Below are positions 1 to 64,000 of a stretch of 64,000 nucleotides of DNA, piece after piece. The stretch comes from a virus. Each line of letters opens with the position of its first letter. The stretch's first letter is position 1. Under the pieces are notes generated by a model that searched no databases, was not told the DNA's origin, and was given only the letters and a program-made list of their open reading frames with translations. The stretch lies in IMG/VR virus record IMGVR_UViG_3300017788_000011, positions 32,001 to 96,000 of that record. The stretch is one strand, 5' to 3'. Both the position numbers and the translations under genes were made by a program.

Positions 1-1
1 T

Positions 2-973
2 GACATTGTTCATCAGATTGCCAAAGACAACGATGCTCATGTTATCGACATTCGTTTGAGTCTTTGGGAACCCACTGACATTAAAGGTATTCCGTTTTTT
101 AACTCCACTGAAAATAAAATGCAGTGGGCGCCTCCGGCAGAATTGCCCGATGAGGAAATGGCTGCCAAACATAAGACTATTATCCTGTTCATGGATGAAA
201 TGAACTCTGCGGCTCCCAGTGTTCAGGCCGCGGCTTATCAGTTAGTTTTGAATCGTCGTGTTGGTACTTATCGTTTGCCCGATAATGTTGTAATGGTTGC
301 CGCAGGTAACCGTGAAACTGACAAAGGTGTTACTTATCGTATGCCTGCTCCGTTGGCTAACCGTTTCCTGCACTTGGAAATGAAAGTGGATTTTGAAGAC
401 TGGTTTACCTGGGCCACTGAGAACCGTGTACACAAAGATGTAGTGGGTTTTATCAGTTTCAGCAAAAAAGACCTCTACGACTTTGATCCAAAATCATCAA
501 GCCGTAGTTTTGCTACTCCCCGTTCTTGGATGTTTGTCAGCGAATTGCTGGACGACGATTTGGATCAAAATACCCTAACTGATCTTATTTCGGGTGCTGT
601 GGGCGAAGGACTTGCTGTGAAGTTTATGGCACATCGCAAGGTTTCTTCTAAACTGCCAAAACCCGAAGACATTTTGGCTGGCAAAGTTAAAAAACTGGAG
701 GTCAAAGAGATTTCTGCGATGTATTCGTTGACTGTGAGTCTCTGCTACGAACTCAAAGAAGCGTCCGATAAAAATGCTAAAAATTGGAATGATCAAGTCA
801 ATAACTTCTTCCAATTTATGATGGATAACTTCGAAACTGAGTTGGTTATCATGGGTACTAAACTGGCTCTGACTCAATACAATTTGCCGTTGGATCCGGA
901 CGAAATTAAGTGTTTTGACGACTTCCACGAGAAGTTTGGCAAATACATTTCGGCGGCTACTGATAAGAATTAA
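2..973 (+). CDS. MoxR-like AAA+ ATPase (5' truncated by the window edge)
   Basis: The frame is open from nt 2 (DIVHQIAKDNDAHVIDIRLSLWEPTD...). It has Walker B ILFMDEMN, sensor VAAGN, arginine finger LANRF and ATPRSW, and lies upstream of a VWA gene. Confidence 0.85.
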   Translation, partial: DIVHQIAKDNDAHVIDIRLSLWEPTDIKGIPFFNSTENKMQWAPPAELPDEEMAAKHKTIILFMDEMNSAAPSVQAAAYQLVLNRRVGTYRLPDNVVMVAAGNRETDKGVTYRMPAPLANRFLHLEMKVDFEDWFTWATENRVHKDVVGFISFSKKDLYDFDPKSSSRSFATPRSWMFVSELLDDDLDQNTLTDLISGAVGEGLAVKFMAHRKVSSKLPKPEDILAGKVKKLEVKEISAMYSLTVSLCYELKEASDKNAKNWNDQVNNFFQFMMDNFETELVIMGTKLALTQYNLPLDPDEIKCFDDFHEKFGKYISAATDKN

Positions 974-988
974 GCCAAAATAAACCAC

Positions 989-1017
989 TTGACACCGCCT
1001 AAGGGCGGTGTTATAAT
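989..1017 (+). promoter_or_regulatory. Consensus sigma70-type promoter with an inverted repeat in the spacer
   Basis: TTGACA (989-994), 17 nt, TATAAT (1012-1017); ACACCGCC-taag-GGCGGTGT palindrome; SD AGGAG before ATG 1050. Confidence 0.85.
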
Positions 1018-1049
1018 ATATACATACAGTAAACTATCAGGAGCAGAAT

Positions 1050-2219
1050 ATGAGTGTAAACAGCGACATCATTGACAAAATTATTGTAGCACGAGTTGGA
1101 CTACTGCTACGTCATCCGTTTTTTGGCAATATGGCCACTCGCTTAAAAATTCAAGAAGTAGATTGGTTGCCTACTGCGGCTACAGACGGTCGTGCTCTGT
1201 ATTTTAATCGTGAGTTTTTCTCAGATCTCACTACTAAAGAAATCGAATTTGTTGTTGCACACGAAATTCTTCACGTGGTATTTGATCACATGAGTCGTAA
1301 AGAAGGTCGCGATCCGCAAATTTGGAACATTGCCGCTGACTATTGTGTCAACGGTACTTTGACCAAAGATCGAATTGGTGTTATGCCTGCCAAAGTAAAA
1401 GGGTTTCATGATACCAAATACTACGGCTGGGGTGCTGAAAGTGTCTACGATGATATCTATGAAAAATTTGACGAGGATGAATTAAAGGCACTTGGAGAAC
1501 TGCTCGACGAACATCTGGAGTGGGACAAACAAGATCCTAATAATCCCAATCGTCCAGTTCATTCAAAAGAGGAACTTAAAAAGATTCGAGATGAAATTAA
1601 GGAAGCAATGATTCAGGCAGCCAATGCCGCAGGTGCCGGAAACGTTCCTGCTGGTATTCAGCGTATGATTAAAGATATGACTGAATCTAAAATGAACTGG
1701 CGCGAATTATTGCGTCAACAGATTCAAAGTACTATCAAAGATGATTACACATGGATGCGTCCCAGCAGAAAAGGCTGGCACACTGGTGCTGTACTTCCAG
1801 GTATGAACTTTGCTCAAACCATTGACATTGCCGTGAGCCTTGACATGAGTGGATCTATCTCAGATGCCATGAGTGCAGATTTTATCAGCGAAATCAAAGG
1901 TATCATGGATGAGTTCAAAGACTATAAAGTTAAGATCTGGTGCTTTGATACCAAAGTCTACAACGAACAAAATTTTACTTCGGAATCTGGCTTAGACATT
2001 TCTGAGTATGAAATTATGGGTGGTGGCGGTACTGACTTCATGTGCAACTGGGAATACATGAAAGATCAAGGTATTGAACCTAAAAAATTCATCATGTTTA
2101 CTGATGGCTATCCCTGGGATAGTTGGGGTGACGAATCCTACTGCGAAACTGTATTCATCATTCACGGAAACAAAGAAATTGTTCCACCGTTCGGTACTCA
2201 TGCCTACTATGAAAAATGA
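1050..2219 (+). CDS. Metallopeptidase-like (HExxH) plus VWA-like domain protein, MoxR partner (DUF2201-like)
   Basis: TAATDG and AHEILH in the N-terminal half; MIDAS motif DMSGSI, GGGGTDF and FTDG in the C-terminal half. Confidence 0.85.
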   Translation: MSVNSDIIDKIIVARVGLLLRHPFFGNMATRLKIQEVDWLPTAATDGRALYFNREFFSDLTTKEIEFVVAHEILHVVFDHMSRKEGRDPQIWNIAADYCVNGTLTKDRIGVMPAKVKGFHDTKYYGWGAESVYDDIYEKFDEDELKALGELLDEHLEWDKQDPNNPNRPVHSKEELKKIRDEIKEAMIQAANAAGAGNVPAGIQRMIKDMTESKMNWRELLRQQIQSTIKDDYTWMRPSRKGWHTGAVLPGMNFAQTIDIAVSLDMSGSISDAMSADFISEIKGIMDEFKDYKVKIWCFDTKVYNEQNFTSESGLDISEYEIMGGGGTDFMCNWEYMKDQGIEPKKFIMFTDGYPWDSWGDESYCETVFIIHGNKEIVPPFGTHAYYEK

Positions 2220-2794
2220 ACGTTCATCCGGATAGTTTTAGCAGTGGACAAGTAGGCAGTAAAATTTGGTGTGCTGAAGAACTGGAATCGGCATGCCAAT
2301 ATTACGAAAGTCAAAATAGAATTACTGCACCGTATCGAATCCTTATGTTAGGAGGATGGTACGGTGTTCTTAATTTAATTCTAAGATCACGAGATAATAT
2401 AAAAATTCAGCGGGTGCGGTCGTTAGACATCGATCAAGAAGTTTGCGACATAGCAGACTTAGTAAACAATTATTGGGTATGGCAAGAATGGCAGTTTAAA
2501 TCTGTTCATGGTGATGCCAACACTTATCAATATACCGCCGACGATTTTAATATCGTAATTAATACCGCAACTGAACACATGGAGTCAAGAGATTGGTTTA
2601 ACAACATTCCCAAAGGTACATTAGTAGTATTGCAGTCTAACAATATGAAACACGATGATCACTGTGCCAATCACGAATCCTGGATGGATTTTGACGAGGA
2701 TTATTTTTTAACAGAAACGTATTCAGTTACACAAAAAGAATTCAAATACCCGGAATGGTCATTTAGACGTTTTATGAAGATTGGAATAAAATGA
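2216..2794 (+). CDS. Putative class I SAM-dependent methyltransferase
   Basis: Gly-rich ILMLGGWYG followed by SLDID and VINTATEH; ATGA overlap with the upstream gene. Confidence 0.6.
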   Translation: MNVHPDSFSSGQVGSKIWCAEELESACQYYESQNRITAPYRILMLGGWYGVLNLILRSRDNIKIQRVRSLDIDQEVCDIADLVNNYWVWQEWQFKSVHGDANTYQYTADDFNIVINTATEHMESRDWFNNIPKGTLVVLQSNNMKHDDHCANHESWMDFDEDYFLTETYSVTQKEFKYPEWSFRRFMKIGIK

Positions 2795-3069
2795 GTTTAA
2801 AAGCGGGAAATCCTAATCCGTTAAATGTGTTTGGTTTAAGAAAAGTTAGTTTTCCTCCTCCTCATTTTGAGTATGTTTTTATCAACCAAACCTCCCTATA
2901 TCAAGTTGAAGAAATTCGAGAATGGATCGAATACAATTGCAATAATAGGTACTATGTTGGCAAAGCCATGTCTTTGGATGCTAACAATGCGTTTATTAAT
3001 GGATACAAAATTGGTTTTGAAGATCCCAAGGAATTAACCTTCTTCAAAATAGCCTGCCCTCTAATTTAA
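2791..3069 (+). CDS. Hypothetical phage protein
   Basis: 92-aa ORF translationally coupled (ATGA overlap) in the operon. Confidence 0.65.
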   Translation: MSLKAGNPNPLNVFGLRKVSFPPPHFEYVFINQTSLYQVEEIREWIEYNCNNRYYVGKAMSLDANNAFINGYKIGFEDPKELTFFKIACPLI

Positions 3070-3111
3070 AGAGATTAAATATACGTATATTACTTTTTAG
3101 GAGATATACGT

Positions 3112-3342
3112 ATGACCCAAGAAACACAGGCTGCCGAAACTGCTCAAGCCGCTCCGGCACAAGAAGCTCAACAGCAACAACCCGATCTTACCCTTGCTGA
3201 TCTTGCAGGATTGAAATCAATCATCGATGTGGCTGCTCAACGAGGTGCATTTAAACCCAACGAAATGCAGGCTGTTGGAACAGTATACAACAAACTATCT
3301 TCATTCCTTTCAGCCGCAAGTGGGAATAAAGGAGAACAATAA
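3112..3342 (+). CDS. Hypothetical protein with Ala/Gln-rich N-terminus
   Basis: SD AGGAG and TAAATA (3076-3081) upstream; helical C-terminal part LKSIIDVAAQRGAFK. Confidence 0.7.
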   Translation: MTQETQAAETAQAAPAQEAQQQQPDLTLADLAGLKSIIDVAAQRGAFKPNEMQAVGTVYNKLSSFLSAASGNKGEQ

Positions 3343-3929
3343 TGGCCGAAATTAAACACGTAGGCCGTGTAATTGCCACTGGAAGAAAATGTTTAGTGGC
3401 ATTTAGAACACTGCCAGGAGATGCTTTTAGTTGTCTAATTATACCCACTGAAGCATTGTCAGATGTTTATCATAACTCTTTAATGACATTAGTGGAAAGC
3501 ACAGCCGGACAAGATTCGTTTGAATTCGCAGATGTTATGGCTCGCAGTCTATTTCCCGATGGCGAAAACATGTTAGAAGTTCTACATAAAACAGGAAAGT
3601 TAGTAAAAGTATCTACCAGCGAAGTAGACATGCTACCTACTACAAACTTTAAAATTAACCTGTCCGAACTCAACCAACTGATTGCAGAACAGAGAAATAT
3701 TTCTGTTGATGATCTTTCAATGTTGCAAAATCAACAGCCAATTACTCCGCAAACAGAAATTCAAGAAGTTGCAACAGTTTCTGATATTAGTCCGCCAATG
3801 GGAGACGAGAATTTAACTGCTGATCAACGTGCCTCAAAACTTCGCAGTGAAGCCGATCGTCTTTATAAAGAAGCCGCAAAACTTCGTAAGCAAGCAGAAG
3901 AACTGAGTCCAACAAAGAAAAAGTCTTAA
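3342..3929 (+). CDS. Hypothetical protein with C-terminal coiled coil
   Basis: 195-aa ORF with SD AAGGAG and TAATG overlap with the upstream stop. Confidence 0.75.
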   Translation: MAEIKHVGRVIATGRKCLVAFRTLPGDAFSCLIIPTEALSDVYHNSLMTLVESTAGQDSFEFADVMARSLFPDGENMLEVLHKTGKLVKVSTSEVDMLPTTNFKINLSELNQLIAEQRNISVDDLSMLQNQQPITPQTEIQEVATVSDISPPMGDENLTADQRASKLRSEADRLYKEAAKLRKQAEELSPTKKKS

Positions 3930-3935
3930 ACTATC

Positions 3936-4250
3936 GTGGGCGGTAAAAATTTGCCCGAAGACATTGTCAGTCTGTGGCCAGAAGTCTTCGGTGATGTAGT
4001 GTTGAACTCAGTGCCTTATCCATATCTTGAATCTATTATCATCACGTTTGAAAATGGAAAAATATGGAATGTAGAAGCGCCTGAAGAAAAAAATCAAGAC
4101 TCTTGGGATCAGATCGAATCTAATCTAAAAATATTAATGCGTGACTATGGTGATCAAATCAACAATATTGATTTTAAATTAGACACTGCAAAAATTAAAA
4201 AAGATGTGATTAGACAAACTAAGAAATTTCTCAAACAGCAGAAATTATGA
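3936..4250 (+). CDS. Hypothetical protein
   Basis: 104-aa ORF with GTG start, last gene of the + operon. Confidence 0.65.
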   Translation: MGGKNLPEDIVSLWPEVFGDVVLNSVPYPYLESIIITFENGKIWNVEAPEEKNQDSWDQIESNLKILMRDYGDQINNIDFKLDTAKIKKDVIRQTKKFLKQQKL

Positions 4251-4916
4251 TATCTTACTGAATTCGTGTTGCAGCCACGCCCAGTCGTTGATTTTAGCAA
4301 TATCCTGCGGGTGCGTATTTACAAAGTTTTTTCCGGCATTAGAGCCAATGATAGTTTCTTTTCCGAACTGGGCTGTTTCTCCCACTGTACACCATGTCTG
4401 TAGTCTTCGCTCAGTTTCTAAATCATTTTGACGTTTGATAATTTTGCTGGCCAGTTTGGCAGATTCTCTAAAACCACTTTTCCAAGCATTAAACGGATCT
4501 GTATTAAAATGTGTTATATTGCTGACTTGATCGATTGATTTAAAACTCGAGGATATGCTGGTTGTAAAATCCACAGAGGATTTATCTACTTCGATAGTTT
4601 TAAATTTAGGTAGCAATTTAATTCCGCCATAACCGTATTCAAGATCGTTAACAGGATTACGACTTTTCCAAACATGAACAGTTTCTAAATCCCAGTTAGA
4701 TACTTTGAAACGAAAATCAAAATTATCAAGTACTTCTGCATCTGCGTCAACTACCCAGAACATTTTTGTCAAGGATTTTTTTGCCGCGGCAATGTGAGCA
4801 TTGTGTATGCCTTCAACATTAAGTATGCGCTTGGCCATTGGAAAACGTTTTTTCAGTTGGCGCCAATGTTTTTCAGCGTTAGGTTCGAAAAAGGAAATAA
4901 AAAAGATATCGTACAT
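4245..4916 (-). CDS. Glycosyltransferase-like protein (GT-A fold, DxD)
   Basis: WVVDADA motif. Paralogue of 6983-7885 (shared F.S..EPNAE, L.YG.GG.KL, PF.AW..GFRE). Start moved to ATG 4916 because that paralogue aligns from there. Confidence 0.65.
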   Translation of the reverse strand: MYDIFFISFFEPNAEKHWRQLKKRFPMAKRILNVEGIHNAHIAAAKKSLTKMFWVVDADAEVLDNFDFRFKVSNWDLETVHVWKSRNPVNDLEYGYGGIKLLPKFKTIEVDKSSVDFTTSISSSFKSIDQVSNITHFNTDPFNAWKSGFRESAKLASKIIKRQNDLETERRLQTWCTVGETAQFGKETIIGSNAGKNFVNTHPQDIAKINDWAWLQHEFSKIS

Positions 4917-4935
4917 GATTTTATTTAACACTACT

Positions 4936-4964
4936 ATTATAGCAAATAAATATTCCGAGAACAA
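4936..4964 (-). promoter_or_regulatory. Sigma70-like promoter TTGTTC-N17-TATAAT
   Basis: Minus strand: -35 at 4964-4959, -10 at 4941-4936, 17-nt spacer; the same two hexamers occur at 10527-10555. Confidence 0.55.
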
Positions 4965-4969
4965 ACATT

Positions 4970-6046
4970 ATGGCATTAGAACCCATTGACTTCAGTGATA
5001 TTACTCCAGGTAAACCTATTCGAACCTACGACGAAACTGGCAAATGGCGAGACTGGTCAACTGACGAAATAGTTGCTCAAAAATTAAATTTCTATCGAGG
5101 TTGGTATTGTGGAGCAGGTGTTGAAAACTTGTCTATCAACATGGACGGAGATGTGTTTGTTGCTACCTGTCAAAATCATGGAAAGTTAGGTAACATATTC
5201 GAAGATTTTACCATTCCCGACGATTGGACTGTTTGTTATAAACCGGTGTGTTCTTGTGGGGCTGATCTGTTTATACCAAAAGCCAAAACAAAAAGACAGA
5301 CAATTTTTTTAAGAAAACATCACGGACAGCCCACACATACTGCTCTTCAAGACAGTTCTCAAACAGAGTTTGTGGCCGCAGAAAGAACTCATTCTACTAA
5401 TGTAAAACAAGTATATTGGGAAGTGGGTCGTAGATGCAATTACGACTGTGGTTATTGCTTGCCTTGGATTCATAACAACACTGACCCGCATAAAAGTCTC
5501 GAAGTGCTTATGGAAGCAACAAAAAAACTTGAAGCAAAGTTTATCAAAGGCAGCAAAGTTAATTTTATCATCAGCGGAGGGGAGCCTACTGCTAACAAGC
5601 ATTTTCTCGATTGGGTTAGGTATCTAAATTCCCAAGGTCATCATATCAGTTTACATTCAAACGGTAGTAGATTACCTAAATACTATAAAGAGATAATTCA
5701 CTACGGTGATTTAAATCTTTCAGTGCATTTTGAATTTTACGATAAAGAAAAATTTATAAAAGTAGTGGAGGCAGTGGTATTAGAAAAAATGGGTACTGTT
5801 GAACGAACCGGTCATTTGGAAATCAAAGTAATGACGCCAGCAGGCTGTCTCGACCAAGCATTAGATTTAGAGGATTCTTTGAAAAAGATTCCTGGATTTG
5901 TAAATTACTGTACCTGGGCATTTGTTCCGATACGGGGAACTATGGACAATAAAAACTTCAAGAGACACCAATCAAAATTTGTCGACGAAATCATGCCCGA
6001 TTATACCGAACATGAAATTAAATTCTTTGGTGCAAGAAACCCTTAA
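4970..6046 (+). CDS. Radical SAM protein with an N-terminal SPASM/Twitch-like Cys-rich domain
   Basis: CNYDCGYC motif plus SGGEPT and SNGS; N-terminal CGAG...INMDGDV...C...CYKPVCSC. Confidence 0.85.
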   Translation: MALEPIDFSDITPGKPIRTYDETGKWRDWSTDEIVAQKLNFYRGWYCGAGVENLSINMDGDVFVATCQNHGKLGNIFEDFTIPDDWTVCYKPVCSCGADLFIPKAKTKRQTIFLRKHHGQPTHTALQDSSQTEFVAAERTHSTNVKQVYWEVGRRCNYDCGYCLPWIHNNTDPHKSLEVLMEATKKLEAKFIKGSKVNFIISGGEPTANKHFLDWVRYLNSQGHHISLHSNGSRLPKYYKEIIHYGDLNLSVHFEFYDKEKFIKVVEAVVLEKMGTVERTGHLEIKVMTPAGCLDQALDLEDSLKKIPGFVNYCTWAFVPIRGTMDNKNFKRHQSKFVDEIMPDYTEHEIKFFGARNP

Positions 6047-6996
6047 ATCTTTATCTTAGTAGACATAATGTCATAGTTACAATGACACATAGTTTTAGTA
6101 CAGACTATAGGATCTACTTCTAACAGTTGTTCTTGTTCTATATGTCCGATCGGACCGCCAACTTTACACCAGCCTCTATAAATTCGACCATCCATATCAA
6201 CAATTAACTGTTCGACACCTGCGAAACATTTCCACCCGCTCCAGTCATTAGTTTTTTCTGCGATAAATCGATGAGCACTTTTTACCTGACTGGTGCCGTC
6301 TGTATATACTTCACGCATGGCTCCTCTATAATATTGAACCTTTTTGGTAAATTTAATTTTTTTAGAAAAAAGTTCGTGTTGCTTATCAAAAATTTCTTGT
6401 TGTTCCGCAGTGTATTCGTATAGTGTATCACCAAAATCGACTATCAAAGGCTGTAATGCCATGGAAATATTATCAATTTCAGTTACACGATTAGCCACAG
6501 AACAGCAAGCATCAAACTTTTCAGGACTCATCATAATATTAACATGAGTTCTAACAGTGTCATGCAATAATTTTACTACACTGATAAAATGTTCAACATC
6601 GGAAAATTCAGGATGATAACTTAGGCAGACATGATCAAGATATTGCGTATGTTCTTCCCAGAATCTGATAGTGCGGGATCCGTTGCTGATAATGCCAACT
6701 CGTACATCGTTGTCGTTGCAAAATTTGCACAGATCAGTGAAGTGTTTGTATAAAGTAACTTCGCCGCCGGTAAATTCAAAATAGATTTTCTTATTAGGAT
6801 GTTGTTGTTTTAATTTCAGAACAAAACGTTTTACAACATCTATGTCCGGCCACCGTTTGGAGCCATCGTGTAACCCCGACGGACAATAACTGCATTTAAA
6901 ATTGCAGGTATTTCCAAGACACCAATTGACTACAAACCAATTATTATGATCTTGATTAGAGTGTACTAATCTAATAGGAATATTAATCGGCTCCAC
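6043..6996 (-). CDS. Radical SAM protein with a C-terminal SPASM/Twitch-like domain
   Basis: CNFKCSYC, TGGEVT and SNGS; C-terminal CFAG...VDMDGRI...C...CTKTMCHC. Confidence 0.85.
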   Translation of the reverse strand: MEPINIPIRLVHSNQDHNNWFVVNWCLGNTCNFKCSYCPSGLHDGSKRWPDIDVVKRFVLKLKQQHPNKKIYFEFTGGEVTLYKHFTDLCKFCNDNDVRVGIISNGSRTIRFWEEHTQYLDHVCLSYHPEFSDVEHFISVVKLLHDTVRTHVNIMMSPEKFDACCSVANRVTEIDNISMALQPLIVDFGDTLYEYTAEQQEIFDKQHELFSKKIKFTKKVQYYRGAMREVYTDGTSQVKSAHRFIAEKTNDWSGWKCFAGVEQLIVDMDGRIYRGWCKVGGPIGHIEQEQLLEVDPIVCTKTMCHCNYDIMSTKIKI

Positions 6997-7885
6997 CTTT
7001 TAACCTTCTTGGAATATGAGTAACTGTGGATTTAAAAAACTTAGAACCATTGGCATCGAGATCTGCTATTTCTAATCTAAGACTACTGCGAATAATATCA
7101 CCGAGCCTTACAATTTCATTGTTTAGATCACTGTCAGTGTTAGGTTTTGTCTCGTCAAACAATGTTTTAAGATATTCAAAGTCTCTGACATTTGCGTAAT
7201 CCCAATCAGTACAATATGCCATATGCAAGCCTTGTCTGGCTCCATACACTGACCAAAGCCCATTCTTAACGTCAGCGCCGATGGTGCACCAAATTAACAA
7301 TCTGCGATAATTCTGTCTCCAAACTTTTCTAAGGTCATCAACTTTGAATCCCTGATCAAGACCCATTTTAACACCCTCACGAAACCCTGCTCGCCATGCT
7401 TGAAAAGGTGTTGAGTTAGTAAAACTTTCAGAATATCGTTCGTTGAATTGATAATATCGTTGATCAAAACAAAATTCGACTTTATTTCTCTCATCGTGCG
7501 GCAACGCATTTTCGTGTGTTTTCATATTATTAACAAATTCTCTTGTCCATAATTTTAAACCACCGTTTCCATATTCGAGACCGTTAACATGGATTCTTCC
7601 GCACCAACTGAACACATAAGATTCGTCTAATCCAAGTTCGTCGAAATCAATTTCTACATTAAGATAATCAGGTTCAATGATGTTATCTGCATCTACTGTG
7701 GTAAAATATTCGGTGTCGCTGATGGCGGCACAGGCTTTGTGTGCGGCATCCGAACCTTTGACTCCATGTACACGTTTAGCCCAGGGCACTTTGTTTAATA
7801 AGTCTACATAATTTTCTTCAGCATTGGGTTCATCGTAACTTAAAAATACAATGTCTTGGTCTATAATTTTAATTTTTTTATTCAT
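6983..7885 (-). CDS. Glycosyltransferase-like protein (GT-A fold, DxD)
   Basis: TVDADN motif; paralogue of 4245-4916. Confidence 0.65.
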   Translation of the reverse strand: MNKKIKIIDQDIVFLSYDEPNAEENYVDLLNKVPWAKRVHGVKGSDAAHKACAAISDTEYFTTVDADNIIEPDYLNVEIDFDELGLDESYVFSWCGRIHVNGLEYGNGGLKLWTREFVNNMKTHENALPHDERNKVEFCFDQRYYQFNERYSESFTNSTPFQAWRAGFREGVKMGLDQGFKVDDLRKVWRQNYRRLLIWCTIGADVKNGLWSVYGARQGLHMAYCTDWDYANVRDFEYLKTLFDETKPNTDSDLNNEIVRLGDIIRSSLRLEIADLDANGSKFFKSTVTHIPRRLKGGAD

Positions 7886-8507
7886 GTGTTTCTATTAAAG
7901 TATAAAAGTTAAATCCTCGGCGCACAGTAACTACATCCGTTGGATGTTTCTCAACATCTGATTCAAAAGAAAATCCTATACGTTCTTCCTGAGCAAGTTC
8001 GTATATATTAATGCTGAAACTTCTGTACAAAATATTAGGATCGTTAGATTTAACTATGAAAAAATCATGATTGTACTTTGCACCATTAGCATCTATAACC
8101 GACTGTCTACTTTCTTTGGAAATCCTAAAATACCAGCATCGATCTTTTAGATTTTTTTCTACAATAACTTCAGACTGTTCAGTTAGGGGATCTCTGGGAA
8201 TTATAAAAAGGCGGCCACCGTCTGAGGAAATATCCTCTCGTTTGTTTACAATCAGCGATTGTTTATTATTTAAAAAAACAATCTTAAAATCTGAGGGAAT
8301 TTTTTTACCGGTAAGGAAATCTTCAACCATGATTAACGGCATAGGAACCATACCGTCTTCACCGGGATCCATCTGCTCGTTTGAAATAGTTTTTACAGTA
8401 CCATCTACTTTATCAAAGTAGAGATACATTTGATTAGATACAGTGTCGTTAAAATCAGGAACTAAGTCTTCATCTTCATCTATTATGTTTTTCATACTTT
8501 TCCTCAA
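7878..8507 (-). CDS. Hypothetical protein (start may be ATG 8495)
   Basis: 209-aa ORF overlapping both neighbours in the minus-strand operon. Confidence 0.7.
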   Translation of the reverse strand: MRKSMKNIIDEDEDLVPDFNDTVSNQMYLYFDKVDGTVKTISNEQMDPGEDGMVPMPLIMVEDFLTGKKIPSDFKIVFLNNKQSLIVNKREDISSDGGRLFIIPRDPLTEQSEVIVEKNLKDRCWYFRISKESRQSVIDANGAKYNHDFFIVKSNDPNILYRSFSINIYELAQEERIGFSFESDVEKHPTDVVTVRRGFNFYTLIETHE

Positions 8508-9324
8508 TCATTTTAACAACACTCTTGGTTAAAAATTCTTCTTCGACGTAATGAAAAATTCCAGTCTGGCTGCAATTACCTATTTTTAATCTACAATCTT
8601 CATCCATGGAAACATTAACAAAATCAGACCATTTGCCTGGAGGATTTTTCCATCCTTGAATTGCCGGCTTCATATGAACAAATGTTGGTATTGGTATTGT
8701 AGATGCAACTGTGTCAGAAACATTTAGTATTTTTGCAGTAATAGCACTGCTGACATCCATGCTCATCCATTTTTGAGTATCTTTGGGTGTAACTTTTTGA
8801 TATATTTCTTGCCAATTTTTGCAAACTGTTTCTAACATAGAGTAAAATTCTAATGCAAAATCAGATTTTTTAAAGTAATGAAATCCAAAATATAAATTAG
8901 GAAGACCGTTGTTTAAAAAAGTTTTTCTATACACTGCATCTTCTACTGGTTTGTTTCTATAAGTTTTAACCTGAGAGGCAAACAATAAGTCATGCTGTTC
9001 TAAAAAATTCCATTGGTGTTCTACGCTGTCGAGAAACAGCATGTCAGCATCAAGTACCACAGTTTCTTCATAAGGACTTACATGAAACAGTTTCCATCTG
9101 TTTTCAACTTTCCATTCTGATCCTACTGCCAAGTCACTCCACGGTATACGAATAATATGATCAAATAGATGTTGATACTTTTCAGGGATAACATCATTAG
9201 TTACCAATGATACAGAATTTATCGTTGGTTGAGTGAGTTTTATTGTCATAGCCAGGACAACTGCCTGCATGACATAGTTAACTTTTAAACTATTCTGGGC
9301 TAAGATTAGGTAACCGCGATTCAT
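8476..9324 (-). CDS. GT8-like glycosyltransferase
   Basis: SPYEETVVLDADMLF DxD motif and FVHMK; paralogue of 9321-10160. Confidence 0.7.
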   Translation of the reverse strand: MNRGYLILAQNSLKVNYVMQAVVLAMTIKLTQPTINSVSLVTNDVIPEKYQHLFDHIIRIPWSDLAVGSEWKVENRWKLFHVSPYEETVVLDADMLFLDSVEHQWNFLEQHDLLFASQVKTYRNKPVEDAVYRKTFLNNGLPNLYFGFHYFKKSDFALEFYSMLETVCKNWQEIYQKVTPKDTQKWMSMDVSSAITAKILNVSDTVASTIPIPTFVHMKPAIQGWKNPPGKWSDFVNVSMDEDCRLKIGNCSQTGIFHYVEEEFLTKSVVKMIEEKYEKHNR

Positions 9325-10160
9325 TGATTATACATCCTGATTAAACTTTGCTTATTCATTACGTGAACATCAAGCCCTTGTGTTTTTATCAATGTATAAC
9401 AGCCGAGACTTTCTTGTTTTTCAACAAGGAAACGCATTTTGTCGTTTTTTATTTCCCATAAAATATCTCTATCTGTTATATAATACATTCTTCCTGGAAG
9501 ATTTTTTGCAAAATCACCGTCGGTTAATCCGTTCATATAATGAATGGCAATGCTGAAGGCATGATCATTTCTAAATAAAGAACTCTCAAATTCAAATAAC
9601 AATTTAAAGTATGTCCAGTTTTCGTGAATATGTTTTATATAATCAAAGAATATTTCAGTGGCAGCAGTTTTTCTAAAATAAAAAACTGTGGCCCAATAAA
9701 AGTCAATGCTTTTATCACTAAGAACTTGAAACTCTGAGGGCTTCCTCCATACTGCTAAGTCTACAGAGTCTTTGTAAATTAAAAAATCATCTGGGGATCC
9801 CCAACATCCGTTTAATACATCTGAACAGATCAAATAATCTGCATCAATTACCAATGTTTCTTTGTACGGACTGATATCAAACGATCTAACTCTTAATTGA
9901 TTTTTCCAGGACATTGATCTGTATACTATTGATCCGTCATAAAATCGCTTTTGTTGTTTGGTTAGATCTTTTCCTTCAATTATTTTATCAAATAATGTTG
10001 AACTATCTGGATGAAGTTCTAACAGACTTTTTTTATCGTTGGTAACTATAGTAACCGGTTTATCTAAATATCGTTTGGCACGTTTGGCTGCTTCGACGGC
10101 TAATTGATTATAATCAATACTACCGTTGTTCTGTGCAAAAATTAAAATTCCTTGACTCAT
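9321..10160 (-). CDS. GT8-like glycosyltransferase
   Basis: SPYKETLVIDADYLI DxD motif, FRNDHAFSIA and HVMNK. Confidence 0.7.
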   Translation of the reverse strand: MSQGILIFAQNNGSIDYNQLAVEAAKRAKRYLDKPVTIVTNDKKSLLELHPDSSTLFDKIIEGKDLTKQQKRFYDGSIVYRSMSWKNQLRVRSFDISPYKETLVIDADYLICSDVLNGCWGSPDDFLIYKDSVDLAVWRKPSEFQVLSDKSIDFYWATVFYFRKTAATEIFFDYIKHIHENWTYFKLLFEFESSLFRNDHAFSIAIHYMNGLTDGDFAKNLPGRMYYITDRDILWEIKNDKMRFLVEKQESLGCYTLIKTQGLDVHVMNKQSLIRMYNQ

Positions 10161-10504
10161 ATTGCAGTTAATTTATCAATCGATCGAGTTTTAATTTGTT
10201 GAGATTTAGTATGGTACTCGTTTGATGCTGAAGTATATTTGTCAAGTATATCAGTTAAGAAAGTTTTAATGTTACCTATTTGTATAGGATTGTTATTTTT
10301 ATCAATCAGTACAAATTCGCTGTCATATCCCATGTCAACTACTGTTTTAACAAATGTAATTAACTCGGGCTGTGCTGAAAATACGCCACCGTTTTGGTAA
10401 TGCACTGTTGCCTGCTGAAATTCTTCAAAAAATATCTGCTTTTGATTAGATATTGTTGTCATTAGATTTATAGATTCTAATGCTTTTTCGAAACGATCGT
10501 CCAT
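10157..10504 (-). CDS. Hypothetical protein
   Basis: 115-aa ORF with SD GGAG, first gene of the glycosyltransferase operon. Confidence 0.7.
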   Translation of the reverse strand: MDDRFEKALESINLMTTISNQKQIFFEEFQQATVHYQNGGVFSAQPELITFVKTVVDMGYDSEFVLIDKNNNPIQIGNIKTFLTDILDKYTSASNEYHTKSQQIKTRSIDKLTAI

Positions 10505-10513
10505 AGATACTCC

Positions 10514-10555
10514 AAGGTAAAATAGTATTATACTATTTTATCCTTTAAAGAACAA
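10514..10555 (-). promoter_or_regulatory. Sigma70-like promoter TTGTTC-N17-TATAAT with the -10 box inside a palindrome
   Basis: Minus strand: -35 at 10555-10550, -10 at 10532-10527; inverted repeat TAAAATAGTA-tta-TACTATTTTA. Confidence 0.55.
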
Positions 10556-10569
10556 GAGGTTTTGGTTTT

Positions 10570-11574
10570 TTAAGTTAAATTAGAACCCGGGCCCAATGAA
10601 GCACCGAGGCCGCGAACATTGACATTAGGGCCAGATGGTCTAAACGCTTGAACATAACTGGTAAAGGGACTAACCAATTCGTCATTTCTTATTCGAGGTG
10701 GATTAAACACACCCACAGAATCATCTCGATACTCAATTCTAAAAGTTATTAATGTAGCACCGCCTTGAAAATTGTCTGCAACATTACATTTGGCTTTAAT
10801 AACTAAATCGTTTTCCGCATAAACACCTGCTTCTGCTTCTTTACCAAATATAAATTGATACGTATCTGTTAAATCATAAAATCCAACTGTGGAATTGTTA
10901 CCGGTTGGGGCTGTAGTATCGGCATAGTCAAAGATAACCACGTTAGGTCTTAGTGCGCCGCCGTAGTATGATGTGTAAAATGGATCATCATTTGAAAAAA
11001 TCTTTTCCCAAGAGGCGTTCTTTGCCACACTTGCGGCCGGTTCGCCTGTGCGATTCAATACAGAGTAAAAACGAAGTTGTCCGCCAGCATTGAAAAAATA
11101 TCTAAAGTTGGCTGCTTTTCCTGCGCCGTCTGCAGACGATATTACTCTAATTTCATGAATTTTAACTGCTCTCCACTGAACGGTCTGACTGGCAGTGTGT
11201 ATTGTGGATAATGTTCCCTGACTTGGGGCACAAACATATCTGTCATCTCTTATCAATCTACGCATATTGTCATATTGGTTGCGTAGTTCCTCTGTGATAA
11301 GATCAGCAGTAGTAGGTCTTAAAAGATTTAAACCGTCAAGAGAATTAGATTCGCCAATACCTTGTCCAGTCTGATGTCTTCGAATACGAATCATATCGTT
11401 GCGTAATCGTAACCAGTCATTTAGAAGAATACGCTGGGCGACTGTTCTCGGAGTACTTTGACGATCTCCCTGGCCGTAGCCATCTCTACCAGCACCCGGT
11501 CCCAGAGTTAATTCAATTCTACTTTGGATTTGGTTATAATCCGCTGCTAATATTTTGTTGCCTACACCAGCCAT
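10570..11574 (-). CDS. Putative virion structural (tail-associated) protein
   Basis: 334 aa, last gene of the fibre block; RYFFNAGG motif. Confidence 0.55.
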   Translation of the reverse strand: MAGVGNKILAADYNQIQSRIELTLGPGAGRDGYGQGDRQSTPRTVAQRILLNDWLRLRNDMIRIRRHQTGQGIGESNSLDGLNLLRPTTADLITEELRNQYDNMRRLIRDDRYVCAPSQGTLSTIHTASQTVQWRAVKIHEIRVISSADGAGKAANFRYFFNAGGQLRFYSVLNRTGEPAASVAKNASWEKIFSNDDPFYTSYYGGALRPNVVIFDYADTTAPTGNNSTVGFYDLTDTYQFIFGKEAEAGVYAENDLVIKAKCNVADNFQGGATLITFRIEYRDDSVGVFNPPRIRNDELVSPFTSYVQAFRPSGPNVNVRGLGASLGPGSNLT

Positions 11575-11586
11575 TTTTGTCCCTTA

Positions 11587-13059
11587 TTATAATATAACTG
11601 ATTCAATTAATTTTACACTGGTGTCGTCACTTGTGTCAAGTGCCACTCCAAAAACTTCAGTATAGTTATGGGGTTCTGCCCGAACTGCACATCCATTATT
11701 GGTTGGGACAAGTCTATCTCCTTTTCGAATCTTTCCAATTATTTTTACAGGAACTCGACCTTTAAGTGCCACATACTGGCCGCCTTCAAGGTCACTGTTC
11801 ATTTTGAAAGCAGGCTTACCGGAAATTACACCTATGGCCTTATCTCCCGACATTGATTCACGAACTTCGGCCGATCCGCCAACTGAAACTACTGTACCGA
11901 TATCATAATCCTGATCTGTTAAATATTTTTCTGCTAAGTCGGCGTATCTTGCTGACGTTGCTGTTCCCTCAAAGAGGTTAGCGGAAATATTTCCGGATCC
12001 GTCTCTACCAGCAATAGTATTAGCAGTTGCCGCTGTAGAGGCTGTTCGATAAGTTCCGCCGAGATTCAACGCATCAGAGCGTGTTGCAGTTCCATCGAAT
12101 CCGTAGGCGTAGATAGTTTTAAACTTGGCCACTGGAGAGCCAATATCATGAACATTATCTGAACCTGGTAAAACATGATTACCTACCAATCGCAAAGGAG
12201 TAGTAGAGGCTGTTCCGCCGACGGTAGTTCTAAATTCAATTGTAGTTCCAATTTGATTTTGAATTACTGGAGTATTACCACCAACAACAGAAACTTTTAA
12301 GTCATCGTCATCACCAACTGTAAAACCAAAATCTGTAAAGGAAGCCAGACCTTGAAACGCCGCATTTACACTGGTAATGTACTCTAAGGCTAATTTTCCG
12401 CCGAGACGTAGCGAATCCGATGCTGTGCCCCAATATACAAATTCTGAACCGACGTTTGCTACACCAGTTACATCATTGGTATAGGCCAGTGTGGTTCCTT
12501 TTTTAATTTTTGTAAAACCGGTTATCGGATTTACTGCGGAATCAAGAATAAATTCATCTTTGCTGATGACAAAAATTACAGCATCATCTGCAACTGCTTC
12601 AATACAGGGATGATCAACACCAAATACATCACGCAGATTACGTGAACGCATTTGAGTAGTACCTGCGCCTTGAACACCCTGCGGGCCAACAAGGATAAAT
12701 TCTGTTCCGTTCCAAACACTTATTTGATCGTTAGCAGTGTCAAACCAAAGGTCGCCGGATGTAAGTCCAGTAGGGGCTGTGGCTGAAACTTCTGCGCCAC
12801 CTGTGGTTCTGAATTTTGCACCATCGTAAAATTTTAGTTTTTTAGAACTACTATCAAACCAAACTTGTCCGCTGATTTTTTTACCGGGTGGGTTTGGTCC
12901 GGCGAAATTTTCCAGCAAAAATACAAAATTTTCGTTTTGTATTTCACCGTAACCCGCATAGTTTTTACCGATTAACTTAATATCGAGCGTACTATCAACT
13001 GTACCGTCCTCAACAACCGCTATCGGTGTACCATCATAACGATCAATATTATAAGCCAT
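11587..13059 (-). CDS. Tail fibre/baseplate-associated protein with a C-terminal chaperone-like domain
   Basis: N-terminal GKNYAGYG...NENF..LLENFA module shared with the next two genes; C-terminal ARYADLAEKY...VALKGRVPVK. Confidence 0.7.
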   Translation of the reverse strand: MAYNIDRYDGTPIAVVEDGTVDSTLDIKLIGKNYAGYGEIQNENFVFLLENFAGPNPPGKKISGQVWFDSSSKKLKFYDGAKFRTTGGAEVSATAPTGLTSGDLWFDTANDQISVWNGTEFILVGPQGVQGAGTTQMRSRNLRDVFGVDHPCIEAVADDAVIFVISKDEFILDSAVNPITGFTKIKKGTTLAYTNDVTGVANVGSEFVYWGTASDSLRLGGKLALEYITSVNAAFQGLASFTDFGFTVGDDDDLKVSVVGGNTPVIQNQIGTTIEFRTTVGGTASTTPLRLVGNHVLPGSDNVHDIGSPVAKFKTIYAYGFDGTATRSDALNLGGTYRTASTAATANTIAGRDGSGNISANLFEGTATSARYADLAEKYLTDQDYDIGTVVSVGGSAEVRESMSGDKAIGVISGKPAFKMNSDLEGGQYVALKGRVPVKIIGKIRKGDRLVPTNNGCAVRAEPHNYTEVFGVALDTSDDTSVKLIESVIL

Positions 13060-13090
13060 TTGCTAAAGCCCCTTGTTCCTTTTATATTTA

Positions 13091-14929
13091 TTAAACTAAA
13101 CTTGCTATGTCTGACTGGTAAACCCAGGATCCTGCCACTACTTGATAGCGTTTTATTACCCTTGTAACCGTTATTATCGCATCTCCTGCATTAATCGGGT
13201 TAGTTTGAATGTTTTGTATCACATTCTGATTGTTTGTACCACCATTTTTATCCACCAATACTGTGGTATATTCGATACTGTAATCATCAGGATCTAATGC
13301 ACTGCCAATAGTTAGTGGAATCGCACTGTAACTGACTGCTGTAACGGTGCAATGAATATTTGCGTTAGTGCCGTTGGCAAAGGTACTTGACGGGGCTATT
13401 TGATTTAATGCTACAGCAATCTGCGAGTTATTCAACCCTGTAATATCCATGGTTAGCGCAATATTTCTGGCGCTGATGGCCAAATCAACATAACCTTTGT
13501 TTGCAATTACTGCGGCAGTGCCAGAGTTCGCATTGGCTGTATATGTAGTGGCATTTGAAACTTGCAGTACTCCGGTTCCAGTAGTGGAAAAGGTGATGGT
13601 TCCATTAGATGCTGTATTACTTATAGTGCTGCCGTCAATGTTAATATCATCAACTTGCAAAGATAACATATTGCCTACAGAACGCAATCCTGGTGCTGAA
13701 ACTACGCTGGTACCTAATGCTGTTTCTGATAAAACCTCAACATCATTAACCTTGTAAGTTTTTCCTGTGGCTAAATTTAAATGCTCTGAAGATTTCCAAC
13801 TTTGACTGCTGTTATTAAACAAGAAAGATTTGTTTGAAGAGCTTTCAAGAATAATTCCGCCGTTATTGGCTGCAGAATCGCTGACAGTGCCCTGTCCTAC
13901 TATTATGTTCTTGTCTTTGATAGTTAAATTGTTTGACGAAATAGTAGTAGTTGTTCCTTCAACTGTTAGGTTTCCACCAATGATAACATTGCCATCAACG
14001 TCAAGTGTAGCAGAAGGTGCTGTATTAAAAATACCGATTCGTCGGGTTTCTGAGTCAATGAATAACACAGATTCGGGCTGTCCTGGAACAGCCGCATTAG
14101 AACTTCTTATTTTAAAATTATAATTTTGATTAGTGATATTAGTGGCAAATTCTATATTTTCATCAACAATAGATACTGATGCATCGTTTAAGTTTCCGAT
14201 AGTAATACCACTGTTGCTCTGTACGTTTAGTCTAAATCTTGTTGTGCCTTCTTTATAAGTAGGCAAAAAGGAATCCGCATTACGGGCTACACCACCTGTA
14301 TCGACCAAGGATTCAGCCGCAGAAACTGTGGTATATATTTTAAAGTTTGCCAACGCAATATTAAGACCTATCTTAATATCACTGTTTTGTAATCCCGGAA
14401 TAGGATCTTTAACTGTAAATTCTTCTTTGGCTATAACTCCAAGTAAAACATTTCCTAAATAAAGTTTTAAAATGTTATGTGAAACGCCGTTAGTGTCGAC
14501 TTCAGTAGTTGTTAAGAATCCCGAACGACCCTGTAATGCAGTGTATACAGGACCTGCTAAAATATCATCTCGTCCATCATAAAACCAAACTTGATCGAGT
14601 CTACTGTCGATCCAGATATCTCCAGCAACCATGTCTTGCGGACGGGAAGGAGATACAATAGGAGCACCGCTGGTTCTAAAAATATTTCCGTCGTAGATTT
14701 TTAATCTGGATTCATTAGTATCATACCACAACTGTCCTCTAAGGGGATTAGTTGGACGAGCATCGCTGGCAAAATTTTCAAGTAACTTTACAAAATTTTC
14801 ATTGATATATTCACCAAAGCCGCTGAAATTTTTGCCTATTAAAGTTATGTCAGTTGACAACTGATCAATAGTACCATCTACTAATTCAGTTAAGAGCGTG
14901 GCATCTGTTTTATTAATTTTATATGTCAT
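13091..14929 (-). CDS. Tail fibre/baseplate-associated protein
   Basis: Same N-terminal module; RIGIFNTAPSATLDVDG and GNLTVEGTTTTI beta-rich fibre motifs. Confidence 0.7.
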   Translation of the reverse strand: MTYKINKTDATLLTELVDGTIDQLSTDITLIGKNFSGFGEYINENFVKLLENFASDARPTNPLRGQLWYDTNESRLKIYDGNIFRTSGAPIVSPSRPQDMVAGDIWIDSRLDQVWFYDGRDDILAGPVYTALQGRSGFLTTTEVDTNGVSHNILKLYLGNVLLGVIAKEEFTVKDPIPGLQNSDIKIGLNIALANFKIYTTVSAAESLVDTGGVARNADSFLPTYKEGTTRFRLNVQSNSGITIGNLNDASVSIVDENIEFATNITNQNYNFKIRSSNAAVPGQPESVLFIDSETRRIGIFNTAPSATLDVDGNVIIGGNLTVEGTTTTISSNNLTIKDKNIIVGQGTVSDSAANNGGIILESSSNKSFLFNNSSQSWKSSEHLNLATGKTYKVNDVEVLSETALGTSVVSAPGLRSVGNMLSLQVDDINIDGSTISNTASNGTITFSTTGTGVLQVSNATTYTANANSGTAAVIANKGYVDLAISARNIALTMDITGLNNSQIAVALNQIAPSSTFANGTNANIHCTVTAVSYSAIPLTIGSALDPDDYSIEYTTVLVDKNGGTNNQNVIQNIQTNPINAGDAIITVTRVIKRYQVVAGSWVYQSDIASLV

Positions 14930-17034
14930 ACCTCAACTCCGGTGTAAATGATATAGTTAATAGTTTGATACGGCGGTAATGTTTGAAACGGTGTGGCCAG
15001 TGTTGCATTTGTTTTGATTCCACCGGAGTTATTTAAATATTGTCCCTGTAATGCGCCAGTTGGGCCGTTGCCAGCAATAGCATCGGTGTCTGTTGGGGAT
15101 CCTGAAACATTTCTAAAACCATAATACTGGTTACCTGCATCGCCCTTTAAATCATGGGAGTGGTCTGGCAAATTGGCTTCTGTTAGTGTCACTGTTTCAA
15201 ATCCGCCAGTCAATCCAACTGTGTCAGCAGTGATAGAAGTAACACGATTGGCAGCACCGCCGCCGGCATCAATAATATCAAGCGGATTATCTCTGTTAGG
15301 CATTTCAAGACCGTTGTCCATATTGTCTCTGCCTAATGGAAATCTACCACGCAAGTCGGGCAAGGCAAATGTAGCACCCCCTAACAACAGTGAGGGATCT
15401 TTGTAAGTGTATCCAATTATGTTGAACAATGCTGTATATGTTGAAGTTAATACTTCTCCGCCGTCACACAACAGATAACCAGCAGGCGGTGTAGGACCAG
15501 CATACGGAAAAATAGCACCTATGGGCACCACTGGTATATTGGCTTTTATACTTCTTAATTTTGTTTTTCTAATGCCGGTTAACGGCCTGAAAATAATAAA
15601 CTCGTCTGCATCCTCAACATCAGTGACTTCAGTTTTAGTTGTAATGTATGTAGGGTCAATAGTTGTTGTGAACGTCAACGTTGAGGACTCAGGTGCACCA
15701 TCAAATGTAATTGTGTTGCTTGAAATATCACCTTCTAATTTAAAATTAGTAGGCTGTGTTAATCTTGTGGCTGAACCGGAAATGTTACCGTTTAAGAAAC
15801 CAGTAAATTGTGTAGATACAATTATGTCGGCGTCGACTCTCTGTGCAAACACGTTATTCCATCGATTGCCGCCGGATGAAGGATTTGTTCCGAGATTATA
15901 CAAATTATTTGTCTGAGGGGCGATATCTCCTGTAACTGCAGAACCATCCACAGTTAAATCGCCACCAACGTTTAATTTTTTGTTTATAGCAACACCGCCA
16001 GATATTACTGCACTACCAGTGGCCAATGAGATTGAATCTGCGGTATTAGTTAAAATTAACTGGCCGCTGGCTTGAACGTTCCCAATTATATCCAATGCCT
16101 CTTGAGGGTCAGTTTTATTAACACCCACACGACCATTTGAAGTTACTTTTAAAACATTAGTAGGTGTACCATTGTTGTTCAATCTCAATTCAATGCTACT
16201 GCCTGCTGTTTTATTATAGACTACAGTTGATCCTTCTTCGATACCGATCGTAGTACTTAGATCTAATCCAATAGCAAGTCCAGCATTGTTTCTAATATTA
16301 ATGTTACTATCACTGGTACTGGATACATCACTTCTAACAAAATTAGCCGCAGGAACAGCAACGCCATTTATTACCAATGCTTCGGCTTTTTCTGCTGTGC
16401 CGGTAAATCTATTTGGTATCTGCCCTGCTGTGTAAATATTTTTTGTAGATAGGTTCACCCCCGGCTGTATTGACTCAAAACCGTCAATTACAGACCTTGG
16501 AATAAACTGAGCATTGGAGAAAATTGCTAATCGAATGCCGCCAACATAGTTAGATAAAATTGTTCTACTATTATTCTCAATGTCTGCAATTGTTTCTGTG
16601 ACAAAACCAGTTTTGTTTCCTGCGTTGAATTGCGGTCCTACTAAGACCCATGTTGAACCAGTAAACAAATATAACTGTTGTGCTGTAGTATCTACCCACA
16701 GGTCGCCTATTGTGCTGTTTATCGACAGGGGCTGTGTAGAACTTTTAATCACACTACCGGCCGCTGTCCAAGTAGTTCCGTCAAAAACTTTTAACTGTGG
16801 ACGAGCAGGTTCAACTGTGGTTCCTGTATCGTACCATAATTGTCCTCTTATCGGATTAGTAGGCGGAGTTGCTCTGGCGAAATTCTCAAGCAAATGTAAG
16901 AAATTTTCACCTACAACCTTACCGTAACCTGTTACGTTTTTACCTAAAAACGTTAAACTTGTTTCAGTATTAAAACTACCGTCTTCAACTGTGATTGGAT
17001 TTTCGTTGGCCGAATCGTAACGATTTAATTGCAT
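14926..17034 (-). CDS. Tail fibre protein with tail collar domain
   Basis: Same N-terminal module; collar motif PIGAIFPYAG..PPAGYLLCDG...FALPDLRGRFPLG and LPDHSH. Confidence 0.8.
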   Translation of the reverse strand: MQLNRYDSANENPITVEDGSFNTETSLTFLGKNVTGYGKVVGENFLHLLENFARATPPTNPIRGQLWYDTGTTVEPARPQLKVFDGTTWTAAGSVIKSSTQPLSINSTIGDLWVDTTAQQLYLFTGSTWVLVGPQFNAGNKTGFVTETIADIENNSRTILSNYVGGIRLAIFSNAQFIPRSVIDGFESIQPGVNLSTKNIYTAGQIPNRFTGTAEKAEALVINGVAVPAANFVRSDVSSTSDSNINIRNNAGLAIGLDLSTTIGIEEGSTVVYNKTAGSSIELRLNNNGTPTNVLKVTSNGRVGVNKTDPQEALDIIGNVQASGQLILTNTADSISLATGSAVISGGVAINKKLNVGGDLTVDGSAVTGDIAPQTNNLYNLGTNPSSGGNRWNNVFAQRVDADIIVSTQFTGFLNGNISGSATRLTQPTNFKLEGDISSNTITFDGAPESSTLTFTTTIDPTYITTKTEVTDVEDADEFIIFRPLTGIRKTKLRSIKANIPVVPIGAIFPYAGPTPPAGYLLCDGGEVLTSTYTALFNIIGYTYKDPSLLLGGATFALPDLRGRFPLGRDNMDNGLEMPNRDNPLDIIDAGGGAANRVTSITADTVGLTGGFETVTLTEANLPDHSHDLKGDAGNQYYGFRNVSGSPTDTDAIAGNGPTGALQGQYLNNSGGIKTNATLATPFQTLPPYQTINYIIYTGVEV

Positions 17035-17035
17035 C

Positions 17036-17644
17036 TTAGCCTCCGATCAATCCAGAAAGACTCTGTACTCTAACTGTGTAATCAACCTGAATTAGTCGAT
17101 TTAAAGATTTTTGTACTGGGTGGAAAATGACATGTGTTAACAATAAACCAGTGCCGCCGGAATCATAACTTCTCAGGCCAAGCTCATCAAACACATAGGA
17201 AGCATTTAAATCTGTGGCATTGTCAAACGCATCCTGATTTGAAGGTTCTCCGTAATCTAACAAACAAGTAACAAGAATGTCTGTGTAATTTGTACCAGTA
17301 ACGTGGCGTATTTCTACCTTATTTCTCGAAGCATCAAGGTTAGTAACTGATCGGTCATCTACTACCTTGCTGTATGTTTCGCTGTATAGTGTGGCATTTG
17401 TACCCGTAGAGTTAGGTGTGAGATAAGTGATTGTACCGGTAGGGTCAACCACAGTTCCACCGTTTCCAAAAACCATTTCATAAATGAATCCTTCACCGCT
17501 GTTGCCCAAGCTCTTGGCCAACGCTATACTCATATTTTCATAATGAATTGCGTTGCGTTTGTTGATCGCTATTTCGCCGGTTTCGGGATACCATATTTTA
17601 ATATGGCCTTCTACGTGAAATCCTGAATGTTCTTTATTCTGCAT
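17036..17644 (-). CDS. Putative baseplate/tail structural protein
   Basis: 202 aa in the structural block; VFDELGL and HPVQKSLNR; TAAATA upstream. Confidence 0.6.
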   Translation of the reverse strand: MQNKEHSGFHVEGHIKIWYPETGEIAINKRNAIHYENMSIALAKSLGNSGEGFIYEMVFGNGGTVVDPTGTITYLTPNSTGTNATLYSETYSKVVDDRSVTNLDASRNKVEIRHVTGTNYTDILVTCLLDYGEPSNQDAFDNATDLNASYVFDELGLRSYDSGGTGLLLTHVIFHPVQKSLNRLIQVDYTVRVQSLSGLIGG

Positions 17645-17676
17645 TTTTCTGTTCCAGTATATATTTATTCAAGTGT

Positions 17677-20600
17677 TTAACCACCCCTACGTAAAAATAG
17701 TGCAGGTTTAGTAATAGATTCAGTTAGTTGCTGGCCTGAATTTTGCCACATCTGTCCGACTTTTCGTGTTACAACAACTTTAGTTCCAGCAGGTATCGCC
17801 GAAGTCAATCTAATCCTACCTTCAGGAGCAGATATTGTTCCATAGTTAACTCCATCTACTGAAAACTCTGCTTCTACCTGAATAGTGTCACTTTCAAAGT
17901 CAGGTCCAACTGCTTTGTCGTATCGAACCAGCGGAGATTTTCTCAAATGACGGCCGGCAGCAAATACATCAACTTGGTTGCATTGGCCGTGTGTTAAAGG
18001 GATTGTGTCTCTGTACCAATCAGCAATCGCTGTTTTTACCGGAACAAACGGTAGTGTAAATTCTAATGTACTGCCGTCACTGACAAACTCATAAACTTCT
18101 GTGTTATCTCCGTAGGGCACTGTTTCAGAAATTCCAATATTGTTTATTACCTGACCAGAAAGGTGGACGTCCTTAACTCCAGTTCCCAACGTTCCACGTC
18201 GGATTTGCGATAGGAAGTTACCATTTTTAACAAAATATTCTACACGTTCTCCAGCAATTTCGATGACTCCGGGTTTATTTTTTGCTCTGCTTGGCTCGTC
18301 AAGCACTGCGCCATCTATAACTTCAATTACTCTGTCAAACGGACGTAGATCTGATGCTAACTGTGTGAATTTATAGTTAAGTCTGTAATAAGAATTTCTG
18401 TTTAAAATGTCTTTAAACTTAACAAAAGAAATAGGTATAGTTGATGACTTTCTATCATCAAACTGCATAACGTCTACTGTATCTGTTTGATCAATCTGTA
18501 TTGTTGGATTTAATTTAACAGTGATAGAATCTAATAAAATATAATCAACATTGGGTGTCAATAATGTTCTGTTCAACATTATCCAGGCTGCAGAAATATC
18601 AGTGACTGCCCGCTGTAGTTTCACTAATCCGCCCTTAAATTGACTAAACAAATAGTACTGTACTGTTTCTTGTACAATTGTTGAAGTAACAAATGTGTTT
18701 CTATATCTTAGAATATTTTGACTGTTATGATTGTAAAAACTCAACACTTCAATAGTATCACCGTAGGCAAGTAACGAAGAATTTTTTATCTTCAAGTAAA
18801 CGTTGCCTGGATTAGTTCCTGTTACTTCGTAATCTAAATCCTTGTTAATGATAATTGTAACTATATCGCCTACACTGACTGCGGTAACATTCATAGTTAC
18901 TCGATTTAGACCAAAGTCAACTGAGAAGTCAATACCATAATCTTTTTTGTCCCCGTTGACAAACACAGAAATTGTTGTAGGATCAAACGAGAACGGAGCA
19001 TACTTTTGACTTTCAATCCTATAAGAATAGTTGTCAGCGGTTATGGTAAATTCATATGAATCTGGGCCTTTTAATACTGTGTTACCTTTTTTAACTAAAA
19101 TTTTACCGTCATAAGGTAAAGACTCTCCCATGGGATTAGTTAATAGATAATCCATCAATGGTGGAACATAACGAATTTCCTGCAGAGAAGCAATAGAAAT
19201 TTCTTGGTCTGGGCCGTCATAGACCACATACTTGAGCACAGAGTTTGCTGCCGGTAGCACTATAAATCTAATACCCAATAGGCCTTCTGTAGCATAAGAA
19301 CTATCGGTTTCAAAAATTTCTGCGTTGTATTGCACACCATCAACAATCACCAACACGTTTTGTGTGTCAGTGTATGGTGCTTGAGTAATAAACTCTCGAG
19401 TTGATCCATCACCGATAAAGAAGTTATTATCATAGATAGATAGTCCGCTGAAATCAAAACTCCAAATACTGATAATAGATCCTTCCGGAGGAACTGTTAA
19501 AAATGTGATAGTACTATCGTAGAAATTGATATTATAATCTTGACCTAATTTTAATAGATCGTTGTCAAGTTTAACCATCACTGAGTTTTCAGTCGTTGGT
19601 TTTTGACCGATTAAAAATCTAAATGATACACCATCAGCATTGATAGTCTTTAATATAATTTTGCTGTTGGCCACAGACACATTATCCTGTACCTTTATAG
19701 ACAGTGTGTCAAAAACATGACCTGGCACTATTTCTTCAGGAGCATGACTGGTATTTGGTGTAACAAATCCATCACCGTCTAAAGAAATATCCGATGGACT
19801 AAAACCCGAAGCAGTATTGTAGGCAAGGTCTCCGCCCGACAATTGTGTATCATAACTGGTTTCTGATGGCAATCTACTACCATCTGACGTGGTCTTTCTA
19901 AAAATTATTTCATCGCCGTTGTTAATTTCTAACGGAGGATTGTCAGTTAAGTTAGGCAGAACAAATGTTTTTGTAATACCATCACAGACTATGGAAGACA
20001 TTACTGCTTCGATATTGGTTTGATCTTCAGTGCCAAAATTAGGATCATCTAATCGTTGACCGTTTTTATATATGTTTAAAACTACGCCTGCGGCAGGAGT
20101 GTATGGTAAAGTAAACTCGTAGGTACTGTCATCGACTGTGACTATGTAGTCATCAAAAGTTTCATCATAGTCATCCCATTGTTCTGATTCCCAAGCATCA
20201 GAATCGAATCCTCCAAGCAGTGTTAATGGAATAGATGTAACTTCAACGCCACCATAATCAACTCCCTTCATTAACTGACCTAAATCCTTGCCGAGTTTTC
20301 CAGGGGCTGTTTGATATGCGTGATAAATTCTGTCGGCAGCAGACATGAAGTTAAGATCAATTTTATATGAAACTTCAATAGTTGCACCAGTCGCCGGTGC
20401 AATTTCAAACTGCACTACTCCGTATTTCTTAGTGTAGTTACCCGAAGAATCTGTTTTATTGAAAACTGCATAATCAGTTTTTAATACTGCGATGCCATTA
20501 ATTTTTACTGTGTACGAATCTTGTGTTAAATCAATTGGCCAGATCAATGCAAACTGTACTCGATTTCCAAATCCTGAGAATTCTTCAACTTTATTAACTT

Positions 20601-23600
20601 CTACAAAATCGTATGAAGAAGTAATTCTATCAAACTTTAATCCTATGGTATTAGATCTAATAACATCATTTTCTATAACAGCAGAAACTCTTGCCGAAAC
20701 ACCGTCTTCTCTGAGGCCGCCATCTAATATGATTGTAGGAGCAGACACATATCCAGAGCCCGGATTTGTTATTTCAATTTTAAACACTCTACCGCTGGAA
20801 ATGTAGGCCTTTGCTGTGGCCCCTTGACCAAATCCGCCTTCAAATCTAACAATAGGAGCACTGATATAACCCGATCCGCCGTCTGTGATAACTATATCTT
20901 TGATATAAAATCCATAATTTTCAAACCACGATCTCCAAGGATATTCTAAGATCACGTTAGACGAAGAAATTAATTCACCTGTTGAAGATACCTTTACATC
21001 AACAGGTTGTGCTGATTTGTTTTCTACATAAGAAGGTAAATCAAAATCTGTTACAGCACTTTGAGTATTGTCAAAGGATTCGTAAAGGCTGATATATTCA
21101 CGAATCTGTGTTCTAAACGGTTTAACTTCTTCAACATAACCTTGATATGCTTCAAGACTGCTGGTCTTGTATGTTGGTGGCTGATCGAGTTCGCCGAGGT
21201 TATGTATTGCTGTGACTAAACTGGTTTTAAACACCCAATCAACTAAGGTCTGTTCGCTTAGTACATATCTAACTGAGGTAAAAAACAAATTGTTATATTC
21301 TTTACGTAGATCACTGATTAAAATCTCGTCTCGTATTGTTTCAAGAATAATTCGTAATTCAATGGCAGCAAATAAGTCATAACCTTCAACGTCATACAAA
21401 CTACTGCCATATCCAATATTACCGTCGGCAAAATCATAAAGATTAGTATTAAACTGAATCGTTCCGCTTTGTCTGCCAACCACCTGATAACTTTGTGTAT
21501 AATCAAAGGACTCAGATTCCTGATATTTTTTCAACAACAACCAGCCACCTGACCCAACAGACTTAACTCTGACTACCTGATCAATATTTGTATCTAAGAA
21601 AGTTAATTCATAAGTGTTGTTTACTTGATAATCAGGTTTGGTAAATTGATTGTATCCATCCGCATACCAATCGGCATAACTCCAGAATTTAGTAACATCA
21701 AATCTCTGTGTTTGAATTCTATTCCACAGCCTGTTTTCTTTATCCCATGTATAAAGACTCCATTTACCTGTGGTTGTTGAATCAATCTTAACTAAAACTG
21801 TAAATGGTCTTGCAGTTAATGTGGGATTAGTATAATTTTTTCCTCGGCGTCTAATGATAACATCGGTTACTCTTCCCTGTACATCAATCTCTGTTTTTAA
21901 CACAGCACCGGAGCCGCCTTCATCAACTATATCTATTCTCGGTGCAATTTTATAACCGCTACCAGGATTTAAAATAGTAATTCTAAAAAATCTTCCGTTA
22001 CGTAGCTCAACTGCGAATTTTGCAGTTTCTACATTTGATGTACCAACGAATCTCAGTTCTTCGTATGAATCTACAGCAACGTCATACTTGCCGTCTTTTT
22101 CAACAGGCACCGGATCAAACTGCTGTAGTCTTTCAAGATTAAAGTTATCGGTGATTAATTTGTTGATCAACACTCTGTTTAATCGTTCAACAAATTGTTT
22201 TGTTGCTTCTATTCTATTGATAAACATTCCCTGACGAGGAACATTTAGAATACCATATCTTAATTTTTTAGGTAAATCAGGATCGGGAACAATATTATTA
22301 TTTTGATCAAGACCAACAAGACTGTCAAACCACTTAGATTCTATGTACTTAGGTATTTCAAAGTTGTTAACACCTTCAGTAATTAATTGATACTGGTTAT
22401 GAATATTCAAATCAGTTTTATCAATACCCCAATATCGGATGTTAGCATTGATCTGTTTGTCAATTAAAATGTCTCCGCAATTTATAAAGGATACTGCGTT
22501 AGGAGCAATGAAATTAATAAATTTGTAACCTTGTGCTCGCGGATCGGCAATTAAATTAGCAACGTTCAATGCACTTAATGTTCTACCGTTCACTGATGGA
22601 ACCAATACTTTATTTTTTACCCAGAAATAATACGTTGGTCTAAATGATTGAGATATTACATCATATCGTTGTTCTACAGAATAGACTGCGTCACCGTAAC
22701 GACTCAGTCCACTGACACCCTCTGTTAGGCCTTCTTCGGTATCTGCTAAACTATCCCACACACTTGGTAGGTACGGAGACTCTACCCATTCATAAATGTC
22801 AATGCTGGCTCCATCGACTAATCTATTCCATACGTTTGCTCGATATAACAAATCTCCTTGATAAGGATTATAAAATCTTGCGTTTGTTAAATCCCACCAC
22901 AATTTTCCAACTTGTTTAACATCCCATGCTACAGTGGTATCGACCTGTTGGTCTGTTGTTCCAACATCATAAACTGCGGGGTCAAAATAAGTCTTATATG
23001 CTAATTCTTGCTCTGCAATTCCTGGTAACTTTCCTCGTAACACATCAACAAAGTCTATATTTCTAACTTTTTGATTTGTCACTGTGTTGTAAAGAAATGC
23101 AGAAACAAACTTTTCAGAATTAACTACTGGAGATTGTCGACTGGTTACTTCGTATGTCTTCTTGTTTTTTGGTCTTTCAAAGAACAACAGTTTTCCAACT
23201 CGACGATTATCAATGTTAAAATATTTGGCATTAAAAATTACAGTATCACGAGTAAATGCAATTTTTTCTCCAAGATCGCTGTTGGCACTCTCAGGAACGT
23301 CAAACGATTCGCCGTAAATAAATCTGTCAGCATATCTGTCAAAAACATAGACTCTGCCTGCGTCCTTGGTAGTAGTTTTAAAATTCAAACTCTGTCTGTC
23401 AAATGTAGTCGGGCGAGCGTTTGCCTCAGACTGTGTATCTGTTGCGTAAATCGAATTATATAAATCATTAGAGTCTTCTAACAAATTACCGTATTTGTCA
23501 AATGTAGTATATACATATTGATCTCCAAATTTTGCTGTGATAGCAACGCTGGTGGCATCGTTATTAAATTTCACTCTATATCCAAAGTTTTCATTTGGTT

Positions 23601-26600
23601 CTGCCAACGGATTTGATATTACATCTATCAATGTTAATTCAAAATCAACATATTCAAATATAAAAACTTTTCCTTGAACTTTATACTGACCATCTGCTCT
23701 GGCTGCGCCAACTGCAATATATCTGCCGTCTTTGGAAATGTCAACGCTGGACCCGAACTTTTCATAATAATTAATTTCGTTGACATAATTGTAATTTGCA
23801 GTGGAAATTAAACCATCTCTAATTTTGTCCACAGAAATGGTTTCTGCTAATTGATATCCGCCAGTAGTTTTCTTGTATAGGAAAACTTTACCGGTTCCTT
23901 GTTTAATCTTGGCTACAATCTGTTCCCATTTTGAGTTATCAAACGATCCGGAAGGATATGTTATATCTTCACCTTCTTTTAACTTGTAAAATTTATTATT
24001 GTAAGAAACTTCTGCTTGATCCTGATAATTCGATTGTTCGCTGTAAACTCCTTGATAATTTTCTAAATTAAGTTGATCTGCTTCTGGTGCAGAAGCAACA
24101 ATGAGTTCAGCACTATCAGAAACAGCGAACGATGCACCAAACAAATCACCTGATTGAACTGATGCTACATTGTATCCAAGAGTAGTGGAATCATCAGTTA
24201 TGTCATCATGTACAGTAAGTGGCAAGTAGCCGGCAATATTTTCAAAGCCAGCGGGTTCCCAGTCGGCAACTTCAAACGAAGTTCCGTCACCTAATCTATC
24301 CTGCGTTGCTTGATAAACTTGATTATTGTAGTAAACGATATCGCCCTGGGAATAATCTATCAGTGGACTAAAGCCTCCGCGGAATTTAGAATTTCTTACT
24401 AACTTCCAATTAAAGGTACTGTCATCTCCGGATTCATCAAACTTAAATGTGTAAATTCTTCCTTGATTTTGATTAGCGCCTGGAGCATTGATCAACAATG
24501 AATATTCTCCGGTTTCTTCGCCGGCAAACTTTAATTCCGTGCCAAAGTATTCATTGTTATCCGGTTTAGGACTACAGAATGTAGCAGACAGGGCAAAGTT
24601 TCCTCTGTCATCTTTTTCATATATAGAAACATATCCCTGATGTTGCAAATATAGGCCTGGTCCTGGCACTGATTCATAGGCTTCAACAGGAATAACATTG
24701 GTTATTTCCCATTCAGTTAAATCTTCACCGGGCACAGTTGTAGACGATGCGCTTATAAACTTTTTAGATTTCCATAATAATTGATTATACGAAACTATTC
24801 TACCTGCGTTATAAGATTGTATTGGACTAAACTTTCCTCTGTAAAAAGATTTAAATCCTGAAGCATCAGGAGCACCAATAGCCAAGTATCTACCATCCGA
24901 AGATATAGCCACAGATTTACTCCATCCCGTAGGTACAGATGAATCTGCATAGGTATCTACTGGCAAAATTGTCTGAATTGAAATTAAAGGATCTCCGGCT
25001 CTTACTCTGAGATATAATCTTACCTCTTTGTCTACTGATCCGACAGCGATCAATGATGAATCCGGTGTTATCGAAAATCCTGCACCAAATCTTAGATTTT
25101 CTGTGCGTCTTTCAGGCACTAATTCTGAAGAAGTGAATACAGGTTTTCTGGTATACACTGCCCATTTGCCTGTGCCGTCGGAGTTTGCATAGAATTTTTC
25201 AGAATCAGTGAATTTATAATCAATTGTATTGTCATTAATAGAATCAATAGAATCTATTCGAGCAGATACAAGTTTAAACATAACGATCGAAGAACTATCT
25301 TCACTGAACGTAATATCTTTATAGACATCTAATCCTTTGAGATCTTCAAGTGTTGTTTCTAATACAATCTTATCAAGTTCTATAGATTTAATTTTATAAA
25401 ATAATTCGTATTCTGCAGGCACTGAATATAGAGCAATGTAATCGCCAACTGCAATATCTTTGATGTTGTCGCAGATAATTTCTATGGTTTTAGATTTAGT
25501 TGTTAATTGTTTTACTGTCAATGTTGATCGAGTATATCTATAGATATTCCAATAAGAATTAACAAAATTAGGAACAAAGTCTTCTTTAAAAATCCAGATC
25601 AAATCACCGTCTGTGAGATCAGACACAGACTGTGTTAATAAGTTTTCCTTGACGTAGGTGCTGATTTTTACATCGCTCTGTTGAACGTATCCAGTATCTC
25701 TTAAAATTATTTCATTGTCATCTACAGTTGGCCAAAGGTTGATGTCAGCATCGTCAGGTTTGATATACAATTGATCAAATTCTTGTCTATAAACAAAATC
25801 TTTGACAGTATTGTCGATAACACTTACTACTTCAAACGGCTGAGGATTAATTAAAAATTGTTTTTCATCTAACTGTATTTCAACTTCTTTAAATGCTTGG
25901 CTGGCACCGTACTGTCCAACACGTACACCCCAATCTTCATAAAATTCAAGGCTGTCTCTGTTAGACTGGGATACTGCATCAAAAAATTTAATTAAGGAAT
26001 TTTTGGTTCCCTTTTCAATAATATAACCCTGATAAAACTTGTATTGACTTACTGGACTTGGAATTATTTGATTTAAATAGTCCCTTGTTTGATACCCAAT
26101 AGTATGCTGTGCTAATTGTTGTTGTGCTTTATCGAAGTTTGTAGAGTCAAGGTCGTAAAAGTCTCTGAATTGATCTGCTTTGTAATCCCAATTAGGTAAT
26201 AACTGTGATTCTGGTTTACTATCTAAAATAAACCATTCATTGCTGTCAAACTCAGCCTTACCAGGATTAAACTTGGCTGCGGTATAATAGAATTGTTTGT
26301 ATTTTACAATGTCACCAACATTGTAATCATTATAAGGTGACCAGTCAACTATCTTGGCTTGGTCATAGACGAAGCCAGGACTGTCAAAACTTCCTATCCA
26401 GGGGTAGGTTGTATATGCAACAATTTTAATTCGTTCTTGTCTGAAACCAGGTTTTTGGTCAAAGAGGATATCATTAAATTCTGAAACATTATCAAATATA
26501 ACTACGTGTTCTTTTTGCACAAGGTGCAGAGTCGCACCGTAAATTCCATTGTTGGTATTAACCGTTGTTAGCGTAAACTCGTTACCGTCCCTGCCAGTTG

Positions 26601-29600
26601 ATATAGTTTCTGCATCAATTAACGTACCGTCTTGCTGCCTTAGGGAATATCCGTTAAAGCCATCTTGTACATTATCGACTACAGCATAAGGATAATTTAA
26701 TTTTAATTTCTGTGCGGCCGGGCTCAGCGCCAACAAACTACCTGCACCAAACCCCTGAGTAGTCCAGAACAAAAATTCTTGGCTGCTGGTTTTCCAGTTT
26801 TGTATTAAACCAAGATTGTTGTCGTACTTGTCAAAAATAAATCCCTTGCTTTCAAGATACGCACCGTAGCCTAAAAGAAAATCAACAACATCTTGAATAG
26901 TTTTTAAAACACTACCGTATGGTAACCTACTTACAGTGTCTTCAAATGCCGTTCGAATATAGGCAGTTTTACCGCCAACTATTGGTAACTCAGGAATGCG
27001 AACAAATTTATCTGTGTCAAAGGATGCGGTTGCAGTGTGAGTCACCTTGACTCGATAAAAAGTATTTTGATAAAGAACAATTTTTCCCACTACATATAAA
27101 TTATTAGCAGTCCACTCGCTGTAGCCTTCGCTGATTCCGCCAACTCTAATTACTCTGTCTTTGTCTAAAACGATAGGATTAAAATATTCAAATACTGGTC
27201 TTTCAAAGTTATATCCTCGAATAACATATCCGGCTGGTTGTTTTTCTACGATAACGCCGCTGTAATATAAGGTTTCGACTGGGGATCCGGTGTTTAAGAA
27301 CAACAGATAATTTTCTTCGGGCAGTGTTAACAATGATCCACTGTTAGGACTCTTGCTGTCAAGATAAATTTTAAATTTGTCTTTGTCCGAAAAACCTTCA
27401 ACTCTGTAACTTAGGTTGTTGGTTATTTCTTTTAAATCTTTTCTGTATCTCTCAATGACTGATTTTTGATCGCTGGTGATATAATCACAGACATAATTTA
27501 CCAATCCAGAACAAAATGACTTGGCAGTGTCGAACCAAGCAGTAGGAGTAACTATGTCGTTTAACTTAATTCGTATTCCTGAATCTTTATAGATAAACTG
27601 ATTGTTAAGATTTTTTATCTGTCTAACACGATCAAACAGTACTGAAAAACTTTCAGCAGGTCTTGCTACCACTACAGACTTAATAAATTGAAATGGATAA
27701 TCACTGCTTCTTCTCCATGCCGTTTCAACCGGGCCGATATCGCCAAATGCAAATCTTTCGTTGGCAGTTAAAATGTTGAAGTTACCCACAAGATTTGCAG
27801 ACATCGGATCTATTAGATTGCCTTCAGCATCTACAGGAATGTTAGACGAAAGTCCGGGTCTACGGAATCTCACATCGTATTGAACAGTTTTTCCGGGCTG
27901 TCTAACTGCACCTTCTTCAAGGTCTTGCCATAATATTAAGTTGTCACTGGTATAGGGGGCAGGTCCATAGACTGTTTCCCACCAATCGGGTTTAATAGAA
28001 AATCCAAGACACTCCCAAGGGTGTGTATGTGGTCTATCTGTATCAAATTTTAATTTGAAAATACCTCTCCAATATCCCGGCAGCAACGATCCATCGTTAT
28101 CTAACGACAGGGAATAATTATAGGTAAATCTATTTTCAAAATCGTAAAATGTATTTTCAGTGGGATCTACGTCGGTGAATGATACCCATTTATAAAACGC
28201 TGGGGATAATAAATTATCTATCACTGACTTTGATACTTTAGACGTTCTTGCTCCGTTGGGAATGTAATCAAAAATATTAAAAATTGTAGGATCGTAATTT
28301 ACTTTGATATTATTAAAAATTCTAAGTTCTAATTCTAATAATAACTGATCTCTTGCATCACCGTAGGCTCTTAATATACTACCGTCGTGGCCCTGAATAA
28401 CCGAAGATGGAGTTATATATGTGTTATCTGTAAAAATGTGAGGAACATATTTTGGATATAAACCGAGTTTAGTCGGAGTTGGCGGCACAAAAGAATTGTC
28501 TGTGCTTACATATTCAAAAAATTCTAAAATGTCTCCTATGGCCAAAGTTCCAGTTACATTTACAAATCCTTCTTCAGTAAATGTATAATCTTTTTCGTAG
28601 ATAAGTTGAGTGTCGTTCAAATAAACTAATACTGCCTTGTCCGATGCGGTGGTGTTTGAATAAGTGTCTGTCAACGGATACAATTGAACTCTATTATCTA
28701 CCACAGGAATAGTAATCTTATTTGCGGCTCCGTTGGGAATCATGTCGCTGAATCTAAACGGCATTGATTCTGTTTTATTCTTAATTAAGTTGTTTAATAT
28801 TTGATCAACACGATCTTTAACTGTACCGTCTAAGGCAAGACTTGATGCTTCTTGAATAAATGCTCGCTTAAACTTTTGATATTCTGATGAAGCATATTCA
28901 AGCGCACGAATAACATTTGCAGATTTATCACAGAGATGATACAAGGGTAAATTTAAAGGAATTGAGTGTTGTAAAAATCTGGTTCCGTATTTAGATATTG
29001 CGCCGAGGTCTCTTAGGTTGCTTATACCTGGATATGTGCCTTTAAAGGAAGATACATTTTCAACAATTGACTGCACATGATCAACTACTTCGCCAAGTGT
29101 AAATTTATCCAACGACTCGTTTAAAGGATTATGTTTTAAACTGTAGGGAGAATCATAATATCCAGAAATCTTAATACCGTTATCACTGTAGGCTTTGATT
29201 ACAAGACTGTTGCCAGAAGTTAGGTCTTGATTAAATCTTACAAATTTATAAACAGTGTCTGTTAAAATTTCATAGTTTGTTGAATCAATAAACTGGCCGT
29301 TAACAAATACTTTAATTGTTAAATCTAATTGGCTGCTGTCTTTGAAACAATCAATTTTAAAATCGTTTGTGGTGTCAACAACATCATATTGTTTTACCAC
29401 ATACTGATAAACAGAATTTTCATTTTTTATCCAACCAGTTTCATAGGTATAATCAGTTCTTGAACTGTTTATTTTTAAAAAGCCGGTGTTGGTAGAAACT
29501 GAGATGATTCGTTCTACATCTCTATAACTAACCGATTCGCTTTCAAGATCAAAGTTAAAGACTATGTCACCGACGTTTTCAATATTTTGGTAGGTCAAAG

Positions 29601-31410
29601 GAAAACCTAATTCGGCGTCGTTTGACCCTGTTCCGGCTTTGTAAGTAAAAATTTTATTACCAACAAATGTTGTACCTTCGTACTTTAATTCATTGCTAAA
29701 ACTATCCCCATCAATATCATACAAATCAAATAAGGGATTTTGATTAACTGCTGTCTTCTGTTGACTGTATACCCACTGTGTTCCATTATAATGCCACATT
29801 GAGCCTTTATATGCAGTGCCATAGTTTACCAGTACACACTCCCCTTCGCTGGGTTCGGTGTCTACTTCTTCTTTTAAGGTGATCTGTTTACTACCTTGTA
29901 GATTAACAAAATCAACTTTGAAAATTCTACCATTAACCCGTTTGTCTGTATCGGCAGCAAACAGCACACGCATGCCTTTTACTAACAGTACACTATCTAC
30001 GAAATATCCCTGAGATCCTTCAATAATTGAAAATATATCAGTAGTCACTGTGTCAATTAAATCTACATTCTGCTTGGCCTGTCGACCAAAATTCAATAAC
30101 TGTACGTTTGGTTTGAATTCTATAATAGGTCTAATAGCACGAGTAGTTAAATCGATATCTGCTGGCACTCCCAGTGCTTCATAGGCTTTGTTGATGGCAT
30201 CAATGTGAAACCATCGATTGTGTCGACTCCAGGGATTTTTATCAATACTTTGTCGAGATACAGTGATATAATCTTGCTTGTCTGCTAAGGTCAGTGCCTC
30301 TGAAAAAGGTAATTTGTCAAATGGTTCGTCATCGAACAACACAATTGATTCAGAACTAAATGTTCCGGTGATTTCAAGATCTGCTTCTGCAACAAGATTA
30401 ATTTTATCCCCTACACCTTCAACATACCAAAAGCCTGTTGAATATTTTTCAGGTGTAACATTTCCAACAAATCTAACTTTCATACCGTTGGTTAGATCTA
30501 CGCCGTCGGCTGTTCTATATGTTTTCTTTCCTAAAATATCTTGATCAAGATCGAGGAATGAATTCTCAACAATATCGCTGATTTTAAAAACGCCGCCAAC
30601 GTCCACGTCCTTGGTGCTCATAAAATACAGTACGGATTCTGATCCTGCGTTGGGAGTAAATTCTATAACTCCTTGCTCGATTCCTTCAAACACTGTGTTA
30701 GTTTGATCTCCATCATAACTGATGAATCCATCCTGATCTAATGTTCGAACAGATTTAATTATTATAGGTTCCCCTGGAGAATTTACTTCGAATCTGTAGG
30801 TCTGGCCGCGATATAATCGTATTGTTGGATTTCTGGTTACTCCGTTTGGTGTTAGCACCACAGCCTTGTTGTCGCCATCGTCGACTAATGTCAATGTAAA
30901 AGTCGAAACAATTTCACGTTGCTGTCCAGCCACAGTATACACCGGAGGTCCATAGGGCAGCCAATAATAATTTCTGTAGTTAACAAATTTGTCCCAGTCG
31001 ATCTTTGGATCCCACGAATAAAATTCTTGTGCGTTGACTTTATTTTGATCTTTTTCTGCTGATCCAAAGTATTTTAACTGGTTAAGATAATCAATATAAT
31101 CTTTAAAAAAGGTTACATTATCGAACTGATCTGTGACTACTGTAGAGGAATCAAACTGGTAAAATTCTCTGTCGCTGTTGATCGCAGGAACATAGGTATC
31201 GTTGACCTTATAACTTTTTCCTACTTTTCTTCCGACATACCCGTTGCGAGATTTTACACCGCCTTTGCTGATTAATTGGTCAAGTGTAGCGTCTAAAAAC
31301 TTTTTGTTTGGTAAGGTTCTATAAAATCGAGGCAATAAGTCGCTTGACTTATTTTTTTTGCTACCTTCTCCAGGTAGATTAATTTCGTTTTGTTCGTCGC
31401 TGTATGCCAT
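17677..31410 (-). CDS. Giant (4577 aa) baseplate wedge-like virion protein
   Basis: Uninterrupted 13.7 kb ORF directly after the gp6-like gene. Contains FG-GAP-like repeats, W/Y-rich carbohydrate-binding-like modules and NPGSGY repeats. Confidence 0.75.
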   Translation of the reverse strand: MAYSDEQNEINLPGEGSKKNKSSDLLPRFYRTLPNKKFLDATLDQLISKGGVKSRNGYVGRKVGKSYKVNDTYVPAINSDREFYQFDSSTVVTDQFDNVTFFKDYIDYLNQLKYFGSAEKDQNKVNAQEFYSWDPKIDWDKFVNYRNYYWLPYGPPVYTVAGQQREIVSTFTLTLVDDGDNKAVVLTPNGVTRNPTIRLYRGQTYRFEVNSPGEPIIIKSVRTLDQDGFISYDGDQTNTVFEGIEQGVIEFTPNAGSESVLYFMSTKDVDVGGVFKISDIVENSFLDLDQDILGKKTYRTADGVDLTNGMKVRFVGNVTPEKYSTGFWYVEGVGDKINLVAEADLEITGTFSSESIVLFDDEPFDKLPFSEALTLADKQDYITVSRQSIDKNPWSRHNRWFHIDAINKAYEALGVPADIDLTTRAIRPIIEFKPNVQLLNFGRQAKQNVDLIDTVTTDIFSIIEGSQGYFVDSVLLVKGMRVLFAADTDKRVNGRIFKVDFVNLQGSKQITLKEEVDTEPSEGECVLVNYGTAYKGSMWHYNGTQWVYSQQKTAVNQNPLFDLYDIDGDSFSNELKYEGTTFVGNKIFTYKAGTGSNDAELGFPLTYQNIENVGDIVFNFDLESESVSYRDVERIISVSTNTGFLKINSSRTDYTYETGWIKNENSVYQYVVKQYDVVDTTNDFKIDCFKDSSQLDLTIKVFVNGQFIDSTNYEILTDTVYKFVRFNQDLTSGNSLVIKAYSDNGIKISGYYDSPYSLKHNPLNESLDKFTLGEVVDHVQSIVENVSSFKGTYPGISNLRDLGAISKYGTRFLQHSIPLNLPLYHLCDKSANVIRALEYASSEYQKFKRAFIQEASSLALDGTVKDRVDQILNNLIKNKTESMPFRFSDMIPNGAANKITIPVVDNRVQLYPLTDTYSNTTASDKAVLVYLNDTQLIYEKDYTFTEEGFVNVTGTLAIGDILEFFEYVSTDNSFVPPTPTKLGLYPKYVPHIFTDNTYITPSSVIQGHDGSILRAYGDARDQLLLELELRIFNNIKVNYDPTIFNIFDYIPNGARTSKVSKSVIDNLLSPAFYKWVSFTDVDPTENTFYDFENRFTYNYSLSLDNDGSLLPGYWRGIFKLKFDTDRPHTHPWECLGFSIKPDWWETVYGPAPYTSDNLILWQDLEEGAVRQPGKTVQYDVRFRRPGLSSNIPVDAEGNLIDPMSANLVGNFNILTANERFAFGDIGPVETAWRRSSDYPFQFIKSVVVARPAESFSVLFDRVRQIKNLNNQFIYKDSGIRIKLNDIVTPTAWFDTAKSFCSGLVNYVCDYITSDQKSVIERYRKDLKEITNNLSYRVEGFSDKDKFKIYLDSKSPNSGSLLTLPEENYLLFLNTGSPVETLYYSGVIVEKQPAGYVIRGYNFERPVFEYFNPIVLDKDRVIRVGGISEGYSEWTANNLYVVGKIVLYQNTFYRVKVTHTATASFDTDKFVRIPELPIVGGKTAYIRTAFEDTVSRLPYGSVLKTIQDVVDFLLGYGAYLESKGFIFDKYDNNLGLIQNWKTSSQEFLFWTTQGFGAGSLLALSPAAQKLKLNYPYAVVDNVQDGFNGYSLRQQDGTLIDAETISTGRDGNEFTLTTVNTNNGIYGATLHLVQKEHVVIFDNVSEFNDILFDQKPGFRQERIKIVAYTTYPWIGSFDSPGFVYDQAKIVDWSPYNDYNVGDIVKYKQFYYTAAKFNPGKAEFDSNEWFILDSKPESQLLPNWDYKADQFRDFYDLDSTNFDKAQQQLAQHTIGYQTRDYLNQIIPSPVSQYKFYQGYIIEKGTKNSLIKFFDAVSQSNRDSLEFYEDWGVRVGQYGASQAFKEVEIQLDEKQFLINPQPFEVVSVIDNTVKDFVYRQEFDQLYIKPDDADINLWPTVDDNEIILRDTGYVQQSDVKISTYVKENLLTQSVSDLTDGDLIWIFKEDFVPNFVNSYWNIYRYTRSTLTVKQLTTKSKTIEIICDNIKDIAVGDYIALYSVPAEYELFYKIKSIELDKIVLETTLEDLKGLDVYKDITFSEDSSSIVMFKLVSARIDSIDSINDNTIDYKFTDSEKFYANSDGTGKWAVYTRKPVFTSSELVPERRTENLRFGAGFSITPDSSLIAVGSVDKEVRLYLRVRAGDPLISIQTILPVDTYADSSVPTGWSKSVAISSDGRYLAIGAPDASGFKSFYRGKFSPIQSYNAGRIVSYNQLLWKSKKFISASSTTVPGEDLTEWEITNVIPVEAYESVPGPGLYLQHQGYVSIYEKDDRGNFALSATFCSPKPDNNEYFGTELKFAGEETGEYSLLINAPGANQNQGRIYTFKFDESGDDSTFNWKLVRNSKFRGGFSPLIDYSQGDIVYYNNQVYQATQDRLGDGTSFEVADWEPAGFENIAGYLPLTVHDDITDDSTTLGYNVASVQSGDLFGASFAVSDSAELIVASAPEADQLNLENYQGVYSEQSNYQDQAEVSYNNKFYKLKEGEDITYPSGSFDNSKWEQIVAKIKQGTGKVFLYKKTTGGYQLAETISVDKIRDGLISTANYNYVNEINYYEKFGSSVDISKDGRYIAVGAARADGQYKVQGKVFIFEYVDFELTLIDVISNPLAEPNENFGYRVKFNNDATSVAITAKFGDQYVYTTFDKYGNLLEDSNDLYNSIYATDTQSEANARPTTFDRQSLNFKTTTKDAGRVYVFDRYADRFIYGESFDVPESANSDLGEKIAFTRDTVIFNAKYFNIDNRRVGKLLFFERPKNKKTYEVTSRQSPVVNSEKFVSAFLYNTVTNQKVRNIDFVDVLRGKLPGIAEQELAYKTYFDPAVYDVGTTDQQVDTTVAWDVKQVGKLWWDLTNARFYNPYQGDLLYRANVWNRLVDGASIDIYEWVESPYLPSVWDSLADTEEGLTEGVSGLSRYGDAVYSVEQRYDVISQSFRPTYYFWVKNKVLVPSVNGRTLSALNVANLIADPRAQGYKFINFIAPNAVSFINCGDILIDKQINANIRYWGIDKTDLNIHNQYQLITEGVNNFEIPKYIESKWFDSLVGLDQNNNIVPDPDLPKKLRYGILNVPRQGMFINRIEATKQFVERLNRVLINKLITDNFNLERLQQFDPVPVEKDGKYDVAVDSYEELRFVGTSNVETAKFAVELRNGRFFRITILNPGSGYKIAPRIDIVDEGGSGAVLKTEIDVQGRVTDVIIRRRGKNYTNPTLTARPFTVLVKIDSTTTGKWSLYTWDKENRLWNRIQTQRFDVTKFWSYADWYADGYNQFTKPDYQVNNTYELTFLDTNIDQVVRVKSVGSGGWLLLKKYQESESFDYTQSYQVVGRQSGTIQFNTNLYDFADGNIGYGSSLYDVEGYDLFAAIELRIILETIRDEILISDLRKEYNNLFFTSVRYVLSEQTLVDWVFKTSLVTAIHNLGELDQPPTYKTSSLEAYQGYVEEVKPFRTQIREYISLYESFDNTQSAVTDFDLPSYVENKSAQPVDVKVSSTGELISSSNVILEYPWRSWFENYGFYIKDIVITDGGSGYISAPIVRFEGGFGQGATAKAYISSGRVFKIEITNPGSGYVSAPTIILDGGLREDGVSARVSAVIENDVIRSNTIGLKFDRITSSYDFVEVNKVEEFSGFGNRVQFALIWPIDLTQDSYTVKINGIAVLKTDYAVFNKTDSSGNYTKKYGVVQFEIAPATGATIEVSYKIDLNFMSAADRIYHAYQTAPGKLGKDLGQLMKGVDYGGVEVTSIPLTLLGGFDSDAWESEQWDDYDETFDDYIVTVDDSTYEFTLPYTPAAGVVLNIYKNGQRLDDPNFGTEDQTNIEAVMSSIVCDGITKTFVLPNLTDNPPLEINNGDEIIFRKTTSDGSRLPSETSYDTQLSGGDLAYNTASGFSPSDISLDGDGFVTPNTSHAPEEIVPGHVFDTLSIKVQDNVSVANSKIILKTINADGVSFRFLIGQKPTTENSVMVKLDNDLLKLGQDYNINFYDSTITFLTVPPEGSIISIWSFDFSGLSIYDNNFFIGDGSTREFITQAPYTDTQNVLVIVDGVQYNAEIFETDSSYATEGLLGIRFIVLPAANSVLKYVVYDGPDQEISIASLQEIRYVPPLMDYLLTNPMGESLPYDGKILVKKGNTVLKGPDSYEFTITADNYSYRIESQKYAPFSFDPTTISVFVNGDKKDYGIDFSVDFGLNRVTMNVTAVSVGDIVTIIINKDLDYEVTGTNPGNVYLKIKNSSLLAYGDTIEVLSFYNHNSQNILRYRNTFVTSTIVQETVQYYLFSQFKGGLVKLQRAVTDISAAWIMLNRTLLTPNVDYILLDSITVKLNPTIQIDQTDTVDVMQFDDRKSSTIPISFVKFKDILNRNSYYRLNYKFTQLASDLRPFDRVIEVIDGAVLDEPSRAKNKPGVIEIAGERVEYFVKNGNFLSQIRRGTLGTGVKDVHLSGQVINNIGISETVPYGDNTEVYEFVSDGSTLEFTLPFVPVKTAIADWYRDTIPLTHGQCNQVDVFAAGRHLRKSPLVRYDKAVGPDFESDTIQVEAEFSVDGVNYGTISAPEGRIRLTSAIPAGTKVVVTRKVGQMWQNSGQQLTESITKPALFLRRGG

Positions 31411-31419
31411 ATTTTAAAA

Positions 31420-34400
31420 TTATGATGTAAACGGTGCGCTGGTTATTACGCCTGAGGTAGAGGAAACGGTGTTAGCAACTTCAATGTTACTGAGGATTGT
31501 AGTTCCTGTTAAGTTATCAACTATCTCAATATCATCTACTGTGGCTGAACTTACAAATATTTCGTCAGGATTAGATAAAATTTCAAATAGTCCGCCAAAG
31601 GGCTGATTGGTTTGTTTTGGAACTATTACAAAGTTAACTATTCTGGGACTTAGTTGCTGTACAACATAAGAACTTAATTCAGAGAAATAAAATGTTTCTC
31701 CAAAGTCCCAATTGTCTATGGTAAAAAATTGATTAATTGCTTGAACAATTGCTGTTTTAATCTCATTGTCACTGATAACTAAATCTTTGTTTTTTACAAC
31801 CTTAAATGTAGCTCTTAATGCTGGATCTGCTTTGGCGCCAAACAAGGGTTTGTATTTTGCAGGATTGTAAACAATTTCATCGCTGATAGATTTAATGTTG
31901 TTTAATTTTTGTCCGAACTGAATGTACAACTCATCAACACCCGGTGGTAAAGGTTTAGTAGTAACGGCGTTGGCTAACCATCTGCGATATTCGAGATCAT
32001 AGGACTTGGTCAACATATAAACATCGATGATGTTAGACAGACTTGGATCTATTCTATTGGCATAGTCCGCGGCATGTTTGTATTGAAACTTTAGTGCCGA
32101 TCTGCCAACAACAACCTGATATTCAGTTGATACTGCTAACTGAGTAACTGAGATTAGTTTTTTAACAACGTCTGTATCTCTGATGTAAAAATATTGACCC
32201 ACTTGATAGTTGGTATACGAACCAATTGCATCTTCTGTATCTTTGATCAGCACTACGTCTAATCCAGAAGGATCATATCTGTATTCTTTGAGAGAACCCG
32301 TTAAATTATATCGTTTTAAAACTACATATTTTTCTGTAGGGTTAGTTCTTGGAGCAACAATTTTTTCAAATAAGTCTGGATCATCTACAACACCGTCTTC
32401 GTCACCGTCAAAAAAACCAACCTGTATTTTTTTAGTGTCCACATAGCCATCCACTGAACGATATTCATCGACAATTTCCCAGATCTTATCTGTTTCTAAT
32501 GGAAATGCGTTATCGGGCTTGTTGTTAGTTGAAAACACTGTGATAGAATCTTTGATTGTCTGACCAGTCTTTGAATCAAAAACTTTATCCCCAGAATCGT
32601 AATAAAATCGAGTACTGGAGTCGCTTTCAAAAATATAACGCAACCCTCTGGCTGTAATTGTGTAAGTTTCACCGTCTGTGTCAAATAACAATAACCAACT
32701 GGAGTCTAACTGCGAATTAGTTACATCGCCAGTTTTTCCGAGATTAAAATCATCAATGATATTTAAATTAGTATCAAAGATTATAGACCAAACTTTAGTA
32801 TCAATGTCAAATCGTAGACCAAATGTTTTGTTTGAAAAAATCAAATCAATCATTTGATTCTTCACAGCAGTTAATAATACTTTAGAAAACTTAGGAATAA
32901 TTTCTTCTAAGATTGCATCGTTAGGAATAATATTATTCAATACCACTGTACCAATATTATTAACTCGGCCATCTCCGCCACCAGTGCCATCACCGTTTAC
33001 AGATATAACTTTGGTCCATCTTTCTGTGGATCCGCCAGTTGGTAATACCCCAGATGTGGGAATGTCAAGAATTAAATTATTTTTGCTGAAAAATTTTCCT
33101 GTAGGCGCAACAAATTTGATCAAGGATCCCGGCTCAACAGATTTTAGATTACCTGAAGTGTAAATGCCTAATCGTCGAGGAGACGGGTCGGTGGTGCTTT
33201 TAACAAAGCCTGTACACTGATTTTGATCTACAGTTACTTGTCCCCAGGCAAAATTTTGTCCAGTTAAATTAACTCTTGTGTATTCAGAATAATAAAAATT
33301 CAGCAAACTATCTTTGGCCAACAAAGGCTCAACTACATTAGACATAACTGATTCGATGTCTGTACGAGAAATAAAAGTAAATACTGTTTGCTCTTCAAAA
33401 AACTGTCTATACAATACTCCGTCATCGCCAAAAATGTTTGTGTTAGAATATTTGCCAGTGGGATCTAATAGATCAAAATATCTACTAATTCCACTGCTGA
33501 TTCTATTGACTGCTTTTAATTTTAATATATCTTGATTAATAGCCAACGGTGCTACATTATAATCCTCAGCAGTGATCATTCTGTTCTGTGTATAATATGT
33601 TGAGGGAGCTCGTTGTTTTATTGATTCGTTTGTCTCTGATGTGGCTGCGTTGCCCACAGTGCTTTGAAGACTTAGTGTGATTGTCAATGTTTCAAGTTGA
33701 CCAATTGAAGAAACATAAGGAATCTCAATTGAAACGCCTTTCATGTTCTTGGGAGAAATTGAGTAGGCCAGGCCGTTGGAAGTTCTGTAGTAAACTCTGA
33801 AACTGCCTTTGGGCAAGTTCCCGAAGATGCCATCAGCAAATGCAACACTGATTCTATCACCCGATCGAGTTATTACATTGTAGATATTTCTAATATTTTT
33901 GTTTAGGCTGTTGTAGATAATGTTATTACCTTCAATTGCTTCTACCTTGGTCCACAGCTCAGAGTTATTTCCGTTAGCGTCGAGTTTGTACAACCAAACA
34001 TCGTCATTGTTGATGTTAGTAGCGTCAAGATCTACTATTTCATTTTCAGTTGGTTGATCTACTGTAAACGATCCTTGATTTAATGTACCTTGTCTAAAGT
34101 GTGCAAAAAATCCTGTGTTGGAACTGGCTGTTCCCTGTCCGTCATCTCTATATAAAAAGCCAAATGGATTTCCTACATTAGGTGGCTCTTCATAAATGTA
34201 TTCTTGATTTTTAAAAGTACAACTGGTTACTTCAAAGGTCATGTTTCGGCCATCGATGGCTTTTGAAAAACTAAACACCGGAATGTCATTTAACACAGAA
34301 TTTAAAGAATAACTTTCAGTGGCAATACCGTTGATAACATTAAAATCTCTTGGCTTGCCAAACGGCTGATTAGTTGGCATCGATGCGTTGACAATTTTTA

Positions 34401-34869
34401 TAAATTGTTCGTACCAATTAGGATTAGATGAGTCGTTCCATACCACTGTTTGTTGGCTGAGGTTTCTTCCGTTGCTGTCAAGTATTTCTTCTGTGGTGCT
34501 GACTGTTTGAAATTTTAGTAGGCCGCTGGCACAGACATTTCGTTTGACATTATAACTGAGCAGTCGAGCAATACGTAGTACACTTTCTCGGCGCTCGGCT
34601 AATTCAAGAAAGTTATCTCTGGCATTTAAATCAACTCGATAGGCTAAACCCTGTCCTACAAAGGCCACAAGATCAATTAATGCAAGATATTCCGACGATT
34701 CAATGTAATCGTTGAAATCTTCGGGATAGTTTTCTCTTATATAAGAAATCATTGTTCGACGTAGATTTTCAAAGTCGTAAGATTTGAAATCTGCGTTGCG
34801 AAACGTTTGATAAATTCGAGTCCAATCCTGGGCTACAAGTAAACTGTTTTGTCTGTCGGTACTCGACAT
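31420..34869 (-). CDS. gp6: Baseplate wedge subunit, T4 gp6-like
   Basis: DFENLR...FNDYIESS...LAERRESVLRIARLLSY, FADGIFG.LP and QNRMITAEDY; follows the gp25-like gene. Confidence 0.85.
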   Translation of the reverse strand: MSSTDRQNSLLVAQDWTRIYQTFRNADFKSYDFENLRRTMISYIRENYPEDFNDYIESSEYLALIDLVAFVGQGLAYRVDLNARDNFLELAERRESVLRIARLLSYNVKRNVCASGLLKFQTVSTTEEILDSNGRNLSQQTVVWNDSSNPNWYEQFIKIVNASMPTNQPFGKPRDFNVINGIATESYSLNSVLNDIPVFSFSKAIDGRNMTFEVTSCTFKNQEYIYEEPPNVGNPFGFLYRDDGQGTASSNTGFFAHFRQGTLNQGSFTVDQPTENEIVDLDATNINNDDVWLYKLDANGNNSELWTKVEAIEGNNIIYNSLNKNIRNIYNVITRSGDRISVAFADGIFGNLPKGSFRVYYRTSNGLAYSISPKNMKGVSIEIPYVSSIGQLETLTITLSLQSTVGNAATSETNESIKQRAPSTYYTQNRMITAEDYNVAPLAINQDILKLKAVNRISSGISRYFDLLDPTGKYSNTNIFGDDGVLYRQFFEEQTVFTFISRTDIESVMSNVVEPLLAKDSLLNFYYSEYTRVNLTGQNFAWGQVTVDQNQCTGFVKSTTDPSPRRLGIYTSGNLKSVEPGSLIKFVAPTGKFFSKNNLILDIPTSGVLPTGGSTERWTKVISVNGDGTGGGDGRVNNIGTVVLNNIIPNDAILEEIIPKFSKVLLTAVKNQMIDLIFSNKTFGLRFDIDTKVWSIIFDTNLNIIDDFNLGKTGDVTNSQLDSSWLLLFDTDGETYTITARGLRYIFESDSSTRFYYDSGDKVFDSKTGQTIKDSITVFSTNNKPDNAFPLETDKIWEIVDEYRSVDGYVDTKKIQVGFFDGDEDGVVDDPDLFEKIVAPRTNPTEKYVVLKRYNLTGSLKEYRYDPSGLDVVLIKDTEDAIGSYTNYQVGQYFYIRDTDVVKKLISVTQLAVSTEYQVVVGRSALKFQYKHAADYANRIDPSLSNIIDVYMLTKSYDLEYRRWLANAVTTKPLPPGVDELYIQFGQKLNNIKSISDEIVYNPAKYKPLFGAKADPALRATFKVVKNKDLVISDNEIKTAIVQAINQFFTIDNWDFGETFYFSELSSYVVQQLSPRIVNFVIVPKQTNQPFGGLFEILSNPDEIFVSSATVDDIEIVDNLTGTTILSNIEVANTVSSTSGVITSAPFTS

Positions 34870-34916
34870 AAATTATCCCTCTTTTGAATATTTATCGAAA
34901 ATAATTAACTGCTAAC

Positions 34917-35357
34917 TTAATTCAGTAGACCGTTTTCTTGATCAAATCTAAAACGCAGACTTTCTGTAATGTTGTAGGGCAGATAAGTTAATTCGCATTC
35001 TATCTGTATGCCACTTTCATAGGTGCTAACTGCTACACGATCAACAGAAACTCGGGGGTCATAGTTAATAATGTCTGTGACATTTTTAGCAATTAGTTCT
35101 TTTAGTTGTTCAGTCAAGGGTTCATATAGTATGTCCCAAATAATAGTACCAAACTCTGGCTGTTCAAGCCGTTCTCCCTGACGAATATGAAAGTGGTTTA
35201 TGATGTCTTGTTTAATTAACGCAATATCGTATAGATTAAAGGACGTTGTTGCATTAACTGTGGAAAAGCCTTTGTAAGTTCTTGTTCCAGGTGAGTTGGC
35301 CGCAGTGCTGGGACCTTTTACCACTGTTCTAAATTGTGTGCTGTTATCAAGTGCCAT
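34917..35357 (-). CDS. gp25: Baseplate wedge subunit, gp25-like
   Basis: GERLEQPEFGTIIWDILYEP and YDPRV, characteristic of the GPW/gp25 family. Confidence 0.88.
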   Translation of the reverse strand: MALDNSTQFRTVVKGPSTAANSPGTRTYKGFSTVNATTSFNLYDIALIKQDIINHFHIRQGERLEQPEFGTIIWDILYEPLTEQLKELIAKNVTDIINYDPRVSVDRVAVSTYESGIQIECELTYLPYNITESLRFRFDQENGLLN

Positions 35358-35378
35358 ATCAATATTTAACCCTTAAAT

Positions 35379-37052
35379 TTACTGCTTTCTAAAAGTATCT
35401 TGAGTTAAATCTTTATTCCATAACTCTGGAAGCTCAAGCAGTGTTTCTGTAAAACTGCTTTGATCACTGGTTTCTTCACTGTCGGTACTTTCAAATCTTT
35501 CTTCTTTGTCTCGATCAGTTTCTTCTGGTTTGTACTTTTTAGGATCAAGGTTTTCGTGATGGGGATAAGGCTCGTGCGTTGGAACTCTGCGCATTATTGT
35601 TTCTGTCCACTCTTCGCCGGTTTCGTCTGGAAGTTTGTGCAGTTTCAGCCTCTGCGGTAACTCTGCTTCAGCCGATGTGTCTGCTGTGGCTGCTTGAGGA
35701 CCGTTCATGTGAATCTGAGGAGCAGTTTCCGTGTGATTTCCGCCGGATAAAATATCTGTGGGGCCACCGGCAGTGAACCAATTATGTCCTCCAGTATTCA
35801 AATCAAAATTACCAAGATTAGTCTGTTTATAATTTTGATCGTAGAGTTTATCAACGTTTGCTTTTACATGATGTTGATAATTTTGTTCATAGGTTTTATC
35901 AACATTTTGTTTGACATGAATTTTCTGATTTCCGTCAACTACTAAAATAGAATCTTCTATGACATGTGTGTGCATTTGATTGTTGGCTTTGATATTGATG
36001 TTTCGGCCGGCTTCTATGTTGATATCTCTGTCAGCATAGAAATTTAAATCTTGTTTGGTGCGAACACTGACACTGTCCTCAGCAAATATATCGATTTTAC
36101 CATCACTGGTTAATTCTATCCAAGTTGTTCCTCGAGCATTGCCTATGTAAATTAAATCTTCTGTGTTATGAAATAAAATCTGGTGGCCGGTTCGAGTACG
36201 TATCCTAAAAAGTTCGTTGTGTAAGAGGTCTGCTTGGCCATCTGTTTCACCTGATTCAACATTGGCATATTCTGGCGGGGCCTCGTGCGCTGGCTTTTTA
36301 CGAAGAAGTTTATCGTCGCCGTCATCCATGACAAATGTTGTGCCGCCCAGTCTGCTGACAAACGCATTGTTTACTTTATGTTCAAACTTGCCTATTTTAC
36401 CTTTGGTTGCGCCTGCACGTTTATCAACCGGGCCTGGGGTAGAAATACCAAACACAGCACTGGGTACTTCTCGTCTTGCAGAAGTAGTTGTGGTTCCCCT
36501 GATTTCGTCTTTGAGCAATCCCTGAGTTTCAAGTCTTTCTACAAATATATGAACAGGTTTTTTAATTTTTGTGGGATCAGTAAATTCTGCAGGATTTGTA
36601 TCTTTGTTAAATTCTGCTACTGGTAATTTTTCTTTGCGACCCTTGTCCACATGAAATTCTGTGGCCGGGGCGCCGCCAGGAACCTGCATATTCATGTATT
36701 CGTCTTGAACACAGCCTATCCAGAATCCTTTTCTCGGATCTCCTTGTACAAAAATTACCATGACAACTGATCCAATGTCTGGTGGGATCATCCACATACC
36801 GTAACTTTTTTGTGTTTCGTTGTATGTTTCGTTTTTTCCATTAAAGGCCACAGAAGTAACACCATAGAATGGTGAAAGATACTGTACTTGGTGTAATTGG
36901 CCTTCTCTGCTGTCGTAGTTTCCTGCTGGTCTTAGTAGTTCAACCTCAAGACCTCCCATGTACTTAGGATCAAGGTGGCTGACAATTTTAGCGAGAAACG
37001 GGCCAGCATCGGGTGCTGACTGACTCGTTGATCTGGTCTCTCTGGTACTCAT
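35379..37052 (-). CDS. gp5: Baseplate central spike, gp5/VgrG-like, without a lysozyme domain
   Basis: OB-fold-like SYGMWMIPPDIGSVVMVIF, RIRTRTGHQI, short beta-helix repeats and C-terminal PTHEPYPHHE. Confidence 0.7.
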   Translation of the reverse strand: MSTRETRSTSQSAPDAGPFLAKIVSHLDPKYMGGLEVELLRPAGNYDSREGQLHQVQYLSPFYGVTSVAFNGKNETYNETQKSYGMWMIPPDIGSVVMVIFVQGDPRKGFWIGCVQDEYMNMQVPGGAPATEFHVDKGRKEKLPVAEFNKDTNPAEFTDPTKIKKPVHIFVERLETQGLLKDEIRGTTTTSARREVPSAVFGISTPGPVDKRAGATKGKIGKFEHKVNNAFVSRLGGTTFVMDDGDDKLLRKKPAHEAPPEYANVESGETDGQADLLHNELFRIRTRTGHQILFHNTEDLIYIGNARGTTWIELTSDGKIDIFAEDSVSVRTKQDLNFYADRDINIEAGRNINIKANNQMHTHVIEDSILVVDGNQKIHVKQNVDKTYEQNYQHHVKANVDKLYDQNYKQTNLGNFDLNTGGHNWFTAGGPTDILSGGNHTETAPQIHMNGPQAATADTSAEAELPQRLKLHKLPDETGEEWTETIMRRVPTHEPYPHHENLDPKKYKPEETDRDKEERFESTDSEETSDQSSFTETLLELPELWNKDLTQDTFRKQ

Positions 37053-39538
37053 TTTTTCCTTAATGCGTTAATTGCTGCCACTGCGGCCACTCCAGTGACT
37101 GCTACTTTGGCCACGTCTTTGATCAAAGACATGCTCGACGGTGATATCAAACTGTTCAACGAATTTCCAGCACCTAATGAGTTTCCAATGTTGGATAGGT
37201 TTTGGCTTGCTCTAACAGCATCCGAAATACCTGCGTTTAAACTACCAAACACAGAAGCAAATCCCGAAGGTAAAAATCCAGCGATAGCATTTACTATTCT
37301 ATCCGGAGTAGCATCGTCGATCATTCCTAAAACCAACGATCTTCCTTCGCCTTGTAATAACTTCTCTTGGTGTGGCAATCTGGCCATATTTAAAGACTGT
37401 ATAAACTTTCCCTTGGAAAATGAATTTTTAACAGTTATGACTTTGTAAAGACCGCTGAACGGTTCTACTAATTGTGTGTTTTCAGGAAATACATATCCGC
37501 CTGTAGCATCATTGATGTCGACAGGTGTTCTAAACTTTACCAAGACATGAACTTCTCTGTTTTGATGATTCATACTGCCATCTGCTTTTAAATTCACTAA
37601 TTGTGTATCCGGACTTGAGTAATTGCCCATACCGCTGTCGGCAATGTAATAAGGATCGCCAAGTATCTTCATATCGATCTGAAGCATGTCTCCAGCACCT
37701 TTAACTATGGCATCATTGAATAAACGTGCCACGCGAGTTTCGTCAGTGTCTGAACCACCACCGCCCATTAAGTCAGTGTCTGCTTTGAAAACAGGTAACT
37801 GTGTTTCTGGGCTCGACCCCACAGTAGATGCTCCTGTGGCTGTAGTTTTTGGTGCTGTTTTATCTCCGCCCGACGAGTTCATCTGCTGTTGATTTCTTGC
37901 ATCCATGTTATTTGCTCCGGCATCACTGAACGCGGCTCGAGCAAATGCTATGTCAAATCGTATGTCAAAATCTAAGACATCAACGTTTTTGCCTGTGTAG
38001 ATATAATTGTATTCCTTTACGCAGTTCTTTTTTAAATTTTCGTAGCCAGTAGGTGTTACATTAGGCGGTGTAAATTTGCTGGAATGCACTTTATAGGGTA
38101 TAACACGATAAACAACTAATTTTGGTCTATCTCCTGTGTTGGGATCCATACCGTCGGCTACGGGTAATAAAAACACCTGTGATTCTATTCTGAACCAATT
38201 CAGCATACCGTTTTCGTCAACGGCTCCGGGATTAATAACTTTTCTTCCGTATTCGCTGACGAGAATTACCTGAGTAATAGCATTCTGAATATCCGACCCC
38301 TGTGTAAATTTAAACTCTCTTCGCTTAGGGTCAATGGCTATTGTATTTCGTTTAAAAATACCTGCTTTTTCGTCGTATGTGGCTTCCTCTTTGCCAAAGG
38401 GAGATTGGCCGCCTTGGTACATGTCAAAGCCCATAGAAGACGCACCAATTAGATTTACATCGCTTTCTGACTGAACCAATGTTTCGTTGGTTTTACTTCT
38501 GCCTAATCCTAATGCAGATTCAACTGAGTTCGCTGCCGGTGCAGATGGATTAGAAGTTGCAGGACTGTCATCGCCGTAATCGTAATAGTCTGAATCATAG
38601 CCAGTGCCAGCACTGGCTACTTCTTTAGGAAAAATAATAGCAATTTCGTCGGCTACTTTTACACGCCCTTCTTTTCTTAATTCTACATTTCGAGAATTAA
38701 TCACACGTTGCAAACTTTTATCCCCAGACTGTAACATTTCTTGCACAGTGGCTCCTGTGATTGCTACATCTGTTTGTAAATTGTGGTATTTAGAACTGAA
38801 TCCTTGCTCGTTAAACGGTACTGCTGTACAGTCGTAGGTGCTGCCAGATTTTGCCACATTAAAACCAATGTCAACAAATTTCAAAGGAATATATTTTTTT
38901 CCTCCTGGAACAGGTACTGTAAGATTATCTTCTGTTATGCCGGCAAATTCTATTGCTAACAAAAACGGTGCTTGAAGATAATTTTTATATCCCTGTTGTT
39001 TGGCTGCTAACTGTAGGCTTTGTAAAAACAGTCCCATTGAATAGGGCTCTGTGATTTTAAATTTAATCTGCGAAGCGTTGGTGTTACGAGACTTCATGTT
39101 AGGGGAGATAAATGTATCTATTTCTACATCGTCCATGAAGAAATCAAATTTACCATAGGCTGTGTTGATTCGATTATTAGGATCTCCGTTACCACTTTTT
39201 AAAATTATGTTTGATATTTGTCCTGCTCTGTAATTTCTGTCTGGAAAGTTTATTTCGTCATCGTTTAAACATGACAAGGTAAAAATAGTATTGTAACTGG
39301 CAAAGATTCCCAGAGCATTAGGCAACGGCAGTCCTACAGAAGAACTCTGAGGATTTAGCATACCTCCTAATGCTGGGCCAAGATTACCCACTACAGATCC
39401 CACAGATGACAGTGCGTCTCCAGCAACGTTTCTTATTGCTTGAGCCGGATTGGCCACAGCACGATCAATAAAGTCTGCACCTCGCTGTGCTATGTCACCG
39501 ACAGTACCAGCAACATTGTCGTAGATAGGAAATGCCAT
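37049..39538 (-). CDS. Putative baseplate hub protein
   Basis: 829 aa between the gp53-like and gp5-like genes; ILGDPYY and SGLYKVITVKNSFSKGKFIQSL motifs. Confidence 0.6.
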   Translation of the reverse strand: MAFPIYDNVAGTVGDIAQRGADFIDRAVANPAQAIRNVAGDALSSVGSVVGNLGPALGGMLNPQSSSVGLPLPNALGIFASYNTIFTLSCLNDDEINFPDRNYRAGQISNIILKSGNGDPNNRINTAYGKFDFFMDDVEIDTFISPNMKSRNTNASQIKFKITEPYSMGLFLQSLQLAAKQQGYKNYLQAPFLLAIEFAGITEDNLTVPVPGGKKYIPLKFVDIGFNVAKSGSTYDCTAVPFNEQGFSSKYHNLQTDVAITGATVQEMLQSGDKSLQRVINSRNVELRKEGRVKVADEIAIIFPKEVASAGTGYDSDYYDYGDDSPATSNPSAPAANSVESALGLGRSKTNETLVQSESDVNLIGASSMGFDMYQGGQSPFGKEEATYDEKAGIFKRNTIAIDPKRREFKFTQGSDIQNAITQVILVSEYGRKVINPGAVDENGMLNWFRIESQVFLLPVADGMDPNTGDRPKLVVYRVIPYKVHSSKFTPPNVTPTGYENLKKNCVKEYNYIYTGKNVDVLDFDIRFDIAFARAAFSDAGANNMDARNQQQMNSSGGDKTAPKTTATGASTVGSSPETQLPVFKADTDLMGGGGSDTDETRVARLFNDAIVKGAGDMLQIDMKILGDPYYIADSGMGNYSSPDTQLVNLKADGSMNHQNREVHVLVKFRTPVDINDATGGYVFPENTQLVEPFSGLYKVITVKNSFSKGKFIQSLNMARLPHQEKLLQGEGRSLVLGMIDDATPDRIVNAIAGFLPSGFASVFGSLNAGISDAVRASQNLSNIGNSLGAGNSLNSLISPSSMSLIKDVAKVAVTGVAAVAAINALRKK

Positions 39539-39539
39539 G

Positions 39540-39842
39540 TTATAATCCTAATATCTGAAACAGGGCAGATTTTTTTGGCAGATATATTGTTGTACCTGCT
39601 TTAAAATCCCAAATAGGATCTTGTAAAATATCCATGTTGCGTTGTGTAAATACCCACCAAAGTCTTGTAGTTTGATAGAGGTCATAAGACAGTAGGTCTG
39701 GTCTATAGGTATATTGTGGTTCAATGGTATAGGGAAAATCGTCTGGCTGAGCAGCCACAGGACGAATTCTAAAAATTCCTAATTTGTCATTTTCAATGGG
39801 AGTCTTAAACCACGGACTGGTAGAGTTATATTCGGCAGCCAT
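39540..39842 (-). CDS. Baseplate wedge protein, gp53/LysM-like
   Basis: YRPDLLSYDLYQTTRLWWVF...GTTIYLP motif. Confidence 0.75.
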   Translation of the reverse strand: MAAEYNSTSPWFKTPIENDKLGIFRIRPVAAQPDDFPYTIEPQYTYRPDLLSYDLYQTTRLWWVFTQRNMDILQDPIWDFKAGTTIYLPKKSALFQILGL

Positions 39843-40789
39843 TATAGATAACCTTTACCTGATGAAAGATAAGAACCGTTGACGAACTGTTGTAAACTAA
39901 ATTGCTTAACTGATTCTCTGCTGTAGATAGGCTGAAGTGTGACACTGACAGTGCTTTTTACTGGGACCCATCCCTTGGCTGCACTGCCTCTGGACAAAGA
40001 GTTTACTATGCCTATTCCAGTATTCAACGAAGATGCTAAATTCCCTAATGTTCCGCCGGCCTGCGAAATTGCTCCCAGGGCTGACTGTGCAAGACTTGGA
40101 AATCCGGCGCCTGCCGCATTGGCATCTATGGCAATGTAATCAACATCGGCTGGTAAGTCTACTGTATAACTTTTCACTACCACAGGAACATTAGGAAATA
40201 CATGTTCACCGTAGCCACTTAATCTGCAGATAGGAGGAGGCGTACCTTGATTAGGCGTGTCTCCAGAAGCCATTTTAGTCACTGATCTTAAAAAATGCAC
40301 CACGGCTGCCCAATAGGCTGCCTGTCTTCCGTCTTCAACAAAAAACGATCCGGTGATCGCAATCTGATCAGGTTCTGTGGCTGTGTAACTGATAAAGGGA
40401 TAATTACTGTGCGTCAATGATTCTACAGAGTACGCCGCACTACCCGTAATATTAATCGTTGGAGTAAATGGAAAAACCAATCCGTTGGTTTCTAACAAAG
40501 GTTGTAGTATCGAACTGGAGCCAAAACTGCTGGGCATAGAAATTCTAACTCGCCAGTCGTTGCCGTTGGCATTGCCAAACACTGCGTTGGCAATGTTAGA
40601 AGTTTTCAGTGCTTCGGCACCCACTGGTATTGATGAGGATCGCAACTTCGATAATAATCCCACTGGATTTGATAGATCAGAAAGATTTACACCTGCTCTG
40701 CCTAATGAATTGTTGATTCCGGATAATCCGGATCCAAGGGTATTAGATACCGTCGATACTACGTTAGAAATGCTTTCAAACAGCGCCAT
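39842..40789 (-). CDS. Putative tail tube initiator/baseplate protein (gp48/gp54-like position)
   Basis: GLVFPFTP, HSNY and PPPICRLSGYG..VFPNVPVVV; heads the baseplate operon. Confidence 0.5.
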   Translation of the reverse strand: MALFESISNVVSTVSNTLGSGLSGINNSLGRAGVNLSDLSNPVGLLSKLRSSSIPVGAEALKTSNIANAVFGNANGNDWRVRISMPSSFGSSSILQPLLETNGLVFPFTPTINITGSAAYSVESLTHSNYPFISYTATEPDQIAITGSFFVEDGRQAAYWAAVVHFLRSVTKMASGDTPNQGTPPPICRLSGYGEHVFPNVPVVVKSYTVDLPADVDYIAIDANAAGAGFPSLAQSALGAISQAGGTLGNLASSLNTGIGIVNSLSRGSAAKGWVPVKSTVSVTLQPIYSRESVKQFSLQQFVNGSYLSSGKGYL

Positions 40790-40817
40790 TTATTTCTCCA
40801 TTTGGTAACAATATTTA

Positions 40818-40846
40818 TTGACAATTTAATCTGCGTGTTTTATAAT
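40818..40846 (+). promoter_or_regulatory. Consensus sigma70-type promoter of the late sigma factor gene
   Basis: TTGACA (40818-40823), 17 nt, TATAAT (40841-40846); SD GGGAG before ATG 40868. Confidence 0.85.
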
Positions 40847-40867
40847 ATGCTTGGGAGATCATAATTA

Positions 40868-41716
40868 ATGTCTACAAAAGTAAACTATCTTAACAACAAA
40901 GATCTATTAGACGAAATACACAAATCAAAGAACAGTTACAGTTCGTACACAAAACCAGAATATCATCAGTACGATATTATTCTGCCCAGTTTGGAAAAAA
41001 TTAACATTCGTACTGTGGCAGAGGCCAAACGTAATCGTGCAAAAAGGCTTTCGCAACAGGCCTACGAAGCGAGAAAAGCCGCAGGGGAAAAAATCAAAGC
41101 CGCAGAATGCGAAATTGACTATAAAAAGATTATAAAAACAGATTTGGTTTTTAGAATCATGACTTTTGATCATATTCCAGGCAATATTGGTAGAAAAAAG
41201 AATCCAAAGAGTGTAGCAGACAAAAAGGAAAAGGTAAATTTTCCACCGTTTCAGCACTGGAAGTTTGATAACAAAGACGAATTAATCTGCGTGGGCAAAA
41301 GCCATTGGAAAGGTGATCTTAAAAAAGGTCAGTTTAGCAAAGACCACGGACAGATTAGTAACAATCTTGCACGGATGTTTATCAAACTCTGCGAACGATA
41401 TGCTACCAGGGGTAACGTTCGAGGCTATACCTACAACGACGAAATGCGTGGACAGGCTATCCTGCAATTAACACAGATAGGTTTACAATTTGACGAATCA
41501 AAATCAAATAATCCCTTTGCGTATTTTACCGCGGCAGTGACTAATTCGTTTGTGCGTGTGATCAATATCGAAAAGAAGATGCAGAATATTCGAGATGACA
41601 TGCTGGAAATCAACAACATGGCGCCAAGTTGGACACGTATTGCCAATGCCGAACATGAAAATGCCATGGCTCGAGAGGCAGCACGTCGAGACCAAACTGA
41701 TAGCGAAGAAGTTTAA
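40868..41716 (+). CDS. gp55: Late-transcription sigma factor, T4 gp55-like
   Basis: NYLNNKDL, GYTYNDEM and FDESKSNNPFAYFT...NSFVRVINIEKK; sits upstream of gp47-gp46 as in T4-like phages. Confidence 0.85.
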   Translation: MSTKVNYLNNKDLLDEIHKSKNSYSSYTKPEYHQYDIILPSLEKINIRTVAEAKRNRAKRLSQQAYEARKAAGEKIKAAECEIDYKKIIKTDLVFRIMTFDHIPGNIGRKKNPKSVADKKEKVNFPPFQHWKFDNKDELICVGKSHWKGDLKKGQFSKDHGQISNNLARMFIKLCERYATRGNVRGYTYNDEMRGQAILQLTQIGLQFDESKSNNPFAYFTAAVTNSFVRVINIEKKMQNIRDDMLEINNMAPSWTRIANAEHENAMAREAARRDQTDSEEV

Positions 41717-41736
41717 AAGAAAGTATAATCTAATTT

Positions 41737-42750
41737 ATGAGTCAACTTTTTAAAAAAGTAGCCTGTTTTACAGATATACATTACGGATTGAAATCTAACT
41801 CTGCTGTTCATAATCAAGACTGCGATGAGTTCGTAGATTGGTTCATTGCCAACGCCAAGCGTGAGGGTTGTGAAACTGGGATGTTTCTTGGTGATTGGCA
41901 CCACAATCGTAATTCATTGAATATCACAACCATGGACTATAGTCTTCGGGCTTTGGAAAAACTTGGCAAAGCCTTTGACCAATTCTTTTTCTTTCCGGGC
42001 AATCACGACCTATATTACAAAGACAAACGTGACATTCACAGCGTTGAGTTTGGCAAATATGTTCCAGGAATCGAAGTAGTTCGGGAAGTACTCACAGATG
42101 GAGAAGTTACCATGTGTCCCTGGTTAGTAGGGGATGAGTGGAAAAAGATGGAAAAATTAAACAGTCGGTATGTGTTTGGTCACTTTGAACTACCGCTGTT
42201 TATGATGAATGCCATGGTTCAAATGCCAGACCACGGTGAGTTACAGGCACATCATTTTAAAAATCCTGAATATGTATTTTCAGGACACTTCCATAAACGA
42301 CAGGCCAAAGAAAATATTGTGTACATTGGCAATGCCTTTCCGCACAATTATGCAGATACCTGGGACGATGATCGAGGAATGATGATTCTCGAATGGGGAG
42401 GTAAACCTAAATACCTCAATTGGGATCACTGTCCTAAATTTAAAACTGTTAAACTCAGTGAATTAATTGACAAGCAACAGGAACTGTGTTTACCTAAAAC
42501 ACATTTCAGAGTAAGTTTAGACATTGATGTCAGTTTTGAAGAAGCCAGTTATATCAAAGAAACTTTTATGAATCAGTATGAAATCAGAGAATTGACTCTG
42601 ATTCCAGAAAAGAAAGAAGTAGAAATCAACACAGACCTCAGTGTTGAACAGTTTGAAAGTGTGGATCAAATTGTGTCTTCACAGATTCTCAGCATCGAAT
42701 CCGACAATTATGATCCCAAAGTTTTGTTAAACATTTACAATAACCTATGA
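41737..42750 (+). CDS. gp47: Recombination nuclease subunit, gp47 (Mre11/SbcD-like)
   Basis: Metallophosphoesterase motifs DIHYG, GDWHH, GNHD, GHFE and SGHFH. Confidence 0.92.
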   Translation: MSQLFKKVACFTDIHYGLKSNSAVHNQDCDEFVDWFIANAKREGCETGMFLGDWHHNRNSLNITTMDYSLRALEKLGKAFDQFFFFPGNHDLYYKDKRDIHSVEFGKYVPGIEVVREVLTDGEVTMCPWLVGDEWKKMEKLNSRYVFGHFELPLFMMNAMVQMPDHGELQAHHFKNPEYVFSGHFHKRQAKENIVYIGNAFPHNYADTWDDDRGMMILEWGGKPKYLNWDHCPKFKTVKLSELIDKQQELCLPKTHFRVSLDIDVSFEEASYIKETFMNQYEIRELTLIPEKKEVEINTDLSVEQFESVDQIVSSQILSIESDNYDPKVLLNIYNNL

Positions 42751-44525
42751 TAAAAATAAAAGATCTTACAGTAAAGAATTTTATGAGCGTGGGTAATCAG
42801 ACCCAGGCTGTGGATTTTGGCAAAGAACAGTTGACCTTGGTGTTAGGTGAAAATCTCGATATGGGCGGTGATGACAACGGTTCGCGCAACGGCACAGGTA
42901 AAACAACTATTATCAATGCTCTGAGTTATGCACTTTACGGCAATGCCCTGACTAACATTAAAAAAGACAATCTTATCAACAAAATCAACGGTAAGAACAT
43001 GTTGGTAACACTACATTTCGAAACCAACGGCACTGACTATAGAATCGAGCGGGGTCGTAAACCCAACGTCTTTAAATTCTTTATCGACGGTCAGGAAAGT
43101 ATAGCAGAAGATCAAGACGAAAGCCAAGGCGACAGCCGAGAAACACAAAAAGACCTCGATACTCTGTTGGGCATGAGCCACGATATGTTTAAGCACATCA
43201 TTGCTCTTAACACCTACACTGAGCCTTTTCTATCTATGAAGGCCAACGAACAGCGGGACATCATTGAACAACTGCTGGGGATTACTCTGCTGTCAGAAAA
43301 ATCAGAGTTGTTGAAAGAACAGATTAGGCTGACCAAAGAACAGATTGCCAGCGAATCTGCAAAAATCGAAGCAATTAAAAATGCCAATGTTAAAATTCAA
43401 GAAACCATTGACAGTCTCGAAACCAAACAAAGTGCTTGGCGAACACAGCAAAAAGCCGACTGCGATAAGATCGATGCTGTGATCAAAGAACTACAAAACG
43501 TAGACATTGATCACGAATTAACGCAACATGAAAAATTAAAAGTCTATGACGAACAAGCGGCCAAAATTAAAAGTCTCAACAAAGAAAAGTCTACATTTGA
43601 AACTGCGCTGATACAGGCAGATAAAGCAGTTAAAAAATACGAAAAAGAAGTATTACAGTTATCAAACAATACCTGTCCGGCCTGCGAACAAAATTTACAA
43701 GATCACAGGCACACCGAAATGATCTCTGCGGCTAACAAAAATTTAGATGATGCAAAAAAATATGCTGAAACTATTCAAACAGAATTGTCAGCAGTGATCA
43801 AAGAGTTAGAAGATATTGGCGATATCAACGGTCGACCAGACACATTCTACGAAACTATCAACGAAGCATTGAAGCATCAAAATAATTTAAACACATTGAT
43901 AACACAACTTGATGAGAAATCCAAGGCCACAGATCCTTATCAAGAGCAGATCGACGAATTAAAAAACACTGCTCTACAAGAATTTGACTGGGAAGTTGTC
44001 AACACTCTGACAACCTTGAAAGAACATCAAGAGTTCTTGCTGAAGTTATTGACCAGTAAGGACAGTTTTATTCGTAAGAAAATCATCGATCAAAACTTGG
44101 CCTATCTCAACAATAGACTTACTTACTATCTTGACAAGGTAGGATTACCACACACAGTGGTATTTCAAAATGATTTAAATGTGGAAATTACACAGTTAGG
44201 GCAGGATCTTGATTTTGATAATCTCTCCAGAGGAGAACGCAATCGTTTGATTCTTGGCCTATCATGGGCATTCCGTGATGTATGGGAAAGCCTATATCAG
44301 AACATTAATTTGCTGTTCATTGACGAACTGATTGACAGCGGTATGGACGCCAGCGGTGTTGAAAACTGTCTGAGCATTCTTAAGAAAATGGGTAGAGAAC
44401 GTAAGAAAAACATTTATTTGATCAGTCACAAGGATGAATTGATTGGTCGTATGAACAATGTTTTGCGAGTAATTAAAGAAAACGGATTTACCAGTTATTC
44501 AACAGATCTTGAAATAAGTGAATAA
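42747..44525 (+). CDS. gp46: Recombination ATPase subunit, gp46 (Rad50/SbcC-like)
   Basis: Walker A NGTGKTT, coiled coil with CPAC zinc hook, LSRGE signature, Walker B FIDE and ISH. Confidence 0.92.
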   Translation: MIKIKDLTVKNFMSVGNQTQAVDFGKEQLTLVLGENLDMGGDDNGSRNGTGKTTIINALSYALYGNALTNIKKDNLINKINGKNMLVTLHFETNGTDYRIERGRKPNVFKFFIDGQESIAEDQDESQGDSRETQKDLDTLLGMSHDMFKHIIALNTYTEPFLSMKANEQRDIIEQLLGITLLSEKSELLKEQIRLTKEQIASESAKIEAIKNANVKIQETIDSLETKQSAWRTQQKADCDKIDAVIKELQNVDIDHELTQHEKLKVYDEQAAKIKSLNKEKSTFETALIQADKAVKKYEKEVLQLSNNTCPACEQNLQDHRHTEMISAANKNLDDAKKYAETIQTELSAVIKELEDIGDINGRPDTFYETINEALKHQNNLNTLITQLDEKSKATDPYQEQIDELKNTALQEFDWEVVNTLTTLKEHQEFLLKLLTSKDSFIRKKIIDQNLAYLNNRLTYYLDKVGLPHTVVFQNDLNVEITQLGQDLDFDNLSRGERNRLILGLSWAFRDVWESLYQNINLLFIDELIDSGMDASGVENCLSILKKMGRERKKNIYLISHKDELIGRMNNVLRVIKENGFTSYSTDLEISE

Positions 44526-44751
44526 TAGAGAAACAGAATTTGATGAGAAATTGATCAGGGCCTTTCAGGAATACCTAAGATACAGCGATAGGTGGATCCG
44601 CAGAGGCTCTGGAGGTGCGGCCATAAAAGCCAGAAATTATCTCCTTGAAATACACAAAATGACCAAACAAAGGCGCAAAGAAATTTACGATCAACGGGCA
44701 GAACTTAAAATTCAAAAACAACAGGCAAAACAAAATCCACAAGATACATAA
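44518..44751 (+). CDS. Small basic helical protein, possibly nucleic-acid binding
   Basis: 77 aa, GTG start, Lys/Arg-rich AAIKARNYL.EI.K..KQRRKEI. Confidence 0.55.
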   Translation: MNNRETEFDEKLIRAFQEYLRYSDRWIRRGSGGAAIKARNYLLEIHKMTKQRRKEIYDQRAELKIQKQQAKQNPQDT

Positions 44752-44754
44752 TGC

Positions 44755-45189
44755 GTGTCGTGGCTTTATCAAAATCAAATAGTTGAAGAAATACCCGAAG
44801 GCTATATTGGCTTCGTTTATCTCGTCACCAATCTAAAAACCGGGCAAAAGTACATAGGCAAGAAACTTGCACAATTCAAACGTACTAAACCACCACTCAA
44901 AGGCAAAAAACTTAAACGTAGATCTGTAGTAGAAAGCGATTGGCGCGACTACTGGGGTTCTTCTGATAGGTTAAACGCAGACGTTCAACAATTAGGCCCG
45001 GAAAATTTTACCAGAGAAATACTGTATTACTGTACCAGCAAGGCAGAAATGAGTTATATAGAAGCTCGCGAACAGTTTGATCGTCGTGTACTGGAATCCG
45101 ATGAATACTACAACGGAATCATCAATTGTAGAATAGGCGGATCAGAAAAACTCAGAAAAGCCTTGGCAGAACATAGGCAAAAAACATAG
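44755..45189 (+). CDS. GIY-YIG (Seg-like) endonuclease, catalytic domain only
   Basis: GFVY...KYIGKK, YWGSS, FTREIL, conserved E in YIEAREQ and YYN; 144 aa with no C-terminal DNA-binding repeats. Confidence 0.8.
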   Translation: MSWLYQNQIVEEIPEGYIGFVYLVTNLKTGQKYIGKKLAQFKRTKPPLKGKKLKRRSVVESDWRDYWGSSDRLNADVQQLGPENFTREILYYCTSKAEMSYIEAREQFDRRVLESDEYYNGIINCRIGGSEKLRKALAEHRQKT

Positions 45190-45560
45190 CAACGTGGTTT
45201 GGTCGGGGTAGCTCGACTCACCTTGAGGCAGCCGAGGTAAGGCTCGTAGCCGTCAGATACTGGTGTGTTGCACGGAAGAAGTTAACGTAAGGCTTCAAAA
45301 GATTGGGCTCTGTGAAAAAGATACAACCCATGGGTAAGTAGTTTCGCTTGATAGGGACTGTCTGCCTTCCGCGACTATTCGCGAATCTGGAGTAGGGGGT
45401 TTCAGGGTTGCCGCCTCCGCACGTAGCACATTTTATACAATATCGTTGAGTATTGTACAGAATATGTTACATAATCTCCTTTATCAAGAGTGGCTGTTGT
45501 ACTCGGATAATGCCATTTATTTGCCCGGAAACGGGCGAATTGTGACCATAATATCTGGAT
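45190..45560 (+). ncRNA. Candidate large structured RNA (family not recognised)
   Basis: ORF-free and visibly GC-richer than its flanks. Many local hairpins with G-U pairs, a GAAA tetraloop (45519-45540), nested long-range pairings and a possible pseudoknot (45347-45356 with 45479-45488). Confidence 0.55.
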
Positions 45561-45568
45561 AATCTTAA

Positions 45569-45651
45569 AGTGCTTCGCACTAAAAATAAATCAAAGAAAA
45601 GAAAAAATGTGTTTGAGCGCAAGCGAAAACACAGACGAACGTAGTTCGTCT
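45569..45651. other. Cluster of three short hairpins
   Basis: AGTGC-ttc-GCACT (45569-45581); TGTGTTT...AAACACA (45608-45633); AGACGAAC-gta-GTTCGTCT (45633-45651). Confidence 0.6.
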
Positions 45652-45687
45652 TCCGATAAATATCATATCAACAAAAAGATTTCAACT

Positions 45688-46662
45688 ATGCTACTTAGAG
45701 AATTATTCGAAGCACCAGGCGTAATATTAGGTCCTGATGGAAAACCTTTTGACACAGATAATCAAAAGCCTATATCAAAGCCTACTTCTGATCCCAAAGA
45801 ATTAGAAAAGCAGGTGTTAGAAAAAAACAAAACATCTGGTTTTGCCAAGGCAAAATCAATAGGTGGCACCATGGGTGCTGGCATGTCATGGCTCAGCAGA
45901 GCAGGGCTGGCTGTGTTATTTTACGATTATTGGACCACAGTCAGTGCCGCAGAAGAATCTCTAAAAAATAATGAAATCACTCAACAAAACTTCGATGCCA
46001 TACGTCAGTGGAAAATTGGCGAGCTAATATTAGCATTCTCTTCAAAATATCTTGTAAAGATTCCCGCCAATTTGTTTTTTAACTTACCAATAAAAACCGC
46101 AGGATTAGCAGTCAAAGGCAGTGCTGCCGTAATAGCCACAGCACCCAGTTTAATATCTGCAACTGCCACAGGCACTGGCAAAGGTCTGGGACTAATTGGG
46201 AAAATATTTGGAAAAACTCGCGTAGGTCGAGGACTACAAGTTGTAGGCAAGGGAGCAGAAAAAACCGGCGAATGGTTGGGCATAGGTGGTAATAAAATTA
46301 AGTTAGCCGGGGATCGAGCATTTACCATAGCACAGAGCGGGGATGTTCTTGTTGATTTTGCCTCTGAAAGTTTTAGAGCTTGGCTTACTATTGTGATACA
46401 AACTGATGCAGGTAAAAAGTTCTTCTCTGAAACATTGCCTGAAGTAATACAGTATCCAGGTAGATGGTATGAAATATTTGAAACTATTGCTGTTAATCTT
46501 TTTGACATATATGTCAAAGACAGTGTAGAACAAGATAAAAAAGAATCTGCGGCAAAACCAGAAGCAGAACCAGGAAAGCCAGCATCGCCGCCAGCCAAAG
46601 ATTCTGGAGTTACAAACTTGCCAGGTGTTCCTGGAGATTTTACTGGAACAATTAAGTTTTAA
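45688..46662 (+). CDS. Hypothetical late protein, possibly an internal/ejected virion protein
   Basis: Start re-assigned to ATG 45688 (MLLRELFE) downstream of TAAATA 45657-45662; Gly/Ala-rich hydrophobic segments. Confidence 0.6.
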   Translation: MLLRELFEAPGVILGPDGKPFDTDNQKPISKPTSDPKELEKQVLEKNKTSGFAKAKSIGGTMGAGMSWLSRAGLAVLFYDYWTTVSAAEESLKNNEITQQNFDAIRQWKIGELILAFSSKYLVKIPANLFFNLPIKTAGLAVKGSAAVIATAPSLISATATGTGKGLGLIGKIFGKTRVGRGLQVVGKGAEKTGEWLGIGGNKIKLAGDRAFTIAQSGDVLVDFASESFRAWLTIVIQTDAGKKFFSETLPEVIQYPGRWYEIFETIAVNLFDIYVKDSVEQDKKESAAKPEAEPGKPASPPAKDSGVTNLPGVPGDFTGTIKF

Positions 46663-46883
46663 ATTACATTAAGACCTGTTTTTTGTGTGGTCTTGATGTT
46701 GTCTTCTACAATCTTGCTCATGATTTCTCTGTCTTCGGGACCAAGATTGTACAGCAGATCGCTGACTGAAACTCCGCCTCGCATGTACCAGCACAGTCTA
46801 TAAATGTCGTCTCGCAACCTTTTAGACTCGAGTTCAAGATCTTTTACATACTGTATGATCTCAGACTCGTCGAGTGTGATCAT
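46659..46883 (-). CDS. Tail assembly chaperone-like small ORF (possible frameshift extension of the upstream gene)
   Basis: 74 aa in the -1 frame relative to the upstream ORF, ATGA overlap, no SD; motif CWYMRGGVS...REIM. Confidence 0.6.
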   Translation of the reverse strand: MITLDESEIIQYVKDLELESKRLRDDIYRLCWYMRGGVSVSDLLYNLGPEDREIMSKIVEDNIKTTQKTGLNVI

Positions 46884-47701
46884 GCGCTCACGAAAAAATC
46901 CGATTGGTCAAACGTGATGTTTAGTTTATACTCTTTGGCGCATTCACTACAACTGACCTGTTGTGCAGGTATTTTCCAAAGTTCATTTTGTTTTTCAATG
47001 TGAGATTTAATAGTCGAATAGACTAAGAGATCACTGTTTTTAATAAAATCAATAATGGCCTGTTTGTCTGATTCTGACTCGCCTTCACCTTCTACATAGT
47101 CAATTATGCTGACCACTGTTTTACTCTGTAAATTGGCTAATTTTTTAAACTGTTCTGTGATAAATTTGTCTTTGTCTTCTTCAGTCATACCTGTCAAGTC
47201 AGCAGCCAACTGTTTTCTATACACGTACTGTTCTTGATTAAATTTGGTAGATGTTTCGTAGTCTAAAGGTTTTAAGTGAAATGTTAACTCGTTGATTTTC
47301 ACAGTGTCTTGCCACTCAAGATTATTATAGTGTTCTAACATTTTTGTAAGACTACAACTGTGATCATTGTCTGTGCCGCAGTGTGGGCACTTAGAGCTCA
47401 TGGTAATTTCCTCACCGTAACTGGCTATTCGCATGGCAATTAAGCAAACGTCTATGTCAATGGTAGGCAGTTTTTTTGGATCTTTAATTGTAGGAATACA
47501 ACTTTTGATCACGTCTGCGGTGGCTGTGCCATTGAACAGTGCATCAGGAGTCTTTAAGGTTAACTCGTCAAAACCACTCATGGAAAACACAGGTATATCT
47601 GTAAAAGATCCCTGTAGATTATCCTGAGGCTGATACTTGCCCTGACTGGGCAGAGTAATATAGATTTTTGGTAATCGTTGATATTTTTGTAAAAAGCTCA
47701 T
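46880..47701 (-). CDS. Baseplate hub assembly/tail chaperone protein, gp26-like
   Basis: ITLPS.G, D.D..LIAMRIASYGE, two CxxC (CPHC, CSEC) and C-terminal DFF; exact TATAAATA upstream (47739-47732). Confidence 0.7.
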   Translation of the reverse strand: MSFLQKYQRLPKIYITLPSQGKYQPQDNLQGSFTDIPVFSMSGFDELTLKTPDALFNGTATADVIKSCIPTIKDPKKLPTIDIDVCLIAMRIASYGEEITMSSKCPHCGTDNDHSCSLTKMLEHYNNLEWQDTVKINELTFHLKPLDYETSTKFNQEQYVYRKQLAADLTGMTEEDKDKFITEQFKKLANLQSKTVVSIIDYVEGEGESESDKQAIIDFIKNSDLLVYSTIKSHIEKQNELWKIPAQQVSCSECAKEYKLNITFDQSDFFVSA

Positions 47702-47714
47702 AATTTTAATTTGG

Positions 47715-47739
47715 TAAATATATTGTCAGTGTATTTATA
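47715..47739. promoter_or_regulatory. Pair of T4-like late promoters on opposite strands
   Basis: TAAATA on + at 47715-47720 and TATAAATA on - at 47739-47732, serving the two divergent genes. Confidence 0.7.
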
Positions 47740-47763
47740 TACGCATTTTTCTGGGGAAAAACT

Positions 47764-49866
47764 TTGGGTACAGTATATGTAAGAGGCGGCAAAGATCTTG
47801 ACGGTGCAACATTTGTTGACGCTGCCTCGGATTCAACATTAAGAGAATTAATCGCCGCAGTCAAAGGTGTGGCTCCTAAAATTGACGAAGCCGTAGAAAC
47901 TAAGACTGACGGAATTGTTACTCCGGTTAAACAGGGCAGTGAGGCGTTGAAAAACGCAGCCAAAAAAGGTGCCAGTACAATCATGGACCTGGCTCGAGAT
48001 TTTTCTGCAGGCGGAGTAAAAACCAGCCAATTAACACAAGCACTGGGCGATTTAGTTGATCCCACAGGATTGGCTACTCGAGCAATTACCGGAATGTTTG
48101 AATACGGTGAAAAAAGTAATGAAGTGCTGAAAGACCTCAGCACAACAGGTATGTCATTTGGCGGCAGTATTGAAGAACTGCGACAACAGGCTGCAGGAAC
48201 AAGACTGAGCTTTCAAGAGTTTCAGCAGGTCATGCGTATTAATCAAGAACAGATAGCCATGATGGGAGCCACTGGTAAAGATGCTGCCAGAAACTTTACC
48301 TCCTTTAGCAAACAGTTCATGGATTCGCCGTTTGCCGGTGAACTGTTAAACATGGGCTACAACTTTGAAGAAATCAACGGTATGCTGGCCACCTACGGTG
48401 CAATGACGGCTACTTCAAATAGAGATCGTCTTGGTGCTGACAGTAATCAAGTACAGGCAGCCATGGCCCTGGCCAAAGAAATGGATACCATTTCAAAGCT
48501 CACTGGTAAGAACAGAGAAGAACTACAAAAAGAAATGGCCGGCCGGGCAAGAAATGGTCAAGTACAGGCGTTCTTAATGGGACAAAGTGCAGACGCAGCC
48601 ACAGCATTTAATACTTCTATGAGCAGTATGGGTGCTACATTAGGCAAAGATTTTGAAAAATTAGCGCAAGATATTATTATTCGTGGCTTCCCGGCCAAAG
48701 ACATGGCGGCTATGGCAGCATTATACGGCGATTCTGTGAACAAAATGCAGGAAGCCAAGCAGGCCTACGAACGTGGTGATATGGCCGGTTACACAAAGTT
48801 AATGAATGAAGCACAGGCAGAAGCACAGAAGTTTCAAAGATCCCAAGAAGGCCGACAGTTAGCCATGTTGGGAGATGCTTCTCAAGTAACTCAAATGGTA
48901 GTAAACAATGGTAGTGCCATGGCAGTGTCGTTGGCAAGAATGGAAGAAGCCGCAAAAAAATATCCAGAATTAGCCGGAGACGAAGTAAAATTAAGAGAAA
49001 AAGTTCTGGAAGAAATTAAAGCACAACAGGCACAAGAAGCCGCAGGAGGGGATAAGACCACAGCGGCTCTAAACAAATTAGATCAAGCCAGTAGAGATGC
49101 ATCTTTGGCTTTAACCAAAGAATTAATAGTACCACTGTCTCAGTCAGTGGGACCAGCACTGCTCAAAGCCGGTGAAGCATTTGGAGCGATGACATCCGAA
49201 AATGTTGCCAGAGCAAAAACCGAACTTGGAGCAGTTGACAAAATTGTCAATGACTATAAAAAGAAAGCAGAAGCACCTATGGCTCCGGCAAATAAACCCG
49301 CGACTGCGCCAACAACTGCTCCCACTGAGTCTACACCTAAACCCGCGACTGCGCCAGCAACTGCTCCAACAGAGTCTACACCTAAACCAAATACGCAACC
49401 TTTTGAATACATTCCTGGATCCAAACCGATCAACAGAGAATTTGGTTCATTAGGCATGACCGGTAAACTGTTTGAAGATTTTGGACAAGGCACATTAGCC
49501 ATGTTGCATGGCAAAGAATCTGTGATAACTCCTGGACAACTTTCAGGATTGATCAGTAAAGCCACAGCAAGACCTATGGCTGTGCCTGAGGGAATGGAAT
49601 CAATGGTGTCAGGTATGACATCCAAAATGCAGACCATGGCACAGACCATGGAAGCCAAAACACTGTCGATGATGGGCAACCAAACTGCTCCAGATGTAAC
49701 CAAGATGTTTGATCCCAAAGTCATGACTGACATGGTTAGTATGTTAGAACAATTAAATACAAATATGACACGGGTCGCTGAAAACACCGCAGAACAGGTG
49801 GGAGTATCAATGAAACAGATTAAAGCAACTCAAGGTCTCAGTGGCGATCTGTTTAAAGGTATATAA
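47764..49866 (+). CDS. Tape-measure-like protein
   Basis: 700 aa, Ala/Gln/Met-rich helical; C-terminal GTLAMLHGKESVITP motif; divergent from the chaperone-like genes; TTG start. Confidence 0.6.
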   Translation: MGTVYVRGGKDLDGATFVDAASDSTLRELIAAVKGVAPKIDEAVETKTDGIVTPVKQGSEALKNAAKKGASTIMDLARDFSAGGVKTSQLTQALGDLVDPTGLATRAITGMFEYGEKSNEVLKDLSTTGMSFGGSIEELRQQAAGTRLSFQEFQQVMRINQEQIAMMGATGKDAARNFTSFSKQFMDSPFAGELLNMGYNFEEINGMLATYGAMTATSNRDRLGADSNQVQAAMALAKEMDTISKLTGKNREELQKEMAGRARNGQVQAFLMGQSADAATAFNTSMSSMGATLGKDFEKLAQDIIIRGFPAKDMAAMAALYGDSVNKMQEAKQAYERGDMAGYTKLMNEAQAEAQKFQRSQEGRQLAMLGDASQVTQMVVNNGSAMAVSLARMEEAAKKYPELAGDEVKLREKVLEEIKAQQAQEAAGGDKTTAALNKLDQASRDASLALTKELIVPLSQSVGPALLKAGEAFGAMTSENVARAKTELGAVDKIVNDYKKKAEAPMAPANKPATAPTTAPTESTPKPATAPATAPTESTPKPNTQPFEYIPGSKPINREFGSLGMTGKLFEDFGQGTLAMLHGKESVITPGQLSGLISKATARPMAVPEGMESMVSGMTSKMQTMAQTMEAKTLSMMGNQTAPDVTKMFDPKVMTDMVSMLEQLNTNMTRVAENTAEQVGVSMKQIKATQGLSGDLFKGI
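49294..49388 (+). repeat. Tandem 45-bp duplication encoding KPATAP(T/A)TAPTESTP twice
   Basis: Units 49294-49338 and 49339-49383 are nearly identical. Confidence 0.9.
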
Positions 49867-49869
49867 TCT

Positions 49870-51588
49870 ATGAGTTGGAAAAAATACTTTACTCCTGTAA
49901 AAGTTTCCTCATCAGAGGGAAACCTAAGTCCAATTTCTGGTTCTGGATCGCCAGGACCTGCCAAACGAAATTACAGTTCATATCTGCCTGATGTCTACAC
50001 AGGTTCACCAAACCGTATTGAACGTTATATGCAGTATGATACCATGGACATGGATCCAGAAGTAAATGCTGCCTTGGATATCATTGCAGAGTTTTCCACA
50101 CAGAAAAACAAAGAAAACAGCACTCCATTTTCTTTAGAGTTTAAGTCTAAGGCCACTAACAGCGAAATTAAAATTCTCAGAGAATATCTACAGCAGTGGA
50201 GTAAACTACAGAATTTTGAAACACGTATTTTTAGAATAGCAAGAAATGTATTCAAATACGGTGATGCATTTTTTGTCAGAGATCCAGAAACACAAAAGTG
50301 GCATTATATTGACTGCGGCAAAGTTACAAAAATCATTGTCAACGAAAGTGAAGGCAAAGAACCTGAACAGTATGTGATCAGAGATTTAAGTCCAAACTTT
50401 CAAAATCTTGTGGTCACACAGATCAATCCCAACACACAGAATACACAGCCCGGTGGCGCTGCCTATGTGTCAGGAGGCGCAGGCGCAAGAGGCATGGTTG
50501 GAGCATTTCCACAGGTCACTGGCAGTAGATTCAGCACAGAACAAAACGAATTAGCCGTTGACGCCAGACACGTAGTTCATCTAAGTCTATCAGAAGGACT
50601 TGATAACAATTTTCCCTTTGGCAATTCACTGTTAGAATCGGTATTCAAAGTCTACAAGCAGAAAGAACTGCTGGAAGATGCTATTATCATTTACCGTGTA
50701 CAACGTGCTCCAGAGCGTAGAGTATTTTATATTGACGTTGGTAATCTACCCACACACTTGGCCATGAGCTTTGTTGAACGTGTCAAAACAGAAATACATC
50801 AAAGACGTATTCCATCAACCACAGGTGGCGGCACTAATGTAATTGACAGCGCATATAATCCGTTAAGCATTAACGAAGATTATTTCTTCCCACAGACTGC
50901 TGAAGGTCGTGGATCAAAAGTTGACACACTGCCAGGTGGTACTAACCTTGGCGAGATTGACGATTTGCTGTTCTTTACACAGAAACTAATGCGTGGTCTA
51001 CGTATTCCATCAAGTTATCTGCCCACAGGCGCAGAAGATGGTCAGACACAGATGAATGATGGCAGAGTAGGCACAGCATACATTCAAGAATTTAGATTTA
51101 ACAACTATTGTATTAGATTACAGAACTTGATAGCAACTAAGTTTGATCAAGAGTTTAAACTGTATCTGCACAGCAAAGGTGTTAACATTGACAGCACCTT
51201 GTTTGATTTAAAGTTTCAAACTCCTCAAAACTTTGCCGCATATCGTCAAGCAGAAGTTGACAACGCCAGAATTAATACATTTGGCACTATGGTGCAACAG
51301 CCATTTGTTTCTAAGAGATTTGCATTGAAACGTTTCTTAGGTTTAAGCGCAGAAGAAATTGCAGAGAACGAACGACTATGGGCAGAAGAAACAGGCAATA
51401 CACAGCCAACACCCAATGACGCCAGCGGCGAACTGCGTTCAGTTGGTCTAAGTTCTGCTACAATAGAATCAGAACTTGAAGGTGAAACAGCCACAGAAGC
51501 ACCACCAGAAGTAGCAGGCGAAGCAGAAGCAGGAGCCGCACCTCCAGGCGCAGAAACACCACCGCCAGCAACACCAGGCGCCGCATAA
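49870..51588 (+). CDS. gp20: Portal protein, gp20-like
   Basis: LLEDAIIIYRVQRAPERRVFYIDVGNLP, EDYFFP..EGRGSKVDTLPGG.NLGEIDD and LRIPSSYL. Confidence 0.95.
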   Translation: MSWKKYFTPVKVSSSEGNLSPISGSGSPGPAKRNYSSYLPDVYTGSPNRIERYMQYDTMDMDPEVNAALDIIAEFSTQKNKENSTPFSLEFKSKATNSEIKILREYLQQWSKLQNFETRIFRIARNVFKYGDAFFVRDPETQKWHYIDCGKVTKIIVNESEGKEPEQYVIRDLSPNFQNLVVTQINPNTQNTQPGGAAYVSGGAGARGMVGAFPQVTGSRFSTEQNELAVDARHVVHLSLSEGLDNNFPFGNSLLESVFKVYKQKELLEDAIIIYRVQRAPERRVFYIDVGNLPTHLAMSFVERVKTEIHQRRIPSTTGGGTNVIDSAYNPLSINEDYFFPQTAEGRGSKVDTLPGGTNLGEIDDLLFFTQKLMRGLRIPSSYLPTGAEDGQTQMNDGRVGTAYIQEFRFNNYCIRLQNLIATKFDQEFKLYLHSKGVNIDSTLFDLKFQTPQNFAAYRQAEVDNARINTFGTMVQQPFVSKRFALKRFLGLSAEEIAENERLWAEETGNTQPTPNDASGELRSVGLSSATIESELEGETATEAPPEVAGEAEAGAAPPGAETPPPATPGAA

Positions 51589-51596
51589 ATATTTCT

Positions 51597-51836
51597 ATGA
51601 TCCTAAGAGAACTATTTTATTACGACCCTAACACTCGCACAGAAATGCACAATGCGAGATACTCTCCCGACCGCGATGTAAGTTCTCTTAAAAAAGGAGA
51701 CACACGCAAAGTTAGATTAACATTGGGTCAAATTAACGAACTGCGTAAAGCCTCCGATCTTCATATCATTGAACAGGAAAAAGAATTAGAGTTTATTAAA
51801 AAAATGTATGCTCCCCCTGTTCAACCTGCGGCCTAA
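51597..51836 (+). CDS. Small head-module protein
   Basis: 79 aa, begins MILRELF, directly after the portal gene; TAAATA ends 5 nt upstream of the ATG. Confidence 0.7.
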   Translation: MILRELFYYDPNTRTEMHNARYSPDRDVSSLKKGDTRKVRLTLGQINELRKASDLHIIEQEKELEFIKKMYAPPVQPAA

Positions 51837-51875
51837 TTAAAAAAATAAAAGATAAAATACTCAAAAGGAGTTGTT

Positions 51876-52463
51876 TTGTCACGAGCATTTGTATTAGGAA
51901 ACGGCCGTAGTAGACTGAGATTACACATACCAGATATACAGCCTCACGGAAAAATATACGGCTGTAATGCCTTATATAGAGAATATTCACCTGACTATTT
52001 GATAGCAGTAGATCCTAAAATGATCTATGAAATATGCAAAACAGACTATCAAAGAACACACGCAGTATGGACTAATCCCAACAGTAGATACAAAGAATTT
52101 GAAGGGTTAAATTATTTTCAGCCCAGCAAAGGGTGGAGTTCGGGACCCACAGCACTGCTGTTAGCATCAGAACACAAACACAATGAAATATACATCTTTG
52201 GATTTGATTACACAGGAGTAGATGGTAGAGTTAACAACGTTTATGCAGACACTGACAATTATAAAAAGAGTTCAGAACCAGCAACCTATTACGGAAACTG
52301 GATGCGTCAAACAGAGACCATTATAAAATCTAATCCTAAAACTAAATACTTTAGAATAGTTGACCAGAAGTACTTTGATACTGGCTGGGACAAATTATCT
52401 AATCTACATGTTGTAACCTATGAGGATTTCTTTACAAGAGTAAAAAATTGGGAGAAATCTTAA
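51876..52463 (+). CDS. Glycosyltransferase-like Rossmann protein (DUF115/MptE/Maf-like)
   Basis: FVLGNGRSR, YGCNALYR..PDYLIAVD, SSG..A and IYIFGFD; TTG start with SD AAGGAG. Confidence 0.6.
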   Translation: MSRAFVLGNGRSRLRLHIPDIQPHGKIYGCNALYREYSPDYLIAVDPKMIYEICKTDYQRTHAVWTNPNSRYKEFEGLNYFQPSKGWSSGPTALLLASEHKHNEIYIFGFDYTGVDGRVNNVYADTDNYKKSSEPATYYGNWMRQTETIIKSNPKTKYFRIVDQKYFDTGWDKLSNLHVVTYEDFFTRVKNWEKS

Positions 52464-52552
52464 AAAGAGGCGATTTTTCGCCTATATCTACATATATTTT
52501 TCCCGTAACATTAAATACATCGACAGCCTTGCCAATTGAAAAGGAGAAAAAC

Positions 52553-53368
52553 ATGACTGATCGCGCAAAATTCGAGCAGATGCTTGAATATCTAATTAAT
52601 GAAGAAAAAGAAAAAGCCCAAGAGCTTTTCCATGAAATCGTGGTAGAAAAATCACGTGAAATTTACGAAGGTTTACTTGAAGATGAACTTGAGGATCTTG
52701 AAGTAAGCGAAGGCTCCGACGAAGAAGTTGATGAGTCCACAGACGAAGAAATCGAAGAAGGTCAAGACGAAGAAGTTGATGAGAACTTTGGATTTGCCGA
52801 AGCCGATGACGAGATGGAAGCAGACCCCACAGACGACATGATGGGTGATGTAGAAGCCGGTGACGATATGGGTGACGAAGAAGGTGGCGAAGACGAGTTT
52901 GGTGGTGAAGAAGGCGGTGAAGAGCCTGTGACACAAGACGACTTAGAGTCTGCACTTGATGATTTAAGAGCTGAGTTTGAAGCCATGTTAGATGGTGAAG
53001 AAGGCGGCGAAGAAGAAGAAGGCGAAGAAAAAGAAGAAAGTTTTGTTCGCGAATATGTAGAAAAAGTAAGTGCTGGCCATGGCGCTGAGAAAAAAGGTTC
53101 TGGTGAATCAAATGTTAATTCAAAATCACCTGTAGCCGGTAAGAATGACATGGGCGGAACTACTGGAAACATCGCTAAAGGCGGTGAAGGTGGCGGTAAA
53201 GAGGCAGGTTTAAGCAGTAACCAGCCAAAAGACATGAACACTGGAAATGTTAACACACCAGGTTCTAAAAATGCTACTAAAATGAGCAGTGTTAGTAAGG
53301 GTCACGGGGCCGAGAAAAAAGGTGCCGGTGAACAGGCTGCTAATACCAAAAGCACTATTGGATCTTAA
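52553..53368 (+). CDS. Highly acidic prohead core-like protein
   Basis: Start re-assigned to ATG 52553 (SD AAGGAG, TAAATA 52512-52517). E/D-rich, several LxE/IxE sites, directly upstream of the protease gene. Confidence 0.7.
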   Translation: MTDRAKFEQMLEYLINEEKEKAQELFHEIVVEKSREIYEGLLEDELEDLEVSEGSDEEVDESTDEEIEEGQDEEVDENFGFAEADDEMEADPTDDMMGDVEAGDDMGDEEGGEDEFGGEEGGEEPVTQDDLESALDDLRAEFEAMLDGEEGGEEEEGEEKEESFVREYVEKVSAGHGAEKKGSGESNVNSKSPVAGKNDMGGTTGNIAKGGEGGGKEAGLSSNQPKDMNTGNVNTPGSKNATKMSSVSKGHGAEKKGAGEQAANTKSTIGS

Positions 53369-53372
53369 TTAG

Positions 53373-54005
53373 ATGAGCCTTTATCTTCGAGAGAATTTAA
53401 GTTTTGATCAGGCCCGAATAGTTTTAGAATCAGACGGACCTGATGGAAACAAAAATCTATACATGAAGGGTATTTGTATTCAAGGCGGTGTGCGCAACGC
53501 AAATCAGCGTGTGTATCCTGTTCAAGAAATAGCAAGGGCTGTCAAAACCTTAAACGAACAAATTCATGGCGGATATAGTGTTCTCGGAGAAGTAGACCAT
53601 CCAGATGATCTAAAAATTAACCTGGACCGTGTCAGCCACATGATCACTGAAATGTGGATGGAAGGTCCTAATGGTTACGGAAAGATGAAAATCCTTCCAA
53701 CGCCAATGGGCAAACTAATTGAAACAATGATAACCAGCGGAGTAAAATTAGGAGTGTCCAGTAGAGGATCGGGAAACGTCCAGGAGGACGGATCCGGTGA
53801 AGTTAGCGACTTTGAGATTATCACAATCGATGTAGTTGCACAACCCAGTGCTCCGGGAGCATATCCTACGCCTATCTATGAACATTTAATGAATACCAAG
53901 GGTGGATTTAGAAGTCTACAGATGGCACAAGAAGTAAGAAATGACCCTAAAGCACAGCAATATCTAAAAGAGAGTCTTTTAGGTATTATTAGCAGGCTCC
54001 AGTAA
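53373..54005 (+). CDS. gp21: Prohead protease, gp21-like
   Basis: NANQRVYP, LGEVDHP, VSHMI, LGVSSRGSG and DVVAQPSAPGAY. Confidence 0.95.
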   Translation: MSLYLRENLSFDQARIVLESDGPDGNKNLYMKGICIQGGVRNANQRVYPVQEIARAVKTLNEQIHGGYSVLGEVDHPDDLKINLDRVSHMITEMWMEGPNGYGKMKILPTPMGKLIETMITSGVKLGVSSRGSGNVQEDGSGEVSDFEIITIDVVAQPSAPGAYPTPIYEHLMNTKGGFRSLQMAQEVRNDPKAQQYLKESLLGIISRLQ

Positions 54006-54019
54006 AGAGGAGAATCACA

Positions 54020-55105
54020 ATGTTGGACGCACTAAAAACGTTATTTGAAAACAATGTGATTTCTGAGGAGATCAAAGTTTCAATCCAGGAAGCATGGGAT
54101 CAAAAAATCGCAGAAAATCGCGATCAAGTAACTATGCAACTTAGAGAAGAGTTTGCTCAAAAATATGAGCATGACAAATCTGTAATGGTTGAAGCAATTG
54201 ATCGTATGCTCACCGATAGACTGCACAGTGAAATTGAAGAATTTAAAGAAGATCGTGAAAGTCTTGCAGAACAGAAGGCAAAATATGCAATTGCTGTTCG
54301 CGAGCATTCAGACAAACTAAAACAGTTTGTATTTGGTCAACTTAAAGAAGAAGTATCTCAATTACACGATGACCAGAAAGCCATGGCAAATAATTTTGCC
54401 AAGCTCGAAGAGTTTATCATTGAAGCACTTGCCAAAGAAATTTCAGAGTTCCAATACGATAAAAAAGATTTAGCAGAAACTAAAGTTCGTCTTATTCGTG
54501 AAGCCAAAGTTCAATTTAAAAACCTCAAGCAAAACTTCGTTAAGAAGAGTGCCGGTTTAGTTGAATCTGTTGTTGAAAGCACACTAAAAGGTGAAATCAA
54601 ACAACTCAAAGAAGATATCGAGGCAGCACGTAAAAACGACTTTGGACGCAAGTTATTCGAAGCATTTTCTTCCGAATATCAAAACAGTTATCTCAATGAA
54701 AAATCTGAAACTTCAAAACTTTTAAAAGTTATTGATTTAAAAGATGTAGTAATTGCTGAAACCAAGGCAGACCTAAACAAAGTAAAAGGACTTGTTGAAT
54801 CTAAAGAGCAAGAAATTGTTCGTATTAAAGAGACACAAGAACGTCAGGCAACCATGCATGAACTTCTTTCTCCTTTAGGCAAGGATCAACAGGAAATCAT
54901 GACAGAATTATTAGAAAGTGTACAGACCCATAAGTTAAGAATTGCTTATGACAAGTACCTGCCAGCAGTTATCGCAGGCAACGCTCCCAAGAAGAAGGCA
55001 CTTACAGAGGCAAAAGAAATTACAGGCAATAAACAATCCAACAGCGCGATCGGCACTGGCAAAGTAGCCGAAATCATTGACATACGCCGCTTAGCCGGTC
55101 TATAA
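54020..55105 (+). CDS. gp22: Prohead scaffolding protein, gp22-like
   Basis: Coiled-coil, E/K-rich, located between the protease and major capsid genes. Confidence 0.8.
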   Translation: MLDALKTLFENNVISEEIKVSIQEAWDQKIAENRDQVTMQLREEFAQKYEHDKSVMVEAIDRMLTDRLHSEIEEFKEDRESLAEQKAKYAIAVREHSDKLKQFVFGQLKEEVSQLHDDQKAMANNFAKLEEFIIEALAKEISEFQYDKKDLAETKVRLIREAKVQFKNLKQNFVKKSAGLVESVVESTLKGEIKQLKEDIEAARKNDFGRKLFEAFSSEYQNSYLNEKSETSKLLKVIDLKDVVIAETKADLNKVKGLVESKEQEIVRIKETQERQATMHELLSPLGKDQQEIMTELLESVQTHKLRIAYDKYLPAVIAGNAPKKKALTEAKEITGNKQSNSAIGTGKVAEIIDIRRLAGL

Positions 55106-55117
55106 AAGGAGAAAGAA

Positions 55118-56287
55118 ATGTCAGAACTATTAGAATCACGCTGGCAGGAAACCAAAGAGGCACTTTTAGAAGGCCTACAAGGTACTAAAAAGTCAGTAAT
55201 GGCAGTTACACTCGAGAATACTCGCAAGCATCTCGTTGAAACCGCTACTGCTGGTGCTACTTCTGCCGGTAACGTTGCAACCCTAAATCGTGTGATCCTC
55301 CCAGTGATCAGACGTGTAATGCCAACAGTCATTGCTAATGAACTTGTTGGTGTACAACCAATGACTGGACCAGTTGGACAGATCCATACTCTACGTGTTA
55401 GATATGCTGACTCTGCTGACGGTGTAGCCGCAGGTGAAGAGGCTCTAAGCCCATTCAAAATTGCTGCCGCTTATTCAGGTAACAACACTGATGCTACTCC
55501 AAAGGCTTCTGCTACAGCAGCCTTAGAAGGTGCGGCAGGTAAGCGTTTAAGCATTCAGATTCTCAAACAAACAGTTGAAGCAAAGACACGTAAATTGTCT
55601 GCTCGCTGGACATTTGAGGCTGCTCAAGATGCACAAGCTCAACAAGGCATTGACATCGAAGCAGAAATCATGGCTGCTTTAGCACAAGAAATCACAGCAG
55701 AGATCGACCAAGAAGTTCTTGCTTCTTTACGTACTCTTGCTGGTACAGCATCTCAGACATATGATCAGGCTGCTGTTAGCGGTACAGCCACATTCGTTGG
55801 TGACGAACATGCCGCATTAGCAGTTCAAATCAACCGCGTTGCTAACTTAATTGCTCAGCGTACACGTCGTGGCGCTGGTAACTATGCAGTTGTTAGCCCA
55901 TTTGCATTAACAATTCTTCAAAGTGCTACAACTTCTGCTTTCGCAAGAACAACAGAAGGTACATTCGAAGCACCAACAAACACCAAGTTCGTTGGTACAT
56001 TGAACAGCGCAATGAAAGTATATGTTGATTCATATGCAAGTGATAGCACAGCCGTTCTTATCGGCTACAAAGGTTCAAGCGAGAGCGATGCTCCTGCATT
56101 CTACTGCCCATACATTCCATTGATGAGCAGTGGTGTTGTGCTTGATCCATCAACCTTCGAACCAGTCGTGAGCTTTATGACACGCTACGGTTACGTGGAA
56201 CTCAGCAACACAGCATCATCTCTTGGTAATGCTGCTGACTACCTTGGTAAGGTTGACATCACAAGCGGTAACGTTAAGTTTAGTTAA
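55118..56287 (+). CDS. gp23: Major capsid protein, gp23-like
   Basis: ELVGVQPMTGPVGQI, AKTRKLSARWTFEAAQD, EITAEIDQE, FYCPYIPL and FMTRYG. Confidence 0.96.
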   Translation: MSELLESRWQETKEALLEGLQGTKKSVMAVTLENTRKHLVETATAGATSAGNVATLNRVILPVIRRVMPTVIANELVGVQPMTGPVGQIHTLRVRYADSADGVAAGEEALSPFKIAAAYSGNNTDATPKASATAALEGAAGKRLSIQILKQTVEAKTRKLSARWTFEAAQDAQAQQGIDIEAEIMAALAQEITAEIDQEVLASLRTLAGTASQTYDQAAVSGTATFVGDEHAALAVQINRVANLIAQRTRRGAGNYAVVSPFALTILQSATTSAFARTTEGTFEAPTNTKFVGTLNSAMKVYVDSYASDSTAVLIGYKGSSESDAPAFYCPYIPLMSSGVVLDPSTFEPVVSFMTRYGYVELSNTASSLGNAADYLGKVDITSGNVKFS

Positions 56288-56309
56288 TCCACTGGATTTT
56301 CAAAACTTC

Positions 56310-56343
56310 AAAAGAGCGAGTATAAAACTCGCTCTTTTTTTTT
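56310..56343 (+). terminator. Rho-independent terminator after the major capsid gene
   Basis: AAAAGAGCGAGT-ataaa-ACTCGCTC followed by a long T run. Confidence 0.9.
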
Positions 56344-56361
56344 ACGGGTAAATATAACACT

Positions 56362-56865
56362 ATGTTAACAAAGTGGCAAACACCAAGAATAATCACACAA
56401 GATCAAACAGACACTGAAGCAGTACAGTGGAAAAGTCTAAACCTCGGAGTTGAAGATCAATATATCCACACTGTGAAAGAGTTGTATAGAATTTCTCTGG
56501 CTTCTGAAGATTACATCAGCAATTATACAGCCCTGTTGAATTTTACAGATTTTAATTTTAATGTATCTGGAGTAGTACAGGGTATTGAATTAGAATTTCA
56601 ATCTCAACGATTAAGTAGAATTTCTGATAAAGTTGTACAACTTGTTTACAACGGAGAATTAATTGGCACTAATCAAAAATTAGAAATATCTGAAAATAGA
56701 CAAATCTACGGATCATCCACAGCGTCATGGGGCGCAGAATTAAACCCAACTGTGGTTAACAGCAGTACATTTGGAGTTGCTATACAACTCGAAGCCAACA
56801 AGACCACCCCGTTCAGTGAACTTGCTTACATTGATTATGTAAGGCTGCGTGTTCATTATACCTAA
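56362..56865 (+). CDS. Hypothetical virion-associated protein
   Basis: 167 aa, beta-rich, ends YIDYVRLRVHY; TAAATA ends 7 nt upstream. Confidence 0.65.
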   Translation: MLTKWQTPRIITQDQTDTEAVQWKSLNLGVEDQYIHTVKELYRISLASEDYISNYTALLNFTDFNFNVSGVVQGIELEFQSQRLSRISDKVVQLVYNGELIGTNQKLEISENRQIYGSSTASWGAELNPTVVNSSTFGVAIQLEANKTTPFSELAYIDYVRLRVHYT

Positions 56866-56972
56866 TTGAGATATTGATAAATACTTTGTCTAATAATGAG
56901 CGCCGCAATGTCTGCGGACTTATGCAGTAACCCACTGCGTAGACCTAAAACGTCAACATAAGGAGAAAACAA

Positions 56973-57359
56973 ATGGGACGTCCATTGAGAAAAGATAGAT
57001 TAGGTACCGATGTCATCGGTACATTTGCCAGCAACACAGGTATTCGTGTAGAGTTTTATGATGCATCATTGAGAACAGACGGTGTTATTATCAAACAACG
57101 CGGTGCAAAAACATTTGTAGTTTGTCAAGTAGGCAACATTGGCACAACTACATCATATACTACCGCAGTATTAAAGAATGGTGCACCAAGTGCTGCCAAC
57201 GAAATGCGTTTGTTTGGGTACAATACTTCTAACTCAGGCGCAGTAGTTAATATTGCAAAAATTACCAAGCGTGTTGCTACAGATTTCAGCGGCAATCGTT
57301 ACACATGGAACTTAGAAAACGATTCATCTAACGACTACATTGTATTAACAGCAATCTAA
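56973..57359 (+). CDS. Putative virion structural protein
   Basis: MGRPL N-terminus and IIKQRGAKTF; strong SD with a late promoter and structured leader. Confidence 0.65.
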   Translation: MGRPLRKDRLGTDVIGTFASNTGIRVEFYDASLRTDGVIIKQRGAKTFVVCQVGNIGTTTSYTTAVLKNGAPSAANEMRLFGYNTSNSGAVVNIAKITKRVATDFSGNRYTWNLENDSSNDYIVLTAI

Positions 57360-57371
57360 TTTTAAAATAAT

Positions 57372-58274
57372 ATGTCAAGAGTACTTAGAGTAGATGGCGG
57401 TAACTATAAGGTTATCGTACAAAGCGGCGGAAGTATTACATTAGATACTGGCATAGAAACCGGTGAAGTAGTAGTCACTGGTGATCTGCGAGTATTAGGT
57501 AATACTACCACTGTTAATTCTGAAAATTTAAGTATTAGAGATAATTTAATTATTTTAAATCAAGGAGAAACTGGCGCTGGTGTTACCTTAGGTACAGCCG
57601 GTGTTCAAATTGATCGAGGAACAGCGTCTGCGGCGCAGATGCTGTTTGACGAAAGCAACGATCAATTTAGTTTTGGATTCGCCAGCGGCACATTGGCAAG
57701 AATAAGAGCGACCGGAGTATTAACTGGCGGTCAAAATTTACTGTTAATTGGCACAGGCAACGGAGTTATTTCTGTAGCAGGAACTAACGACTACGAAACA
57801 AAAGTCACAGACGATGATCATATACCTAACAGAAAGTTTGTTGTAGACACAGTTGCAGCCGCAACATTCTCTGCTGTTGGTGTTGATGATACCAGAATTA
57901 CCTTTACAGAAGAATTTGTCGGAGATCCGTTCAGTTCTATTGTAATGACTGTAGACGGAAGTTTAAAATTTAGATTAACTGACAACACATTAGATTTGTT
58001 AGGTATTGTAATTGACGACAATACCATTAGATCAAACCCCAGCAACGAGTCATTGATTCTTGAGTCAAACGGTACAGCACCTGTTACTATGAATAGTCCT
58101 TTGGAAATAACCAATGTTGGTTATAACCCAACTGCAAGAATTAATTCTAATATTTTATACTCAACTGCAACCATAGGAACAGGTGGAACAGGACTGTATG
58201 TTGTAAATAGTGCTAAGAGAGACGAGTTAGCAAGCAAAACTGGAGCATTATACTACAGTTTGGTATTTTATTAA
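57372..58274 (+). CDS. Putative fibre/structural protein
   Basis: GDLRVLGNTTTVNSENLSIRDNLIILN motif, similar to part of 13091-14929. Confidence 0.65.
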   Translation: MSRVLRVDGGNYKVIVQSGGSITLDTGIETGEVVVTGDLRVLGNTTTVNSENLSIRDNLIILNQGETGAGVTLGTAGVQIDRGTASAAQMLFDESNDQFSFGFASGTLARIRATGVLTGGQNLLLIGTGNGVISVAGTNDYETKVTDDDHIPNRKFVVDTVAAATFSAVGVDDTRITFTEEFVGDPFSSIVMTVDGSLKFRLTDNTLDLLGIVIDDNTIRSNPSNESLILESNGTAPVTMNSPLEITNVGYNPTARINSNILYSTATIGTGGTGLYVVNSAKRDELASKTGALYYSLVFY

Positions 58275-58286
58275 GGACAACTTAGA

Positions 58287-58625
58287 ATGGCACTACAGAA
58301 TTCATTAATCACAAGTAGCGGTACTACAATATATCAGAATACAACCGGCGGTAATGTCGCTATCACCTGCATTATTTTTTGTAACAGAGAACCAGTTAAT
58401 CCAATTGACGACGAACATGGCTTAACTTTTTTAACCATGTATGCAATATCTACTGGAGGTTCTCCAGGTGTAAACAACATTGTAGTTAATGCGCTCCCAG
58501 TTCCTGCCAGCGAAACAGTGACTTTTGATCACGAAAGATTTATTCTTGCACCTGGTGATAAATTAATTGCCAGCTCATCAAGCCCTGAATTCTTATCTTG
58601 CACAGTGAGTTGGAGTGCAGTGTAA
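58287..58625 (+). CDS. Small structural protein, paralogue of 61708-62037
   Basis: Similar size and shared C-terminal pattern PA......E..IL......L.......VSW. Confidence 0.65.
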   Translation: MALQNSLITSSGTTIYQNTTGGNVAITCIIFCNREPVNPIDDEHGLTFLTMYAISTGGSPGVNNIVVNALPVPASETVTFDHERFILAPGDKLIASSSSPEFLSCTVSWSAV

Positions 58626-59134
58626 TGCGATTTCTAAGAAAAAATTCTCTGATTTTTAGAAACGCCAGATCAAATAAACTGGCTGTATCGGCATTTGGGG
58701 AAATCATCATGGATACTACACGATCCGTGAGAGTGCCCCGAGGTGAAACCAACGATCGGCCGACACGACCAGAAAACGGCCAAATTAGATATAACACTTC
58801 AACTAATCAACTTGAAGCCTATGCACAAAACTCTTGGAGAGTTATTAGATTCAAAGAATCTGGTACTATCACACAACAAACACTGGGCATAGGAGACGCC
58901 AGCGAAACAGTGTTTGGACCTTTGAATCCTGCACCCCCAAGTGTCAGTCAAAGTGGATCAGCATGGGGCGGCCAAAATCTCGTTGTCTTAGTAGAAAACG
59001 TATATCAACTTTTTAATACTAACTATCTCGTTATACAAAATCCACCAGGTAGAGATCCTGGTTATTATCTTGAATTTCTTGGACCAGTGCCCTACGGTAA
59101 ACCAGTCACAGTTTTACACGGCTTTGATCAATAA
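58625..59134 (+). CDS. Putative structural protein
   Basis: Start re-assigned to ATG 58625 (TAATG overlap). VPRGETNDRP...GQIRYNT...LE motif shared with the next two genes. Confidence 0.65.
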   Translation: MRFLRKNSLIFRNARSNKLAVSAFGEIIMDTTRSVRVPRGETNDRPTRPENGQIRYNTSTNQLEAYAQNSWRVIRFKESGTITQQTLGIGDASETVFGPLNPAPPSVSQSGSAWGGQNLVVLVENVYQLFNTNYLVIQNPPGRDPGYYLEFLGPVPYGKPVTVLHGFDQ

Positions 59135-59161
59135 ATATTAGTATAGACTCAAGGAGCGTGT

Positions 59162-60529
59162 ATGCCTTTAGATCCAACAGATCGCATAGGTAAAATCAGC
59201 GGACCAATGCTTAAAGACAATCTCGTCAGAGACGGGATAGATCTTGCCTTTGAAAATGATTTGTTGTACATCGATGCATCTACACAGGGTATTGGAATAA
59301 ACACCGACACAGTTACTCGAGACCTTGTGGTCAATGGAGTCAGTAAATTTCCAGAAGTAATTTTAACCACAGGATATTTCAGTGCAGGAACTGTGGTTTT
59401 AAATACTAACGGCACTATCAGCAGTTTGTCAGGACCTGTAGAGATTGCACCGCAAGGACCCAGTCCTTATATTAATCATGCAAGAATAGTCACAGATGAC
59501 TATGAAATCAACGGCCATGCCTTTACTGGTATTTCAACTAACGCAGATATTAGACTTGAAGCCAACGGAACTGGCACAGTAGATTTTTATGCCAATACTA
59601 ACATAGACGGAAATCTATATGCTACTGGTGACGTATTGTTAACTGGAAATTTAAATATTGGCGGGACCATTGTTGTTGGTAACAGTCCTTTAGATACTGT
59701 GACAATAACACCTGAACTTGATCAACATATAAACCCAGGCGCCACGGGACTTTATAATTTAGGTCTTTCTGCTAAACTCTGGAGAAATGCCACTGTTGCC
59801 CAAATTGATTCAACTGGCGGCTTGACCACTGGTTTAGTCACTGTAGACGGAACACTGCGTATAGATTCTAATATTATCAGCACAGTAACTACAGATACAG
59901 ACGTAGCCATTGCACCCAACGGCACAGGCCGAGTACAGATGGGCAACTTTAGACTTTTTGTAGATGACATAACAAACAACGGCGTCAATGGCACCAAAGT
60001 TGATCTATTAGATTACGCCGAATTAGCCAATGCAGTAAATTTAGCCATAGCAGGAAATCCTACCTATAGTTTTTTTAACACAGTATTAATCGGTCTTCGT
60101 CCACTGGGAGATGTTGACGGAGACGGTATTGTAACAGCATCAGATGCCGCTCTCATAGCCAGTTTTGGTTCGGGAACACTGCCAGAAATCAGCGACGAAA
60201 CTGAGTGGATTCAAGAACAGATACGTCCCTATATACTGGCCAGAAAAGCATTGTATCCTACATTATTTGATCAAGTCAGCGCATTTACTATTCTACCAAC
60301 CGGACAGGGATACGTTAGATTCGCTGGAACTAACGGTGTTGTTGTTCCCACAGGATCAAACAGCCAACGGACCTATCCTGAAATAGGTGACACACGATGG
60401 AACACCGAACTACAGCGTCTTGAGTGTTTTGACGGAACAGTATACTCTCTATCAACCGGCGGTGGCGAGCTGATCACAGCCGAGGACATGGAAGATTTAG
60501 GCAATGTTTACGCCCTAATCTTTGGTTAA
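59162..60529 (+). CDS. Fibre-like structural protein with a dockerin/EF-hand-like insert
   Basis: GKISGPMLKDNL.R.GIDLAFE module, NGTG repeats and GDVDGDGIVTASDA. Confidence 0.7.
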   Translation: MPLDPTDRIGKISGPMLKDNLVRDGIDLAFENDLLYIDASTQGIGINTDTVTRDLVVNGVSKFPEVILTTGYFSAGTVVLNTNGTISSLSGPVEIAPQGPSPYINHARIVTDDYEINGHAFTGISTNADIRLEANGTGTVDFYANTNIDGNLYATGDVLLTGNLNIGGTIVVGNSPLDTVTITPELDQHINPGATGLYNLGLSAKLWRNATVAQIDSTGGLTTGLVTVDGTLRIDSNIISTVTTDTDVAIAPNGTGRVQMGNFRLFVDDITNNGVNGTKVDLLDYAELANAVNLAIAGNPTYSFFNTVLIGLRPLGDVDGDGIVTASDAALIASFGSGTLPEISDETEWIQEQIRPYILARKALYPTLFDQVSAFTILPTGQGYVRFAGTNGVVVPTGSNSQRTYPEIGDTRWNTELQRLECFDGTVYSLSTGGGELITAEDMEDLGNVYALIFG

Positions 60530-60648
60530 TTCCAAAAAGTCATAAATAGATATAACGTAAAAATCAAAGTGATTTTTACCAAACATACTGTGGTAAACCC
60601 GCAACGCAAGGTGGTTATCCGTGAAACACGGTGTCAGGAGAGAGCGTA

Positions 60649-61701
60649 ATGGCTGTAGGAAGAATTTCTGGTCCATTGCTCAAGGCTAATCTGCTACGCG
60701 AAGGTGTAGACTTAGCATTTGAGACAGACCTACTATACTTAGATGTTAATAATTTACGAATCGGCGTAAACACTGACTCTCCACAATACCCCCTCGATGT
60801 CAACGGAACTGTAAGAACTACTTCATTAGAAGTAGACACAGAAATTGACATTGGTAATTTTAATATCAGCGGCAATACAATCAGCAGTGACCAAAGCACT
60901 ATAAGTTTTGCTCCTTCAGGCGGTAATCCAACAATATATCACGCAAGATTACAAGTAGATGATCTTGATTTTCGTGACAATCAAATATCAACAACCACAC
61001 TAAACACTCCTTTAGAGTTACGGCCCAACGGCACTGGTTCTGTTGACATTTATTCTAATTCTAATGTTTACGGTGATTTAGATGTAACCGGAAACATCGA
61101 TGTTGACGGCAATGTAACTATTGGCGGAAATATTACCATAGGTGATTCTTCCACAGATACTATTTCTATCATAGCCGCAATAACCAGCGACATCAAACCT
61201 GAAACTTCTAACACGTACGATCTTGGCACACCAAGTTTACGTTGGAATACGCTGTATGCTAACAACCTTGTTTCTGATACAGTAACAGCCGGTGAATTGC
61301 AGATTGACAATATCAACATCAATGGCAACACTATTTCATCTACTACAGCAAACACTGATATACTCTTTATCCCCAACGGCACGGGTTCTTTGAGTATTGG
61401 AAATTTAAGATTTAGAAATAACACAATAACAAATGTCAGTAGCGGTGCAATCACAACATTTACCAGCACCGGAGACGGATATTTTAAGATAAACGGAACA
61501 AATGGTTTTGTTCCACCAGTAGGAACTATTTCACAGAGACCCGCTTATGCAGTCACCGGTATGACACGGTATAACACAGACAACTTAGTGCTCGAAGTCT
61601 GGGACGGCGCACAATGGGCCAGCCCAGCAGGTTCGACAGGTGCTGTCAGTGAAACCGGTGCTCTTGATATTGCTATCAGCAGTGCTCTTGTATTTGGATA
61701 A
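60649..61701 (+). CDS. Fibre-like structural protein, paralogue of 59162-60529
   Basis: Start at ATG 60649 (SD AGGAG); GRISGPLLKANLLREGVDLAFE, PNGTG repeats and C-terminal PVGT..QRP...GMTRYNT. Confidence 0.7.
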   Translation: MAVGRISGPLLKANLLREGVDLAFETDLLYLDVNNLRIGVNTDSPQYPLDVNGTVRTTSLEVDTEIDIGNFNISGNTISSDQSTISFAPSGGNPTIYHARLQVDDLDFRDNQISTTTLNTPLELRPNGTGSVDIYSNSNVYGDLDVTGNIDVDGNVTIGGNITIGDSSTDTISIIAAITSDIKPETSNTYDLGTPSLRWNTLYANNLVSDTVTAGELQIDNININGNTISSTTANTDILFIPNGTGSLSIGNLRFRNNTITNVSSGAITTFTSTGDGYFKINGTNGFVPPVGTISQRPAYAVTGMTRYNTDNLVLEVWDGAQWASPAGSTGAVSETGALDIAISSALVFG

Positions 61702-61707
61702 TAAATT

Positions 61708-62037
61708 ATGGCAACCACGTTTAGAAATACAGTAGTCAAAGAAATTGGAATAACACCCACACAAGTCTGTCAAACCACAGAGATTTCAAAAGCCACTGTT
61801 ATTGGTTTAAGTTTAACAAATCTAACCAGCGGCAATGTTACTGTAAATGTTCTGTTAGAAGATGACACCAGTACACAGGGTTATTATGTTAAAGGTGTGA
61901 TTATTCCTGCTGGAAACAGTTTGAGGGTAGTAAATCAAGGTGAAAAATTAATTCTATCAAGTAACAATCAATTGATTATTTCAACAGACACAGCAAACAG
62001 TATTGATGCAATTGTTAGTTGGGTAGAGATTACATAA
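61708..62037 (+). CDS. Small structural protein
   Basis: 109 aa, MATTFRN...GEKLIL...IVSWVEIT; paralogue of 58287-58625. Confidence 0.65.
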   Translation: MATTFRNTVVKEIGITPTQVCQTTEISKATVIGLSLTNLTSGNVTVNVLLEDDTSTQGYYVKGVIIPAGNSLRVVNQGEKLILSSNNQLIISTDTANSIDAIVSWVEIT

Positions 62038-62047
62038 GGTTAAGATT

Positions 62048-62398
62048 ATGACATATTTTTTAGGAAATAATCCAGCAGATTTACTCAGCGGTCAACCCAG
62101 ATATTTTTATGCGTTGAGGAGATCAGACGACGGCGATCTTTATATCACACGTATTGATCAACTGTCTGGAGAAAACGTTGATATTAATAATCCAGGAGAT
62201 CCTGGAGACAACTATGAAAAGTTTGCAGTAGGAGTAGATTTTTTCAATGGTAGAGCAGTTAATCATGAGCTAACCTATGAAAATTTAAAGTTTGAACAGT
62301 ACAGATGGGATGACAGATTACTCAGTTATTACATCGACGAGGATGGAAATCTGTCAGCGATTGTGGGCAAAGATCGCAATTACCCAACTGACATTTAA
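62048..62398 (+). CDS. Hypothetical protein
   Basis: 116-aa ORF with SD TAAGG in the late operon. Confidence 0.65.
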   Translation: MTYFLGNNPADLLSGQPRYFYALRRSDDGDLYITRIDQLSGENVDINNPGDPGDNYEKFAVGVDFFNGRAVNHELTYENLKFEQYRWDDRLLSYYIDEDGNLSAIVGKDRNYPTDI

Positions 62399-62430
62399 AA
62401 TAAATATAGAATTAGTAGAGGATACTTAAA

Positions 62431-64000
62431 ATGGCTGAATTTAAAATTGGTAGATTAAGATTTGTATGGCGCGGTGTATGGACCACCGGCTATGATTATG
62501 TCAAAGACGACGTAATCAGAGTAGGCGGATCGTCTTATGTCTGTATCGAAGGGCATACTTCGGACTCAACATTTGCCGCAGATTCCGACAAATGGGAAAG
62601 AATGCAAGAAGGTATTCAGTTCAGAGGAAACTGGGCTGGAACCACAATCTATGAAAACAATGACATTGTTGTTTATGGCGGAATTGCCTATATTGTAACT
62701 ACAGCACACACATCAACATCCAGTTTTGATCCAACAAAGTTTTCTGCATTGGTCAAGGGTTTTGATTGGAAAGGCACATGGTCGGGCAGTTCTGTTGATT
62801 ATAAACTAAACGACTTGGTCAAATACGGACCCAATGTATACCTATGCTCTACAGCACACACCAGTTCAGCCTCGTTTGATGAATCTAAATGGACATTATT
62901 TGTTCCTGGTCTCGAATTTGAAGATTCTTGGAGTTCAGCAACTGTGTACCAAACAGGTGATATCGTAACCTACGGTGGATATGCCTACGTATCACAACAG
63001 AATCACACTAATCAAAATCCTTCTACTGCAACATCTTACTGGGAACTATTAACCACAGGTTATAGAAACGTCGGTACTTGGAGTGCTGTTACTGCATATA
63101 GGGTAGGTAACGTTGTTCAATATGGTGGTAATGCCTATGAAGCAATTGTAGATAGTACCAACCAATTACCAACAAACACCAGTTTCTGGAGATTGATCGT
63201 TCAGGGTCTAAACTTTATTGGAAACTGGGCATCGGGTCAGAGTTATAAACCAGGCGATGTTGTCAACTACGGCAGTTCCAGTTATCGTGTAAAACAAAAC
63301 CACACATCAGCCAACAGTGGCGCACTAAGACCAGATCTTGATACTGGCGGAGTAAACTATGGATTACTCAGCGAAGGCGACAGCAATTATGTAACACTCA
63401 ATCGTGGTGACATCATTGCTCGCGGTGCTACTTCAAATTATAACGTTGCTATTGGCACAGAAGGAAAAGTATTACGTTCAGATGGGACTGACCCAGTTTG
63501 GGAATATCTTGGCATTAGACAAGATGTTTATTATGTAGCACCAGATGGTGTTGATGCTGCCGGTCGAGGCGACAACATTGACAGACCGTGGGCCTCAGTT
63601 AAATATGCCTGTCAGAACATCACTGGTCCAGCGACAATTTTTGTCAAGAGTGGAACATACGCTGAGCAATTACCAATTGTTGTACCTGCTGGAGTTACTG
63701 TGTGGGGTGACGATTTAAGAACAGTTGTAATTACTCCAGCCTCCGGCTACGCCGCAGTAGACATGTTTAGAATGCGCAACGGTTCTAACTTGCGTAACTT
63801 AACAATGAGTGGTTTAACCAGCACATTAGGTGCACCACTACCGTCTGGTACAAGAAGAACTACCTGCTCATTTGTAAGTTTAGATCCCGGTACAGGTCCT
63901 TCAGATACTGCCGCATGGATCAGCACTAAATCACCATATGTACAAAACTGTTCAACATTTGGTACACAGGTCTGCGGTCTTAAAGTAGACGGAACCCTGC
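62431..64000 (+). CDS. Large fibre/tailspike-like protein (3' truncated, absent from the ORF track)
   Basis: ATG 62431 after SD GAGG and TAAATA 62401-62406. Reads MAEFKIGRLRFVWRGVW..., then repeated W...Y..GD.V.YGG..Y modules, then YYVAPDG...RPWASVKYAC...IFVKSGTYAEQLP beta-helix-type entry. Confidence 0.8.
   Translation, partial: MAEFKIGRLRFVWRGVWTTGYDYVKDDVIRVGGSSYVCIEGHTSDSTFAADSDKWERMQEGIQFRGNWAGTTIYENNDIVVYGGIAYIVTTAHTSTSSFDPTKFSALVKGFDWKGTWSGSSVDYKLNDLVKYGPNVYLCSTAHTSSASFDESKWTLFVPGLEFEDSWSSATVYQTGDIVTYGGYAYVSQQNHTNQNPSTATSYWELLTTGYRNVGTWSAVTAYRVGNVVQYGGNAYEAIVDSTNQLPTNTSFWRLIVQGLNFIGNWASGQSYKPGDVVNYGSSSYRVKQNHTSANSGALRPDLDTGGVNYGLLSEGDSNYVTLNRGDIIARGATSNYNVAIGTEGKVLRSDGTDPVWEYLGIRQDVYYVAPDGVDAAGRGDNIDRPWASVKYACQNITGPATIFVKSGTYAEQLPIVVPAGVTVWGDDLRTVVITPASGYAAVDMFRMRNGSNLRNLTMSGLTSTLGAPLPSGTRRTTCSFVSLDPGTGPSDTAAWISTKSPYVQNCSTFGTQVCGLKVDGTL

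What the first reader, a model, noticed from the sequence alone, without database searches (positions are those of the whole stretch)
44755..45560. Minimal GIY-YIG nuclease immediately followed by a ~360-nt folded RNA-like element: candidate nuclease-RNA system
Seen: the 144-aa GIY-YIG ORF has only a catalytic domain, and its stop is followed by the longest ORF-free stretch in an otherwise tightly packed window. Nested long-range pairings are GTGGTT 45194-99/GACCAT 45544-49, GGCA 45227-30/TGCC 45511-14, CCGAG 45232-36/CTCGG 45502-06, GTAGCCG 45246-52/TGGCTGT 45491-97 and CAGAT 45254-58/ATCTG 45385-89. Local hairpins lie at 45202-17, 45278-96, 45304-30, 45370-83, 45395-418, 45423-70 and 45519-40 (GAAA loop). 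CTTGATAGGG 45347-56/CTTTATCAAG 45479-88 crosses these and would be a pseudoknot. Many pairs are G-U, which favours a + strand RNA. Known: Seg-type homing endonucleases usually carry C-terminal DNA-binding domains, and nuclease-linked RNAs exist for other folds (HEARO/omegaRNA with HNH/RuvC proteins). Inference: the RNA may partner, scaffold or guide the nuclease, or be an independent large phage ncRNA that is simply syntenic with it.
Basis: partly seen in the sequence, partly recalled or inferred. Interest (0 to 1): 0.85.

Follow-up and report, generated by a model that had tools for sequence, protein, structure and literature searches.

The report
Twin-box phage RNA beside nuclease gene
The gene-free stretch behind a small nuclease gene of this uncultured T4-like water phage encodes a real, knotted non-coding RNA that carries the same short box twice; it looks like an RNA gene in its own right, not the nuclease's guide, and its job is unknown.

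Summary
A 144-aa GIY-YIG-only protein (44755-45189) is followed by a 498-nt ORF-free gap. The gap encodes a conserved + strand structured RNA of about 390 nt (45190-45582), followed by a second small conserved element (45609-45651).

Support comes from 34 close relatives: 72 base pairs are 92.3% paired and covariation beats every control. His five nested long-range helices do not.

Rfam has no match in this window. Sister loci carry Polynucleobacter-1 (RF01718) as a different 5' domain on the same 3' core.

The core holds two 11-nt boxes (45501-11, 45553-63). Their variable letters are identical in 152 of 152 distinct homologous loci. I found no partner.

Linkage to the nuclease is tight inside this phage clade but not obligatory:
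- 86 of 96 RNA loci have GIY-YIG directly upstream.
- 6 have other ORFs in between.
- 3 have a PDDEXK nuclease instead.
- 1 has neither.
- 4 of 4 isolate phages have the nuclease without the RNA.

Best reading: an independent ncRNA at the 3' end of the early operon. This scan found the same RNA on other genomes before. Function remains unknown.

The parts
44755..45189 (+). GIY-YIG-only nuclease gene (144 aa, GTG start)
   Evidence: Pfam PF19835 SegE_GIY-YIG 3e-35 over residues 3-123. PHROG 447 5e-39. PADLOC 'HEase' 5e-07. No solved structure by sequence.
44684..44711 (+). sigma-70-like promoter match upstream of the nuclease gene; possible start of a nuclease-plus-RNA transcript
   Evidence: Consensus scan, 9 of 12 matches. 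This is a pattern match only and was not tested.
45190..45582 (+). structured non-coding RNA, type-A variant of the twin-box family; the 5' limit is uncertain and could be near 45173
   Evidence: Homologs in over 150 uncultured phage loci. 72-pair model 92.3% paired, covariation 0.455 against 0.176 in shuffles, 0 of 500 shuffles reach it.
45191..45269 (+). type-A-specific 5' domain: closing helix 45191-93/45267-69, hairpin about 45199-45218, helix 45219-22/45262-65 enclosing hairpin 45227-45254
   Evidence: Helices 1-5. This domain is replaced by Polynucleobacter-1 (RF01718) in type-B loci.
45279..45330 (+). two covarying hairpins: 45279-83/45291-94, and 45304-07/45327-30 with 45311-13/45323-25 and an A-rich loop
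   Evidence: Helices 6-8, 89-100% paired.
45332..45367 (+). long hairpin whose loop (45347-53) forms the 5' strand of the pseudoknot
   Evidence: Helix 9: 14 pairs, 10 with changes on both sides. for the pseudoknot.
45370..45383 (+). small hairpin (4-bp stem in this window)
   Evidence: Compensatory changes visible. Helix 10.
45389..45479 (+). helix 45389-92/45476-79 enclosing the conserved hairpin 45395-99/45414-18 and the variable expansion hairpin 45421-45472
   Evidence: Helices 11-14. Helix 11 is 100% paired and all 4 pairs change on both sides.
45482..45488 (+). 3' strand of the pseudoknot; pairs with 45347-53
   Evidence: 116 of 118 cognate pairs score 6 or more, against 36% of non-cognate pairs.
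45501..45511 (+). box 1
   Evidence: Variable letters 45505, 45506 and 45509 always equal those of box 2.
45519..45540 (+). GNRA-loop hairpin between the boxes, followed by a conserved GUGAC word at 45542-46
   Evidence: Helix 15: 9 pairs, 4 with changes on both sides.
45553..45563 (+). box 2
   Evidence: As box 1. The boxes lie 47-67 nt apart across the family, with no codon periodicity.
45569..45581 (+). short G+C hairpin with UUCG-type loop at the RNA's 3' end, followed by an A-rich tract; not a canonical intrinsic terminator
   Evidence: Conserved position. The terminator scan did not call it.
45609..45651 (+). second conserved element: a stem with a tandem G-A-type internal loop around a 2-bp GNRA mini-hairpin (45609-32), then an 8-bp covarying hairpin (45633-51)
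   Evidence: These are the strongest covarying pairs of the whole region (45636/45648, 45639/45645 and others). Present in types A, B and C. One search scores 45651-33 as terminator-like on the minus strand.
45656..45662 (+). ATAAATA word resembling the T4-type late promoter (consensus recalled, not tested), before the probable start of the next gene at 45688
   Evidence: Conserved column block.

Best explanation
The gap encodes a stand-alone structured non-coding RNA. It is a member of a large, uncatalogued 'twin-box' RNA family of uncultured aquatic T4-like phages. It is probably made as the 3' end of the early gp47-gp46-nuclease transcript and may then be processed out (inferred). A pseudoknotted scaffold, shown by covariation, carries two short boxes of identical sequence. 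I found no covarying helix that holds them. I infer that the boxes are two equivalent docking sites for one common partner, either a nucleic acid or a dimeric protein, so the RNA would act as a decoy or scaffold. The GIY-YIG gene would be a long-standing neighbour, possibly a homing-type nuclease that settled beside a conserved RNA gene, and not a protein that needs this RNA. Shown: the RNA, its fold, the box identity and the distribution. Inferred: co-transcription, trans action and the nature of the partner.
For: Conservation and fold: 92.3% paired; covariation 0.455 against 0.176 in shuffles, 0 of 500 reach it; slid controls at most 0.106; pseudoknot. Strand: abundant G-U pairs. Modular build: 84 non-redundant type-B, 34 type-A and 3 single sequences share the 3' core, and a type C does too. 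The type-B 5' domain is Rfam Polynucleobacter-1 in 8 of 18 loci scanned. Box identity: three variable positions are identical in 121 of 121 non-redundant and 152 of 152 distinct true loci; the 7 chance pattern hits that passed the script's filter all differ. There are 8 haplotypes, and at least 43 haplotype changes on a tree built without the box columns. No conserved ORF ends at the boxes and there is no 3-nt periodicity. Independence from the nuclease: the RNA begins about 250-335 nt before box 1, right after the stop of whatever ORF precedes it. That ORF is GIY-YIG in 86 of 96 loci. Other ORFs lie between GIY-YIG and the RNA in 6 of 96, PDDEXK_15 takes its place in 3 of 96, and 1 of 96 has neither. 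The nuclease family sits in four other contexts without the RNA in 4 of 4 isolate genomes, while the same model found 11 of 11 held-out positives.
Against: There is no expression data: no RNA run holds the stretch. No partner for the boxes was found within the RNA or within about 5 kb of flank (cognate complement 0.73 per locus against 0.53 for other haplotypes). Inside the clade, linkage to a small nuclease is very tight: 95 of 96 RNA loci have one within about 2 kb upstream, and 58 of 59 nuclease loci have the RNA. The replacement by a nuclease of another fold can also be read as 'a nuclease is wanted here'. No promoter or terminator of the RNA's own was found. Single-sequence folding is only marginally better than shuffles. 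The count of haplotype changes depends on a quick tree, and recombination may inflate it.
Confidence: 0.68

Rival explanations
1. Nuclease-RNA ribonucleoprotein. The DNA-binding-domain-less GIY-YIG enzyme uses the RNA as a scaffold or guide, and the two fast-changing boxes act as recognition segments.
For: The nuclease has only a catalytic domain. Linkage inside the clade is tight: 58 of 59 and 92 of 96. The boxes change often while the scaffold stays, as guide segments do. A different small nuclease (PDDEXK_15) occupies the same place in 3 loci.
Against: 4 of 4 isolate phages keep the nuclease without the RNA. Unrelated ORFs of 238-356 aa sit between nuclease and RNA in 6 loci, and one locus has no nuclease. 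A PDDEXK fold is unlikely to use a scaffold evolved for GIY-YIG. No target complementary to the boxes is enriched in the flanks. I recall no RNA-guided GIY-YIG enzyme, and none turned up in the searches. GIY-YIG proteins 97% identical go with different box haplotypes, 9 pairs; this is only weak evidence, because no identical proteins were available.
Confidence: 0.1
2. Homing-endonuclease neighbourhood. The small nucleases (GIY-YIG, PDDEXK) are free-standing homing-type genes that target the DNA of the conserved RNA gene in rival phages and therefore sit next to it. Box variation would partly reflect escape from cleavage. This reading is compatible with the best explanation for the RNA itself.
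For: Two unrelated nuclease folds occupy the same slot. The nuclease family lies in four different contexts in isolates. PADLOC and PHROG profiles named 'homing endonuclease' match weakly. The box letters turn over fast. From memory: T4 SegB lies in, and cuts, the tRNA gene region.
Against: The nuclease is nearly fixed in the clade (92 of 96) and is not sporadic as selfish genes usually are. It lacks the DNA-binding domain of Seg proteins. Escape from cleavage does not explain why the two boxes must be identical to each other.
Confidence: 0.15
3. Purely cis-acting 3' element. The fold protects the early operon's mRNA from 3' exonucleases, or insulates early from late transcription, and has no trans function.
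For: It always abuts the last stop codon of the + strand operon and lies just before a late-promoter-like word. It ends in a stable hairpin.
Against: About 390 nt with a pseudoknot, GNRA loops and strictly identical twin boxes is far more than protection needs. Exchangeable 5' domains suggest a functional RNA. No canonical terminator was called.
Confidence: 0.1
4. DNA-level element: two iteron-like direct repeats flanking an inverted repeat, serving as a replication origin or a recombination or protein-binding site (compare note e1-6146679 on this window).
For: Repeats kept identical to each other are typical of protein-bound iterons (recalled). An A-rich tract and small hairpins lie at 45582-45651.
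Against: Compensatory changes with strand-specific G-U pairs and a pseudoknot are RNA signatures. The minus strand folds worse.
Confidence: 0.04

Closest known systems
Polynucleobacter-1 RNA motif (Rfam RF01718; Weinberg et al. 2010, PMC2864571; I saw only its row in the paper's table)
   Same: In sister (type-B) loci it occupies the same place: the first 140 nt or so after the nuclease stop codon, at 62-108 bits in 8 of 18 loci scanned. There it is followed by the same twin-box 3' core as in this window.
   Different: This window has no match to it even at E up to 10. Its 5' domain has another architecture. The Rfam model covers 141 nt and not the roughly 250-nt shared core, the pseudoknot or the boxes. 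The paper lists it as a possible cis-regulatory motif of Burkholderiales and fresh water. All 10 true hits in bacterial assemblies lie on MAG contigs, and those with enough upstream DNA carry phage gp46 and the nuclease.
GOLLD and ROOL RNAs (large ornate RNAs often on phages or prophages; PMC12286853, search listing and abstract only)
   Same: Large, intricately folded, phage-borne RNAs known only from sequence, with no known function.
   Different: No Rfam match to either. This RNA is shorter, about 390 nt. Nothing here tests whether it forms oligomers. Twin identical boxes are not a feature I know from them (recalled).
Seg-type free-standing GIY-YIG homing endonucleases of T4 (SegE and others; knowledge recalled)
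   Same: The same catalytic domain family (PF19835). Found in a T4-like phage, between conserved genes, and in different places in different phages.
   Different: 144 aa with no C-terminal DNA-binding domain. Nearly fixed in its clade. Cleavage was not tested.
Guide RNAs of mobile-element nucleases (omega RNA/HEARO with IscB/TnpB; PMC13565253, search listing only)
   Same: A structured RNA encoded next to a small nuclease gene, with short variable segments on a conserved scaffold.
   Different: No Rfam HEARO or omega-type match. The nuclease fold is different. The RNA persists with other or no nucleases, and the nuclease persists without the RNA. No target was found.
Type III toxin-antitoxin RNAs (ToxI-like repeat arrays; recalled)
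   Same: RNA with directly repeated units kept identical within a locus, encoded beside a nuclease gene.
   Different: Only 11-14 nt are repeated, not whole units. The RNA lies downstream, not upstream. The protein is a DNA-nuclease family and gives no PADLOC toxin hit.

Membership tests
Polynucleobacter-1 RNA (RF01718) | Score at or above the Rfam gathering threshold (37 bits) for the covariance model | tested here: not met
   No match in the window at gathering or at E up to 10 over 44400-46000. Met in 8 of 18 sister loci.
Twin-box phage RNA (name from earlier notes of this scan; uncatalogued) | Shared 3' core: long hairpin whose loop pairs with a 3' strand, conserved CCGCC hairpin, two boxes around a GNRA hairpin | tested here: met
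   Model R1 scores the window at 103.5 bits; the window was in the training set, and 11 of 11 held-out loci score 83-157 bits. Helices, pseudoknot.
Twin-box phage RNA | Variable letters of box 1 and box 2 are identical | tested here: met
   Window: the same 7-letter word at 45505-11 and 45557-63. Family: 152 of 152.
RAGATH-12 RNA (RF03149) | Gathering score of 75 bits | tested here: not met
   16.7 bits, E = 2.6 at 45339-45409. It does not recur in a type-A2 or a type-C member.
tmRNA / tRNA | tRNA-like domain and tag frame detectable by ARAGORN or Rfam | tested here: not met
   0 genes found in the window. No Rfam tmRNA match.
Group I / group II intron | Ribozyme core recognisable, and the element interrupts a gene | tested here: not met
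   No Rfam intron match at E up to 10. The flanking ORFs are separate genes, and the downstream one is preceded by a late-promoter-like word and varies from about 200 to 700 aa between loci.
omega RNA / HEARO-type guide RNA | Adjacent IscB/TnpB-type nuclease and a matching RNA model | tested here: not met
   The neighbour is GIY-YIG. No Rfam match.
Seg-type GIY-YIG homing endonuclease | GIY-YIG catalytic domain | tested here: met
   PF19835 3e-35, full profile 1-123.
Seg-type GIY-YIG homing endonuclease | C-terminal DNA-binding domain | tested here: not met
   144 aa, with the catalytic domain ending at residue 123 and no second Pfam domain.
Seg-type GIY-YIG homing endonuclease | Site-specific cleavage and biased inheritance in mixed infection | not testable with these tools
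   Needs experiments.

The most novel reading that the evidence does not exclude
The two boxes are programmable recognition segments. The RNA would dock twice onto one nucleic-acid sequence that differs between phages or hosts, and would recruit or block a protein there (possibly the adjacent small nuclease). That would be a new kind of RNA-directed system in T4-like phages. The absolute identity of the boxes would then follow because both must read the same target.
Probability: 0.1. Interest if true: 0.9.

Novelty: new variant of a known kind. Interest (0 to 1): 0.6.

Why it matters
Large structured RNAs of unknown function are rare, and past examples have led to new biochemistry. This one is common in uncultured lake, estuary and marine T4-like phages: more than 150 distinct loci were seen here. 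It shows that the Rfam motif Polynucleobacter-1 is only one exchangeable 5' domain of a much larger phage RNA. It also carries an unusual signal: two boxes whose letters change often yet never differ from each other. Ordinary base-pair covariation does not explain that, so the signal points to a specific, testable interaction.

Tried and rejected
Known RNA families. Rfam gave nothing in the gap at gathering threshold. At E up to 10 it gave only weak chance-level hits. RAGATH-12 was rejected because it does not recur in relatives. ARAGORN found nothing.

Cultured phages. blastn of the RNA against 50,697 phage records gave no match.

Downstream protein. No relatives were found in IMG/VR by this method, and there were no Pfam, PHROG or PADLOC hits.

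Translational readings of the boxes. The boxes can be read as a codon followed by UAA or UGA, which recalled programmed bypassing. I rejected this: the open frames upstream have medians of 6 and 16 codons, the spacing of 47-67 nt has no periodicity (mod 3: 53, 35, 33), and there is no conserved start codon.

Direct box 1-box 2 pairing. RNAalifold suggested it on type B. I rejected it because one pair is C-A in 36 of 84 sequences and the rarer haplotypes cannot pair.

Helices from the box flanks. Cognate and non-cognate pairings barely differ, and column counts are at most 82% paired with little covariation.

Partner for the boxes. No complementary covarying column exists inside the RNA. The complement is not clearly enriched in about 5 kb of flank. 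The box word is not enriched in the window (14 found, 9.4 expected) or in the 131-kb record.

Coupling of box haplotype to nuclease sequence. This stayed inconclusive: 9 pairs of proteins at least 97% identical go with different boxes, but no identical proteins were available.

Expression. No RNA holder is listed for the stretch.

Pseudoknot counting with the tool. This failed because MAFFT and the model alignment put the strands in shifted registers, so I used my own script instead. Model R1 took an RNAalifold structure of only 9 pairs and therefore works almost as a sequence profile. It misses type C.

Literature. Searches for GIY-YIG with noncoding or structured RNA in phages, and for Polynucleobacter-1, returned no description of this RNA. 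Passages of PMC9964418 concern other Rfam motifs. Supplements were not opened and might list more on Polynucleobacter-1.

Full report
**Setting.** The window is part of a T4-like phage record. It carries a late sigma factor gp55 homolog (40868-41716), gp47 (41737-42750), gp46 (42747-44525), a basic 77-aa ORF (44518-44751), the 144-aa GIY-YIG ORF (44755-45189), and then baseplate genes on the other strand. The record has 131,485 bases and an estimated completeness of 37%. By the nuclease protein, the closest cultured relative is Methylophilales phage Melnitz at 62% identity.

**The observation.**
- Pfam SegE_GIY-YIG covers residues 3-123 of 144 (3e-35), so the protein is a bare catalytic domain.
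- The following ORF-free stretch is the longest in the window.
- The listed ORF starting at 45607 is probably too long. Relatives align on the ATG at 45688, behind a conserved ATAAATA word. The gap is therefore 498 nt.
- G+C rises to 0.50-0.54 across 45150-45449, against 0.32-0.41 beside it.
- Folding of the single sequence is only marginally better than shuffles: z = -1.98 on the + strand and -1.51 on the minus strand. The case therefore rests on comparison with relatives.

**Relatives.** A scan of IMG/VR with the nuclease protein gave 590 relatives, of which the best 80 were kept. Nearly all with enough DNA show a gap of 450-520 nt after the gene.
- blastn of the window's gap hits 37 of the 80 loci.
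- A profile built from the closest relatives hits 41 loci.
- After removing near-duplicates there were 121 sequences.
- They fall into two types by their 5' halves: 84 type B and 34 type A, which includes the window, plus 3 singles.
- A third type, C, was found later.

**Fold.** I used an alignment of the 34 type-A sequences and took a 72-pair structure from RNAalifold after removing four doubtful helices.
- 92.3% of cells are paired, against 75.6% in shuffles.
- The covariation score is 0.455 against 0.176, and 0 of 500 shuffles reach it.
- All slid controls score at most 0.106.
- 47 pairs change on both sides.

The seventh, 45423-70, is a variable expansion hairpin whose base helix covaries. 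His crossing pairing is real in the form of a pseudoknot: loop 45347-53 pairs with 45482-88. Relatives use 54 different strand sequences for it. 116 of 118 cognate pairs reach a score of 6, against 36% of mismatched partners.

His five nested long-range helices fail. They are 54.1% paired against 55.2% in shuffles, and 474 of 500 shuffles do as well. The many G-U pairs fix the RNA on the + strand.

A second small element at 45609-51 covaries even more strongly. It lies between the RNA's terminal hairpin and the late-promoter-like word.

**What is known.**
- Rfam has nothing in the window's gap.
- In type-B loci the first 140 nt or so after the stop codon are Polynucleobacter-1 (RF01718), at 62-108 bits in 8 of 18 loci scanned.
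- That catalogued motif is therefore one exchangeable 5' domain of a larger RNA. The window carries a different 5' domain on the same core.
- In the paper library the motif appears only as a table row in Weinberg et al. 2010.
- In 185,579 species genomes the pattern hit 36 places, and 10 are true homologs. All 10 lie on MAG contigs, and those with enough upstream DNA also carry the nuclease and gp46. They look like binned phage DNA.

**Twin boxes.** The core holds two 11-nt boxes, 45501-11 and 45553-63. They are alike except for a CUC/UCU swap.
- Three variable positions are identical between the boxes in 121 of 121 non-redundant sequences.
- The same holds in 152 of 152 distinct true loci. 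The 7 chance pattern hits in bacterial genomes that passed the script's filter all differ, which shows that the search pattern did not impose identity.
- There are eight haplotypes, and type C adds more, again identical between the boxes.
- In three loci (L074, L076, L078) the seventh letter of the 7-letter word differs between the boxes.
- On a quick tree built without the box columns, the haplotype changes at least 43 times. Tree error and recombination may inflate this number.
- The letter before each box also tends to be the same.

I found no complementary partner inside the RNA and no helix formed by the flanks. There is no reading frame and no clear enrichment of the complement in the flanks. 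This signal is unexplained. Earlier notes of this scan on other genomes report the same phenomenon and coined the name 'twin-box'.

**RNA and nuclease.** Inside the clade the two travel together.
- 58 of 59 nuclease-selected loci with at least 600 nt downstream have the RNA.
- Of 96 RNA-selected loci with at least 900 nt upstream, 86 have GIY-YIG directly before the RNA.
- 6 have GIY-YIG followed by one or two other ORFs, then the RNA.
- 3 have a PDDEXK_15 nuclease instead.
- 1 has neither.

In every case the RNA starts right after the stop codon of the last ORF. That fits a 3'-terminal element of the operon and not a partner of one particular protein.

Outside the clade, Melnitz, P-HM1, S-SRM01 and ACP17 each carry the nuclease homolog in a different context with no gap behind it. 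A covariance model of the core finds nothing in these four whole genomes, while it finds 11 of 11 held-out positives.

**Reading.** The best-supported explanation is a stand-alone ncRNA made at the end of the early transcript, which presents two equivalent boxes to one partner. The nuclease is a neighbour, perhaps of the homing type. A ribonucleoprotein or guide role remains possible at about one in ten. No expression data could be had.

Noticed in passing
window 56902-56975 (+): A freshwater-2 RNA (Rfam RF02980, 57.6 bits against a gathering score of 49.9) lies between two + strand ORFs. It is the only Rfam gathering-level hit in the window.
   Followed up: no
window 44518-44751 (+): A basic 77-aa ORF overlaps the gp46 stop. 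It has no Pfam, PHROG or PADLOC family, yet it is weakly conserved (25-44% identity) between gp46 and the nuclease in 22 of the 120 RNA-selected loci. It could be a small nucleic-acid-binding protein.
   Followed up: partly
window 45609-45651 (+): A second conserved element follows the RNA: a stem with a tandem G-A-type internal loop and a 2-bp GNRA mini-hairpin, then an 8-bp hairpin with the strongest covariation of the region. The scan scores the second hairpin as terminator-like on the minus strand. Another first-reader note (e1-6146679) reads it as a DNA signal.
   Followed up: partly
loci L009, L011, L017, L020, L025, L027, L028, L030, L031, L036, L040, L044, L048, L049, L052: 15 of 80 IMG/VR contigs end within 150 nt after the nuclease stop codon. 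Metagenome assemblies seem to break inside the RNA gene. A likely cause is a conserved core flanked by variable sequence in co-occurring strains.
   Followed up: no
loci L091, L120, L162: A PDDEXK_15 'phage putative endonuclease' (168-171 aa, E 1e-22 to 1e-24) replaces the GIY-YIG gene in front of the RNA. In L091 a radical-SAM/SPASM protein and an unknown 335-aa ORF are also present.
   Followed up: partly
window 17677-31410 (-): A single ORF of 4577 aa, next to one of 1149 aa, in the structural region. The record is 131 kb at an estimated 37% completeness, which suggests a very large phage genome.
   Followed up: no
window 45688-46662 (+) and the equivalent ORFs in related loci: The gene after the RNA has no detectable family. 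Its length varies from about 200 to 700 aa between related loci.
   Followed up: no
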